Shown here piece by piece: positions 1 to 44,525 of a stretch of DNA of 44,525 nucleotides. The position numbers and the translations under genes are program-made. Location of the stretch: assembly GCA_964648765.1 (NCBI GenBank), contig CAZYLF010000001.1, positions 434,107-478,631 on the forward strand, in the 5' to 3' direction. The notes under the pieces were generated by a model. The model searched no databases and was not told where the DNA came from. It saw only the letters and a program-made list of their open reading frames with translations. This DNA comes from an uncultured Candidatus Saccharibacteria bacterium. Its GTDB lineage: Bacteria > Patescibacteriota > Minisyncoccia > Phycocordibacterales > JACOZG01. Positions within the stretch are counted from its first letter, which is position 1; each line of letters begins with the position of its first letter.

Positions 1-1
1 C

Positions 2-1123
2 ACGAGTTTCGCATTGCTTGTGGGGCCAGCCTTCGGTCAAATTGCTCCACCTTGTGGAACCGTTTTGGCCACTTACCGCAATGTTCCCGCATTGTCCAAC
101 GGCCAGTGCCATGCGGCGCAGGGCGGCAATTTTTGCGATTGTGTACCCGCTTCTGGTCCGTATGGTCGGCAATTCCAATGTGTAGAGTATGTGCGTCGCT
201 TCTATGCGCTAGCGATGGGGTTTGATACCTCAACTTGGGGTGGGCGGAATGCTGTTGATTTCTACGCGAGCGCCAACACGCTCGGCCTGGAAGCTTATGA
301 GAATGGGAGTACCGAAGTCAGCCCTGTTCCGAATGATATTGTTGTTTTCTCAACGCCCAAGCATGGGTTTGGGCACATAGCGGTAGTCACTGACTGCAGG
401 CGCACCAGTTCTGGACTCGTAGTCGACATCATTGAGCAGAACTGGTCAACAACCGGGACCGCGACCCTCGTGCTTTCAAAAATCAACGGCTTTTATAACG
501 TAAGTTCACGAGGGTCATATTCGGTTCTGGGGTGGTTGAGGCCGTTCTCGTTTGATGAGACGACTACACAGCCTAGTCCATGTGACGGCCAGGACATATG
601 GACGACAAGTGTCTATTGTTATTGCCCAGGCGGTGGCGGTCCTGGCGGTGGTCTTGATAATGATTTACTTCGGGTTGGCGGATGGGGCGACGAGTATTAT
701 TCACTTGTACAATTTGATCTTAGCAATTCGCCATGGCCCGCTGACGTCGCAGAACTTCATTTGTATTGCTTTCACCAGGAAAACCCAACGGAAATGTATC
801 TCGATCGGATTACAGAATCCTGGGACTGGCGGACGCAGGGCACGGGACCGGATCGACTTCGCCTGTGGTGGGAGGACCGACCTGCCGCGCTACAGTGGGA
901 GGCACTATCGTTGCCAGCTCCAGTCGTTGGTCAATGGTATGTTTTGGACATAACAGAACTCTACAATGCATGGAAAGTTGGAACCTATCCAAACTATGGC
1001 CTCCAACTGCGCCCCGTAAATTTTTCTTTCGAGCACTTTAATACCTTCTATAGCTCTGACTATCTAGCGGATCCGTCCCTCCGCCCCAAGCTGATAGTGA
1101 GGCAAATCATCGTACCTGAATAG
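2..1123 (+). CDS. Secreted CHAP-domain amidase/peptidase-like protein with C-terminal DNRLRE-type domain (5' end probably outside window)
   Basis: Track ORF 14..1123. The frame stays open back to base 2, and the first residues (..ALLVGPAFGQ) look like the end of a signal peptide. CHAP-like Cys motif 'FQCVEYVRRFY' and His motif 'GFGHIAVVTD'. 'LDNDLLRVGGWGDEYYSLVQFDLS' resembles the DNRLRE domain signature. Confidence 0.6.
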   Translation, partial: TSFALLVGPAFGQIAPPCGTVLATYRNVPALSNGQCHAAQGGNFCDCVPASGPYGRQFQCVEYVRRFYALAMGFDTSTWGGRNAVDFYASANTLGLEAYENGSTEVSPVPNDIVVFSTPKHGFGHIAVVTDCRRTSSGLVVDIIEQNWSTTGTATLVLSKINGFYNVSSRGSYSVLGWLRPFSFDETTTQPSPCDGQDIWTTSVYCYCPGGGGPGGGLDNDLLRVGGWGDEYYSLVQFDLSNSPWPADVAELHLYCFHQENPTEMYLDRITESWDWRTQGTGPDRLRLWWEDRPAALQWEALSLPAPVVGQWYVLDITELYNAWKVGTYPNYGLQLRPVNFSFEHFNTFYSSDYLADPSLRPKLIVRQIIVPE

Positions 1124-1477
1124 TACTGGGATATTTTTCATTTCGGAGGATCATGTTTCAATCGAAGATGAAGGTTGAAATGAGATTGGTCGCGATATTG
1201 AACCATCCCAGACGCACCGATTATAGTGCAGTCCAGGAGAATACTGTGCCATCTGTGAACGGTCCTCCGGCAGCATTTGGACGGCCAGCTTGAATCGGTC
1301 CGTCTGGCCACACGGTCCGCGCAATACTTCAACTAGGATTGGCTTTTCATCGCGAAGTCTAATGATTTTGGGGCCGCTTCCCACCCTGAAAATTGGGCAT
1401 TTTGTCACAGAACCACAGATTGGCACTAGTGTAGGCGATTGGAACAAGCCGGGAAATACCATTTTGGAGCATTGACC

Positions 1478-2545
1478 ATGACGTTCACCGATGAACAACT
1501 GGCCGAACTGAATGCCATGTCGAAAGAAGTGGCTCGGTTAGAAGCGAAAGAGTTCTTTGATTACGAGTCAAGGCGACGGTCGATATTCGTTGCGATTTTC
1601 GCGGGTGCCAACATCGCAGTCGTGATAGGAGTTCTGATCACTTTTTACCTTGCGGGCATGAACGGAGTATTCGTCGGGTCACGCGAGCTCATTCGGCAGG
1701 TGGCAGAATCGGACATTGTAAGGGAGACAACAAAAGGAATTGCGGAAGCAACAAGAGAATCGTTTGTTGCTCTCGCTGAAATCAAACAGAAAATAAGGAG
1801 CGCCAATGAGGAAATGGCAGTAAACTCTGCAGCAGTTACTGCGCGCATTGATTCAACTGCTTCTGAGTTTCAGAATCGGTTCGATAAGATTCGTGGTACT
1901 CTTGTGGAAATTGAAACGAAGGCGGGTGACCCGGAACTCCTTAATCAGTTTAGGGTGGTCAGTGACTTGCTGTCTCGGCTCAAGAGTGACCAGCCCGATG
2001 ACCCGGCAAAGAAAATATTAGCGGCGATTAAATTGGCATCTAACATCGAAGATTTGATCCCACTTGCGACAATTGTGGCTTGGCACAGAAATGTTGATGT
2101 AGATAATCCAAAGCAAGTTACGCTGCAAAATGAGAATTGGGTATGGCTTGAATGTAGTGGCCAGACTATTCGTCGTCGCGATTATCCCGAGTTTTTTAGC
2201 AAGTTCGTTCGCGACGGCATAGATGAAACGCGACTGGACAATTTGAATGGAGACGGCAGATTCTTGCGCGGGTCCTCGAGGTCGGGATTATTGCAGCCTT
2301 TCAGTACTGCAATGCCGCTCGCGCCGTTCATTGTTACACCAGATGGCGAACACGATCATCTAATTGACAGAAGCGGACCGACTGGCAGACTGATCGGAAC
2401 CGCGGAGGGTGGCGGTGATGGAGGAGGAGACCAAAGCGACATCAAGACCCGGGCCGCAGGAAGGCATTCACACTCTATTATTGGAGGTGATTCCGAAACT
2501 CGCCCTGTGAACATGTCTGTAGTTTGGATCATTCGCGTTAAGTAG
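1478..2545 (+). CDS. Membrane-anchored coiled-coil protein with C-terminal phage tail-collar-like (MdpB-like) domain
   Basis: Track ORF 1439..2545; likely ATG at 1478 (MTFTDEQL). Hydrophobic segment 'IFVAIFAGANIAVVIGVLITFYLAG', then a long helical region. 'WLECSGQTIRRRDYPEFF..GDGRFLRG' and the terminal 'HSHS..ETRPVNMSVVWIIRVK' fit the tail-collar domain pattern. Confidence 0.55.
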   Translation: MTFTDEQLAELNAMSKEVARLEAKEFFDYESRRRSIFVAIFAGANIAVVIGVLITFYLAGMNGVFVGSRELIRQVAESDIVRETTKGIAEATRESFVALAEIKQKIRSANEEMAVNSAAVTARIDSTASEFQNRFDKIRGTLVEIETKAGDPELLNQFRVVSDLLSRLKSDQPDDPAKKILAAIKLASNIEDLIPLATIVAWHRNVDVDNPKQVTLQNENWVWLECSGQTIRRRDYPEFFSKFVRDGIDETRLDNLNGDGRFLRGSSRSGLLQPFSTAMPLAPFIVTPDGEHDHLIDRSGPTGRLIGTAEGGGDGGGDQSDIKTRAAGRHSHSIIGGDSETRPVNMSVVWIIRVK

Positions 2546-2630
2546 AATGTCAGCAGCAGATAAGAAGGCTTGGGGATCCTGGTAGCGACACAATCGACTT
2601 TGAGTCGCAAGACTGTGCGTTTCTCCGGGT

Positions 2631-2688
2631 ACGCCAAAGACGCCAGTCTTGACATCTGACCCTTATCGAGCCAGACCTCGAACTTTTG
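2631..2688. repeat. Direct repeat copy 1 (58 nt), upstream of the TIR-like cassette
   Basis: acgccaaagacgccagtcttgacatctgacccttatcgagccagacctcgaacttttg aligns with 4755-4810. By eye there are 5 mismatches and 2 one-nt indels over 58 columns. Identical blocks: tctgacccttatcgagc (17 nt) and agacctcgaacttt (14 nt). Contains a small hairpin TCGAG-N6-CTCGA. Confidence 0.8.
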
Positions 2689-3122
2689 AGTCATTAGCGC
2701 ATGATATCACACGCTGGTTAAGCGCCACCAGTCATGAGTGGCGTCAGCCCTTCGATCACCTCCTCAAGAAGATTCGTCCACCGCAGCCTGCACCTGTTTT
2801 GAAAATGCGGGGGTGGTACCAGACGAAGGCGGAAGAGTCGCGGGAAGATGGTGATCGAGAGGACTCGATGGCAGCGTAGCGCTGCGCGAATGGCGACCAA
2901 GACGCGGATTCTTGGCGGCAGCGTCAAGAATCTAACGTTCACGCTATGGACTCTCAGCCAATCAAATATTTTGAAGCCATTCGGCCGGTAGAGCCACTCT
3001 GGTTGAGCCCTCGGCAAGCCCTCGGCCCACCGTCTCAAACCCAACTTGACGATGAGCACGGGTTTTGGGAAAATTGAGGGAATGAAATTTGGAAAAGCTA
3101 GTTTGAGGCTCTGGAACGAGAA

Positions 3123-3602
3123 ATGACTTCGACTGCAAAATGGGATATTCCACCGAAGGCGAAGGTCTACGAAGCCCTCAGCGCAGTTGCTGATGGTCGT
3201 GTCACACTGGGTCAAGAATGCAAAGCAAAAGTCGTATCCTCATCTTTGGACAAGTCTTATGATGTGTCATGGTCTGATGATAAACGCGCTTTCTTTTCCA
3301 ACGACAATGCATCTTTCTGGCAAGGCTATCTCGGGTACCCAATAATTGCGGTACTCTTAAGTCTAAAGGTCATACCGTTCGATGAATCAATCGCAAAGGC
3401 TTTGGCCGGGATACCATGGAAGAAGCTGAATACGAAATTCAAGCGAGATTACGAAAAAGCAGTTGACCATGTCTTATCCAATCTCCAAACAGCCTCAGTA
3501 GCTCGCGAGGACATTGAGCAAGAGGTACAGCGAATCCATGAGGCCATTAAATGTTTAGAGCTAGAAAAATTTGGTGCAGGCAAGAAACGGCCGCCGATCT
3601 AA
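3123..3602 (+). CDS. Hypothetical protein (159 aa) with one hydrophobic segment; first gene of the TIR-like cassette
   Basis: Track ORF. Ends 25 nt before the next co-directional gene. Hydrophobic stretch 'GYLGYPIIAVLLSLKVIPF'. No family recognised. Confidence 0.55.
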   Translation: MTSTAKWDIPPKAKVYEALSAVADGRVTLGQECKAKVVSSSLDKSYDVSWSDDKRAFFSNDNASFWQGYLGYPIIAVLLSLKVIPFDESIAKALAGIPWKKLNTKFKRDYEKAVDHVLSNLQTASVAREDIEQEVQRIHEAIKCLELEKFGAGKKRPPI

Positions 3603-3627
3603 GCGAAAACCTGAAATTTAACTGAGG

Positions 3628-4647
3628 TTGAAACTGGTGCGTCCTAGAATTTTCTTGGCCTCTGCCACTCCCGACTTAGAAATTGCCGAGACTATTCAGG
3701 AAAATCTCGAAAGAGATTTTACCACTACGGTATGGAACCAGGGCGTTTTTACACCGTCGACCTATCCTCTTGAGTCATTAGAAAATGCATTAGCTCAAAA
3801 CGCTTTCGGTGTTTTCATCATGGCCCCGCATGATGTTATCAATTCGGGAAAGCGCAAGAAGGTGGTTGTACGCGATAACGTCTTGTTTGAACTCGGTATG
3901 TTTTTTGGACGGCATGGTCGCCACCGTTCATTTCTCATTTCCCCAAATACGTTTAAGAAAACAGACCTAGCGAGCGATTTACATGGGCTGACGCTCTGTC
4001 TTTATGATGCTGATCGTTTTGCAAAGGAGCCAGTCCCTGCAGTGTCTGTGGCATGTACACAGGTGCGGCGCGCCATCCGCAAGATGGAGAGTAGTCTAGC
4101 AGCCGATCCGGGCGCGTTACGTAATGACGTATTTCCACAGTTTAATGATACATTTGCGGAGTTGTTGAAGAGTGCACAATCATTGACGACATGTTTTATC
4201 CATTCCAGAAGATGGCGAGAAAACCATAACGACGCGATTAAGTCATTTCTATCACGTTCCGGCACATCGCTAACCGCCTTTCTACCGAACTTAACTGACA
4301 GAGAACTCATGCGACAATTTGTTCGTCATTTCGAGGACGGACCATTTATCGCAGGCTTTGTTAAGGACGCATATGTGTATTTTGCGAAGCTGAGTGCCGC
4401 CTATCCGGGCCAATTACAATTGCGATCCTATCGGCTGTATCCCACCTATTCATTTTACAAGTTTGACGATAAAGCCGTCATCGCCCATTATCCACTAAGT
4501 ACCATTAAGAAAGACGTACCCACTACGTTGATATCTATGTCTGGAACATTTGGAAGTTTTTTGGCGGCAGATCTGACTTGGCTAGAGAAACATGCTCATA
4601 AGCTGTCAAAAAAAGAAATTCAGGATCTAGTACCTAAACGTAAATGA
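3628..4647 (+). CDS. TIR-like nucleotide-binding domain protein (CAP12/Pycsar-effector type N-terminal domain) with unassigned ~170-aa C-terminal domain
   Basis: N-terminal ~130 aa 'RIFLASATPDL..FGVFIMAPHDV....VVVRDNVLFELGMFFGRHGRHRSFLISP' matches the hallmark 'fAivlltpDD...RdNVlfElG.f.G.lGr.rv' of the Pfam TIR-like/CAP12-PCTIR family. TTG start at 3628 after 'tgagg'; alternative GTG at 3637. Confidence 0.65.
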   Translation: MKLVRPRIFLASATPDLEIAETIQENLERDFTTTVWNQGVFTPSTYPLESLENALAQNAFGVFIMAPHDVINSGKRKKVVVRDNVLFELGMFFGRHGRHRSFLISPNTFKKTDLASDLHGLTLCLYDADRFAKEPVPAVSVACTQVRRAIRKMESSLAADPGALRNDVFPQFNDTFAELLKSAQSLTTCFIHSRRWRENHNDAIKSFLSRSGTSLTAFLPNLTDRELMRQFVRHFEDGPFIAGFVKDAYVYFAKLSAAYPGQLQLRSYRLYPTYSFYKFDDKAVIAHYPLSTIKKDVPTTLISMSGTFGSFLAADLTWLEKHAHKLSKKEIQDLVPKRK

Positions 4648-4754
4648 TGAAAGCTGGGTATCCCGTGAGCCTTCTTTATGCTCAAAGTTTTGACAACTTT
4701 ATCAAGTGCGACCATGTTTACGTTGATTTTACAAGGCTGTGATATTCTCCAAGC

Positions 4755-4810
4755 ACGCCAAAAACACCCATCTTGACTCTGACCCTTATCGAGCTAGACC
4801 TCGAACTTTG
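4755..4810. repeat. Direct repeat copy 2 (56 nt), downstream of the TIR-like cassette and abutting the IS66 end
   Basis: acgccaaaaacacccatcttgactctgacccttatcgagctagacctcgaactttg. Similarity to copy 1 stops exactly where the IS66 terminus (gtaaccgtcc..) begins at 4811. Confidence 0.8.
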
Positions 4811-4882
4811 TAACCGTCCGGCAAACCGCATGCCGGTTTTGGTGTGGTGACGTGGCGGGGACATGAAGGAATTGGCGGAAGG

Positions 4883-6472
4883 TCAGTTGGCTTTGAACCA
4901 GCGGTTGGGCAGGAGTGGTTCGAGTTCGTTGACCGGAGTGGCGGGGATTCGGGTCAGCACATAGCGCAGGTAAGCGAACGGATCAACCTTGTGTCGTTGG
5001 CAGGTGGCGATGAGACTGAAGAGCACGGCGGCCGTCACTCCGCCATTGTCGCTGCCGCAGAAGAGCCAGTTCTTGCGCCCCAGGGCCACGCGGCGCAGCG
5101 CGTTTTCGGCCGCGTTGTTGTCGATGTTCAAATCGCCGTCGGTGGTGTACACGTTCAACGCGTCCCACTGATTCAGCGCATAGGTAAACGCCTGGCCCAT
5201 CGGGCATTTGGGCAGCACCGGCCCACCGCGTGCCGCCTGCTGTGACTCCAGCCAGTCCTTGAACTGACGTAAACGCGGCACGGACTTTTCCTGGCGCGGA
5301 CGCTGACGGCCCGGTGCGGCAAGTTCCTTCGCTTCGATTTCCACGTCATAGAGCAGCCGGATGTAGGCCAGCGCCTGCGTGCTCACCGCAGCGTCCGCAT
5401 TCCGCGCATCGTAAAACTTGCGGCGAGCGTGCGCCCAGCACGCGACCTCGGTCACCTGCCCGCCCGCCGCACCCGCATAGATGCCGTCGTATCCGCCGAA
5501 CGCGTCGGCCTGCAAAAAGCCGCTCCAACCCGCAAGGAATTTTTGCGGACCGTCGCGATTACGCGCCGGGGTGTAGGTGAACACCGTGCAGGGATGGGAC
5601 CGGTCGCCCACATAGACCCAGAACCGGCCGGTGCGCGTGCGATCGAGCTTGCGATCCAGCACGTTCACCGGCGTGTCGTCGGTGTGGATAACCCGGGACT
5701 GCAGAACGTCCGTCACCATCCGGTCATACAGCGGCCGCAGCAGCGCCGCGCACTGCGCCGCCCAGTCGCACATCATTGATCGCGCAATCTGAATGCCGTG
5801 CCGGGTCAGGATGTGTTCGAGGCGATACAAGGGCAGGTGGTCTGAATATTTACTCACGATCACATACGCCAGCAGACCCGGTGCGGCCAGGCCCTTCGCG
5901 ATGGGTGCCGGGGGCCTGGTGGCGGTCACGATTTGCGGTCCGCCTTCCGCAGCCTGCGCTGCGCAGTCGCGGCAGGCGTATTTGAGCCGGATGTGTTCCA
6001 CCACCGTCAGCTTGGCCGGCACGTAATCGAGTAGTTCGCTGATCTCCTGTCCGATGACGTGCCGCGCCTTGCCGCAGCAGGGACAGGGCTTTTGCTCTTC
6101 CGGCAGGTCATGATAGAACTTCTCCCGCGGCAGGTCCGACGGCAGGCGTCTGCGTCCGTGACCGTTGGTGGAAGGTACTGCGGGCGCTGCGGCTGGTGCA
6201 GGCGCAGGCGTCGGCTCCGACGATGACGTTGGCGGGGCCAGTTGATTCAGGATCGCTTCGAACAGCAGCATATGCTGAGGATCGATCTTCTCCGCGGAGC
6301 GGCCGAACATCCGCCGCAGCAACTGCTGCAGTTGCTGCTGCAGGCTGTCGATCTCGCGATTCTTGATATGCAGTTGCTCAAGGAACTGCTGACGCTCGGC
6401 ACGCAGGAGCTCGACTTCCTGTCGAAGCTGTGCCAGTTCCGTGTCAGGCATGATCGGACCGTCCGTGGTCAT
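4883..6472 (-). CDS. tnpC: IS66-family transposase TnpC
   Basis: 529 aa. N-terminal leucine-zipper-like 'LRAERQQFLEQLHIKNREIDSLQQQLQQLLRRMFGRSAEK', zinc-finger 'CPCCG', and 'HTDDTPV'/'WAHARRKF'/'NAAENALR' motifs typical of IS66 TnpC. Confidence 0.9.
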   Translation of the reverse strand: MTTDGPIMPDTELAQLRQEVELLRAERQQFLEQLHIKNREIDSLQQQLQQLLRRMFGRSAEKIDPQHMLLFEAILNQLAPPTSSSEPTPAPAPAAAPAVPSTNGHGRRRLPSDLPREKFYHDLPEEQKPCPCCGKARHVIGQEISELLDYVPAKLTVVEHIRLKYACRDCAAQAAEGGPQIVTATRPPAPIAKGLAAPGLLAYVIVSKYSDHLPLYRLEHILTRHGIQIARSMMCDWAAQCAALLRPLYDRMVTDVLQSRVIHTDDTPVNVLDRKLDRTRTGRFWVYVGDRSHPCTVFTYTPARNRDGPQKFLAGWSGFLQADAFGGYDGIYAGAAGGQVTEVACWAHARRKFYDARNADAAVSTQALAYIRLLYDVEIEAKELAAPGRQRPRQEKSVPRLRQFKDWLESQQAARGGPVLPKCPMGQAFTYALNQWDALNVYTTDGDLNIDNNAAENALRRVALGRKNWLFCGSDNGGVTAAVLFSLIATCQRHKVDPFAYLRYVLTRIPATPVNELEPLLPNRWFKAN

Positions 6473-6532
6473 GCCTCCTGATACGCGCCAGGCGCGCGAA
6501 GGTTTGAAAAAACCTGGAATTTTTTGATATTT

Positions 6533-6910
6533 TTACGCCGTGAGCGTGAAGCGTTTGCGGCGCTTGATGCTGGTCAGATCGATGCCCGCCAGCAGCATGG
6601 CCAGCTCGCTGGCTTAAAGCTCAACGCTCGCGCCCGCCGACTTGGGCGTGGGCAGACGGAACGTGCCTTCTTCGAGCCGCTTGTACCAGATGGCGTACCC
6701 GTCGGTGTCCCAGTAGAGAATCTTGAGGCGATCCTTCCCGCGGCCAGTGAACAGGAACAAGTGTTTGGAGAGCGGATCAAACCCCAGCGACTCGCGGACC
6801 AGCGCCGCCAGAGAATCAAAGCCCTTGCGCATGTCGGTCGGAGTCGTGCACAGGTAAATACGCACGCCCGCGCCCGCGTCGAGTTCGCCCAAACTTGGCA
6901 GCTTCAACAT
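6533..6910 (-). pseudogene. tnpB: IS66 tnpB interrupted by an in-frame TAA (codon 99 of 125)
   Basis: Track ORF 6614..6910 reads '..VRIYLCTTPTDMRKGFDSLAALV..ILYWDTDGYAIWYKRLEEGTFRLP', typical of IS66 Orf2. After the TAA at 6614-6616 the same frame continues 'ASELAMLLAGIDLTSIKRRKRFTLTA*' (stop 6533-6535). That is the expected conserved TnpB C-terminus. Confidence 0.75.
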
Positions 6911-6951
6911 GCGGGCGCCTCCGCATGGCGGAAGTTCGTCGCACGCAGTAC

Positions 6952-7198
6952 GCCGAGCACGTCGGACAATGCCTGCCGATCCACCGGACCCACGCCAGTG
7001 GTGATGGTCCGCGCAGGAAGGCGGCCGTTGCCGACCACTTGCCGATGACCCTTCTCGTCCACGATGTGCTGGTGCGACTCCAGCCAGTCCGCCACTTCCG
7101 CTTCGATAGCCTAGCCCAGAGTCGCTGGGCGCCGCTTCGCAATACTTCGGTCAGCACGTCACCGGAATTCGCGCTCGGCATCGCCAGCGCAGTTGCCA
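6952..7198 (-). pseudogene. IS256 (Mutator)-family transposase N-terminal remnant with frameshift and stop
   Basis: 'MATALAMPSANSGDVLTEVLRSGAQRL' then, in a shifted frame, '*AIEAEVADWLESHQHIVDEKGHRQVVGNGRLPARTITTGVGPV'. Together these match the conserved N-terminus 'LTEVLReGArrLLaqAvEAEV..fL......e.G...vvrNG.lPeR.i.TG.GpV' of IS256-like transposases. Cut off at the IS66 boundary. Confidence 0.55.
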
Positions 7199-7562
7199 TA
7201 CTCTCTTCCATTCGGCGTACTCCTCTGCCCGTGTGGGGGGACGGTTTCGTTGCCTGAAAACGCACACCGAAAGTATGCGGCCTTCTTCAAAACGCTATCC
7301 ACAACTTTGGGTTATAACTCTGGAAGGAGAGGATGCCCGGCTCGAGGATTGACTCAGGCGCGCTGGAATAGAGCGCCTGAGTTACTTCTCAAGTGCGGCA
7401 TGTGGATAACGGGCGGCTGGGCCTTGCAGTCAAGAAACCAGTGACTGCATTGCGACGTCATGGCCCGCATCGTATAGACCCCAGCCAGCTTTCCAAGTAC
7501 TAGTTCCCTGCTTCAAACGGCAAGGGGCTTACGCCTCCGAGTGGTACTCACTAGCATAGTAT

Positions 7563-8279
7563 TTAGCCATCGAGATACTTCGCGAGACGAATGTTGGAAA
7601 TCCAGCCGAGCGCTCTTTCGTTAGGAGCACCATTGGGTGTAATAATAGCATCTTGAACACCTCTCGAACCTTCTAGGTTCATTTTTATTGAGCTTATGGG
7701 CGTGCTAGGTCCCGCAACGACAAAACCCGAGCCAAGTCCATATTCGATCCCGCCCGCTTTTTGCTGTGCGATAAAATCGGCAAAACTCATATCGATGTTG
7801 CCACCGCTGGACAAGAACTTATTAATGCTGCTTTCGTGGACTAGGTAAAGGACGACACCATCACGGTCAAGTAGTGGCAGTCGCGTGATCGATGCCGAAA
7901 ACCTTGCACAAAGTGTTGCTAGCGTCAGCGACGCAACACTAGCTGGATCAAGTGTAATATGGACAACTTCGGCCATCCGTCGCATTATGCGACCAGCGCT
8001 TACAGCTCCTCGCTGCTCCACTGAGAGGCGCTCCGCCATTTCTTGAATGCCACGATTCGCTGCCTCAAAGTTACGTCTTCCAAAATAGTGTGCCAATACA
8101 GTGCCGACCCAAGAGGTAACCACCGGGAGCGTTGCGTTAAATATTGGCATTGCATGGGATTTGTCACTTGCGACGGCATAGATCCCGAGTATAAGCATTA
8201 CTAAGAATGAAAAAAGCAGGATCTGGCCAGCAAGTTGGTCCTTTGAGCGAGAGCGATAGGGATTGCGCGAGCAAAACAT
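7563..8279 (-). CDS. Membrane protein with two N-terminal TM helices and a CBS-pair domain
   Basis: 238 aa. TM-like 'ILLFSFLVMLILGIYAV' and 'LPVVTSWVGTVLAHYF'. CBS-like 'RIMRRMAEVVHITLDP..ITRLPLLDRDGVVLYLVHESSINKFL' plus a second weaker copy. Confidence 0.6.
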   Translation of the reverse strand: MFCSRNPYRSRSKDQLAGQILLFSFLVMLILGIYAVASDKSHAMPIFNATLPVVTSWVGTVLAHYFGRRNFEAANRGIQEMAERLSVEQRGAVSAGRIMRRMAEVVHITLDPASVASLTLATLCARFSASITRLPLLDRDGVVLYLVHESSINKFLSSGGNIDMSFADFIAQQKAGGIEYGLGSGFVVAGPSTPISSIKMNLEGSRGVQDAIITPNGAPNERALGWISNIRLAKYLDG

Positions 8280-8288
8280 GGAAATTAG

Positions 8289-8597
8289 TCAATTAGTATT
8301 GAAGAGGAGCAATCTATCATTTTTATCGTTTTGCGCACTTTGTGCCGCTTGGCTGAACGCAATTCTTCCGCATTCGTTGTACGACACACTGCTATGCATG
8401 TCTCCATAAAAACACAATATGGTTAAATGTCTTAATGCCGTTTCGTACGGGATCGTGACAAAAAAGCCATTCGCAACAGCGAAATGCGGCAGACGCCATT
8501 TAGCCGGATCGTGCCACATGAACTCCGCATCGTCCACGTCCGTTTGTAACAACCTGAGACGGCCAACCGGCAGATCGTCTTCGATGTACTTTGGCAA
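8289..8597 (-). CDS. Hypothetical protein (102 aa), 9 nt upstream of the CBS-pair membrane protein
   Basis: Track ORF, co-directional and tightly spaced with 7563..8279. No family recognised. Confidence 0.45.
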   Translation of the reverse strand: MPKYIEDDLPVGRLRLLQTDVDDAEFMWHDPAKWRLPHFAVANGFFVTIPYETALRHLTILCFYGDMHSSVSYNECGRIAFSQAAQSAQNDKNDRLLLFNTN

Positions 8598-9196
8598 TTC
8601 CAGCTACACAACGGCCTCTAGATCAAGAGATTCTCGTACTTGGCATGCAGTACGGCAAGCTACGAGGGGACACTTGCGCTCATACGGCCTATTAAAATAG
8701 TCGACGTTTGGGTGAGGCCGAATTGAAGCATGAACCATTACGCAATTTCCCCACGATCCCCCCTTTGACGGAACCTTGTTCATAGATGCCTCTCGGTCGT
8801 GAAATCAAAATTGAACGGAGCATATAAGAATCCTTGACGTCTCGCACGTGGCTTGTTAAACTCCATTAGGGCTGATCTTTTCGCGAAGATGACGTTGCAC
8901 TCTGCTTTAAAGGGCAGCCCTCACCTATTTAAGTGGTGGGAGGTTTGCATTCTCGTGAGCCGCTTCTTGTTGGAACGAGGCACCGATTTGCGATCGGCCA
9001 GTCGTTGCGCACCAAGTCAACAATACGACAAAATATCTAGCTCATCATGCTTCTTGCGGTCGGTTCGATATCGATTGCTTCCTTCGACCAAATAGATCCC
9101 TGAGGCAGAAGTCTACCGCCCAATTAGCTGGCAGAATTGAGCTTGCTCAACGTGGAGTGAGCACATACTGCCAACTAATTGGTAAGGAGAAGACAA

Positions 9197-9505
9197 ATGG
9201 CACCCTGGCTAGCCGACGCATTGCAACTAGCACGGTCGAACTATTTCCCAGTTTCATCCTGCGACGAGGCGCTAAAAACGGTCGCTCTCTTGAGTGAGCG
9301 AGATCCAAAGCACATTTGCGCGCTGTCCAAGAAGCTACAGGTGTCGACTGGCCGATACGCTTCAGACATCCGACTGCTCTATCGCGATATCCCATCACAC
9401 GCGCGTGTGCCAGTGCACTTCATGTTTAATGTAGAGCGACTCAAGGTGATCGCCACCGTGAATAACGTGATGCACGTATTAATAAAGAATGCGATAATAG
9501 GGTAG
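9197..9505 (+). CDS. Hypothetical protein (102 aa)
   Basis: Track ORF 9179..9505. ATG at 9197 is preceded by AAGGAG (9184-9189). Followed by a 10-bp hairpin terminator at 9527-9555. Confidence 0.4.
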   Translation: MAPWLADALQLARSNYFPVSSCDEALKTVALLSERDPKHICALSKKLQVSTGRYASDIRLLYRDIPSHARVPVHFMFNVERLKVIATVNNVMHVLIKNAIIG

Positions 9506-9526
9506 AAGGAAGCGGGTAATGATCTA

Positions 9527-9555
9527 GGCGCAGCACAATGTGCTGCGCCTTTCTT
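9527..9555 (+). terminator. Rho-independent terminator-like hairpin
   Basis: GGCGCAGCAC-aat-GTGCTGCGCC (10-bp perfect stem) followed by tttctt. Confidence 0.5.
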
Positions 9556-9646
9556 GTGTAATCGGACCCCTCACGTAGCACACCCTCGCTAGAGGCATTT
9601 CAAAATATTGTCGATTGCGGGCTGGCAAGGTGGCGACTTTCCTGGC

Positions 9647-9860
9647 TCCGTCGGTGAACTGAAGACCGGCGATCACGTCGGTCACGAGCACTGAACCGTT
9701 CAGCACGCTCCATCAGTTTGAACATGGTCAGGCACGCGAGGCGCGAGTCCGATCCTTTGCTCTTGCGATGCCGCAGCCGCACGGTGGCGACAGTCATTCA
9801 ATCGAAGCTGGGAAGATATGGATCCAGTGTTTGGCACGTCGCGATTCATCGTCCCTCTAT
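9647..9860 (-). pseudogene. IS256 (Mutator)-family transposase C-terminal remnant, frameshifted
   Basis: Across shifted frames: 'KHWIHIFPASIE', 'TVATVRLRHRKSKGSDSRLACLTMFKLMERAER', 'LNGSVLVTDVIAGLQFTDG'. These match the conserved C-terminus '..HW.hlRTtNpIES.fATVR.R..ktKG..s....l.MvFKL...Ae.rWr.L.G...l..Vi.Gv.F.DG'. It abuts the stop of the 774-aa gene. Confidence 0.55.
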
Positions 9861-9879
9861 TTCAAGCGGCCATCTACGC

Positions 9880-12204
9880 TCAGCTATGCGCCTGAATATC
9901 CTTCTCAATCCGATCGAGCTTGGCTTCCATGACTTTAACTACTGCAGTACTGGGAATGGACATTCCTGCCTGGTTCGCGCATGCGTATTCGATATGTGCC
10001 TTGGCAAGGGCGAAGTAGCGCTTTCTAGCCTCCTTATCAGCAATTTCACCTAGCCGCGCATATTGCCAATATGCGACACCGACAGTATCCCGCACTTCGG
10101 AACTGGAGTCATCTAGCTGTGGCTCCAAAACGGTGACTGCTGATCTAAAAGCCTCATTTGCAAAATCGGCCGAGTTCAGTCCCTCAGCGAACCAACCAAG
10201 AGCAGTGACATAGTTGTTGGTAATACGATAACGAACACTATTCGAGGTACTACCAATAGCCGGGCTATCATCATCTAACGGTGTTCTTTCAAGAAGCTGC
10301 ACAAAGGCGTGCGCTATTTGTTGCGCTTTTGCCAAGTCCGGCGTTTGCAGCTTCCAAGCAAGTGCATCTAACACTAATGTGTGACACTCTGTTAGAGGAT
10401 GATTGTGCGTATTCCGTCGCCGCAATCGCTCAGCTACTTTGATATACGTTCTCGGATCGGAGGGACGATCCCTGAGTATTCGGCGGTAGTCCACTAGGTT
10501 CGCAAGAAACTGTATTGCATCAGTATTCGCCACTCCGCTAGAGCTAGGCTCACTTTTCAATAGGACTTCCGCTACATCGAGCTTATCAAAGAGAATTAAT
10601 AGCAGCGTGCCCACGATGACCGCGTCCGCCGAAGACAGCTGGTACTCCTCCATTCCAAAAAGCGTGAGTAGTCCCATCAAACTCTTGCGCGCCGCATTTA
10701 AATGCTCAGATGTGATCTTGCTCGGATCTAGAGAACCTAGAGATCGGAGTGTACTTCGCACTTCCTCCACTTGGCCAAAGGTGGTGCGCAGCAAATACGG
10801 GAACTCCCGAATAAGGCCCGCATTACCCACCAGGAAAGACCGATCCACGACCGTCTCGATATATAATTTCAGTAACACATAAAGCGCGTTCTTAATCCCA
10901 GCCTGCACGTTTTGCTGCGCCGCCAGCAATTCAACGTCGAGCACACGGCTTTCTTCGGAACGCACGAGCTGGATGAGAGAGAGAGCATTTCGGATAACAT
11001 TGTCGGACCGGAGTTCGCTCGGTAGGAGAAGGGTTCGCTGTAGTGATAATGCGAGGTTGGCCCAACTGCCCAGCAGCTCTTCAATGGCCGACCAGTCAGA
11101 ACGGGTCGTAGGGGAAGGCGGCTTAGAGACTAAAGCCGCTGCATGCGGGGCAAACCACTTGTGATATTCGAGGCGGCGAATCAGTGCAGTTCGTGCCTGG
11201 CTATCGGCCGTAGATGTTGAGCCTGTCCAATGAGCGAGAAATAATACTATGCAAAACGGATGTCTGAGGAGTGACGTCTGCAGTTTTTGGCCCTTCACGG
11301 TTAGGGTTAATTCAAGTGCATTAGCGAAGGATGAAGCGGCGGGACGATAAAAGCGATGTGCGGATGTCAATAGGTAGACAACTTCCCGTTCACCGTGGCT
11401 TTGCAACCAGCTATTAAGCTGGGTGACTCGGAGGAGTGCCTTTGCGTCGCGTTCGCAGGTGCGATTTGTGCGCGGTGGTCTGCCTTCGTTAAGCTGCTCG
11501 CGATGTTGCGCGGTGCGGCTGACATGATCGTAAAGATTATCATAAAGTAGTTTATATTGGCGGTCGACGTTGTTGCGCCCGGTGGTATCCCACGCCGGGA
11601 GGAAGTGGTTTAGATCAGCGAAAGTGCGCCCAAAATCAATTACAAGTGGCTGTTGGTTACGTCGATAATTAAGCGCATGAGTTACACCAAGCGACACGAT
11701 AGCTGAAAACTCAGAGCGCAATAGATGGACCAGCTCTTCACGCTTAGCGGTAAACCAGCTGTCGTCTTCAGTCGTTGTAGCGTCGTATGCCGTTTTCAAC
11801 ACCGGGTACTCTGACTCTAGACGGAAAACTTCGCTGCGCAGTCGATTCAAATCAGTTTGTACGCCAGTAAGTTTCAGAAACGCCGCATGTTCCAAGAACT
11901 CCTCCATGTACTCGGGAAGCAAGATTGGCAATTCAAGGTCAGGCTTTGTTGTTAGGTCAAAGAGCAGGTACGCCATCGCAAATATACTCTCCAGCGCGGG
12001 AGCCGGCCCATTGGAATCCACCGGCCAAGGATGAAGAAAGTTATGAATTTCATTGAAGTCAATTGCAAAGCGGATTTTGTACCCCGCCTGTATTAGGTGC
12101 TGGTCGAATAGTAGGTCATTACAATGCTGTGCCGTCTTACCAAACCAATCCCGGAGGGCAAGCAATTGCCGGGGAGTGCTAGATGAATCATACGTTGGTG
12201 CCAT
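9880..12204 (-). CDS. Hypothetical 774-aa protein, third gene of an uncharacterised three-gene operon; helical/TPR-like C-terminal part
   Basis: Long uninterrupted ORF. ATG at 12204 lies 4 nt after the stop of the upstream gene. The C-terminal region '..AYWQYARLGEIADKEARKRYFALAKAHIEYA' looks TPR-like. No catalytic family recognised. Confidence 0.75.
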   Translation of the reverse strand: MAPTYDSSSTPRQLLALRDWFGKTAQHCNDLLFDQHLIQAGYKIRFAIDFNEIHNFLHPWPVDSNGPAPALESIFAMAYLLFDLTTKPDLELPILLPEYMEEFLEHAAFLKLTGVQTDLNRLRSEVFRLESEYPVLKTAYDATTTEDDSWFTAKREELVHLLRSEFSAIVSLGVTHALNYRRNQQPLVIDFGRTFADLNHFLPAWDTTGRNNVDRQYKLLYDNLYDHVSRTAQHREQLNEGRPPRTNRTCERDAKALLRVTQLNSWLQSHGEREVVYLLTSAHRFYRPAASSFANALELTLTVKGQKLQTSLLRHPFCIVLFLAHWTGSTSTADSQARTALIRRLEYHKWFAPHAAALVSKPPSPTTRSDWSAIEELLGSWANLALSLQRTLLLPSELRSDNVIRNALSLIQLVRSEESRVLDVELLAAQQNVQAGIKNALYVLLKLYIETVVDRSFLVGNAGLIREFPYLLRTTFGQVEEVRSTLRSLGSLDPSKITSEHLNAARKSLMGLLTLFGMEEYQLSSADAVIVGTLLLILFDKLDVAEVLLKSEPSSSGVANTDAIQFLANLVDYRRILRDRPSDPRTYIKVAERLRRRNTHNHPLTECHTLVLDALAWKLQTPDLAKAQQIAHAFVQLLERTPLDDDSPAIGSTSNSVRYRITNNYVTALGWFAEGLNSADFANEAFRSAVTVLEPQLDDSSSEVRDTVGVAYWQYARLGEIADKEARKRYFALAKAHIEYACANQAGMSIPSTAVVKVMEAKLDRIEKDIQAHS

Positions 12205-12208
12205 AAAT

Positions 12209-13075
12209 CTAACCCGTAGCAGCTTTACTCATTGCCCGAAGGCGCTCTGTGAGTTCTTGAGGTGACCAGGTAGAGGTGACTTTGGGATTTTGGCCTAGAG
12301 TGAAGCCGGCATCCCTTAAGAAACTGTTCCAGCTACTCGCTAGGGGAAGAGAACCTACTTCTTCACTGACTGCTCGCTCAAGGTGTCTCATGAACGACTT
12401 GAGATGACGAGTATTCCGAAGACGTTTTAGGAGTTGCCGAAAACCAGCGACAAGTTCTTCAGTTGCAGGACTACCCGAGAGCAAGACAACAGGAACGGCC
12501 TCAAGAAGTTCATGGAGTGACCATAGTGGGCCGAAAGCGCACCATACTCCAAGTGCTGAAATGGCGACTTCTAATATACGTTCGTCGTGAGCCCTTGAAT
12601 TATTTCGTAACATCGCGTGGCGGATTATCCACGGGCTTGTCCTCTCCCAATCATGCACAGTTGCGGCTACCGACCATTGCGCCTCACGCAAGAGCCTACG
12701 TTGCGAATCGACTGAATAATCAAAAGCCTCATGACATAGGAGATCATTAAAGCGCAAGAGGCCCCGATAGTCATTAATTGCCTGCGCAAAGAATAATAAT
12801 TCAGAACCAAATGCATCTGATTGGCGTTTGGGATGGTAAATGCCATATAGACTTGCGACTGCTTCTTTGATGGTGGCTTGAGTCATCTGATGGGCGATGG
12901 TTATTTCGGGACTACGGCCCTGAATGAGCTTGATCAACCGCAAATGGGCTAAGTCGCCTTGGCAAATGCATTCCGGTTCTGTACGATTGAATGTCAAAAG
13001 GCGCATGGTCCAAACCGAAAGCGCGGGCGGAGGGAGCTCTTGCAACTTATCGAGGAGACTGACTAGTTCAGTCAT
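12209..13075 (-). CDS. Hypothetical 288-aa protein, second gene of the three-gene operon
   Basis: Its start overlaps the stop of the upstream gene by 4 nt (ATGA at 13075-13072). Predicted mostly helical by eye. No family recognised. Confidence 0.7.
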   Translation of the reverse strand: MTELVSLLDKLQELPPPALSVWTMRLLTFNRTEPECICQGDLAHLRLIKLIQGRSPEITIAHQMTQATIKEAVASLYGIYHPKRQSDAFGSELLFFAQAINDYRGLLRFNDLLCHEAFDYSVDSQRRLLREAQWSVAATVHDWERTSPWIIRHAMLRNNSRAHDERILEVAISALGVWCAFGPLWSLHELLEAVPVVLLSGSPATEELVAGFRQLLKRLRNTRHLKSFMRHLERAVSEEVGSLPLASSWNSFLRDAGFTLGQNPKVTSTWSPQELTERLRAMSKAATG

Positions 13076-13986
13076 CGCATCCTCTGCTGTATTAAGCCCA
13101 ATAACAAGGGTTCAGATTCGCTTGGAGGGGCGATTCGTTCAGCCACTCCAAGTCGTTTAACACTCACAACTGCCTCCCGCAGTGACATCGAAGGATGGAC
13201 CCATTCTCGAACGCCATCGAATGCGGTAATTGGGGCCTCATGTGACAAATAAACTGTACGGCCACTTCTTGGTAATTCGACTAGGCCAGGCATGAAGTAC
13301 AAGAAGCCCTTTGAATCCCAGATCGAGGGGACGTAAAATTCCATTACACGCTCGGACAGCTCGATTTGCCAAATCCCCTCGAATGCGTCGTCAGGTACTC
13401 CAGGATGAAAAGGTCCAAAGAACGGCTGGCCAACCGCTCTCATTGTGTCCCAACCGCGGGTAACGGACGCTTCTGAAATCCCTAGCTTCTCGGTGTAGTC
13501 CGCGAGCTCTGCCGAATCTGCCACCCAAAAGTAGTTTCCGCCACTGCTGCGGAGTAGCGCCGCTGGGTCAAAATACCTCCAAGTCCAGCGATCACCGTCC
13601 CAAGAATTCTCGACCAAAAATTGGATGCTGTCGGCCATCGATTTGTTATTTGTCGGATCAACTGGCCGTCCATATTTATGTCTCCCTAGAGTCAACTCGT
13701 GCTTTACGCGAGGCAATAGGCAATGCTTAAAAAGCTGATGTGCGGTTCGAATCACGCAAAAATGAGAATTAGGAATCTCGCCAATTAAATATCCAGATGG
13801 GGAATCGAAGTGGCCTCCGATTGCTAAGAGTCCCTCACTAATTCGATCCGGGTCGGAATTGCAGTGTGTACATAGGCCATCAAAGTGTATTTTACGCCAT
13901 TCACGAGTATTGTCAAAGCGTTGATCCGCTTCGACCAAGGTCAGAAACAGACGTCCTCTGTTCGAAGCGGGCGAGTTAAAGGGCAA
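13072..13986 (-). CDS. Hypothetical 304-aa protein, first gene of the three-gene operon
   Basis: Track ORF with a ~350-bp upstream non-coding region. No family recognised. Confidence 0.7.
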   Translation of the reverse strand: MPFNSPASNRGRLFLTLVEADQRFDNTREWRKIHFDGLCTHCNSDPDRISEGLLAIGGHFDSPSGYLIGEIPNSHFCVIRTAHQLFKHCLLPRVKHELTLGRHKYGRPVDPTNNKSMADSIQFLVENSWDGDRWTWRYFDPAALLRSSGGNYFWVADSAELADYTEKLGISEASVTRGWDTMRAVGQPFFGPFHPGVPDDAFEGIWQIELSERVMEFYVPSIWDSKGFLYFMPGLVELPRSGRTVYLSHEAPITAFDGVREWVHPSMSLREAVVSVKRLGVAERIAPPSESEPLLLGLIQQRMR

Positions 13987-14691
13987 CTGTATGTTACTCC
14001 AGCAAAAGTCGCGGGCTCACCAAAATTGCGGCAACCGCTTAATCGTCTAAATGCCAAAATCATTGCGTCTATGACAAATTCCATTAATCACATCGGGGAC
14101 GAATTGGCTGGGTTTCTGCCCCATGCACCATCCAAGTTAGATTGGGCCGACGGTGTCTGGGTTGCCATTCCGCTCGTTACTCCGCCGCAGTGACGGGAAA
14201 CAAGCGCTGTCAAGATTTCCTATTAACGCTGCTCTCGATTTGGCATAGTTGTCACCGCAGTGATCGCCTAAGAGTAGCGATATTTCCGCATGTAGTGCTT
14301 ACTTGAGGACGACATCTACCAATTCCGGATTTCATAATGACGAATCGGGAGGCACCGCGCGCTTTGATACTTGATTTGAAACTCCCGGGTCCCAAGTTAA
14401 TTCGACGTCAGCGGAATCGGGATCGATTTGCCAATGCTATTGTGCAGGCCCGAACACATATGTTAAGAAACCGTGAACGGTTTAGAGAATCAAAGAACCG
14501 CTTGCGGATTATGACCAGGGTTGAATTAGAAATCAACGAAACTCGATTAGCTGTCGTTTTCAGCAAGGCAACCGCATTCTAGCTTTGTGAACTGGTTGCA
14601 CTGGCACCCGACCAAAACCACCACCTGTGAGGAGGCTGAAAATGCGGGTGGTCAGTGACGGAGGAACTGTCAGCAGACCGAAAGATTTAGA

Positions 14692-15180
14692 ATGCGGTTG
14701 CTCTGGTTATCGGGCGGGCAACGGAATTCTGCGATGCGTTTTAAACTGTCGCGGGATAAAGGTGAGCGAGAGGGCTTGGAGGCAGTGAAGGAACTCGGTG
14801 TCGATCAGGCTGACTTACTTAGCTGTCGGCGCTCATTTAGCAGGCTCTTTCGTCGCGGGGCTTACCCTCCGCTTCGCGGCACTGTGCTCAGCTTAGATCA
14901 GCGACGCCACGTTCTCTACTCCAAGGGAAGTGTCGATTTCTTTCAAACCTATCCTGGCTTGTACGTCCCTCTCCCCCTAGAGGTTGAAATTGAGACGGCA
15001 GAGCAGGCACCGGAGGCCCTATTACGGGAGATGCTCGCCTTGACCAAGATGAACTGGAACAGCACGCAGTTTGATCACGCGGAGCCGATTACGCTTGTTG
15101 CGGCGTCGCAAGTCGGCGATATTCTACGATACTTGGCGCCAGACGAATCAATCCAACCGCGTTACAGTTTCTATATGTAG
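14692..15180 (+). pseudogene. C-terminal PIWI-domain fragment of a prokaryotic Argonaute (remnant)
   Basis: 'EREGLEAVKELGVDQADLL..RLFRRGAYPPLRGTVLSLD..VLYSKG..FQTYPGLYVPLPLEV...LLREMLALTKMNWNSTQFDHAEPITLVAASQVGDIL....RYSFYM*' matches the last ~120 aa of pAgo PIWI domains, including the LTKMNWN block and an aromatic-rich C-terminus. Frames upstream (about 14200-14690) are broken by stops, with no MID or N-terminal PIWI recognisable. Confidence 0.55.
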
Positions 15181-15531
15181 TTGCCGCACGCCAACGCCAA
15201 GATTGCCGTGCGACAACTGTTGGTATCTCGCACCAGTCAGTGATCACCGGGGTCAACCAATAATCCAAAAAGATTCGAACGTCGTCCCTTGAGGCCCCCG
15301 ATAGGTTCGGCTCTGTAAACGATGGGCGGGAGCAGATCGACCTAATTCCATGGTCCCCCCCGGCACCCACTCTCAGGTTCAAGAGAACTCTTACATGTGC
15401 AGTGTGCCAATCACGAGGAGGGGGAATTGTTACCATGAGCCTATCAGCCCACTCTTACAGGGGCGCGCTTAAAGAACGCGACCAGTGGCACCCCGCAGCG
15501 GTTCGATCAGCCTCAGGCCCACAGTTGCACC

Positions 15532-16776
15532 TCATTCCGACCGAGACCGAGCAACTTCGCAGTTCACGGAGGTCAAGAGCGGATATCGGCAGAATCCTGA
15601 CTCGTTATTGGCACTGCCCGAACTACGGAACTCCCACCTGTTGTCGGCTGGGTTGAAGCGGACGTAGGAGCTCTCGTCCTCGCCGCATGCGTTGGCCTCC
15701 CACGTGCGCACGGCACCGAGGCCGAGGCCCTGACAATACGCGTTCGCTGTTGCTCTGACGTCGGCGTACTTGCCGCTGCCCCACAGTTTACGCTCCGAGC
15801 CGGACACGGTTACGACGATATTTGACGTTGTGCCAAAGCTCGTCACGGTCGCCGCTGTCCCGTTGCCAGAGAGCGTCGGTGATGGGACGTTCTCTTCGAT
15901 GAACTGCCGGATCGCGGGCGCCGAAACCCGGGTGTAGACCCCGTGAAGGTTAGGCCGTGCGCAGCCGAAGCCCCAGCTAACGATGCCGGTAAGAACTGCA
16001 TTGTTGAGACCGCGCGTGAGTGGACCGCCCGAGTCTCCCTGGCAGGAGTCCAGCCCGCCGGCATCGAGACCAGCGCAAATCATGCGGTCGGTGATCTGCC
16101 CGTTGTAGGAGTTGGCGTCGTTGCAATTGGTGGCGTCGACCAGCGGCACTTGGACCGCCTCGAGCGCGATTGGGCTTGTCCCGCCCTCTGAAGTCCTTCC
16201 CCAACCGGTGACAAGCATCTGACCGCCCACCGGACCGTCCTGATTGGCCAGTTCGGCGGCTAGCTCGGTTTGTTCAGTCGCGAGCGTCCACACCGCGACA
16301 TCGTTGTTGAACGTCGTGGCATCCCAGTCGGGGTGGATCGTGATCGCCGTAACATTGACGCGAGTGCCCGTGCCGTCGAGCCGCCTAGTCCCGATCAGGA
16401 CTTGGACCTCGCTAGCTGCCACGAAATCGCTGCAGTGCGCGGCAGTCACGACTCGGTTGGGGGCGACAAGGGCGCCGCCGCAGAATTGCGCGTCGGCGTT
16501 GTTGTCAACGCTAGTCAAAAGCAGTGCTACCTGAAACGGGTTCTGAAACTGAGTCGCTTGAGTCCCGCCGACGATCCGTGGTTGCAACAAGCCGCGGACG
16601 TTCGGCATCGTGTCGCGACCTGTCGAGCGGCTGAGAGCCTGGAGATTGCGAGCGAACACGCGCGCGGAAACGACGTCCCGCGCCCAGTTTGTCCGATTCT
16701 GCGCAATCACGGGAACGGCTGGGAGCAAGAACAAAATCGCGGCAACCACCGGTAACACCCGTCGTATGGCTAGCAT
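15532..16776 (-). CDS. Secreted trypsin-like (S1 family) serine protease with C-terminal extension
   Basis: Signal peptide 'MLAIRRVLPVVAAILFLLPAVPVIAQ'. 'IVGGTQA', 'VTAAHC' (His), 'NNDVAVW' (Asp), 'CQGDSGGPL' (Ser). Confidence 0.9.
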   Translation of the reverse strand: MLAIRRVLPVVAAILFLLPAVPVIAQNRTNWARDVVSARVFARNLQALSRSTGRDTMPNVRGLLQPRIVGGTQATQFQNPFQVALLLTSVDNNADAQFCGGALVAPNRVVTAAHCSDFVAASEVQVLIGTRRLDGTGTRVNVTAITIHPDWDATTFNNDVAVWTLATEQTELAAELANQDGPVGGQMLVTGWGRTSEGGTSPIALEAVQVPLVDATNCNDANSYNGQITDRMICAGLDAGGLDSCQGDSGGPLTRGLNNAVLTGIVSWGFGCARPNLHGVYTRVSAPAIRQFIEENVPSPTLSGNGTAATVTSFGTTSNIVVTVSGSERKLWGSGKYADVRATANAYCQGLGLGAVRTWEANACGEDESSYVRFNPADNRWEFRSSGSANNESGFCRYPLLTSVNCEVARSRSE

Positions 16777-17483
16777 TTCTTAACTCCGTACTAAGAACTG
16801 AGAGCATTCGCGACCACGTCGTGTTTTGCTACCCAGTGGAGGCGCAACAGTTTCCGCAACAGCATTCCGCGGTTGAGTCCAGTGAAATGTACGCAAGCCC
16901 CGTTTGGCCAGCACACTGCGCCGACGACCGAGCTCCCAACCGCAATAGCTAATGTCTCCCTGCAATCAAAGCAACGCATGGAGAAAAGTGGGAACACCTT
17001 CCTTTATGCCGAAGCTCGGGTGAGGTGGACAAAATTCGGAGGAACGTTTGTCAATGTCCTTGGCAGCAAAGGGGACGAGAACGAAAGCGGAACAGGATTC
17101 CGTCCCACCGAGCCTGGTAATGGCATAAGTCATTAGAGGGCATGCGTTTCTACATTACGGGATATTCCATAGGCCCGTTCGAAGATCACTATTTCGACCA
17201 TCGGCCGCCGCCTGACCTGCCTGGCGAAATAAATTGAAGACTTTGATTGGTGGACCTCGGCAGGGGAGGCGGGTCGCCTTGGACTATGTAGGCGAAGCGC
17301 ATTACACATTGGCATCTTGGGTGAACGACGGTGAATAGAGCAAAGAGTCCTAGCCACACAGAAGTACTTGGAGGAGAGGATCAACATGGCTACCCCCATG
17401 CCGCAATAATTCAATTTCGCTCAACAGAGAAAAACTTGACGGGTGCCAACCGAGAAGCTTTCGGAGAGCAAACAACAGTGACA

Positions 17484-18083
17484 ATGCAGCACCAGATCAA
17501 AGTCTTGATTTTCGGCCATGATCCTCACATCTGCCAGACGCTTGGACTCATTCTGGAGCGTCATGGATACAGCCCGCAATCGCACACGGATCCGCAGGAC
17601 GCGTTGGACGTTGCCGAGACCAAATCCCTTCAACTTGCGCTAATTGATTTAGATATGTTGACCGTGCAAGGCCTGGACATTGTAGCGAAGTTGAAGGAGT
17701 TGGATTGCCGAATGAGTTGTATCGTGATGACCAGCAATCCAAGCGTCGCCAGCGCGATTGAAGCGATGCGTCGCGGCAGCTGTGACTACCTCGCGAAGCC
17801 ATTCGAAGAGGAAACATTGATCAGGGCGATTCAACGCGCATGCAAGAACATGGGAATCTCCTATGCCGACGAGAGCGAGTTCAATCGGCTTGTCGGACTA
17901 CGCATACGCAGCCATCGTCTTGAACAAGGCTTAACATTGCGGCAGATTTCGGAGCGCACGAATTTGACCACATCCCAGATTTCCCAGGTCGAACTGGGTA
18001 AGAACGCCGCTTCCATTTGGGCGCTGGCGAGAATCAGCAATTCTCTCGGGCTGCAATTAAACGAACTGCTGGAAGGGTTGTAG
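17484..18083 (+). CDS. Response regulator: receiver domain fused to an XRE-type HTH
   Basis: Track ORF 17331..18083; likely ATG at 17484 (MQHQIKVLIFG). REC motifs '..LALIDLDM', 'VMTS', 'YLAKPF'. C-terminal 'LTLRQISERTNLTTSQISQVELGKN' is HTH_XRE-like. No adjacent histidine kinase. Confidence 0.8.
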   Translation: MQHQIKVLIFGHDPHICQTLGLILERHGYSPQSHTDPQDALDVAETKSLQLALIDLDMLTVQGLDIVAKLKELDCRMSCIVMTSNPSVASAIEAMRRGSCDYLAKPFEEETLIRAIQRACKNMGISYADESEFNRLVGLRIRSHRLEQGLTLRQISERTNLTTSQISQVELGKNAASIWALARISNSLGLQLNELLEGL

Positions 18084-18359
18084 GTAAAACCCGGGCGATC
18101 GCACGCTCATCCTGACATAGCGATTATTAGGGACTCAAGGGTTCCTGGTATAGGATAAAACCGCGGGTAGTTTACGTTCCTACCCCCGCCGTATGTGGTG
18201 CAAAAAAATAGGGAATCGGTAATCTAGTTGCGCCAGCCCAAACAGAGATCCACAAGAAAAAATGGCGAAGCTAAATTAGAGGGAGCGTTATGAAAGATGC
18301 GCAGATCGATGTTTTTGGTTGTTGATGTTCCACGCCAATCAGCCAAACTTGTAACAATA

Positions 18360-20300
18360 TTATTTTTGGACAAGCGTGACCGTCCCAGCAATAAACAGTG
18401 TTGTTAAGATCCAGCCAAGTAATATATGTACCGTCAAGTAATGTCGGATGACGAATGAGCCTACAACACGCAATCGCATGTTCGTACCGCTTCCCTTGCT
18501 CGGAAGCCAATAATCTCCTTGTCGCAAGTTTATGACAGGAAGCAACTCATCTAGCGAATAGACGAGAGCGTTAAACGTTGGGTACCGTGACGAAATCCGT
18601 CGATCTCCAGTATTATCGTAAGCCCATCCATGGAGTGGGACAATCAAATCCTGCCGGGAACCTAACGAGAAAATAAGCCAGCCTAGTAACGTCACGCCAA
18701 CCATCCAAAAGACCGCCCACCAGGGCTTGTAACCATAAGCAATCGTCAAATAGAGCACTCTGTCCCAAAACGCCGCTGCCCCGGAGAGCTTCAGGTTGCC
18801 GGCTCGCTCAAGGGCCTTCTCTATACGGATTTCGCGCGCATCGTCGTCCTGGCCTTGTAGGTCAAGTACTGCCGCGAGCTGCTCGAAAGGTTGGGGCTGA
18901 AACGTCGACTGCCTCCTCAGCCAATCGAGTCGGGTGATGTAGTCTCTTGGCGCATTCTCATCAATTGCCATATACTTGAACCCGTCTAGATGCAGCGCCC
19001 CATGCGGAGGCCAGCTTGTTTGGTGATCCCAGAGCGTCCCAACTGCTGCCGACCTTAGATCAAGCGAACACTTTTGCGCCTCTACTACGCCGGCCCAGGT
19101 AAAAACGTGATCGACGAGTGCCCCGGCGAACGATACTCCGCCGTGCGCTTCGAACCCGTTCCGCATGAATGCCGATCCCGAAACAGCTAGTCCATCGGCA
19201 ACGAGGGCGCGCCCGGATCGGCCTGCCTCGAACTTCGCACCACTACAGTCAAGATCTCCGCCAATCTGAGATCCCAATAACGACATCTCACCATGAGAGG
19301 TGAAGCGAGCTTTCGTCGTTGCACTCACCTCTGTCGATCGCAGTAGGACGCTACCGCGAATCTCGCTTCGTGTCAGGTTCAGTGATCCACCATTGATCTG
19401 CCTAAAAACGGCTCCGGTACAGTCAATGCGACCCCCAATCTTACTGTCGGGAAACCGCACCTCACCGTCAACCTCAAACGGATAGACCAATGACATAGAT
19501 CCAGCGATATTCGCTCCGTCGCCGCTGAGCGCAGGATAATCGAGACATTGAAATGCCCCGCCGGTACAATCTAAATTTCCGCCGATTGTTGCCCGAAGAA
19601 ATCGTACTTGGCCTTCTGCGCGGAAACCGTTGCGTAGGAAGACGCTGCCCTTAACATGACTCCCTTCAGCGTTTAGCGCATCTCCGTTCGGGTTTAGCAG
19701 CTGTCCGCCGTCACAGTAAAGCAGGCCGCCGATTTGTGCCGTCGATAAGCGAACACCGCCGGATGAGATAAACCTACCGTTAAGAAAAACGTCATTCTCG
19801 ACCTGGAGACCGTCAGCGATCAGTCCTTTGATTTGCGAGTCTTGTAGGTACAATCCTCGAATCCGAGCTTTCAAAAAGTTCAGATCCTCGTCTACGCAGC
19901 AAGACAATAGTTGAATAGGGAACGGGATTGTCGCGTGCTCCAGATTGATAGCACCGACTATTCGTGCGCCGCGAACATGAATGCCGCGGCAATGAACCTT
20001 TGTAATCGCATCTCTATCAGTGCACAGCCATTCCAAGACTGCTCCATTAAGAACATCGGTCGTCCGGTCGCAAGCACTCTTTGCGGTAGTGTGATCGCCC
20101 ACTCCTTGATCAAAGTCGGCGACTGTTCCTGCACTTACGGCGCGAAGCAGTTTTGAAGTTGGTTCGGGGACTGACCCGAAACGTTGCTCGGCGAGGTCAA
20201 GAAGAGAAGCCAAGTTCGTCGTCTGTGCTTGGACTAATGCGGAGTGCGCAAAAACCGCGAGAACAATGCAGGACCGGCGCAGGAGGTAGCGAAAATCCAT
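18360..20300 (-). CDS. Secreted/membrane protein with ~20 degenerate 20-25-aa repeats (beta-helix-like) and C-terminal TM segments
   Basis: Track ORF 18360..20318 (GTG); ATG at 20300 gives the signal peptide 'MDFRYLLRRSCIVLAVFAHSALVQA'. Recurrent pattern '..G(S/N)(V/L)xLxxxxxxxGxVxxxxAxIGGxLxCxGAxF'. C-terminal hydrophobic segments 'WWAVFWMVGVTLLGWLIFSL' and 'ILLGWILTTLFIAGTVTLV'. Confidence 0.75.
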   Translation of the reverse strand: MDFRYLLRRSCIVLAVFAHSALVQAQTTNLASLLDLAEQRFGSVPEPTSKLLRAVSAGTVADFDQGVGDHTTAKSACDRTTDVLNGAVLEWLCTDRDAITKVHCRGIHVRGARIVGAINLEHATIPFPIQLLSCCVDEDLNFLKARIRGLYLQDSQIKGLIADGLQVENDVFLNGRFISSGGVRLSTAQIGGLLYCDGGQLLNPNGDALNAEGSHVKGSVFLRNGFRAEGQVRFLRATIGGNLDCTGGAFQCLDYPALSGDGANIAGSMSLVYPFEVDGEVRFPDSKIGGRIDCTGAVFRQINGGSLNLTRSEIRGSVLLRSTEVSATTKARFTSHGEMSLLGSQIGGDLDCSGAKFEAGRSGRALVADGLAVSGSAFMRNGFEAHGGVSFAGALVDHVFTWAGVVEAQKCSLDLRSAAVGTLWDHQTSWPPHGALHLDGFKYMAIDENAPRDYITRLDWLRRQSTFQPQPFEQLAAVLDLQGQDDDAREIRIEKALERAGNLKLSGAAAFWDRVLYLTIAYGYKPWWAVFWMVGVTLLGWLIFSLGSRQDLIVPLHGWAYDNTGDRRISSRYPTFNALVYSLDELLPVINLRQGDYWLPSKGSGTNMRLRVVGSFVIRHYLTVHILLGWILTTLFIAGTVTLVQK

Positions 20301-20596
20301 GTTCAACACCGCTTCCACTCAAAATGTCTAATGCTAAATCTGCCACCCAGCTCTTTGCGGCTGTAATTGAGTACCAAATGCGACTCCGCCTCAACAGCGT
20401 GCGATGGCCGTGTTTGTCGGTCGCTTAACTGATTTGTCCAGATAGTGTAGTCTGTCTCAGGATGCCAACCATTCGCTGGATTTGTTATTCGTCGCAACTG
20501 AACCCGGACCAAAGCCGACCATTACACTGAGCCCAGAAGATGAGATCGTCAACCTCTTCAGAACTATTTAGGAAGTCGCTCCGCCTGTGCCGAAAA

Positions 20597-21334
20597 TTAC
20601 TGCGGACATGGGTGTTGACGCCGCCATCTTACGAAGGAAACAGCAATAATGGGAAATGCCAGTAATAAGGCAGTCGAGGGTTCCGGTACGGAATATATGT
20701 ACGTTAATTCTACGGGCGACAGTAACAGTATCGGAAACGAAGTAACAGCGAAGGCTCCGTTCGAGATTGTAGCCTGCGTATGAAAGTCTATAAACATGGG
20801 CAATATTACACTTCCGAGTCCAATGTATGCTGTGTGATGATCAATGGGCACGGATGTTAAATGCCCCAATAATTCATCAGTGCCAACGTCGAACACGAAC
20901 GGATTGGGGCTCGAAATTGGAGTAATTGTGTTATCTATGTGGGCTTTACAAGTAGTTGATACGGTTCCGGACGCATCAAACAGCTCCGCAATAATCGAAG
21001 AGTTGATATTGAGTCCAGCGATGTTGAAAGGGGGTGCTTGGTCATTCTGAAAAATGACTTCGGCGAGTAATCCTGCGGCACCGGCAAAGCCAAATCGGAC
21101 ATCTTCTAGGACTCCTAAAGCAGGATCAAATTGCGGATAGGAAAAATCGATGCGCAGGGAATTATCCCAAGTAAGAGTAGTTGACGTCGATTGTGACAGT
21201 GATCCGCCCACCTTTGTCCCTTGTGAGAACGGCTGCGGACCAAAAGTGCTGGTGTACGTGATCGAATCTGCCATAGTCCCAGGACTCATTAGTGCTATCA
21301 GGATTATGGTTCTGGTAATGCTCGTAGATGACAT
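20597..21334 (-). CDS. PEP-CTERM sorting-signal protein
   Basis: C-terminal 'VPEPSTALLLAFPIIAVSFVRWRRQ' is a canonical PEP-CTERM motif with TM and basic tail. ATG at 21334 gives the signal-like 'MSSTSITRTIILIALMSPGTMA'. The track ORF extends to 21379. Confidence 0.75.
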   Translation of the reverse strand: MSSTSITRTIILIALMSPGTMADSITYTSTFGPQPFSQGTKVGGSLSQSTSTTLTWDNSLRIDFSYPQFDPALGVLEDVRFGFAGAAGLLAEVIFQNDQAPPFNIAGLNINSSIIAELFDASGTVSTTCKAHIDNTITPISSPNPFVFDVGTDELLGHLTSVPIDHHTAYIGLGSVILPMFIDFHTQATISNGAFAVTSFPILLLSPVELTYIYSVPEPSTALLLAFPIIAVSFVRWRRQHPCPQ

Positions 21335-21591
21335 ATCTGTTTTCCTCTCGGAGGCACTAATAATACGAAATTGGCGCATACATACGCGATATCGTGCGCA
21401 ATAACGAACGCGTCAATGCGTAAAAGACCATCAACGGAATCAGGACGCAACGACGCGCCCAATACCACTATGCCACCTAAGCCGATCCGGAGACGCTAAA
21501 TAGCAAGAAATGGTTGCAGAGCAGTGTTGTGAAATGCCACTTGCCGGGCCATATTGCGGCCGAGACCACAGGCACACTTGAGAATGCGAAG

Positions 21592-21617
21592 CCCCCGTGT
21601 GAGCGAACACACGGGGG
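21592..21617 (-). terminator. GC-rich hairpin just downstream of the Cys-rich gene (weak U-tract)
   Basis: ccccc gtgtg-agcgaa-cacac ggggg, a 10-bp stem, 30 nt after the stop at 21647. No clear T-run. Confidence 0.3.
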
Positions 21618-21646
21618 GCGAGAGCACGACCAATAAGCGGCGGGGC

Positions 21647-22018
21647 CTAAAGCGGTAAGCCAATCCAGAATACAACGGGATGGTCGGCGCCCTCGCTTCC
21701 CACGCGCGGCCCAATCGGGGACGTGGGATGTGGCGCTGGATCCTCTGCCCGTACGCAACTACCTTCACAGAACCACGGTGCGCATTCACCGACGATTGTC
21801 ACGCATTCGTTGTCGATGAGGCAGTCTGTAAGCATTCCGCATTGAATGGTCCCTCCTTCCGCGCAGGAGCTGTAGGGACAATTATCGCAGTCAGGGACTG
21901 CATAACAGGTGAGGTTATTGGGATTGCAGCAAGACCCATTAGGAATTGCGAGCACGGTTCCCGCTGGGAACTGCGACAACGCAAGCACAATCATGGATCC
22001 CTTCAAGTTTCGCATCAT
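21647..22018 (-). CDS. Small secreted cysteine-rich protein, paralog A
   Basis: 'CCNPNNLTCYAVPDCDNCPYSSCAEGGTIQCGMLTDCLIDNECVTIVGECAPWFCEGSCV' aligns Cys-for-Cys with the neighbouring gene. Start chosen at the ATG 6 nt after GGAGA; the track ORF starts at 22057. Confidence 0.6.
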   Translation of the reverse strand: MMRNLKGSMIVLALSQFPAGTVLAIPNGSCCNPNNLTCYAVPDCDNCPYSSCAEGGTIQCGMLTDCLIDNECVTIVGECAPWFCEGSCVRAEDPAPHPTSPIGPRVGSEGADHPVVFWIGLPL

Positions 22019-22091
22019 GCGCATTCTCCAAAAAGATGCCTTCAAATTGACGGACAAACGGATGGCCGACTTTCAATATTTGACCAGGAGC

Positions 22092-22532
22092 TTAGGCCCG
22101 GCGACGGAGCGCCAGCGGGATACACGGCAAAGCCAAAACGGCTGGTATCGCCAAGATCCATGTGGGGAATTGGTTAGATTCCGGTTCGATCACAGGGGCG
22201 GGGATGCTCCCAACCAGAGCGTCGTTCTCACACGGAATGCCGGTGATGGGGTCGACATCCGGGTCATTGCCAGAGACACAGCTTCCTTCACAGAGGTCCG
22301 AGCATGCATAGGGAATTGTCTCGCAAACACTGTCGATGAGGCAATCAGTGTAGATCCCGCACGGGTGCGTGCCACCTTCCTCACAGGTCATCCACGGACA
22401 CATAAAGCAACTGTGGACTGGGTAGCATGTGAGGGTCGTTGGATCGCAGCACCCGCCAAGAGCGAAAGCATTGTTTTCGGCCACATGCGCGAAAGATATA
22501 CCCATCACCAATACCAACAGGTTTCGCTTCAT
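22092..22532 (-). CDS. Small secreted cysteine-rich protein, paralog B, with PEP-CTERM-like C-terminal anchor
   Basis: 'CCDPTTLTCYPVHSCFMCPWMTCEEGGTHPCGIYTDCLIDSVCETIPYACSDLCEGSCV'. Signal peptide 'MKRNLLVLVMGISFAHVAENNAFA' from the ATG at 22532 (SD gggaga). Tail 'EPESNQFPTWILAIPAVLALPCIPLALRRRA'. Confidence 0.65.
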   Translation of the reverse strand: MKRNLLVLVMGISFAHVAENNAFALGGCCDPTTLTCYPVHSCFMCPWMTCEEGGTHPCGIYTDCLIDSVCETIPYACSDLCEGSCVSGNDPDVDPITGIPCENDALVGSIPAPVIEPESNQFPTWILAIPAVLALPCIPLALRRRA

Positions 22533-22976
22533 ACATGTTCTCCCAAATTCGAGGCCTCCGAATTGGCAGTCGACGCGGCCGCCAACGATAAATGACAGGA
22601 TTCCCATTAACTTGCATGCCACCAGCCAGTAAATGGGGACAAAAGCTTTTAGTTTTTTCAGATTATTTTAGACTCTCATAGATCGGGGCAATTACGGACA
22701 AGCATTCCAGTGAATCAAAGCACCGCGAGCGGAGTGGTTCGATTCGAGTTGGGCGGGGGAGAGACCCAAACCCGCCTGTCACTCATTCAGAGTATTCCTA
22801 GACCCACTTTTAGCCTCGGGAATCAGTACCCCATGCAGCAATGGTCGTCTCCATGGTGACGACCGGGGGACACACTGCAAACAGACTGGGCAAGTTGCCG
22901 CGCACTCCAAATGTTGATGTCTTTGAACCGATACGACCTGTGCCAAACTAATGGCGGCGTTGGATGACGCTTCACC

Positions 22977-23156
22977 ATGAAATTTGACGACGCGGACTTG
23001 CAGGAATTTCAGAACTTGTATGAAGGGGCCTACGGTGAGAAACTCACGGAAGCTGAAGCCCGGAGAATGGCATCTGCCTTGATGACGATCTACGAGCGCT
23101 TTGGCAATGCACGGCCCATCCAGCCACCAAAGGCTGGTTCCGTCAGGCGGCCTTGA
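22977..23156 (+). CDS. Possible small protein (59 aa), below the ORF-track cutoff
   Basis: My translation: MKFDDADLQEFQNLYEGAYGEKLTEAEARRMASALMTIYERFGNARPIQPPKAGSVRRP*. It reads as a plausible helical protein. It competes with minus-strand track ORF 22779..23165. Confidence 0.35.
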   Translation: MKFDDADLQEFQNLYEGAYGEKLTEAEARRMASALMTIYERFGNARPIQPPKAGSVRRP

Positions 23157-23278
23157 GTCGTTCATCTAGCGCCTGGCCAAGTTCAGTGATACGCTTAATC
23201 CGACGTAGAGTTTCTTCACTTTCCGGAGAGTAGATTCGTTCGAGAAGGGTTCGAACGTCCTCCCCGACCCCGCATATT

Positions 23279-23352
23279 GGGCCTATAGTAAAGTGGTATT
23301 ATGCGGCATTCGCATTGCCGAGGCGCGAGTTCGATTCTCGCTAGGTCCACCA
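23279..23352 (+). tRNA. tRNA-Ala (anticodon CGC), CCA encoded
   Basis: Hand-folded cloverleaf. Acceptor GGGCCTA/TAGGTCC with the G3:U70 alanine identity pair. D-stem GTAA/TTAT with GG in the loop. Anticodon stem CGGCA/TGCCG, loop TTCGCAT. T-arm GCGAG-TTCGATT-CTCGC. Discriminator A, then CCA. Confidence 0.9.
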
Positions 23353-23430
23353 CTTGCAAGTGTGGGGTTATGAGTGATAGGGTGGGAAAGGAATTGGTAT
23401 TTTAAAACAAAAACAGAAAGCGAGGTAATA

Positions 23431-24114
23431 ATGGATAAAGGTCAGCGGCTTGTAATGTACGCGCTTTCGCGCGGGGCATTTGGGTTTGATGAGGAGGGTT
23501 ATCGTCTAAAAAGCGGAGGACCACTTTCTCCGTATTTTTTCATTAGTAAGCATTTAAACGGTGGCGGTGATCTTGAAGTACTTACGGATCTCTATGCTGA
23601 AACAATCGGACCAGATTTAGTATCTGATTGTGACGGAGTGATTGGGCCACCAATGGCAGGCACTATGTTAGCTGGCCCAGTGGTGATGGGTTTGTACCGC
23701 AGATATAATTCTTCAGATGATTTCTGCTACTACTCTTATCGCAGAAGTCCAAAATTGCACGGAGAGAAGGGTGTCATCACTGGAGGATCTATCAAAGGTA
23801 AAAGGTTAATTCAGATTGATGACACCTTTACCTTGGGGACAAGTTTTGCGGAGTCGATTGATGTGGTCAACCAACACGGTGGTGAATCTTTTGTCGGTAT
23901 TGTGGCCTTTGATCGACGTGAGCGGGGTCTTGATCCTACAAAGTCTAGGGGGATGGAGTTCACGGAAAAGCATAAAATGCACATAATCTCCATCGCTAAC
24001 GTAAATGATCTGGTATGGTGTCTCTCTCAGAAATCACTCAAACTTGATGGGAGAGAAGAAATTCTCAAGAGAGTGGAGGATTATCGACAAGCCAATTGTT
24101 ATCTTGGAGCTTGA
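23431..24114 (+). CDS. pyrE: Orotate phosphoribosyltransferase-like PRTase
   Basis: 'YRLKSGGPLSPYFF', 'KLHGEKGVITGG', and PRPP loop 'RLIQIDDTFTLGTS'. ATG at 23431 after GAGGT; the track ORF starts at 23374. Confidence 0.7.
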   Translation: MDKGQRLVMYALSRGAFGFDEEGYRLKSGGPLSPYFFISKHLNGGGDLEVLTDLYAETIGPDLVSDCDGVIGPPMAGTMLAGPVVMGLYRRYNSSDDFCYYSYRRSPKLHGEKGVITGGSIKGKRLIQIDDTFTLGTSFAESIDVVNQHGGESFVGIVAFDRRERGLDPTKSRGMEFTEKHKMHIISIANVNDLVWCLSQKSLKLDGREEILKRVEDYRQANCYLGA

Positions 24115-24122
24115 GTTCAACT

Positions 24123-24156
24123 TCGCGGGTGCGCACATGCACCCGCGATTTTTTTT
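24123..24156 (+). terminator. Rho-independent terminator
   Basis: tcgcgggtgc-gcacat-gcacccgcga (10-bp stem) followed by eight T. Confidence 0.8.
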
Positions 24157-24171
24157 GTTATACTCAAAATT

Positions 24172-24744
24172 ATGAAAACGAAAGTAAGGTGCGCCTGGGT
24201 GCCGGCGGGGAATGAGCTGTATGAGAAGTACCACGATGAGGAGTGGGGTGTGCCGGTGCGGGATGATCAGAAGATTTTTGAATTCTTGGTGCTTGAGAGC
24301 GCGCAGGCGGGTTTGAGTTGGCTTACGGTTTTGCGCAAACGTGAGAATTATCGCAAAGCATTTAAAAACTTTAATTATAAAGTTATTGCCAAATGGGGAG
24401 AGAGGGAGATTGAAGAATTACTTAAAGATGCCGGGATAATCCGAAATCGCGCAAAGGTAAGTGCAGCGATAAATAATGCTAAAAGGTTTTTGGAAGTTCA
24501 GAAGGAGTTTGGAACTTTTGCTAAATATATTTGGAGTTTTGTAAAAGGCAAAACGATAGTAAATATAAGAAAGAGTTTAAAAGATTTACCAGCTAAAACG
24601 GAAATTTCTGATCGGTTAGCGCTTGATTTGAAAAAGAGGGGATTTAAATTTTTAGGTTCAACGGTGATCTACGCGCATATGCAAGCCACGGGGATGGTGG
24701 ATGATCATCTGTTGAGTTGTTTCAGAAAAAAAGAAAAGCGGTAG
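24172..24744 (+). CDS. tag: DNA-3-methyladenine glycosylase I
   Basis: 'CAWV..NELYEKYHDEEWGVPVRDDQKIFEFLVLESAQAGLSWLTVLRKRENYRKAF' and 'KKRGFKFLGSTVIYAHMQATGMVDDH' closely track E. coli Tag. Confidence 0.9.
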   Translation: MKTKVRCAWVPAGNELYEKYHDEEWGVPVRDDQKIFEFLVLESAQAGLSWLTVLRKRENYRKAFKNFNYKVIAKWGEREIEELLKDAGIIRNRAKVSAAINNAKRFLEVQKEFGTFAKYIWSFVKGKTIVNIRKSLKDLPAKTEISDRLALDLKKRGFKFLGSTVIYAHMQATGMVDDHLLSCFRKKEKR

Positions 24745-24780
24745 TCAATCAAATGACTACCGCCTGCTTCTTTCCTTTTG
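24738..24780 (+). terminator. Hairpin overlapping the tag stop codon, followed by a T-rich tract
   Basis: gcggtagtc-aatcaaat-gactaccgc (9-bp stem), then ctgcttctttcctttt. Confidence 0.4.
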
Positions 24781-24783
24781 GTA

Positions 24784-24951
24784 CTACCGTTGCTGCGCTC
24801 CCGTCGGGGCAGTATTGCGCTTCACGATACGTTCCTTACGTTGCTGGCGCAACTCGTTCGCCCGACGTTCCCGTTCGATCTTGTTCATCTGTGACCAGAA
24901 CTGGTTTCCATACGCCTCGGTTGTTTTGGGGTACTGTGAGACAACTGCCAT
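24784..24951 (-). CDS. Small basic hypothetical protein (55 aa), locally GC-rich
   Basis: ATG at 24951 is preceded by AAGGAG with 8-nt spacing. Sequence: MAVVSQYPKTTEAYGNQFWSQMNKIERERRANELRQQRKERIVKRNTAPTGAQQR. The track ORF extends to 25005. Confidence 0.45.
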   Translation of the reverse strand: MAVVSQYPKTTEAYGNQFWSQMNKIERERRANELRQQRKERIVKRNTAPTGAQQR

Positions 24952-25020
24952 GACCACTTCTCCTTCTAGACGTGTTTGCTGTGGCAAGACCGACCGCTCG
25001 ATCAATACCCCAGCTTCCGA

Positions 25021-25090
25021 GTGCTAGCATAGCACAATCATGTATAAATGTCAATACTAATATTGACAAACTACTATTTCGCCGTATTAT
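25021..25090. promoter_or_regulatory. Back-to-back divergent sigma70-like promoters sharing a palindromic -35 region
   Basis: Palindrome tgtcaatactaatattgaca (25049-25068) contains TTGACA on both strands. Minus strand: TTGACA-N17-TATGCT (-10 at 25026-25031). Plus strand: TTGACA (25063-25068)-N16-TATTAT (25085-25090). A second inverted repeat, gtgcta-gca-tagcac, lies at 25021-25035. Confidence 0.5.
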
Positions 25091-25136
25091 GGCTATAGTT
25101 CGATCTTTTTTAAACCCAAGAAAGGAGGTGATAAAA

Positions 25137-25337
25137 ATGTTAAAACCTGGGATCGACTACGTGACACTTTTGATGAAAGTTTTTTATGATAAGAAACGGA
25201 GCTTATCAAAAACAGAAAAAAGTGATTACGACAACATGACAGAAGCGGAACGGCGAGTGGTGTGGGAGGGAGAATGTGTAGCTTTGGTCAACGGAAGGAA
25301 ATCTCATGGCGCAATTAGGGAAGCAAGCAGATCATAA
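25137..25337 (+). CDS. Small hypothetical protein (66 aa)
   Basis: ATG at 25137 is preceded by AAAGGAGGTG. Sequence: MLKPGIDYVTLLMKVFYDKKRSLSKTEKSDYDNMTEAERRVVWEGECVALVNGRKSHGAIREASRS. The track ORF starts at 24972. Confidence 0.5.
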   Translation: MLKPGIDYVTLLMKVFYDKKRSLSKTEKSDYDNMTEAERRVVWEGECVALVNGRKSHGAIREASRS

Positions 25338-25402
25338 ATATCATTTTTATCAAACATACCGCCGATTTACTGTGGCACTCGGCGGTATTGTTTATTTTTA
25401 AT

Positions 25403-26095
25403 ATGAAATGGCATCGATTTTTAATAGACGATAATCTGGATTCTCAAGTTGTAAGAATCACAAATAAAGACTTGGTTCACCAATGGCGCTCGGTGCTCCG
25501 CTTTAGTGTGTGCGATAAACTAATTTTGTTTAATAAAAGTGGGGTAGAAGTAAAAGCTGAAATTAAAAGTATTAATAATGAATTGGTGGAATTGAGTATA
25601 ATTGAAAAGCTCGAGCAAAATAAAGTTAGTGGCCGCCAAGTGCATTTATATTTAGCTTTAATTAAGCAAAGTAATTTTGAGTTAGCAGTAGAAAAGGCAA
25701 CTGAAGTGGGTGTGGCTAGTATTACGCCCTTACTAACCGAGCGCACAGTAAAGCTCGGTTTTAAGCGCGAGCGTTTGGAACGTATTATTAAAGAAGCGAG
25801 TGAGCAAAGCGGCCGCACCAATGTGCCAGTGCTTAATGAGCCAATTAAACTTGCTGACGCGATTACTCAATCTAAAACAGTAGGTTTGGTAATTTTTTAC
25901 GACCCAAGTGGTAAAGATCAGACCACGGACGCAAATTTCCGAACTAGCATTTTTATCGGTCCTGAGGGTGGTTGGTCGCCCAGTGAATTAATTTTAGCAA
26001 AAGAGCATAGTGTGCAAATTGCCAATCTTGGGCACACAATTTTGCGCGCTGAAACGGCTGCAATCGTGGCAAGCTATTGGCAAGTTAACTTGTGA
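25403..26095 (+). CDS. rsmE: 16S rRNA (uracil1498-N3)-methyltransferase
   Basis: 'MKWHRFLID', 'HQWRSVLRF', 'ALIKQSNFELAVEKATEVGV', 'GPEGGWSPSE', 'LGHTILRAETAAI'. The alternative TTG start at 25388 is the one in the track. Confidence 0.85.
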   Translation: MKWHRFLIDDNLDSQVVRITNKDLVHQWRSVLRFSVCDKLILFNKSGVEVKAEIKSINNELVELSIIEKLEQNKVSGRQVHLYLALIKQSNFELAVEKATEVGVASITPLLTERTVKLGFKRERLERIIKEASEQSGRTNVPVLNEPIKLADAITQSKTVGLVIFYDPSGKDQTTDANFRTSIFIGPEGGWSPSELILAKEHSVQIANLGHTILRAETAAIVASYWQVNL

Positions 26096-26144
26096 GAGTT
26101 ATAATTACGTCATTATTATTAGGTCTTACTTATCAAAATAATTT

Positions 26145-26534
26145 ATGACGGCAATATTAAGTAAAAATTGGAAGAGTCCAGACTTGGCACTTTTATTATT
26201 AAGAATCGCGCTTGGTGTGATTTTTATCGCTCATGGTTGGGATAAAATTCAAAACATGCAAGCCACAATTGGATTTTTTGCGACGCTTGGTTTTGGTTCG
26301 TTTGTTGCGTATCTTGTGGCATATGTAGAATTCTTAGGTGGTTTAGCGGTATTACTCGGCGTGGCTATGAGGCAAGCAACCTTGGCTTTAGCAATTGTGA
26401 TGGTGTTTGCAATTTATTTGGTAAAAGCTTATAAAGGATTATTGGGAGGTTACGAAATTGATTTAATGCTCTTGGCTACCGCTTTGGCACTCGCCATACT
26501 TGGACCGGGCAAATGGCGCATTCTCTCAAAATAA
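26145..26534 (+). CDS. DoxX-family membrane protein
   Basis: 'LALLLLRIALGVIFIAHGWDKI', four hydrophobic helices, 129 aa. Confidence 0.8.
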   Translation: MTAILSKNWKSPDLALLLLRIALGVIFIAHGWDKIQNMQATIGFFATLGFGSFVAYLVAYVEFLGGLAVLLGVAMRQATLALAIVMVFAIYLVKAYKGLLGGYEIDLMLLATALALAILGPGKWRILSK

Positions 26535-26540
26535 TTTTGA

Positions 26541-34658: not shown

Positions 34659-35475
34659 ATTTCCAATCTTGTTCTTTTTCGCCTTCAGGGATCACGCGGA
34701 GAGGAGTATATTGACTATTTTTAAGTTCAGCTTTTTTGATTATTACGCGTTTGCCGGTAGGGTCGAAGAAGTAAACGCCTGGCTTTGGCGATAAGGCGCG
34801 GTATTTGCGATAGTTCAGAATTGGATCGTCGGTTAATTTAATTTCCCCATCTTGTTTGGTAATTTTTTTTGTAAACGTGGCTTCGGTGTGATTTTGCTCT
34901 TTTGCCTCAATTTTTCCATCCACCCAATCAGGTAAAATTTTAGTGAAGAGTTCAGCGCCAAGTTTGGCGAGTGTGTCACGCAAACTCTCAAAAGTTTCTT
35001 CACCATTTAGCGTTAATTTTTCTTGAGCCACAATCGCTCCATGATCCACCTCTTTATCAATCAACATAATTGTCACCCCAGTTTCAGTATCGCCATTTAA
35101 AATAGCACTTTGGATAGGCGAGGCCCCACGATGCTTTGGCAAAAGCGAGGGGTGAATATTTAGCGTGCCGTGTTTGGGTAAATTAAAAACCTTTTCAGGG
35201 ATAATCTTACCGTATGAAGCCACAAGAAATAAGTCAGAAGCTGGAAGGGCAGAACTCGAAAGCTTTTCAGGTTGGAGGAAGGGGATATTATTTTGCTCTG
35301 CCCAAATTTTAACGGGTGGGGGAGTGAGAGTGAGGTGGCGGCCCTGCGGTGTGTCGGGGGTGGTGACAATTAAACTTGGGAGCAAGTTGTTGAGTGCCAA
35401 AGTTTCTAAAACTTTAACGGCAAAAATATCGGTGCCGAAAAAGACGAAATTACTATTTACTTGGAGTGACTTCAT
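34657..35475 (-). CDS. fmt: Methionyl-tRNA formyltransferase
   Basis: 'FVFFGTDIFAVKVLETL...LIVTTPDTPQGRHLTLTPPPVKIWAEQNNIPFLQPEKL', 'LNIHPSLLPKHRGASPIQSAI'. Start chosen at ATG 35475 (MKSLQ..); the track ORF starts at 35496. Overlaps the def 3' end. Confidence 0.9.
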   Translation of the reverse strand: MKSLQVNSNFVFFGTDIFAVKVLETLALNNLLPSLIVTTPDTPQGRHLTLTPPPVKIWAEQNNIPFLQPEKLSSSALPASDLFLVASYGKIIPEKVFNLPKHGTLNIHPSLLPKHRGASPIQSAILNGDTETGVTIMLIDKEVDHGAIVAQEKLTLNGEETFESLRDTLAKLGAELFTKILPDWVDGKIEAKEQNHTEATFTKKITKQDGEIKLTDDPILNYRKYRALSPKPGVYFFDPTGKRVIIKKAELKNSQYTPLRVIPEGEKEQDWK

Positions 35476-35950
35476 GTAGTGATTTAGCGTGATCAATAAA
35501 TAAAATACCGTTTAGGTGATCAATCTCATGTTGAAAAATTTGAGCAATTAAACCTGATCCATGATATTGGAATTTCTTACCGTTTTCATCTTGAGCTTCC
35601 ACTGTAACCTTCTCCTTTCTTTTTGTCTCGCCATAAATGTTGCGCACGCTTAGGCAACCCTCCTCCATTTCCACTGCCTTTTTTGATTCTCTTTTAATTT
35701 GAGGATTTATAAAAGTTAAGTTTTTGATTTCATCTTTTCGGTCTTGGTTGATCTTTTCCGAGATGATAAAAATTCTTTTACTAATTCCAATTTGTGGTGC
35801 GGCCAGCGCAATGCCATCGTCAAAGCTCTCAAGCACTTGGCGCATGTCGCTGAGGTCACTTGAGAGTTCTTGGCTACCAAATTCATTCTCTCCTACTACT
35901 ACAGCAATTTGGCGCAATACTGGGTCGTCTTTAGTATTAATTTTATGCAT
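35453..35950 (-). CDS. def: Peptide deformylase
   Basis: 'GIALAAPQIG', 'EGCLSV', 'QHEIDHLNG'. ATG at 35950; the track uses TTG at 35962. Confidence 0.9.
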   Translation of the reverse strand: MHKINTKDDPVLRQIAVVVGENEFGSQELSSDLSDMRQVLESFDDGIALAAPQIGISKRIFIISEKINQDRKDEIKNLTFINPQIKRESKKAVEMEEGCLSVRNIYGETKRKEKVTVEAQDENGKKFQYHGSGLIAQIFQHEIDHLNGILFIDHAKSLHEVTPSK

Positions 35951-35968
35951 ATTGATACGCAAATTTTA

Positions 35969-37873
35969 CTACAAAAGTGTCTGTGGGTCAACCTCGATTC
36001 TGAAAGCCGGAGGCACTAAGTAGAGGAGTGGTAGCAAATCTTTATTGGGCCAAGTTTTCGGATCGAGACGTAAAATTGCATGGGCCACGTACTCACCAGC
36101 CATTCCGCCTGTAGACTCAAAGATATCCGGGTTGTAATCCTTTAGCAACTTTTCAAGCTTCCGCATATCGGCAAGCACTTCAGTTTGCGTGCCAGTGCGA
36201 GTGATTTTAATTAGGAGTTTAAATGGTGGGTAATCAAAGCGCTCGCGATCTTTAATTTCATTCCGGTAAAATTCCATAATATTGCCGCTCGCTGCAAGTT
36301 CAAAAAATGGCCAATCAGGATTTCGGGTTTGGATTATAAATTGATTTGTGGTTAGTGCGCGGAGTTTGAGGAGAGTTGTAAAAACCTTTTCACTAATCTT
36401 AAATTCAGGTAGTGACATTAAGGCATCAAGCGAGGCAATATAGACGTTATCAACTTTTGACTGGATTAAATTCACGGCCATTTCAGTACCAATTAAAATC
36501 CCACCAGTATTATAAAATTGCTCCACTACCACTTCCGCCTCTTTACGATTTGGAGTATGGTCACTATCTACTTGATGAATAGAAGCTTCCGGAAAAGCGA
36601 GACGTAACTGCTCAGCAACTTTTTCTGCCCCCACGCCCAATGGGATTAAATTCCAACTTTGGCAGTAACCACAAAATTCTTGCGCGCTCCTGATTTCATG
36701 GCAATGATGACAAATAAAAATATTATTTGCCTTTTCTTTTTCCGTTTGTTTGCCTTTGTGGAGCGTAACGGGCATAAGGCATTTAAGGCAAAGCACGGCT
36801 CGTCCGCAATCTCGGCAAGACACAATTGGCGCCAAGCCTCGCCGGCCACTCCAGATAAAAATCTTTTCACCGCGCGTGATGGCCTCACTAATTTTTTTCA
36901 ATAACTTTTCACTTATTGCGTCAAAGCTTTCTGCTTCTGGACGATTTTTAATATCAATCACGCTTGAAGTAGCCGTGGTGAAGGCGCGATTTTTTACCGT
37001 GGCGGCATTTTGATATTTGCCTTGCTCAAAGGCATACATTGTTTCAACTCCAATTACGTCTGCGCCTAAAATTAATTTAGCCTTAATTTGTGAGGCAAAG
37101 TTTTCAGCAAAAAAGCGAAAGCTAAAAAAGGGCCGTTTGAGTGTTTTGTAACTATCTGAACTCTCATCCTCAATAATTATCGTTTTAATGTCGTGGCGAG
37201 GGAGGGAGAGAAAGCTCGGTGTGGCAATTATTAAAACCGGATGCTTTTCACTTAAAATTTGATTCCAAGCTTCCAAAATCTTTTTGGTTGGTAGCGAGCC
37301 AGAGAGGGCGTAGGTGTACTCTTTAATACCACGGTCAAGTATTTTTTTTAGATGCTGCACGTGGCTGGTGGTGGGGCAGACCACAAACACCGAGTGACTG
37401 CGGGCAAACTCCTCCCGCACCAAACTTTTATAAAAAATCAAACGCTCTTCAAGAGGTTGTTGGAGCACGAGCTTTTCACTTTTTATACTTTCATTTGCTT
37501 TTCCGCTACTTTCAGCCGGAGGCACGTTTTCAAGATTCTCTAAAATTGCTTTAGGGATCGCGTTTTTTAAAATTTGCCCAGTATAACCAGCGTAGTGGGT
37601 GGCGGTGGTGTTTGCCACTTCCACAAACTCTGGTCTAAGCAAACCAACGTTTTCAATTTTTTCTACTTTTTTTAAACTAAAACCAGCGCTTCGGAGTTTG
37701 CTTTTGACTTCGGCCACGTCTCTAACGGTCGTTACAATTGCTTTAACTTTTTTGTGTCGCACGGTGATCTCAATCATAGCGCCAGGGGCTACCGCTTTGG
37801 CGGTAAAGTAAGATAAAGTATCGCGGAAAATATTGCCTTCAAGAGGTACTACCTCAATCGCTTTCATATCCAA
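35969..37873 (-). CDS. priA: Primosomal protein N' (PriA)-like protein with degenerate helicase motifs I and II
   Basis: PriA-like N-terminal 3'-DNA-binding region, and the Cys cluster 'CRDCGRAVLCLKCLMPVTLH...ICHHCHE...CGYCQS'. Where Walker A (G.TGSGKT) is expected the sequence reads 'LQQPLEERLIFY'. Where DEEH is expected it reads 'IIIEDESSDSYK'. Confidence 0.75.
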   Translation of the reverse strand: MDMKAIEVVPLEGNIFRDTLSYFTAKAVAPGAMIEITVRHKKVKAIVTTVRDVAEVKSKLRSAGFSLKKVEKIENVGLLRPEFVEVANTTATHYAGYTGQILKNAIPKAILENLENVPPAESSGKANESIKSEKLVLQQPLEERLIFYKSLVREEFARSHSVFVVCPTTSHVQHLKKILDRGIKEYTYALSGSLPTKKILEAWNQILSEKHPVLIIATPSFLSLPRHDIKTIIIEDESSDSYKTLKRPFFSFRFFAENFASQIKAKLILGADVIGVETMYAFEQGKYQNAATVKNRAFTTATSSVIDIKNRPEAESFDAISEKLLKKISEAITRGEKIFIWSGRRGLAPIVSCRDCGRAVLCLKCLMPVTLHKGKQTEKEKANNIFICHHCHEIRSAQEFCGYCQSWNLIPLGVGAEKVAEQLRLAFPEASIHQVDSDHTPNRKEAEVVVEQFYNTGGILIGTEMAVNLIQSKVDNVYIASLDALMSLPEFKISEKVFTTLLKLRALTTNQFIIQTRNPDWPFFELAASGNIMEFYRNEIKDRERFDYPPFKLLIKITRTGTQTEVLADMRKLEKLLKDYNPDIFESTGGMAGEYVAHAILRLDPKTWPNKDLLPLLYLVPPAFRIEVDPQTLL

Positions 37874-37979
37874 AAAGATAGCACTAAAACCACACGTTTG
37901 CCAAAAGTGGAGAGGCGTGATAGTTTTTGGATCGGTAAGTTGTATGAATTGGAGATGTTCCTTGAAAGGAGGAATGAAG

Positions 37980-38639
37980 ATGTTTGAAAAGTTTACGGAT
38001 AGGTCTCGGAAAGTGTTTGCACTGGCAAACCAGGAAGCTCAGCGTTTTAACCATGAGTATATTGGCACGGAGCACATTCTACTCGGTTTGGTGAAAGAAG
38101 GATCTGGTGTTGGTGCCCATGCTCTTCAAGAATTCGAAATTGATTTACCGAAGGTACGTTTGGAATTGGGAAAGCTGGTTGAGCAGGGTCCAGAGACGGT
38201 GACCATGGGTAAACTCCCCCAAACACCTGGCACGAATAGTCTTATCTTGTCCGCGATTGAGGAAGCGCGTAAGCTAAGCCACAACTATGTGGGGACTGAA
38301 CATTTGCTACTTGGATTACTGCACGAGCACGAGGGTTTTGCTACCAGTGTGTTGAGAAATCTTGGAGTAAAACTGGAAGAAGTGCGTGAGAGAGTATTAA
38401 TCCTTCTCGGTTTGGTTGAAGAGACCAAGTATGGCCCGGGGCAGTTTAAGGTATTTTTCTATTCCGACTCTTCAAACGGACTCGAAAGGATCCAAGCTGA
38501 ACGTCTTGAGTGGGAGAAAATGAATCCGGAAGCCAAGATTATCGCTGAACAGGCTTCTTTAGAAGATGGTTTCAGGTATCTGGTTATCTTCTTCCAACTT
38601 CCTGAAGCCACTACTCCACAAGAACAAACAGGTAAGTAG
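37980..38639 (+). CDS. Stand-alone Clp N-terminal (Clp_N repeat) domain protein with unassigned C-terminal ~70 aa
   Basis: 'MFEKFTDRSRKVFALANQEAQRFNHEYIGTEHILLGLVKEG' and the second repeat 'AIEEARKLSHNYVGTEHLLLGLLHE'. No AAA+ module follows. ATG at 37980 after AGGAGG. Confidence 0.8.
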   Translation: MFEKFTDRSRKVFALANQEAQRFNHEYIGTEHILLGLVKEGSGVGAHALQEFEIDLPKVRLELGKLVEQGPETVTMGKLPQTPGTNSLILSAIEEARKLSHNYVGTEHLLLGLLHEHEGFATSVLRNLGVKLEEVRERVLILLGLVEETKYGPGQFKVFFYSDSSNGLERIQAERLEWEKMNPEAKIIAEQASLEDGFRYLVIFFQLPEATTPQEQTGK

Positions 38640-38651
38640 TCATAAACAACA

Positions 38652-38687
38652 AGCGCAGGACCTTTGGGTACTGCGCTTTTTTCTTTT
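38652..38687 (+). terminator. Rho-independent terminator
   Basis: agcgcag-gacctttgggta-ctgcgct followed by ttttttctttt. Confidence 0.75.
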
Positions 38688-38715
38688 GTCTGTAATTTTA
38701 CGATATACTTTACGC

Positions 38716-39303
38716 ATGGAGTACAAAAAATCATGGCCGGATTATTATAATTTGACTCGCAATAAGCCTCCTCGGCCACTTTTGCTCACCGCGATTCAGA
38801 ATGTGGAAGTTAAGGATGAAGCGCTTGATCTGGGTGCTGGTGCACTACGCGACACGATCTATTTACTTGATCAAGGTTTTACGGTGGCGGCCGTAGATGC
38901 GGAAGCGCAAGTAATGGAGGAAGCCAAGTCTATCAAATCTGAAAAATTTAAAATAGTAATTTCAAAATTTGAAGATTTTAATTTTGAAAAAAATAAATAT
39001 GATTTGATGGCGGCGATGTATTCACTTCCTTTTAATCCGCCAGAAAGTTTTAATAAAGTTATTGAAGATATTAAACAATCATTGAAGTTGGGCGGAGTAT
39101 TTTGCGGACAATTTTTTGGTGATCGGGACGAGTGGGCGACTAATTCGAAGATGACATTTCACACTAAAGAACAAGTGGAAGATTTACTAAGTGGGATGAA
39201 AGTAATTTTACTCGATGAGGTGGAGAAGGATGACTACACCGCCGACGGTACTAAAAAACACTGGCACTTTTTTAACTTTATTGCCAAAAGTGGTGAGATG
39301 TGA
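38716..39303 (+). CDS. Class I SAM-dependent methyltransferase
   Basis: Motif I 'ALDLGAGALRDTIYLLDQGFTVAAVD'. ATG at 38716 (MEYKKSW); the track ORF starts at 38566, inside the upstream gene. Confidence 0.8.
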   Translation: MEYKKSWPDYYNLTRNKPPRPLLLTAIQNVEVKDEALDLGAGALRDTIYLLDQGFTVAAVDAEAQVMEEAKSIKSEKFKIVISKFEDFNFEKNKYDLMAAMYSLPFNPPESFNKVIEDIKQSLKLGGVFCGQFFGDRDEWATNSKMTFHTKEQVEDLLSGMKVILLDEVEKDDYTADGTKKHWHFFNFIAKSGEM

Positions 39304-39347
39304 TAGAAATGGGAGGGATTGAGTTCTTAATTAAAAGGAGATGATCT

Positions 39348-39692
39348 ATGGGATTTACTTGGTATTTATTGAGTGGGTTGATCGTGCTCATTGTCTTGAT
39401 AATCAGAAAAAAAATTGAGACAAGGAATGTATTAGTGCCCCAGACGCGTACCTATCTTTATTCCCTAAGTTCAGTGGATTGGAAGTTAGCAGAAAAGATT
39501 CGTGATGAAGTAGAGGAGCTGTATGGTAAGCAAGCGAGTAAGGTGAATTTTTGGTATAGCATGGCCAAACTTGTAGACGAGGGTTTGATAGAGAGAGATG
39601 TAAGGGATGAGACATTCGTGGTAAAAGGCGTATCTCACCCGAGAAAAAATTACTATTACCGACTAACACCAAAGGGCGTCAACGATCGATGA
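39348..39692 (+). CDS. Small protein with N-terminal TM helix and winged-helix-like C-terminal part
   Basis: 'WYLLSGLIVLIVLII', then 'WKLAEKIRDEVEELYG...FWYSMAKLVDEGLIER...YYYRLTPKG', which is PadR/wHTH-like (tentative). Confidence 0.5.
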   Translation: MGFTWYLLSGLIVLIVLIIRKKIETRNVLVPQTRTYLYSLSSVDWKLAEKIRDEVEELYGKQASKVNFWYSMAKLVDEGLIERDVRDETFVVKGVSHPRKNYYYRLTPKGVNDR

Positions 39693-39727
39693 TGCCAATC
39701 TTGACTAATCCGATCTGGCATTTGCAT

Positions 39728-39772
39728 AAGCCGTTGCGGAACACATCCCGCATCGGCTTTTTTTATTTTTTT
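39728..39772 (+). terminator. Rho-independent terminator
   Basis: aagccgttgcgg-aacacatc-ccgcatcggctt followed by a long T-run. Confidence 0.75.
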
Positions 39773-39956
39773 CAATCATGGAATTTAATTAGTGGTTTTA
39801 AAATCTAACCATCATAATACGATCGTGATTGGATGGGTACATTTTATTTTTTGGAATTTTGGCAAAACCTGCCGCTCGATAAATATGGCTTGCTAAAGTT
39901 TGACGTTTGTGGTAGTTTCTAATGAGAATTTTCATTAACCCTTGTGTAGGGTGAAA

Positions 39957-40673
39957 ATGTGGTCATTAGCAAGAAGGAGAATAAATGTGCCTGCAAAATC
40001 GATCGAAATAACGCACAAGGAGAATTACGAATTTGATGTTGATTTTTGGAGAGGTTTTCATTTTGAAGTATCAGGAAAGAAAGTGGCTTTGGCAAAAATC
40101 TTTCTAGACCACGAAGGCTCAGAAAAACGCTTGTCGTTTGCGAAGTATTTGTCTGCGAAACGAACCTCACTTCCGAGAGCGATACCAATCTTGATAGGTG
40201 AATTACCCAAAATGGAATTTCCTGCTTCGCGTATTAGTGCGATTGCATATGGGCTCAGTATCTTGTCAGAAAATGAGACTCAAGAGTTACAGAAACGGCT
40301 GTCCGAGATAAAAAGTGATCTTCGTGGCATGGGCGACGGGTCGATCATTGTGTGTGGAAATGGCAACTCATTTCTGAAGGCCAGCCATTGCGTAGGCGCA
40401 GTGCCAAGTGTGGAGTCTCAGAGAGTTGAATACCCGGATGCTACATATCGTGACCGTGATACCGATACTGTAATGGTCTACTCAGGACAGCCACAAATCG
40501 TGAGTGTGTGGAGCAAGGAAGAATTGCCTTACCCCACCAAATTTCGATTCATTAAAAAAGCGCAGAAGCGAGATTACACCAACCTTTGGTTTGCCTTCAA
40601 GTATAAAACAAAAGCACTGAAGTGTTGTCAGCCCACAGTCGCAGAAAGCTTTCTTCATTTTGGCGCATTCTGA
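39957..40673 (+). CDS. Hypothetical protein (238 aa)
   Basis: Track ORF 39942..40673; ATG at 39957 after agggtg. Followed by a terminator. No family recognised. Confidence 0.6.
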   Translation: MWSLARRRINVPAKSIEITHKENYEFDVDFWRGFHFEVSGKKVALAKIFLDHEGSEKRLSFAKYLSAKRTSLPRAIPILIGELPKMEFPASRISAIAYGLSILSENETQELQKRLSEIKSDLRGMGDGSIIVCGNGNSFLKASHCVGAVPSVESQRVEYPDATYRDRDTDTVMVYSGQPQIVSVWSKEELPYPTKFRFIKKAQKRDYTNLWFAFKYKTKALKCCQPTVAESFLHFGAF

Positions 40674-40702
40674 TCTCGTCTTACCTAGAGAACAATACAT
40701 CG

Positions 40703-40731
40703 CGCTCAGTCATAAGGCTGAGCGTTTTTTT
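40703..40731 (+). terminator. Rho-independent terminator
   Basis: cgctcag-tcataagg-ctgagcg followed by seven T. Confidence 0.8.
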
Positions 40732-40786
40732 ATTTATACTTTTTCACATCGCTTGCGGAGTGAGAATATTGTATGATATATAGGTT

Positions 40787-41632
40787 ATGAAGTACCTCTC
40801 AGCGCAAGCTGCAAGTAAAAAATATGGTTTGAATCTCGAAGAGGTTAACCGTCTCTGTGTTTTCAGAAAAATTGAGGGTAAACGCATGGGTAATGATTGG
40901 TATTTAGTTGAAGAATCACTTGAGCAATACTTAAAAAATCCTGATACGGCGATTTTAACTTTTGATAAAAAAACCACCAAACCTCTAGCCCACCTATTTT
41001 CTGTTTTAGGACTCGTGGTGATTATGGGATTTATTTTAACGCCTAAAAATATCCAAGCTTTACTCATTGGTGAAAGGGTGGTCAAAGACACAATTAGTTC
41101 TCGGAGTCAGGCCGCGGTGCTGGAGTCGTTTGAGGGAGTCACCAGTAGAACAATTAAATTAGGCGAGCACACCCGCGACACATATATAATTGCTAAAGAA
41201 TTTTTTCAAAACTTTGGTCCAGCAAGCAAGGACAATTTTAAATATTTTTCACAAAAAATTGCAAATAATTGGGCCACTTTTATGAATGGTGACGGTGACG
41301 CCAGTGTGGCCGTTTCTGGCTTTAGCGAGCAAACGCGCGCGGCACTTAAAGAGGAGATTACTAATGAACTTAGACAAGAACTATTTGGCTCGTTTGGTGG
41401 TGGGCAGGTAGCTCAACCTCAAGTTACTCCTGCCAATCGCGGGCTGGTGGTGGTGCCTTCTACGGGCAATGAAGTTTCAGACCAAGAAGTAAAAAATAAT
41501 TTACAAAACGTCTTTTCAGACCAAGTTAAAGTGAGTTTTGACGCAAGTGGGCGTGCAGGAGTAATTACACCGGTGTTCCGCCGGACAGCGGGCTCAAATT
41601 ACCTTTTCATTCTTGCGCCAATTGATCAATGA
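40787..41632 (+). CDS. Membrane-anchored protein with N-terminal excisionase/MerR-like HTH
   Basis: 'LSAQAASKKYGLNLEEVNRLCVFRKIEGKRMGNDWYLVEESL' is HTH-like. TM 'LFSVLGLVVIMGFILT'. 4-nt overlap with the next gene. Confidence 0.6.
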   Translation: MKYLSAQAASKKYGLNLEEVNRLCVFRKIEGKRMGNDWYLVEESLEQYLKNPDTAILTFDKKTTKPLAHLFSVLGLVVIMGFILTPKNIQALLIGERVVKDTISSRSQAAVLESFEGVTSRTIKLGEHTRDTYIIAKEFFQNFGPASKDNFKYFSQKIANNWATFMNGDGDASVAVSGFSEQTRAALKEEITNELRQELFGSFGGGQVAQPQVTPANRGLVVVPSTGNEVSDQEVKNNLQNVFSDQVKVSFDASGRAGVITPVFRRTAGSNYLFILAPIDQ

Positions 41633-43230
41633 AAAAGTTATTTTTAGTTTTTATATTTTTTTTACTTTCTACTCCACTTTATGCTTCAGAGGGGGATTTA
41701 AGTGTAAGTCCAGCTAAAAATGAGTTATTAGTAATTGCTGGTCAATCCCTTGATCATTTGCTTACAATTTTTAACGAGACAAGCGAGCCTCTTACACTCG
41801 AGCTTTCATCCGCTGATTTTTTACCTGAAAAGGTAATTGATCCTTCAATCCCTATTAAATTTAGTGTGGATGGAGATAATCCTTATTCCCTCCGAAACTA
41901 TTTAGAGTTTAATCGAGAGCCATTTATTGTGTCGCCAGGTGAGAGGCGCAGTGTGAGTGTGCGCGTGGCTACTCCTAGCAGTTTACCGGCCGGTGGATAT
42001 TATGGAGTTATTTTTGTGAAGGCTATGCCAGAAGGTGCTGATGTGAGTGGGGCCCAGGTGGCGGCTCAACTCGGGAGTTTATTTTTTGTCACAGTCCCAG
42101 GCCCAGTAATTAAGCAGGGTGAGCTTAAAGATTTTGGATTAATTGGTAAAAAATTTTTATGGAATAAGCAAGATTTACTTTTTCAGATTTATTATGAGAA
42201 TGGAGGCACTTTACATTTAAATCCCTACGGCCAAATCACAATGGAAAGTCCATTTGGTGAAATCACTAATCTTAATGTTGATCCGTGGTTTGTTCTCCCG
42301 CAATCAGGGCGTCTTAGGGAAATTGTTTTACCAAAACCAGCAAAATTTTGGCCAGGTAAGTATAAAGTTAAGTTAGAACTAAATCGTGGTTATGATGATT
42401 TGGTAGATGTGAGAGAGTTTACTTTTTGGTATTTACCTTGGTTGGCGGTTATCGCTCTCGTCTTGCTTATTTTATTTATATTTAAAATAATTAAAAAATT
42501 AATCTTCAAAATTATTATAGTTATTATTTTACTTGCTCTAGCAAGTACCACCCTTGCTTATGTGGCTTCAAGTACTAACTATCGTATTCAAGCTGACAGT
42601 ATGAATTTTGCCGGAGGTAATTCTACCTCTACAAATTATGAAATCGAGAGTACTTTAGGTGAGATCGCCACTGGTTTAGGTACAAGTACTAATTATCAAG
42701 TTAAGGCTGGTTACCAGCAAATGCTTGGTAGCTCGATCTCCATTACTTCGCCTTCCGATGTTACGCTTTCCCCAGCTCTCAGTGCTGCTGGCACGGCCAC
42801 AGGGCAGGCGAGTTGGACAGTAACCACGGATAATCCAGCTGGTTACACACTGGCGGTGAGTTCAAGTGTGAGTCCGGCCTTTGTGTCTGGTTCTAATTCA
42901 TTTGCAAACTATACTCCCGGCGGTGCGCCAGATTACACTTGGTCGGTTGCCTCTGGTGCATCAGAGTTCGGCTTTTCAGTGGAAGGCACAGATACTGCTA
43001 CGCGCTTTAAAGATGATGGCGCATCTTGCAACACTGGCTCATCAAATGGGTCAAGCACTTGTTGGGACGCCTTCTCTACCTCCGGCACCACAGTGGCTTC
43101 AAGAAGCAATTCCAATACTCCTTCAGGCACGGCCACGACAATTAAACTTCAGGCTGAGATTGGCTCAGGTGCCACGCAAGCGGCTGGCACGTATTCTGCC
43201 ACACTCACACTTACAGCCACTGCGCAATAA
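41629..43230 (+). CDS. Cell-surface protein: signal peptide, DUF916-like Ig-fold region, hydrophobic hairpin, C-terminal STNY-repeat domain
   Basis: 'MKKLFLVFIFFLLSTPLYA'. 'LSVSPAKNELLVIAGQSLDHLLTIFNET' is DUF916-like. TM 'WLAVIALVLLILFIF' and 'IIIVIILLALASTTLA'. Repeats 'SSTNYRIQ/STSTNYEIE/TSTNYQVK'. Confidence 0.7.
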   Translation: MKKLFLVFIFFLLSTPLYASEGDLSVSPAKNELLVIAGQSLDHLLTIFNETSEPLTLELSSADFLPEKVIDPSIPIKFSVDGDNPYSLRNYLEFNREPFIVSPGERRSVSVRVATPSSLPAGGYYGVIFVKAMPEGADVSGAQVAAQLGSLFFVTVPGPVIKQGELKDFGLIGKKFLWNKQDLLFQIYYENGGTLHLNPYGQITMESPFGEITNLNVDPWFVLPQSGRLREIVLPKPAKFWPGKYKVKLELNRGYDDLVDVREFTFWYLPWLAVIALVLLILFIFKIIKKLIFKIIIVIILLALASTTLAYVASSTNYRIQADSMNFAGGNSTSTNYEIESTLGEIATGLGTSTNYQVKAGYQQMLGSSISITSPSDVTLSPALSAAGTATGQASWTVTTDNPAGYTLAVSSSVSPAFVSGSNSFANYTPGGAPDYTWSVASGASEFGFSVEGTDTATRFKDDGASCNTGSSNGSSTCWDAFSTSGTTVASRSNSNTPSGTATTIKLQAEIGSGATQAAGTYSATLTLTATAQ

Positions 43231-43231
43231 A

Positions 43232-44525
43232 ATGACAAAATTAAAATTAATTTGGATTCCCATACTTTTAATTCTGATTTTTTTTAATTTTGCCTTTGCT
43301 GCAAGTGACTCGGTAAATGTGAGTTTAACAGTCACGGCGGGCAGCACGGGCGGTGGCGGGGACGATGAAGATCCGCCTTGCACAATAAATTGTCCACCCA
43401 CACCCGTGCTAGGTTGCACTGATCCATCGGCGACAAATTACAATAGTTCGGCAACTCAAAATGATGGTAGCTGTACGTACCCAGTTACCGGTTGTACTGA
43501 TTCAAATGCCTCAAATTATAATAGTTCAGCCACCACAGATGATGGCAGTTGTACTTATCCAGTTGAAAACATAAACAACTTTTCTGCCTCATATAATTCA
43601 GGGTCAAATTCAATAAACCTTAGCTGGAGTAATCCATCATTTGTAGGATTTCAATCGGTAAGAATTGTCCGCAGTTCTAGCTCCTTCCCCACCTCACCCA
43701 CTTCTGGCCAACTTATTTATCAAGGTACCGCAGAAAGTTTTGAGGATACTGATATTGATTTTGACACTACTTATTACTACACCGCGTTTGTGCGAAATAA
43801 TAACGGTGATTATTCATCAGGTTCAGTTGATAGCGCGAGTGTGCCAAGTGAAGATGAGTCGCCACTTCCTCCCGGCGAGGATCCTCCACCACTCCCAGGG
43901 GAGGAGGGAGGACCGCCAGATCCTTTTGACTCCTTTCCAGTATTAAATGAAATTACAGATCCATTAATTCTAGATTTAACCTTTGGAGATTTTATTTTTA
44001 GTCAACCGGGTGAGCGACGACAATTTTTCTCTAGTGGTGGCACGGTGTATATAAATGGCAATAAAACCCTTACTGTAAGCGTGCCGTATGATAAGGTGCC
44101 TGAAACTTTAAAAATTATTGGACTTTCAATCCGCGATCCTGAAGATCGTCGCAAGATTTTCTCTTTTCTTCTTAAAATTAATGAAGACAAAAGTTCTTAC
44201 GAAGCAACCATCGCCCCACTGGGCCGTGATGGTAAATATGAAATCTATGTTTCAATAATCAATTATCAAGATCAAAATATTAAACGACTTAGTGGTGAAC
44301 TTCTGGTTTCTGGGGTTGGTTTAACCACTCTTGGAGCAATGGGGGATGCCGTGGGTAAAGTTAGTTCACCAATCGTGATTTCAACTGGACTCGCCATCGG
44401 TGTGGCTCAGGGTTTGGCTTTTGGTAGCATTACCTCGCTTTACGATGTGTATCTTTTGGGGTTAAAACTTTTTGGGTTGATTCTAAGTTTCTTAGGTATA
44501 AAAAAGAAGTCGCGCTCGTGGGGTG
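43232..44525 (+). CDS. Secreted surface protein (3' end outside window); not in the ORF track because no stop is reached
   Basis: My translation from ATG 43232 is open to the window end (431 codons). Signal peptide 'MTKLKLIWIPILLILIFFNFAFA'. Two Cys-bounded repeats 'GCTDPSATNYNSSATQNDGSCTYP'/'GCTDSNASNYNSSATTDDGSCTYP'. FN3-like 'INLSWSNPSFVGFQSVRIVRS...YYYTAFV'. Pro-rich linker. C-terminal hydrophobic segments. Confidence 0.7.
   Translation, partial: MTKLKLIWIPILLILIFFNFAFAASDSVNVSLTVTAGSTGGGGDDEDPPCTINCPPTPVLGCTDPSATNYNSSATQNDGSCTYPVTGCTDSNASNYNSSATTDDGSCTYPVENINNFSASYNSGSNSINLSWSNPSFVGFQSVRIVRSSSSFPTSPTSGQLIYQGTAESFEDTDIDFDTTYYYTAFVRNNNGDYSSGSVDSASVPSEDESPLPPGEDPPPLPGEEGGPPDPFDSFPVLNEITDPLILDLTFGDFIFSQPGERRQFFSSGGTVYINGNKTLTVSVPYDKVPETLKIIGLSIRDPEDRRKIFSFLLKINEDKSSYEATIAPLGRDGKYEIYVSIINYQDQNIKRLSGELLVSGVGLTTLGAMGDAVGKVSSPIVISTGLAIGVAQGLAFGSITSLYDVYLLGLKLFGLILSFLGIKKKSRSWG

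Follow-up and report, generated by a model that had tools for sequence, protein, structure and literature searches.

What is the function of a 1.5 kb gene pair lying between direct repeats beside an insertion sequence in the genome of an uncultured Candidatus Saccharibacteria bacterium? A first-pass annotation had proposed a defence module, made up of a small protein with a hydrophobic segment and a TIR-like protein with an unassigned C-terminal domain. We followed this up in the 44,525 nt stretch of DNA that holds the pair (the window) and in related loci from other genomes. The reading that we prefer, with a probability of roughly 0.45, is a two-gene immune module of the abortive-infection type, in which a base-excision-repair-type partner, a PLD-like sensor domain and NAD+ depletion by a TIR domain would act together.

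The gene pair and its surroundings

The features of the locus are listed in Table 1. Both open reading frames are present as first described. The longest frame of the effector gene (339 aa) begins at a TTG (3628-4647, plus strand), 25 nt behind the gene for the 159-aa protein. Based on public gene calls and the N-termini of homologues we prefer the GTG at 3637, which has a GAGG 8 nt upstream and gives a gap of 34 nt; a protein of 336 aa is therefore more likely than one of 339 aa. A weak candidate promoter precedes the first gene; four such promoter-like sites were found versus 2.9 expected in shuffled sequences.

Table 1. Features of the TIR–PLD locus and its flanks (positions within the window)
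Feature	Position	Strand	Remarks
Direct repeat, left copy, ~79 nt	2608..2686	+	32-nt core 2655-2686
Promoter-like site, TTGACG-17-GAAAAT with TG	3046..3074	+	~50 nt upstream of first gene; consensus match only
UCP014422 (Pfam PF27709) gene	3123..3602	+	159 aa, ATG start
TIR–PLD-like effector gene	3637..4647	+	probable GTG start at 3637, 336 aa
CAP12/PycTIR-type TIR domain, residues 7-127	3646..4008	+	profile and structure matches
PLD-superfamily-fold C-terminal domain, residues ~161-339	4108..4644	+	predicted structure and Foldseek
Direct repeat, right copy	4732..4809	+	32-nt core 4778-4809; IS66 end abuts at once
IS66-family insertion sequence	4810..7300	-	ends approximate; context, outside module
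IS66 TnpC transposase	4883-6472	-	
IS66 TnpB	6614-6910	-	

The 32-nt core of the repeat is 97% identical between the copies, and none of 100 shuffles gave a match. Together with the abutting IS66 element, which has a GC content of 62-65%, the ~79-nt repeat bears out the mobile, repeat-bracketed setting that had been described. The repeat is not a target duplication of IS66, since 79 nt is too long and the sequence past the insertion does not extend it; it may be att-like or a duplicated 5′ end of a gene.

PADLOC models for CD-NTases, cyclases, SLOG and SIR2 matched none of eight flanking open reading frames scanned in the window (1439-2545, 7563-8279, 9880-12204, 12209-13075, 13072-13986, 14692-15180, 18360-20318 and 20597-21379), in line with the first-pass annotation. 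Its statement that an Argonaute was missing as well was not confirmed: 14692-15180 encodes a truncated pAgo fragment, about 10 kb from the module and not adjacent to it. Another TIR gene is also found near the module in the window.

The effector carries a TIR domain of the CAP12/PycTIR clade

The Pfam profile PF10137 (CAP12-PCTIR_TIR) matched residues 7-127 of the effector with E=2e-27 and 96 bits at a cut-off of 24.7 bits. The match covers positions 1-118 of the 119 in the profile, and thus the full domain, above the gathering threshold. PADLOC models for CBASS-TIR effectors and PycTIR matched the same domain at 1e-30 to 1e-42. When the protein was searched against PDB sequences, the TIR domain alone was matched. 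The solved Cap12 9lmq (E=8e-36) and the solved PycTIR 8jsj (E=1e-33) match it, with the RDNVxFE(L/F)G motif in register with both. The glutamate of FELG, E88 (codon 3889-3891), is invariant in 40 homologues, as are R82 and N84. Residues 1-130 had been assigned to the TIR-like CAP12/Pycsar-effector family with a conserved Glu in FELG, and both points are confirmed: the domain is a bona fide member of the CAP12/PycTIR clade. From this kinship the protein is probably an NAD+ glycohydrolase, i.e., an NAD-destroying enzyme. NCBIfam Cap12 matched the protein at the domain level only, and no ThsB model of PADLOC matched it.

The C-terminal domain has a non-canonical PLD fold

The C-terminal ~180 aa matched no Pfam family even at E<=1, the PLDc and PLD-nuclease profiles included, and no NCBIfam or PADLOC model. 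The AF2 model of the domain has a pLDDT of 92.9. The best Foldseek matches of the domain were ligand-binding-type domains of TrmBL2 and TrmB (1e-7 to 7e-6), followed by SauUSI, PssA, F13, PLD3 and BfiI; the PLD nucleases SauUSI, PLD3 and BfiI were matched with E values of 2e-5 to 7e-3. With a limit of E<=1e-3 the PDB gave 36 matches (TMq 0.48-0.60), nearly all of them to PLD-superfamily members or TrmB effector domains. The domain had been called unassignable, which stands with regard to sequence families but not with regard to its fold: the predicted structure can be placed confidently in the PLD superfamily, as a non-canonical member closest to the TrmB/TrmBL2 effector domain.

The fold is common to TrmB/TrmBL2, Nuc, BfiI, SauUSI, PLD3 and PssA, with Foldseek E values of 1e-7 to 1e-4 and TM values of 0.5-0.6, but sequence similarity to these proteins is not detectable. 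The domain has an invariant motif of its own, IHSRRWRE, which comprises H192-x-R194-x-W196-R197-E198 (His codon 4201-4203). The canonical HxK(x)4D of the HKD motif HxK(x)4D(x)6GSxN is not present in the domain. With the register read from the predicted topology, and not from a structural superposition, the equivalent hairpin would be T273-Y-S275-F-Y-K-F-D280, i.e., T-x-S(x)4D. A conserved Arg-rich pocket in the model suggests a ligand that is a small molecule or a nucleic acid, rather than a protein partner only. The domain also occurs as a free-standing protein of ~190 aa with the same invariant residues; several hundred such standalone relatives are found in soil metagenomes. Standalone relatives lie in non-defence contexts, e.g., after glutamate dehydrogenase.

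The 159-aa protein belongs to a widespread family with links to DNA repair

The upstream protein had been described as lacking a recognised family, which proved wrong. It and the 119 other homologues listed all carry the precomputed label PF27709 (UCP014422), a Pfam family with more than 500 homologue clusters, and it is 50-60% identical to PF27709 homologues over >86% of its length. PADLOC and NCBIfam gave no match to it. The predicted structure of UCP014422 is confident, globular and alpha+beta. A fold search of PDB and BFVD gave no significant match, and the sequence matched PDB entries at noise level only (E>0.1). Weak fold matches to SWIM domains (E~0.6-1.5) and a sequence pattern resembling a Cys-less SWIM may serve as a lead. 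The hydrophobic segment that had been noted (residues 68-86, KD 1.6) corresponds to the core of the globular fold, with the invariant GYPIIAV. In view of this core and the globular AF2 model we rejected a membrane protein, and UCP014422 is predicted to be soluble. Its invariant residues include a conserved, pocket-like set of aromatic and polar residues.

In other genomes UCP014422 is found as a fusion with DNA polymerase A, beside LigA, or with a glycosylase domain of AlkC/AlkD type, and it also sits between cytidine deaminase and RecO. An HhH-GPD homologue is present in the operon of L091, one of the related loci. At most UCP014422 loci, however, the neighbouring genes are of mixed kinds (Zn-ADH, sigma54 regulators, ferredoxins). 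From the few fusions and gene neighbourhoods given above, and thus by guilt of association, we propose that UCP014422 is a DNA-repair-type protein. Because of the Pol A and AlkD-type glycosylase fusions it is, apart from any role in defence, a candidate new DNA-repair factor. An association with DNA methyltransferases (L001, L091 and 2-3 control loci) was discarded as the linkage is loose.

TIR–PLD genes recur with one of two exchangeable partners

Synteny was evaluated over 13 TIR–PLD loci that had been sampled independently; the number is limited to 13 because a metagenome scan gave full-length loci in 5 of 80 cases. UCP014422 is located immediately upstream on the same strand in 8 of the 13, so that the pair does occur together elsewhere. 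Order and strand are constant in bacteria, CPR and DPANN archaea, and the genes are separated by 5-34 nt or overlap in start and stop codons; the exception is L170, with called genes 104 nt apart. Four loci (L005, L093, L094 and L172) have an adjacent homologue of the Fpg/Nei glycosylases, upstream or downstream of the TIR–PLD gene, and one has neither partner. Between the sister TIR–PLD proteins of L091 and L172 the partner has been swapped. UCP014422 was found near other TIR architectures in none of 32 loci. The adjacency of UCP014422 and TIR–PLD is non-random, and the partners are interchangeable. The fixed pair of the first-pass annotation is thus a recurrent one, but about a third of the TIR–PLD genes pair with Fpg/Nei instead. 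As the partner is not fixed, the unit is better called TIR–PLD plus a DNA-repair-type partner.

We also considered a core pair of UCP014422 and the standalone PLD-like protein, with the TIR domain as an optional addition. This was rejected: none of ~40 loci had UCP014422 adjacent to and co-oriented with a standalone PLD-like gene, and in one (L131) it is convergent, just downstream of that gene.

The Fpg/Nei partners match PF01149 and PF06831 above the cut-offs, and Lactococcus Fpg matched with E=7e-26. M1-P2-E3-L4-P5 and K58 are invariant, so that the catalytic residues P2, E3 and K58 are kept, and the H2TH motif reads GIGNAYADEILW. The partners have no cysteines at the aligned positions of the Cys4 zinc finger, which is why they may possess a zincless finger. 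Such a finger occurs in some Nei-like enzymes.

This arrangement could also be that of a guard or toxin-antitoxin-like pair, in which the TIR–PLD NADase is kept silent by bound UCP014422 or Fpg/Nei, and the toxin is freed when the partner is lost or when a phage brings a Ugi-like inhibitor of DNA-repair proteins. The partner would then be guarded or neutralising, and not a sensor of DNA. The small gene comes first with the close spacing given above (L170 excepted), and two unrelated partners of base-excision-repair (BER) type are exchangeable, both of which favour such a pair. The TIR-linked UCP014422 proteins do not form a dedicated subfamily. They are ordinary members scattered over the tree of the family, a pattern that would be expected of a resident host factor under surveillance by TIR–PLD; this lack of specialisation suits guarding or recruitment no less than sensing. 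The variable position of the Fpg/Nei gene and the catalytic residues kept in its product argue against silencing by binding, as does the Arg-rich pocket with its suggested type of ligand. We regard a guard as unlikely.

Alternatively, the PLD-like domain could, like Nuc, BfiI, SauUSI and PLD3, be an active phosphodiesterase or nuclease that cuts DNA at abasic sites or nicks made by the partner, with the TIR domain as a second effector or a regulator. In favour of this, AP sites are created by the glycosylase families to which the partners belong or with which they are associated, a catalytic role is conceivable for the invariant cluster H192/R194/R197/E198, and PLD nucleases are among the structural matches. 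The best of these matches are non-catalytic TrmB/TrmBL2 domains, however; HxK(x)4D is replaced by T-x-S(x)4D in the inferred register, and Pfam returned no PLDc or PLD-nuclease profile even at E<=1. We hold a cutting role for the domain to be quite improbable.

Related loci lie among defence genes and mobile elements

The 94 neighbours of TIR–PLD loci include type I R-M with Kiwa, NspV R-M with an integrase, pAgo_II with SIR2, ThsB and PDC families, and the loci are flanked by integrases, resolvases and IS elements as well. Control loci with UCP014422 alone gave generic PADLOC matches only. In this qualitative comparison the loci are enriched in defence and mobile genes. L172 is different in that no obvious defence island surrounds it. 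The gene tables of related TIR–PLD loci showed no cyclase.

A role outside immunity was weighed against this. The module might serve housekeeping or stress functions by joining base-excision repair to NAD+ metabolism (damage-induced turnover, control of the NAD-dependent ligase) while riding on mobile DNA. UCP014422 is widespread in non-defence contexts and has Pol A and the NAD-dependent ligase as neighbours, standalone PLD-like proteins occur in metabolic neighbourhoods, and L172 has non-defence surroundings. TIR–PLD itself, in contrast, is rare and patchy across phyla (bacteria, CPR and DPANN), as 5.8 billion proteins contain about 90 clusters of it, and its flanks carry the mobile elements and the R-M, Kiwa, pAgo and ThsB genes described above. 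To our knowledge, all characterised members of this TIR clade (Cap12 and PycTIR) are immune effectors. We hold a non-immune role to be very unlikely.

Comparison with known systems

The closest relatives of the effector are CBASS Cap12 (TIR-STING) and TIR-SAVED proteins, which share the PF10137 clade and the RDNVxFE(L/F)G motif and likewise combine a TIR NADase with a sensor domain at the C-terminus, through which activation would be controlled. The C-terminus is STING or SAVED there, but a PLD-superfamily fold here, and the partner is a DNA-repair-type protein instead of a nucleotide cyclase; CBASS has a CD-NTase, and none is encoded in the eight scanned frames of the window or the inspected immediate neighbours of related loci. 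NCBIfam Cap12 equivalogs gave 72-85 bits against a cut-off of 450 bits. PycTIR of Pycsar belongs to the same TIR clade, and its PADLOC model matched with 2e-30, in the TIR part only (profile positions 151-286 of 288). The partner of PycTIR is a pyrimidine cyclase, and its cyclic-nucleotide-binding domain is N-terminal, whereas the TIR–PLD protein has its additional, PLD-like domain at the C-terminus, and neither a cyclase nor a cNMP-binding domain was found.

Thoeris (ThsB plus effector, including types V-XI) is likewise a two-gene TIR operon of defence islands. It has a TIR domain of another clade, and UCP014422 resembles none of the listed effectors. In a Thoeris-like reading TIR–PLD would be both the phage sensor and a ThsB-type signal producer, and UCP014422 a new small effector responding to an ADPR-derived signal. 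The pocket-like invariant residues of UCP014422 would suit this, and according to a systematic survey of 2025 (bioRxiv 10.64898/2025.12.03.692087) TIR operons of two genes are common, with effectors that are diverse and in many cases uncharacterised. That study excludes the PF10137 Cap12/PycTIR clade when it stands in a CBASS or Pycsar context, and its accessible part mentions neither the architecture described here nor the PLD-like domain or a glycosylase-paired variant. The TIR domain studied here is of the NAD+-depleting effector clade and unlike ThsB. UCP014422 is also unlike a cell-killing effector: ~95% of its genomic occurrences are unconnected with TIR (of 80 species-level UCP014422 loci, just 4 carry TIR–PLD), fusions join it to Pol A or an AlkD-like glycosylase, and it is replaceable by Fpg/Nei. 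This makes signalling of the Thoeris type the least probable explanation that we considered, with a very slim chance of being correct.

A conceptual likeness exists to systems triggered by modified bases or nucleic-acid breakdown products. Brig1 is reportedly a DNA glycosylase-based defence. Kongming acts by dITP signalling (bioRxiv 10.1101/2024.12.20.629578), and PUA-Cal-HAD senses m6-dAMP (PMC12871103). None of these joins a BER-type protein to TIR–PLD, and they have no sequence kinship with UCP014422. Our literature search on UCP014422, PF10137, TIR with H2TH/Fpg and glycosylase-triggered abortive infection retrieved no publication describing the module, and none on a glycosylase coupled to an NADase effector. 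PADLOC, NCBIfam and the literature gave no match to an already named system. The two-gene module of TIR–PLD and a DNA-repair-type partner is rare and apparently undescribed. As a candidate for defence it stands with respect to the TIR family, synteny and the missing named system, while the partner's family, the fixity of the pair and the C-terminal fold had to be amended.

A proposed mechanism

The fact that a DNA glycosylase replaces UCP014422 in related genomes suggests an immune system that responds to DNA which is abnormal or foreign. In the mechanism that we favour, the partner (UCP014422 or Fpg/Nei) would engage such DNA, e.g., its modified or damaged bases. The PLD-like domain would then read the product of the partner, its complex with DNA or its perturbed state. 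It would act as a domain for sensing and oligomerisation, as the closest TIR relatives have STING, SAVED or cNMP-binding domains in an analogous role. Assembly of the TIR domains and depletion of NAD+ would follow, and phage replication would stop. Both the nature of the trigger and the phage-defence phenotype are what we infer from these combined features.

A more specific version is base-excision-coupled immunity, which would be a new way of immune sensing. Here, a glycosylase-type protein (Fpg/Nei, or UCP014422 as a new BER-associated fold) would excise or engage a modified or damaged base specific to the phage, and the released base, the abasic DNA or the enzyme-DNA complex would be the ligand of the TrmB-like PLD-fold domain that activates the TIR NADase. 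This version is possible, and we put it forward tentatively. If it is true, UCP014422 would be a new family recognising DNA lesions; it might be a glycosylase, and its fold would be one that PDB lacks.

As far as we know, TIR NADase effectors of the Cap12/PycTIR clade have so far been found only downstream of nucleotide cyclases, in CBASS and Pycsar. Here, the same effector chassis appears to be wired to another input, a PLD-fold domain and an interchangeable DNA-repair-type partner. If the module functions in phage defence, it would link the chemistry of base-excision repair to immunity by NAD+ depletion. Two orphan families would gain a function, namely UCP014422/PF27709 and the PLD-like domain with the IHSRRWRE motif, and the module would provide a small, readily cloned system for studying how foreign DNA is discriminated from self.

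Gene Arrangement and Flanking Repeats

Both genes of the two-gene module proposed in the first-pass annotation are present and co-directional, and their 25-nt spacing holds for the TTG start of the downstream gene, here called TIR–PLD (residues are numbered from this TTG). A start at the GTG at 3637, which would yield 336 aa and a 34-nt gap to the upstream gene, is indicated by the N-terminal sequences of homologues (MKPRVFIGSS...) and by public gene models of a protein identical to this one. A GAGG box lies 8 nt upstream of this GTG, a weak sigma70-like site was seen at 3046-3074, and no terminator was found between the two genes.

The repeat-bracketed context beside IS elements described earlier was recovered: direct repeats lie on both sides of the pair, next to an IS66-family element (62–65% GC versus ~47% in the module). 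The repeat core occurs as a single pair within the window, and 0 of 100 shuffles gave a match. The full repeat could be an att-like site or a duplicated gene 5' end. The cassette between the ~79-nt copies measures 2.1 kb. A minus-strand ORF at 2356-2694 (MTQKFEVWLDKGQ...) has its first ~26 codons in the left copy; in the right copy this frame is interrupted by a stop codon, and the end of the IS66 element truncates that copy.

Features of the gene pair and its surroundings in the window
Feature	Position	Strand	Remarks
UCP014422 ORF	3123-3602	+	159 aa, ATG start
TIR–PLD, longest ORF	3628-4647	+	339 aa from TTG; 25 nt after the 159-aa ORF
Direct-repeat core, 32 nt	2655-2686 and 4778-4809		97% identity; flanks gene pair
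Repeat by local alignment, ~79 nt	2608-2686 and 4732-4809
IS66-family element	TnpC 4883-6472, TnpB 6614-6910		abuts right repeat copy
Three-ORF cluster	9880-13986	-	774, 288, 304 aa; between IS66 and pAgo fragment
pAgo_I-matching ORF	14692-15180	+	162 aa
tRNA-Ala(CGC)	23279-23352	+	marks composition break
Tag	24172-24744		core gene right of tRNA-Ala
Array of repeated units	30977-33801		four copies, 59–83 nt
Fmt	34657-35496		core gene right of tRNA-Ala
PriA-like	35969-37873		core gene right of tRNA-Ala

Domains of the TIR–PLD Protein

PF10137 (CAP12-PCTIR_TIR) matches residues 7–127 end to end (E=2e-27; 96 bits against a cut-off of 24.7 bits), and E88 (codon 3889-3891), R82, N84 and D69 are invariant in 40 full-length homologues, confirming the CAP12/Pycsar-effector signature with its conserved Glu that had been read from the sequence. 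The PADLOC models for the CBASS 'Effector TIR' and PycTIR matched at 1e-30 to 1e-42, the family profile matched the solved structures of Cap12 (9lmq, 8e-36; 7un8) and PycTIR (8jsj, 1e-33), and the RDNVxFE(L/F)G motif is in register with both. Judged by these profiles, the TIR is of the Cap12/PycTIR type; the whole protein is not a Cap12, because full-length equivalog models gave 72–85 bits, far under the 450-bit threshold.

The C-terminal domain of ~170 aa had been left unassigned. This agrees with a Pfam search of residues ~161–339, which gave no match even at E<=1, but the predicted structure assigns a PLD-superfamily fold. The AlphaFold2 model (41 input sequences; pLDDT 92.9, pTM 0.88) retrieved PLD-superfamily folds almost exclusively in a Foldseek search of the PDB (TM 0.5–0.6). 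TrmBL2/TrmB effector domains ranked first (1e-7 to 7e-6); below them came the PLD nuclease domain of SauUSI, phosphatidylserine synthase, vaccinia F13, PLD3, bacterial PLDs and BfiI. The domain is invariant at H192, R194, W196, R197, E198, P220, F235, D237, P272, Y274, Y277, D280, Y288, F311 and D315. Going by the predicted strand order, the hairpin bearing HxK(x)4D in PLD enzymes would be T273-Y-S275-F-Y-K-F-D280, with the structural Asp as the only part of the motif retained, and a new Arg-rich motif, IHSRRWRE, is placed after strand 2. On the basis of the model we take it to be a non-canonical PLD fold, which probably binds a ligand as in TrmB and, less probably, may be catalytic.

The domain also exists free-standing (~190 aa; several hundred matches, mainly in Gemmatimonadota-like soil metagenomes), with 43–46% identity to the window domain, the same invariant residues, and gene contexts that are not defence-like. 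At L006–L009 the gene directly follows glutamate dehydrogenase. At five other loci (L106, about 3960-6580; L119, L123, L130, L138) it is translationally coupled (ATGA overlap) downstream of a gene for a ~687-aa protein, for which Pfam gave no match.

The 159-aa Protein Belongs to UCP014422

All 120 homologues listed for the 159-aa protein carry the label PF27709 (UCP014422). The statement that it has no recognised family is thus superseded; local hmmscan was blank because PF27709 postdates the Pfam copy used. An exhaustive profile search yielded 520 clusters (50% identity), almost all of them ~150–165 aa long. Conservation is high, with a mean column identity of 55% and 25 invariant positions; the invariant set includes K14, E17, R26, S39, S40, N60, D61, W99, N103 and Y110 and the block SNDNASxWQGYxGYPIIAV, and the C-terminal tail is basic. 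The hydrophobic segment that gave the protein its first description (residues 68–86, Kyte-Doolittle 1.6) is this invariant block. The AF2 model (pLDDT 91.8) shows it as short helices within a compact globular alpha+beta fold, which makes a membrane role unlikely. Structure searches found nothing significant, the lowest E-values being 1.4 in the PDB and 0.16 in BFVD, and the fold therefore lacks a representative in these two libraries.

TIR–PLD Is Mostly Paired with UCP014422 or with a DNA Glycosylase Homologue

Synteny was assessed in 13 TIR–PLD loci sampled irrespective of partner (homologue list, metagenome scan, long contigs). UCP014422 is directly upstream on the same strand in 8/13, the window included (also L001, L090–L092, L170, L171, L173), so the pair does recur elsewhere; the gap is 5–34 nt or a start-stop overlap, except at L170 (called genes 104 nt apart). 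In 4/13 an Fpg/Nei homologue (PF01149 + PF06831) is adjacent, either downstream, overlapping or 3–15 nt away (L005, L093, L094), or upstream (L172). Neither adjoins TIR–PLD at L160 (7135-10144); there a Phd/ParE-like pair precedes TIR–PLD, and genes for a Piwi-domain protein (PADLOC pAgo_II) and for SIR2_2 come directly after it. In the TIR–PLD tree, L091 (UCP-type) groups as sister to L172 (Fpg-type), and partners have therefore been exchanged.

No UCP014422 was found near 32 TIRs of other architectures, and none was adjacent and co-oriented at ~40 free-standing PLD-like loci (L131 has one convergent case, just downstream). Conversely, only 4/80 species-level genomes with UCP014422 carry TIR–PLD, each time immediately downstream (an Aenigmatarchaeote, Rhizomicrobium, a Cloacimonadota and an Ignavibacteriaceae genome). 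TIR-linked UCP014422 proteins do not form a dedicated subfamily, being scattered across the whole family tree (NJ, short proteins, low resolution).

The Fpg/Nei-type partners keep the catalytic P2/E3, K58 and H2TH motif and are without the Cys4 zinc finger. UCP014422 itself occurs as an N-terminal fusion to family-A DNA polymerase (L069, 8001-10136; L086, L088, P0291), with an NAD-dependent DNA ligase gene immediately after, and in one 378-aa protein (P0346) to a PF08713 'DNA_alkylation' domain (AlkC/AlkD-type HEAT-repeat glycosylase). In Anaerolineae its gene stands between those for cytidine deaminase and RecO, and the L091 operon includes an HhH-GPD homologue and a methyltransferase. The assignment to DNA repair is suggestive only, because UCP014422 has mixed company elsewhere (Zn-ADH, sigma54 regulators, ferredoxins, an uncharacterised Thermoleophilia protein).

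In the polymerase fusions (Lentisphaeria and gut MAGs), UCP014422 occupies the usual site of the Pol I 5' nuclease. Beside the module lie a nucleoside 2-deoxyribosyltransferase and a thymidylate kinase at L170 (6233-7655, minus strand) and a dCTP-deaminase-family protein at L173 (6244-7476, minus strand), which may be separate nucleotide-depletion defence genes.

Defence and Mobile Surroundings

TIR–PLD is accompanied by type I R-M and Kiwa in Methylomonas, by NspV R-M, integrase, resolvase and TraG in a Minisyncoccota locus, by helicase, HNH, DUF3644 and resolvase at a further locus, and by pAgo and SIR2 at L160. PADLOC, run on 94 neighbours at 14 loci, also found ThsB, PDC-S02, PDC-S19, PDC-M50B/51B, mad2 and VakA; for 91 neighbours at 11 UCP-only loci it gave mainly generic sigma54-activator-type matches, DNA-methyltransferase matches, PDC-M72A and an ankyrin model, the comparison being qualitative.

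In the window, an ORF about 10 kb from the module matches pAgo_I (E=9e-51) at profile positions 318–455 of 455, which cover only the PIWI region at the C-terminus of class-I prokaryotic Argonautes, and seems to be a fragment or truncated form of a pAgo. The three-ORF cluster, tightly packed and without Pfam or PADLOC matches, may represent a further uncharacterised system carried by the island. In sister contigs from this organism, a DUF1883 + TIR/TIR_2 gene lies about 5 kb left of the module (L174 1-563, minus strand), a second, different TIR gene of the island just past the window's left edge.

GC and gene content break at tRNA-Ala, with ~50% GC, IS and orphan genes to its left and 38–45% GC, strong positive GC skew and core genes to its right; the module may thus belong to a genomic island flanked by this tRNA gene. 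Farther right, a unit with a GC hairpin and T-run followed by TTGAC, terminator-plus-promoter-like, recurs ~850–970 nt apart between ORFs of ~230–280 aa, as if paralogous units of one gene each had been arrayed in tandem.

Comparison with Known Systems and Proposed Mechanism

The module lacks the CD-NTase and the STING or SAVED domain of CBASS, and the cyclase and cNMP-binding domain of Pycsar; the absence of a cyclase or CD-NTase partner noted earlier was borne out in a PADLOC scan of eight flanking ORFs. It also lacks the ThsB-type TIR and known effector of Thoeris, and a Thoeris-like signalling pair is the least probable of the alternatives. No PADLOC system matches the module as a whole. 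It is absent from the searched text and supplements of a 2025 systematic TIR survey (bioRxiv 10.64898/2025.12.03.692087), and our other literature searches found no description of it.

Activation of Cap12/PycTIR proteins follows ligand binding by their fused sensor domain (STING, SAVED or cNMP-binding), which drives oligomerisation. To our knowledge, every relative characterised so far in this TIR clade is an effector that depletes NAD+. By analogy with the fused sensors of these relatives, the PLD-like domain would be the sensor. Its input would come from the BER-type partner as a product of acting on abnormal or foreign DNA, or alternatively as a partner–DNA complex or a partner perturbed by a phage inhibitor, and the output would be NAD+ depletion and abortive infection. 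Of the alternatives, a guard or toxin-antitoxin arrangement of partner and TIR–PLD is unlikely, and both an active PLD-type nuclease on glycosylase-generated sites and a non-immune link of DNA repair to NAD+ metabolism are quite improbable.

The module is best described as a variant of a TIR NADase effector with a fused sensor, of which the sensor fold and the partner class are new. If signalling is indeed coupled to excision, this would be a new sensing principle.

Follow-up and report, generated by a model that had tools for sequence, protein, structure and literature searches.

Organization of the operon

Within the window, the whole stretch of 44,525 nucleotides that was analysed, three tightly packed minus-strand open reading frames of 304, 288 and 774 amino acids form an operon, here called A-B-C. 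The ORF calls gave the same coordinates and sizes as a first-pass annotation of this DNA, and both junctions were as that annotation had described them: A and B overlap by 4 nt (ATGA, in gcgATGAct), and B and C are separated by 4 nt (TAG-ATTT-ATG). The features of the operon are as follows.

13072..13986, minus strand: gene A, orphan protein of 304 aa (ORF with a TTG start; homologs)
12209..13075, minus strand: gene B, orphan protein of 288 aa (ORF; its start overlaps the stop of A; homologs)
9880..12204, minus strand: gene C, large subunit of 774 aa (ORF; 4 nt after the stop of B)
13997..14000, minus strand: GGAG, Shine-Dalgarno-like, 10 nt upstream of the TTG start of A (sequence reading)

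A further motif, AGAGGA, was read in the sequence before the ATG of gene B. The probability of a stop-free run of 774 random codons is ~7e-17, and homologs of all three proteins occur elsewhere with the gene order kept (27-54% identity), therefore the reading frames are not a product of chance. Compared with these homologs, the window proteins are full length and keep every family-invariant residue. A near-consensus sigma-70-like site at 13916..13889(-) was not accepted as the operon promoter because it falls within coding sequence of A that is conserved. We also searched for repeats that might bound a transposable cassette and found none; a 63-bp match to a related locus, L007, was rejected as a terminal repeat, being a fragment of a neighbouring gene.

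Family searches

The annotation had recognised no familiar signature in A, B or C, and this is consistent with the zero matches returned by Pfam, NCBIfam and PADLOC. At E<=1, none of the 5027 models of PADLOC-DB v2.0 matched any of the three proteins. PDB sequence profiles gave no family match for A, B or the N-terminal domain of C, and none of the three proteins showed an HTH or an antitoxin-like DNA-binding domain. When 16 C and 17 A/B sequences were scanned singly, TPR was the sole recurring weak match. The triplet also lies outside the metabolic and structural families to which, as the annotation had allowed, it might have mapped (no match in Pfam, NCBIfam, PADLOC or PDB). A, B and C belong to no described family.

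Distribution of the triad

Relatives of C are rare, 16 having been found among 1.84 billion representative proteins. Co-occurrence of the three genes elsewhere, which the annotation had proposed as a check, was found: complete A-B-C triads are present in the window and, in the same order, in seven other loci (L001, L003, L008, L010, L013, L015 and L097), which come from metagenomes or MAGs, are independent and show 15-35% protein identity. Across the eight triads the intergenic gaps range from -11 to +24 nt, and the proteins measure about 300 (A), about 300-400 (B) and about 750-830 aa (C). Homology among the core loci has E values of 1e-16 to 1e-86; for the distant members, hhalign gave co-linear alignments to the core proteins with E=0.001 for B and E=0.085 for A, the latter against cross-controls of 0.3-0.4. 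A-B-C is a conserved gene module that occurs across divergent genomes in the same order and with spacing in the range of translational coupling.

The hosts range in GC content from 38 to 66% and the distribution is patchy, with only about 10 loci in total. Two of these have an incomplete set. In L007, the closest relative, A and B are present but C is missing, which indicates that the triad is not obligatory, and in L014 a distant C is paired with a membrane protein in place of A and B. No relatives were found among INPHARED phages, PLSDB plasmids or IMG/VR contigs, and a phage or plasmid origin was rejected on these results. A scan of GTDB representative genomes and two JGI metagenome scans gave no further loci, and no mention of the source accessions was found in the literature.

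Composition and genomic context

The GC content of the triad departs from that of its flanks in every long contig: 60.2% versus 67.7% in L010, 51.1% versus about 59.5% in L015, 41.6% versus 50.5% in L097 and 58.8% versus 64-66% in L003. In the window the triad has 50.3% GC and the host 42.3%. Wherever the visible flank is long enough, the composition of the triad is foreign, and this difference from the flanks in every long contig suggests that it has been transferred horizontally. In the window genome, foreign DNA extends over at least 23 kb next to a tRNA-Ala gene.

The view that the operon lies in a foreign island together with defence and mobile remnants was borne out by a pAgo remnant, a TIR effector gene and IS66:

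14745..15177 (approximate), plus strand: short pAgo remnant, 5'-truncated (PADLOC pAgo_I, E=1e-50, profile positions 318-455 of 455)
3628..4647: TIR cassette, as annotated
4883..6472, minus strand: intact IS66 transposase

The decayed Argonaute of the annotation is indeed there, yet all that remains of this short pAgo is its C-terminal ~140 aa. An IS256 remnant had been placed next to C, but this is undemonstrated: there was no Pfam match, and the two best tblastn matches of a frame-stitched fragment near C were IS256 transposases at E=0.4 and E=3. Some 760 bp separate A from the pAgo remnant, which is encoded on the other strand, and the other triad loci have no pAgo gene; we therefore rejected A-B-C as the partner of the neighbouring, truncated Argonaute. 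In this the triad differs from short pAgo systems of the SPARTA/SPARSA type, where a co-directional APAZ-effector gene upstream is the operon partner of the pAgo, as it is no operon partner of a pAgo.

Neighbours at the other loci are of several kinds. L014 is next to the Gabija gene GajB (E=4e-255) and an integrase-like gene, L015 has a group-II-intron-type RT and ParB as neighbours with an integrase 10 kb away, and L003 adjoins a CapP/ImmA-like M78 peptidase. L010 and L097 have housekeeping neighbours (PilZ, ATP synthase epsilon, 2-oxoacid dehydrogenase and an ABC transporter).

Gene C

The large subunit could be divided into three parts.

11155..12204, minus strand: C residues 1-350, N-terminal domain (AF2 model, invariant residues)
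10648..11154, minus strand: C residues 351-519, central helical region (alignment; low-confidence helical model)
9880..10647, minus strand: C residues 520-774 and stop codon, TPR-like alpha-solenoid (model, weak TPR matches)

The AF2 model of the N-terminal domain has a pLDDT of 83.8 and a pTM of 0.85. Helices make up most of the domain, alongside four strands at 43-48, 274-279, 298-303 and 306-311, and there is a helical insertion of ~130 aa. Fifteen sequences of 16-38% identity share six invariant polar residues, D34, D49, E102, D253, N264 and R314. Foldseek against PDB and BFVD gave no match for this domain (best E=1.6); the long insertion could hamper local structural alignment by Foldseek. 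Pfam and PDB profile searches, including those with the insertion-excised core, gave no match either. The domain is predicted to be a catalytic or ligand-binding module without a detectable known fold. The central region carries a subfamily motif, W-x-NLALSLQ, and opens in most relatives with a Cys cluster that is absent from window C.

The annotation had called C loosely PIN-like, quoting two motifs. Both are present, 'ERDAKALL...VVYLLTSAHRF' at residues 251-285 and 'IRFAIDFNEI' at residues 44-53, the latter not at the very start of the protein as had been stated. On that reading C would be an RNase with a divergent PIN domain joined to TPR repeats. The order and local setting of the invariant residues do resemble PIN motifs, and C has in common with PIN nucleases (VapC-like, PIN-like clan) the linear D...E...D...(T/S) arrangement at strand ends and helix starts: D49 closes strand 1, E102 is helical, D253 sits close to the beginning of a helix that runs into a strand, and this strand is followed by a conserved T/S. 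Of the three to four acidic residues that make up one metal site in PIN, D49, E102 and D253 (with D34) are candidate counterparts and are invariant, and the distant members have an extra acidic residue past the T/S (SDA, TED, ADD), this fourth acidic position being D/E in them and S/A in window C. However, despite a confident model there was neither a profile nor a fold match. Pfam gave no PIN-clan family at E<=10 for the 16 full-length members and none for 15 cores without the insertion, the PDB profile search for PIN was negative, and Foldseek returned no PIN structure from PDB or BFVD at E<=10. PIN has a three-layer alpha/beta/alpha fold with five parallel strands in its sheet, whereas the predicted sheet of C is four-stranded and contains a hairpin, and both the helical insertion and the missing fourth acidic residue of window C set it further apart. 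On the Pfam, PDB profile and Foldseek results we rejected membership of C among the PIN-like nucleases, and consider the divergent RNase very unlikely.

From about residue 520/540 to 774 C is all helical (pLDDT 60-88), with N663 and T707 invariant and D602 nearly so. Pfam gave no TPR HMM match in window C; among relatives the best TPR_10 score, that of P0014, was 27.1 bits against a cut-off of 27.5, and TPR_12 was weakly matched by 3 of the 16 family members. The top Foldseek matches of this part were TPR-type solenoids at E>=0.036, obtained with a low-confidence full-length model that was built from 3 sequences and is too poor for the N-terminal and middle regions, and the PDB profile gave designed repeats and TTC8 only. 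The TPR-like C-terminal helices of the annotation are thus weakly favoured by the sub-threshold matches in relatives and by the solenoids found by Foldseek. The C-terminus is predicted to be a sensor or protein-interaction module.

Genes A and B

Eleven polar residues of A are invariant across 6 homologs (D21, N26, T27, Y105, E160, D224, R240, R243, T244, E261 and R302), and these look enzyme-like. Homologs of A at 27-53% identity are found in L001, L003, L007, L008 and L010. Most of the invariant residues of B are aromatic or hydrophobic (W22, W143, W149, W178, Y80, F96 and F109), and judged by these B resembles a scaffold or adaptor.

A possible conflict system and its alternatives

We tentatively read A-B-C as a horizontally mobile three-gene conflict module, for defence against phages or mobile elements, with C as sensor-effector; we put its likelihood somewhat short of even. 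This is favoured by the conservation of the triad in order, size and spacing across eight loci, by a rare and patchy distribution together with a GC anomaly that coincides with the triad, by the defence or mobile neighbours in the window, L014, L015 and L003, and by the confident N-terminal model with its invariant polar residues and the TPR-like C-terminus. It is weakened by the lack of homology to any defence protein in PADLOC, by the housekeeping neighbours in L010 and L097, by a number of loci too small for an enrichment statistic, and by the loci where C is missing (L007) or occurs without A and B (L014).

In mechanistic terms, the three products would probably assemble into one complex in which the TPR-like solenoid of C would sense a protein or peptide cue and the N-terminal domain would perform the output reaction. 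The six invariant residues of that domain suggest divalent-metal-dependent phosphoester or nucleotide chemistry, a possible nuclease or phosphoesterase activity that is suggested by residue types only. A would probably be a second enzyme or an activating partner, and B, Trp-rich and probably helical, would bridge A and C. The more specific proposal, a three-component immune system with a new-fold effector (the N-terminal domain of C with a D-D-E-D-N-R site), a TPR sensor and two orphan partners, carried on a foreign island and transferred horizontally across unrelated phyla, we regard as somewhat unlikely as a whole.

Perhaps the triad is instead a laterally transferred accessory complex outside conflict, a TPR-scaffolded enzyme complex with a regulatory, envelope, proteostasis or niche-metabolic role, the defence remnants being nearby only by chance of island insertion. 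The two best-resolved loci outside the window, L010 and L097, with their housekeeping neighbours, agree with this, as do the absence of a PADLOC match for all three proteins, the generic nature of TPR solenoids as interaction modules and the absence of the family from phages, plasmids and IMG/VR. On the other hand, the family is extremely thinly spread over scattered taxa and only the triad itself is anomalous in GC, a pattern usual for selfish or defence cargo and not for a useful housekeeping function; Gabija is adjacent in L014, pAgo and TIR are present in the window, and metabolic families gave no match at all. We consider such a role rather unlikely, if a serious contender.

A selfish addiction or maintenance module, tripartite and toxin-antitoxin-like or stabilising a mobile element, would act by post-segregational killing, with C or A toxic and the remaining products neutralising it. 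The tight translational coupling in all loci would suit such a self-contained and compositionally foreign unit, as would the IS elements, intron and integrase genes associated with it; the loss of C from L007 with A and B kept would be expected if C were dangerous. The proteins are, however, far larger than typical toxin-antitoxin components, they have no detectable HTH or antitoxin-like DNA-binding domain, and the family is absent from the sequenced plasmids and phages searched, so that we find this improbable. Nor does it seem at all probable that the operon has become inactive in this genome and is carried along as a passenger, decaying with its neighbours. The island around it does contain the truncated pAgo and other fragments, and window C lacks the Cys cluster of most relatives, but the three full-length ORFs have kept every family-invariant residue, and junctions and SD-like motifs are intact.

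Comparison with known systems and significance

If A-B-C is read as a conflict module, its nearest parallels are TPR-sensor immune proteins (Avs/STAND-TPR, Craspase TPR-CHAT (Csx29), AimR/RRNPP-type), which like C combine a putative catalytic N-terminal module with a C-terminal TPR-like solenoid; the top Foldseek matches of the weak full-length C model included Craspase TPR-CHAT, AimR, LGN and IFIT1. Unlike these proteins C has no NTPase, CHAT or HTH domain, and no sequence or fold match is significant (E>=0.036, TM<=0.22); PDB and BFVD contain no counterpart of the N-terminal domain, and there are two dedicated orphan partner genes. With systems mined from defence islands (PADLOC PDC candidates, Gabija, Septu) the triad shares a compact, co-directional and horizontally mobile operon of orphan proteins, and its family sometimes adjoins defence genes (Gabija in L014, pAgo and TIR remnants in the window). 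It differs from them in matching 0 of 5027 PADLOC models, its defence role being putative, and in being far too rare (16 per 1.84e9 proteins) for enrichment statistics.

Being so rare, the family is of limited general impact. Systems too rare for defence-island statistics can be recognised by synteny, compositional anomaly and confident structure prediction. Even if A-B-C does not serve defence, the N-terminal domain of C, confidently modelled and with six invariant polar residues, is a good target for structural work and enzymology. Should it be a conflict system, it would bring in a defence mechanism with three components and an effector fold without described relatives, and would be one of a small number of defence-type cargos on record for a probable CPR (Patescibacteria) genome.

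Operon organisation and genomic context

The three genes under study were called as minus-strand ORFs at exactly the coordinates claimed in the first-pass annotation:

13072..13986, minus strand, gene A, ORF of 304 aa with a TTG start
12209..13075, minus strand, gene B, ORF of 288 aa
9880..12204, minus strand, gene C, ORF of 774 aa

Their tight packing was also as described, with the start of B overlapping the stop of A (gcgATGAct) and B and C separated by 4 nt (the TAG of B, then ATTT, then the ATG of C). A GGAG is present 10 nt upstream of the TTG start of A and an AGAGGA upstream of the ATG of B. A stop-free run of 774 random codons has p ~7e-17, and therefore ORFs of such length do not arise by chance. 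Consistent with the earlier statement that A, B and C have no recognisable signature, searches against Pfam, NCBIfam and PADLOC at E<=1 gave no match apart from isolated noise, and no direct or inverted repeats flanking the operon were found in the window. A sigma-70-type near-consensus promoter (13889-13916, minus strand, TTGACA-16-TAAAAT, 11/12) within the conserved coding region of A may serve as an internal promoter or simply reflect chance similarity. Between a convergent small ORF (9179-9505, plus strand) and the 3' end of the operon there is a perfect GC-rich hairpin of 11 bp (9526-9550, AGGCGCAGCAC-AAT-GTGCTGCGCCT), which could act as a bidirectional terminator.

In its right part the window encodes tag, rsmE, type II/IV secretion F and priA-like genes. 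The best matches of RsmE (41-47% identity) are nearly all from Saccharibacteria, Paceibacterota or other Patescibacteria MAGs, which suggests that the host is probably a divergent CPR bacterium. The T2SS-F-type gene is present as two adjacent ORFs of 261 and 278 aa (31098-32871, plus strand) with one T2SSF domain match region each, and the PriA-like ORF (35969-37873, minus strand) has the 3'-DNA-binding domain only; these could represent frameshifts, pseudogenes or divergent CPR versions. At a tRNA-Ala gene the GC content changes from ~50-53% on the left, across at least 23 kb (1-23352) that include the operon, to ~42% on the right. The left region looks like a foreign island, and a defence and mobile island this large is unusual in a CPR genome. 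It contains or ends at the following features, and also carries a CHAP-domain gene, a secreted trypsin-like protease and a response regulator with an HTH:

3628..4647, plus strand, CAP12/Pycsar-type TIR gene, 339 aa
4883-7260, minus strand, IS66-family element, 529-aa transposase containing all four IS66 Pfam domains
~14745..15177, plus strand, short class-I pAgo remnant
23279..23352, tRNA-Ala(CGC), GC boundary

The TIR-like cassette noticed earlier does hold a TIR gene, whose product matches CBASS/Pycsar-type TIR effector models over its N-terminal 150 aa (E=1.6e-42) and continues into an uncharacterised 185-aa C-terminal half. It is the second gene of a two-gene cassette (3123-4647, plus strand), following a UCP014422-family protein of 159 aa. 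The IS66 element, for which a TnpB_IS66 gene was called in identical Logan contigs, is apparently intact. The decayed Argonaute is real (PADLOC E=1e-50, profile positions 318-455 of 455), but it is 5'-truncated to the last ~140 aa, in the PIWI region, of a short class-I pAgo with ~50% identity to Rhizobiales-plasmid pAgos; no matches were found for the 750 bp that separate it from gene A. The proposed IS256 remnant could not be demonstrated: the top two matches of a frame-stitched fragment were IS256 transposases, but with E=0.4 and E=3.

Conservation and transfer of the triad

A word-indexed search of 5.8 billion proteins returned only two relatives of C, and 16, all of 750-830 aa, were obtained when 1.84 billion cluster representatives were searched exhaustively with an HMMER profile. 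Examination of metagenomic and MAG loci bore out the co-occurrence of A, B and C, with intergenic gaps of -11 to +24 nt within the triads at all loci.

Triads at other loci (lengths of A / B / C) and GC content of triad versus flanks
L001: 313 / 298 / 806 aa
L003: 332 / 308 / 801 aa; 58.8% versus 63.7 / 66.4%
L008: 298 / 311 aa, C running off the contig end
L010 (and L011): 334 / 330 / 799 aa; in L010, 60.2% versus 67.6 / 67.9%
L013: 314 / 306 / 790 aa
L015 (and L016): 322 / 402 / 753 aa; in L015, 51.1% versus 58.6 / 60.4%
L097: 324 / 341 / 823 aa; 41.6% versus 50.5% (one flank)
Window: 50.3% versus 42.3% in the housekeeping part right of tRNA-Ala

In the core subfamily, pairwise comparison gave 27-54% identity (E 1e-16 to 1e-105), and profile hmmsearch of the collected loci reached E ~1e-188; each of A, B and C is clearly homologous to its window counterpart. 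In the three distant triads (L013, L015 and L097) the first genes are inter-related (L013_A versus L097_A, E=2e-5), as are the second (L013_B versus L097_B, E=8e-10). With hhalign, distant B aligned co-linearly to the core B profile over 139 columns (E=0.001), and distant A co-linearly to the core A profile (E=0.085), pairing RSGRT with WG[RK]T; cross-controls gave 0.3-0.4. These matches are at the limit of detection.

Two exceptions were found. The closest relative, L007 (52-54% identity), has A and B and is cleanly missing C. When L007 1-4853 was compared with window 9179-13986, the convergent small downstream ORF had a counterpart (24% identity across 96 aa, pairwise E=3e-11), and a 63-bp stretch upstream of A in L007 (369-430) was 81% identical to one downstream of C in the window (9602-9664), which indicates a local rearrangement. 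L014 carries a distant C (P0021) that follows a 264-aa membrane protein with two predicted membrane segments, in place of A and B.

The family was not found in GTDB species-representative genomes, two JGI metagenome pattern scans, PLSDB plasmids, INPHARED phages or IMG/VR. The GC content of the host contigs spans 38-66%, and wherever flanks are visible the GC anomaly is coextensive with the three genes, which is the signature of horizontal transfer of the whole unit. A-B-C is a real, very rare, horizontally transferred three-gene module, with no detectable relationship to described families. About 500 bp upstream of the L010 triad, where the GC trough has its edge, ARAGORN called an odd 91-nt tRNA-like element (7401-7491, anticodon undetermined); it could be the relic of an integration site, or a false positive.

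Predicted features of the three proteins

The full-length model of C, built from three sequences, was poor (pLDDT 48.6), and within it the last ~230 residues form a helical solenoid (pLDDT 60-88). Foldseek ranked TPR-type proteins first (EMC2, Craspase TPR-CHAT, AimR, LGN, IFIT1). The TPR-like C-terminus suggested earlier is weakly supported: these hits reach only E>=0.036 and the TPR matches of C relatives in Pfam are below threshold. For the N-terminal 350 residues, the use of 15 diverse family members gave a confident model (pLDDT 83.8, pTM 0.85) of a mainly helical domain with strands at 43-48, 274-279, 298-303 and 306-311, which had no match in PDB or BFVD (Foldseek, best E=1.6, TM<0.2). 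D34, D49, E102, D253, N264 and R314 are invariant among 15 sequences with 16-38% identity to the window C. C thus combines a confidently predicted domain, of a fold unmatched in PDB and BFVD and with an invariant acidic/Asn/Arg constellation, with a TPR-like tail.

The linear pattern of these residues resembles a PIN motif, as the first-pass annotation had loosely proposed. However, 15 N-domain cores with the ~130-residue helical insertion excised found neither PIN nor any other family in Pfam and PDB, so that the likeness is limited to residue order and PIN membership is not supported. A module built on a PIN RNase, a reading that would overlap with a conflict system, is quite improbable. Most C relatives (P0003, P0014-P0020, P0022; columns ~470-530 of the family alignment) have a cysteine cluster, C-x3-7-C-x5-9-C and sometimes four Cys, just after the N-domain. 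It is absent from the window C and its nearest relatives (P0002 and P0011-P0013), and may be a lost zinc-binding element.

A and B had no relatives in PDB or Pfam. In A, 11 polar residues are invariant (D21, N26, T27, Y105, E160, D224, R240, R243, T244, E261, R302), as would be expected of an enzyme; those of B are mainly Trp, aromatic or hydrophobic, as would be expected of a scaffold.

Possible function

Because tight coupling is conserved across phyla, the products probably act as one complex, in which the TPR region of C would be the sensing part and its N-domain would catalyse a metal-dependent reaction, with A as a putative second enzyme and B as a putative adaptor. The neighbourhoods of the triad loci are mixed. 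In L014 (7556-13754), a Gabija system (GajB E=4e-255) lies alongside the C gene, as does a 438-aa integrase-like gene; the L015 triad is followed by a group-II-intron-type RT and ParB, with an integrase 10 kb upstream; a CapP/ImmA-like M78 peptidase lies near that of L003; and L010 and L097 have ordinary housekeeping neighbours. With only ~10 loci, an enrichment statistic is not meaningful.

The mobility signature and the defence or mobile neighbours in two to three loci lead us to favour, tentatively, a conflict (defence-type) system. A complex with an accessory role outside conflict is possible, if somewhat doubtful, and an addiction or maintenance module is unlikely; that the genes are an inactive passenger seems very improbable. 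In the sequence and structure searches made here, A, B, C and the modelled domain fit no known family or system, and the conflict function is a candidate one. Extremely rare yet testable, A-B-C is a good candidate with clear mutational targets.
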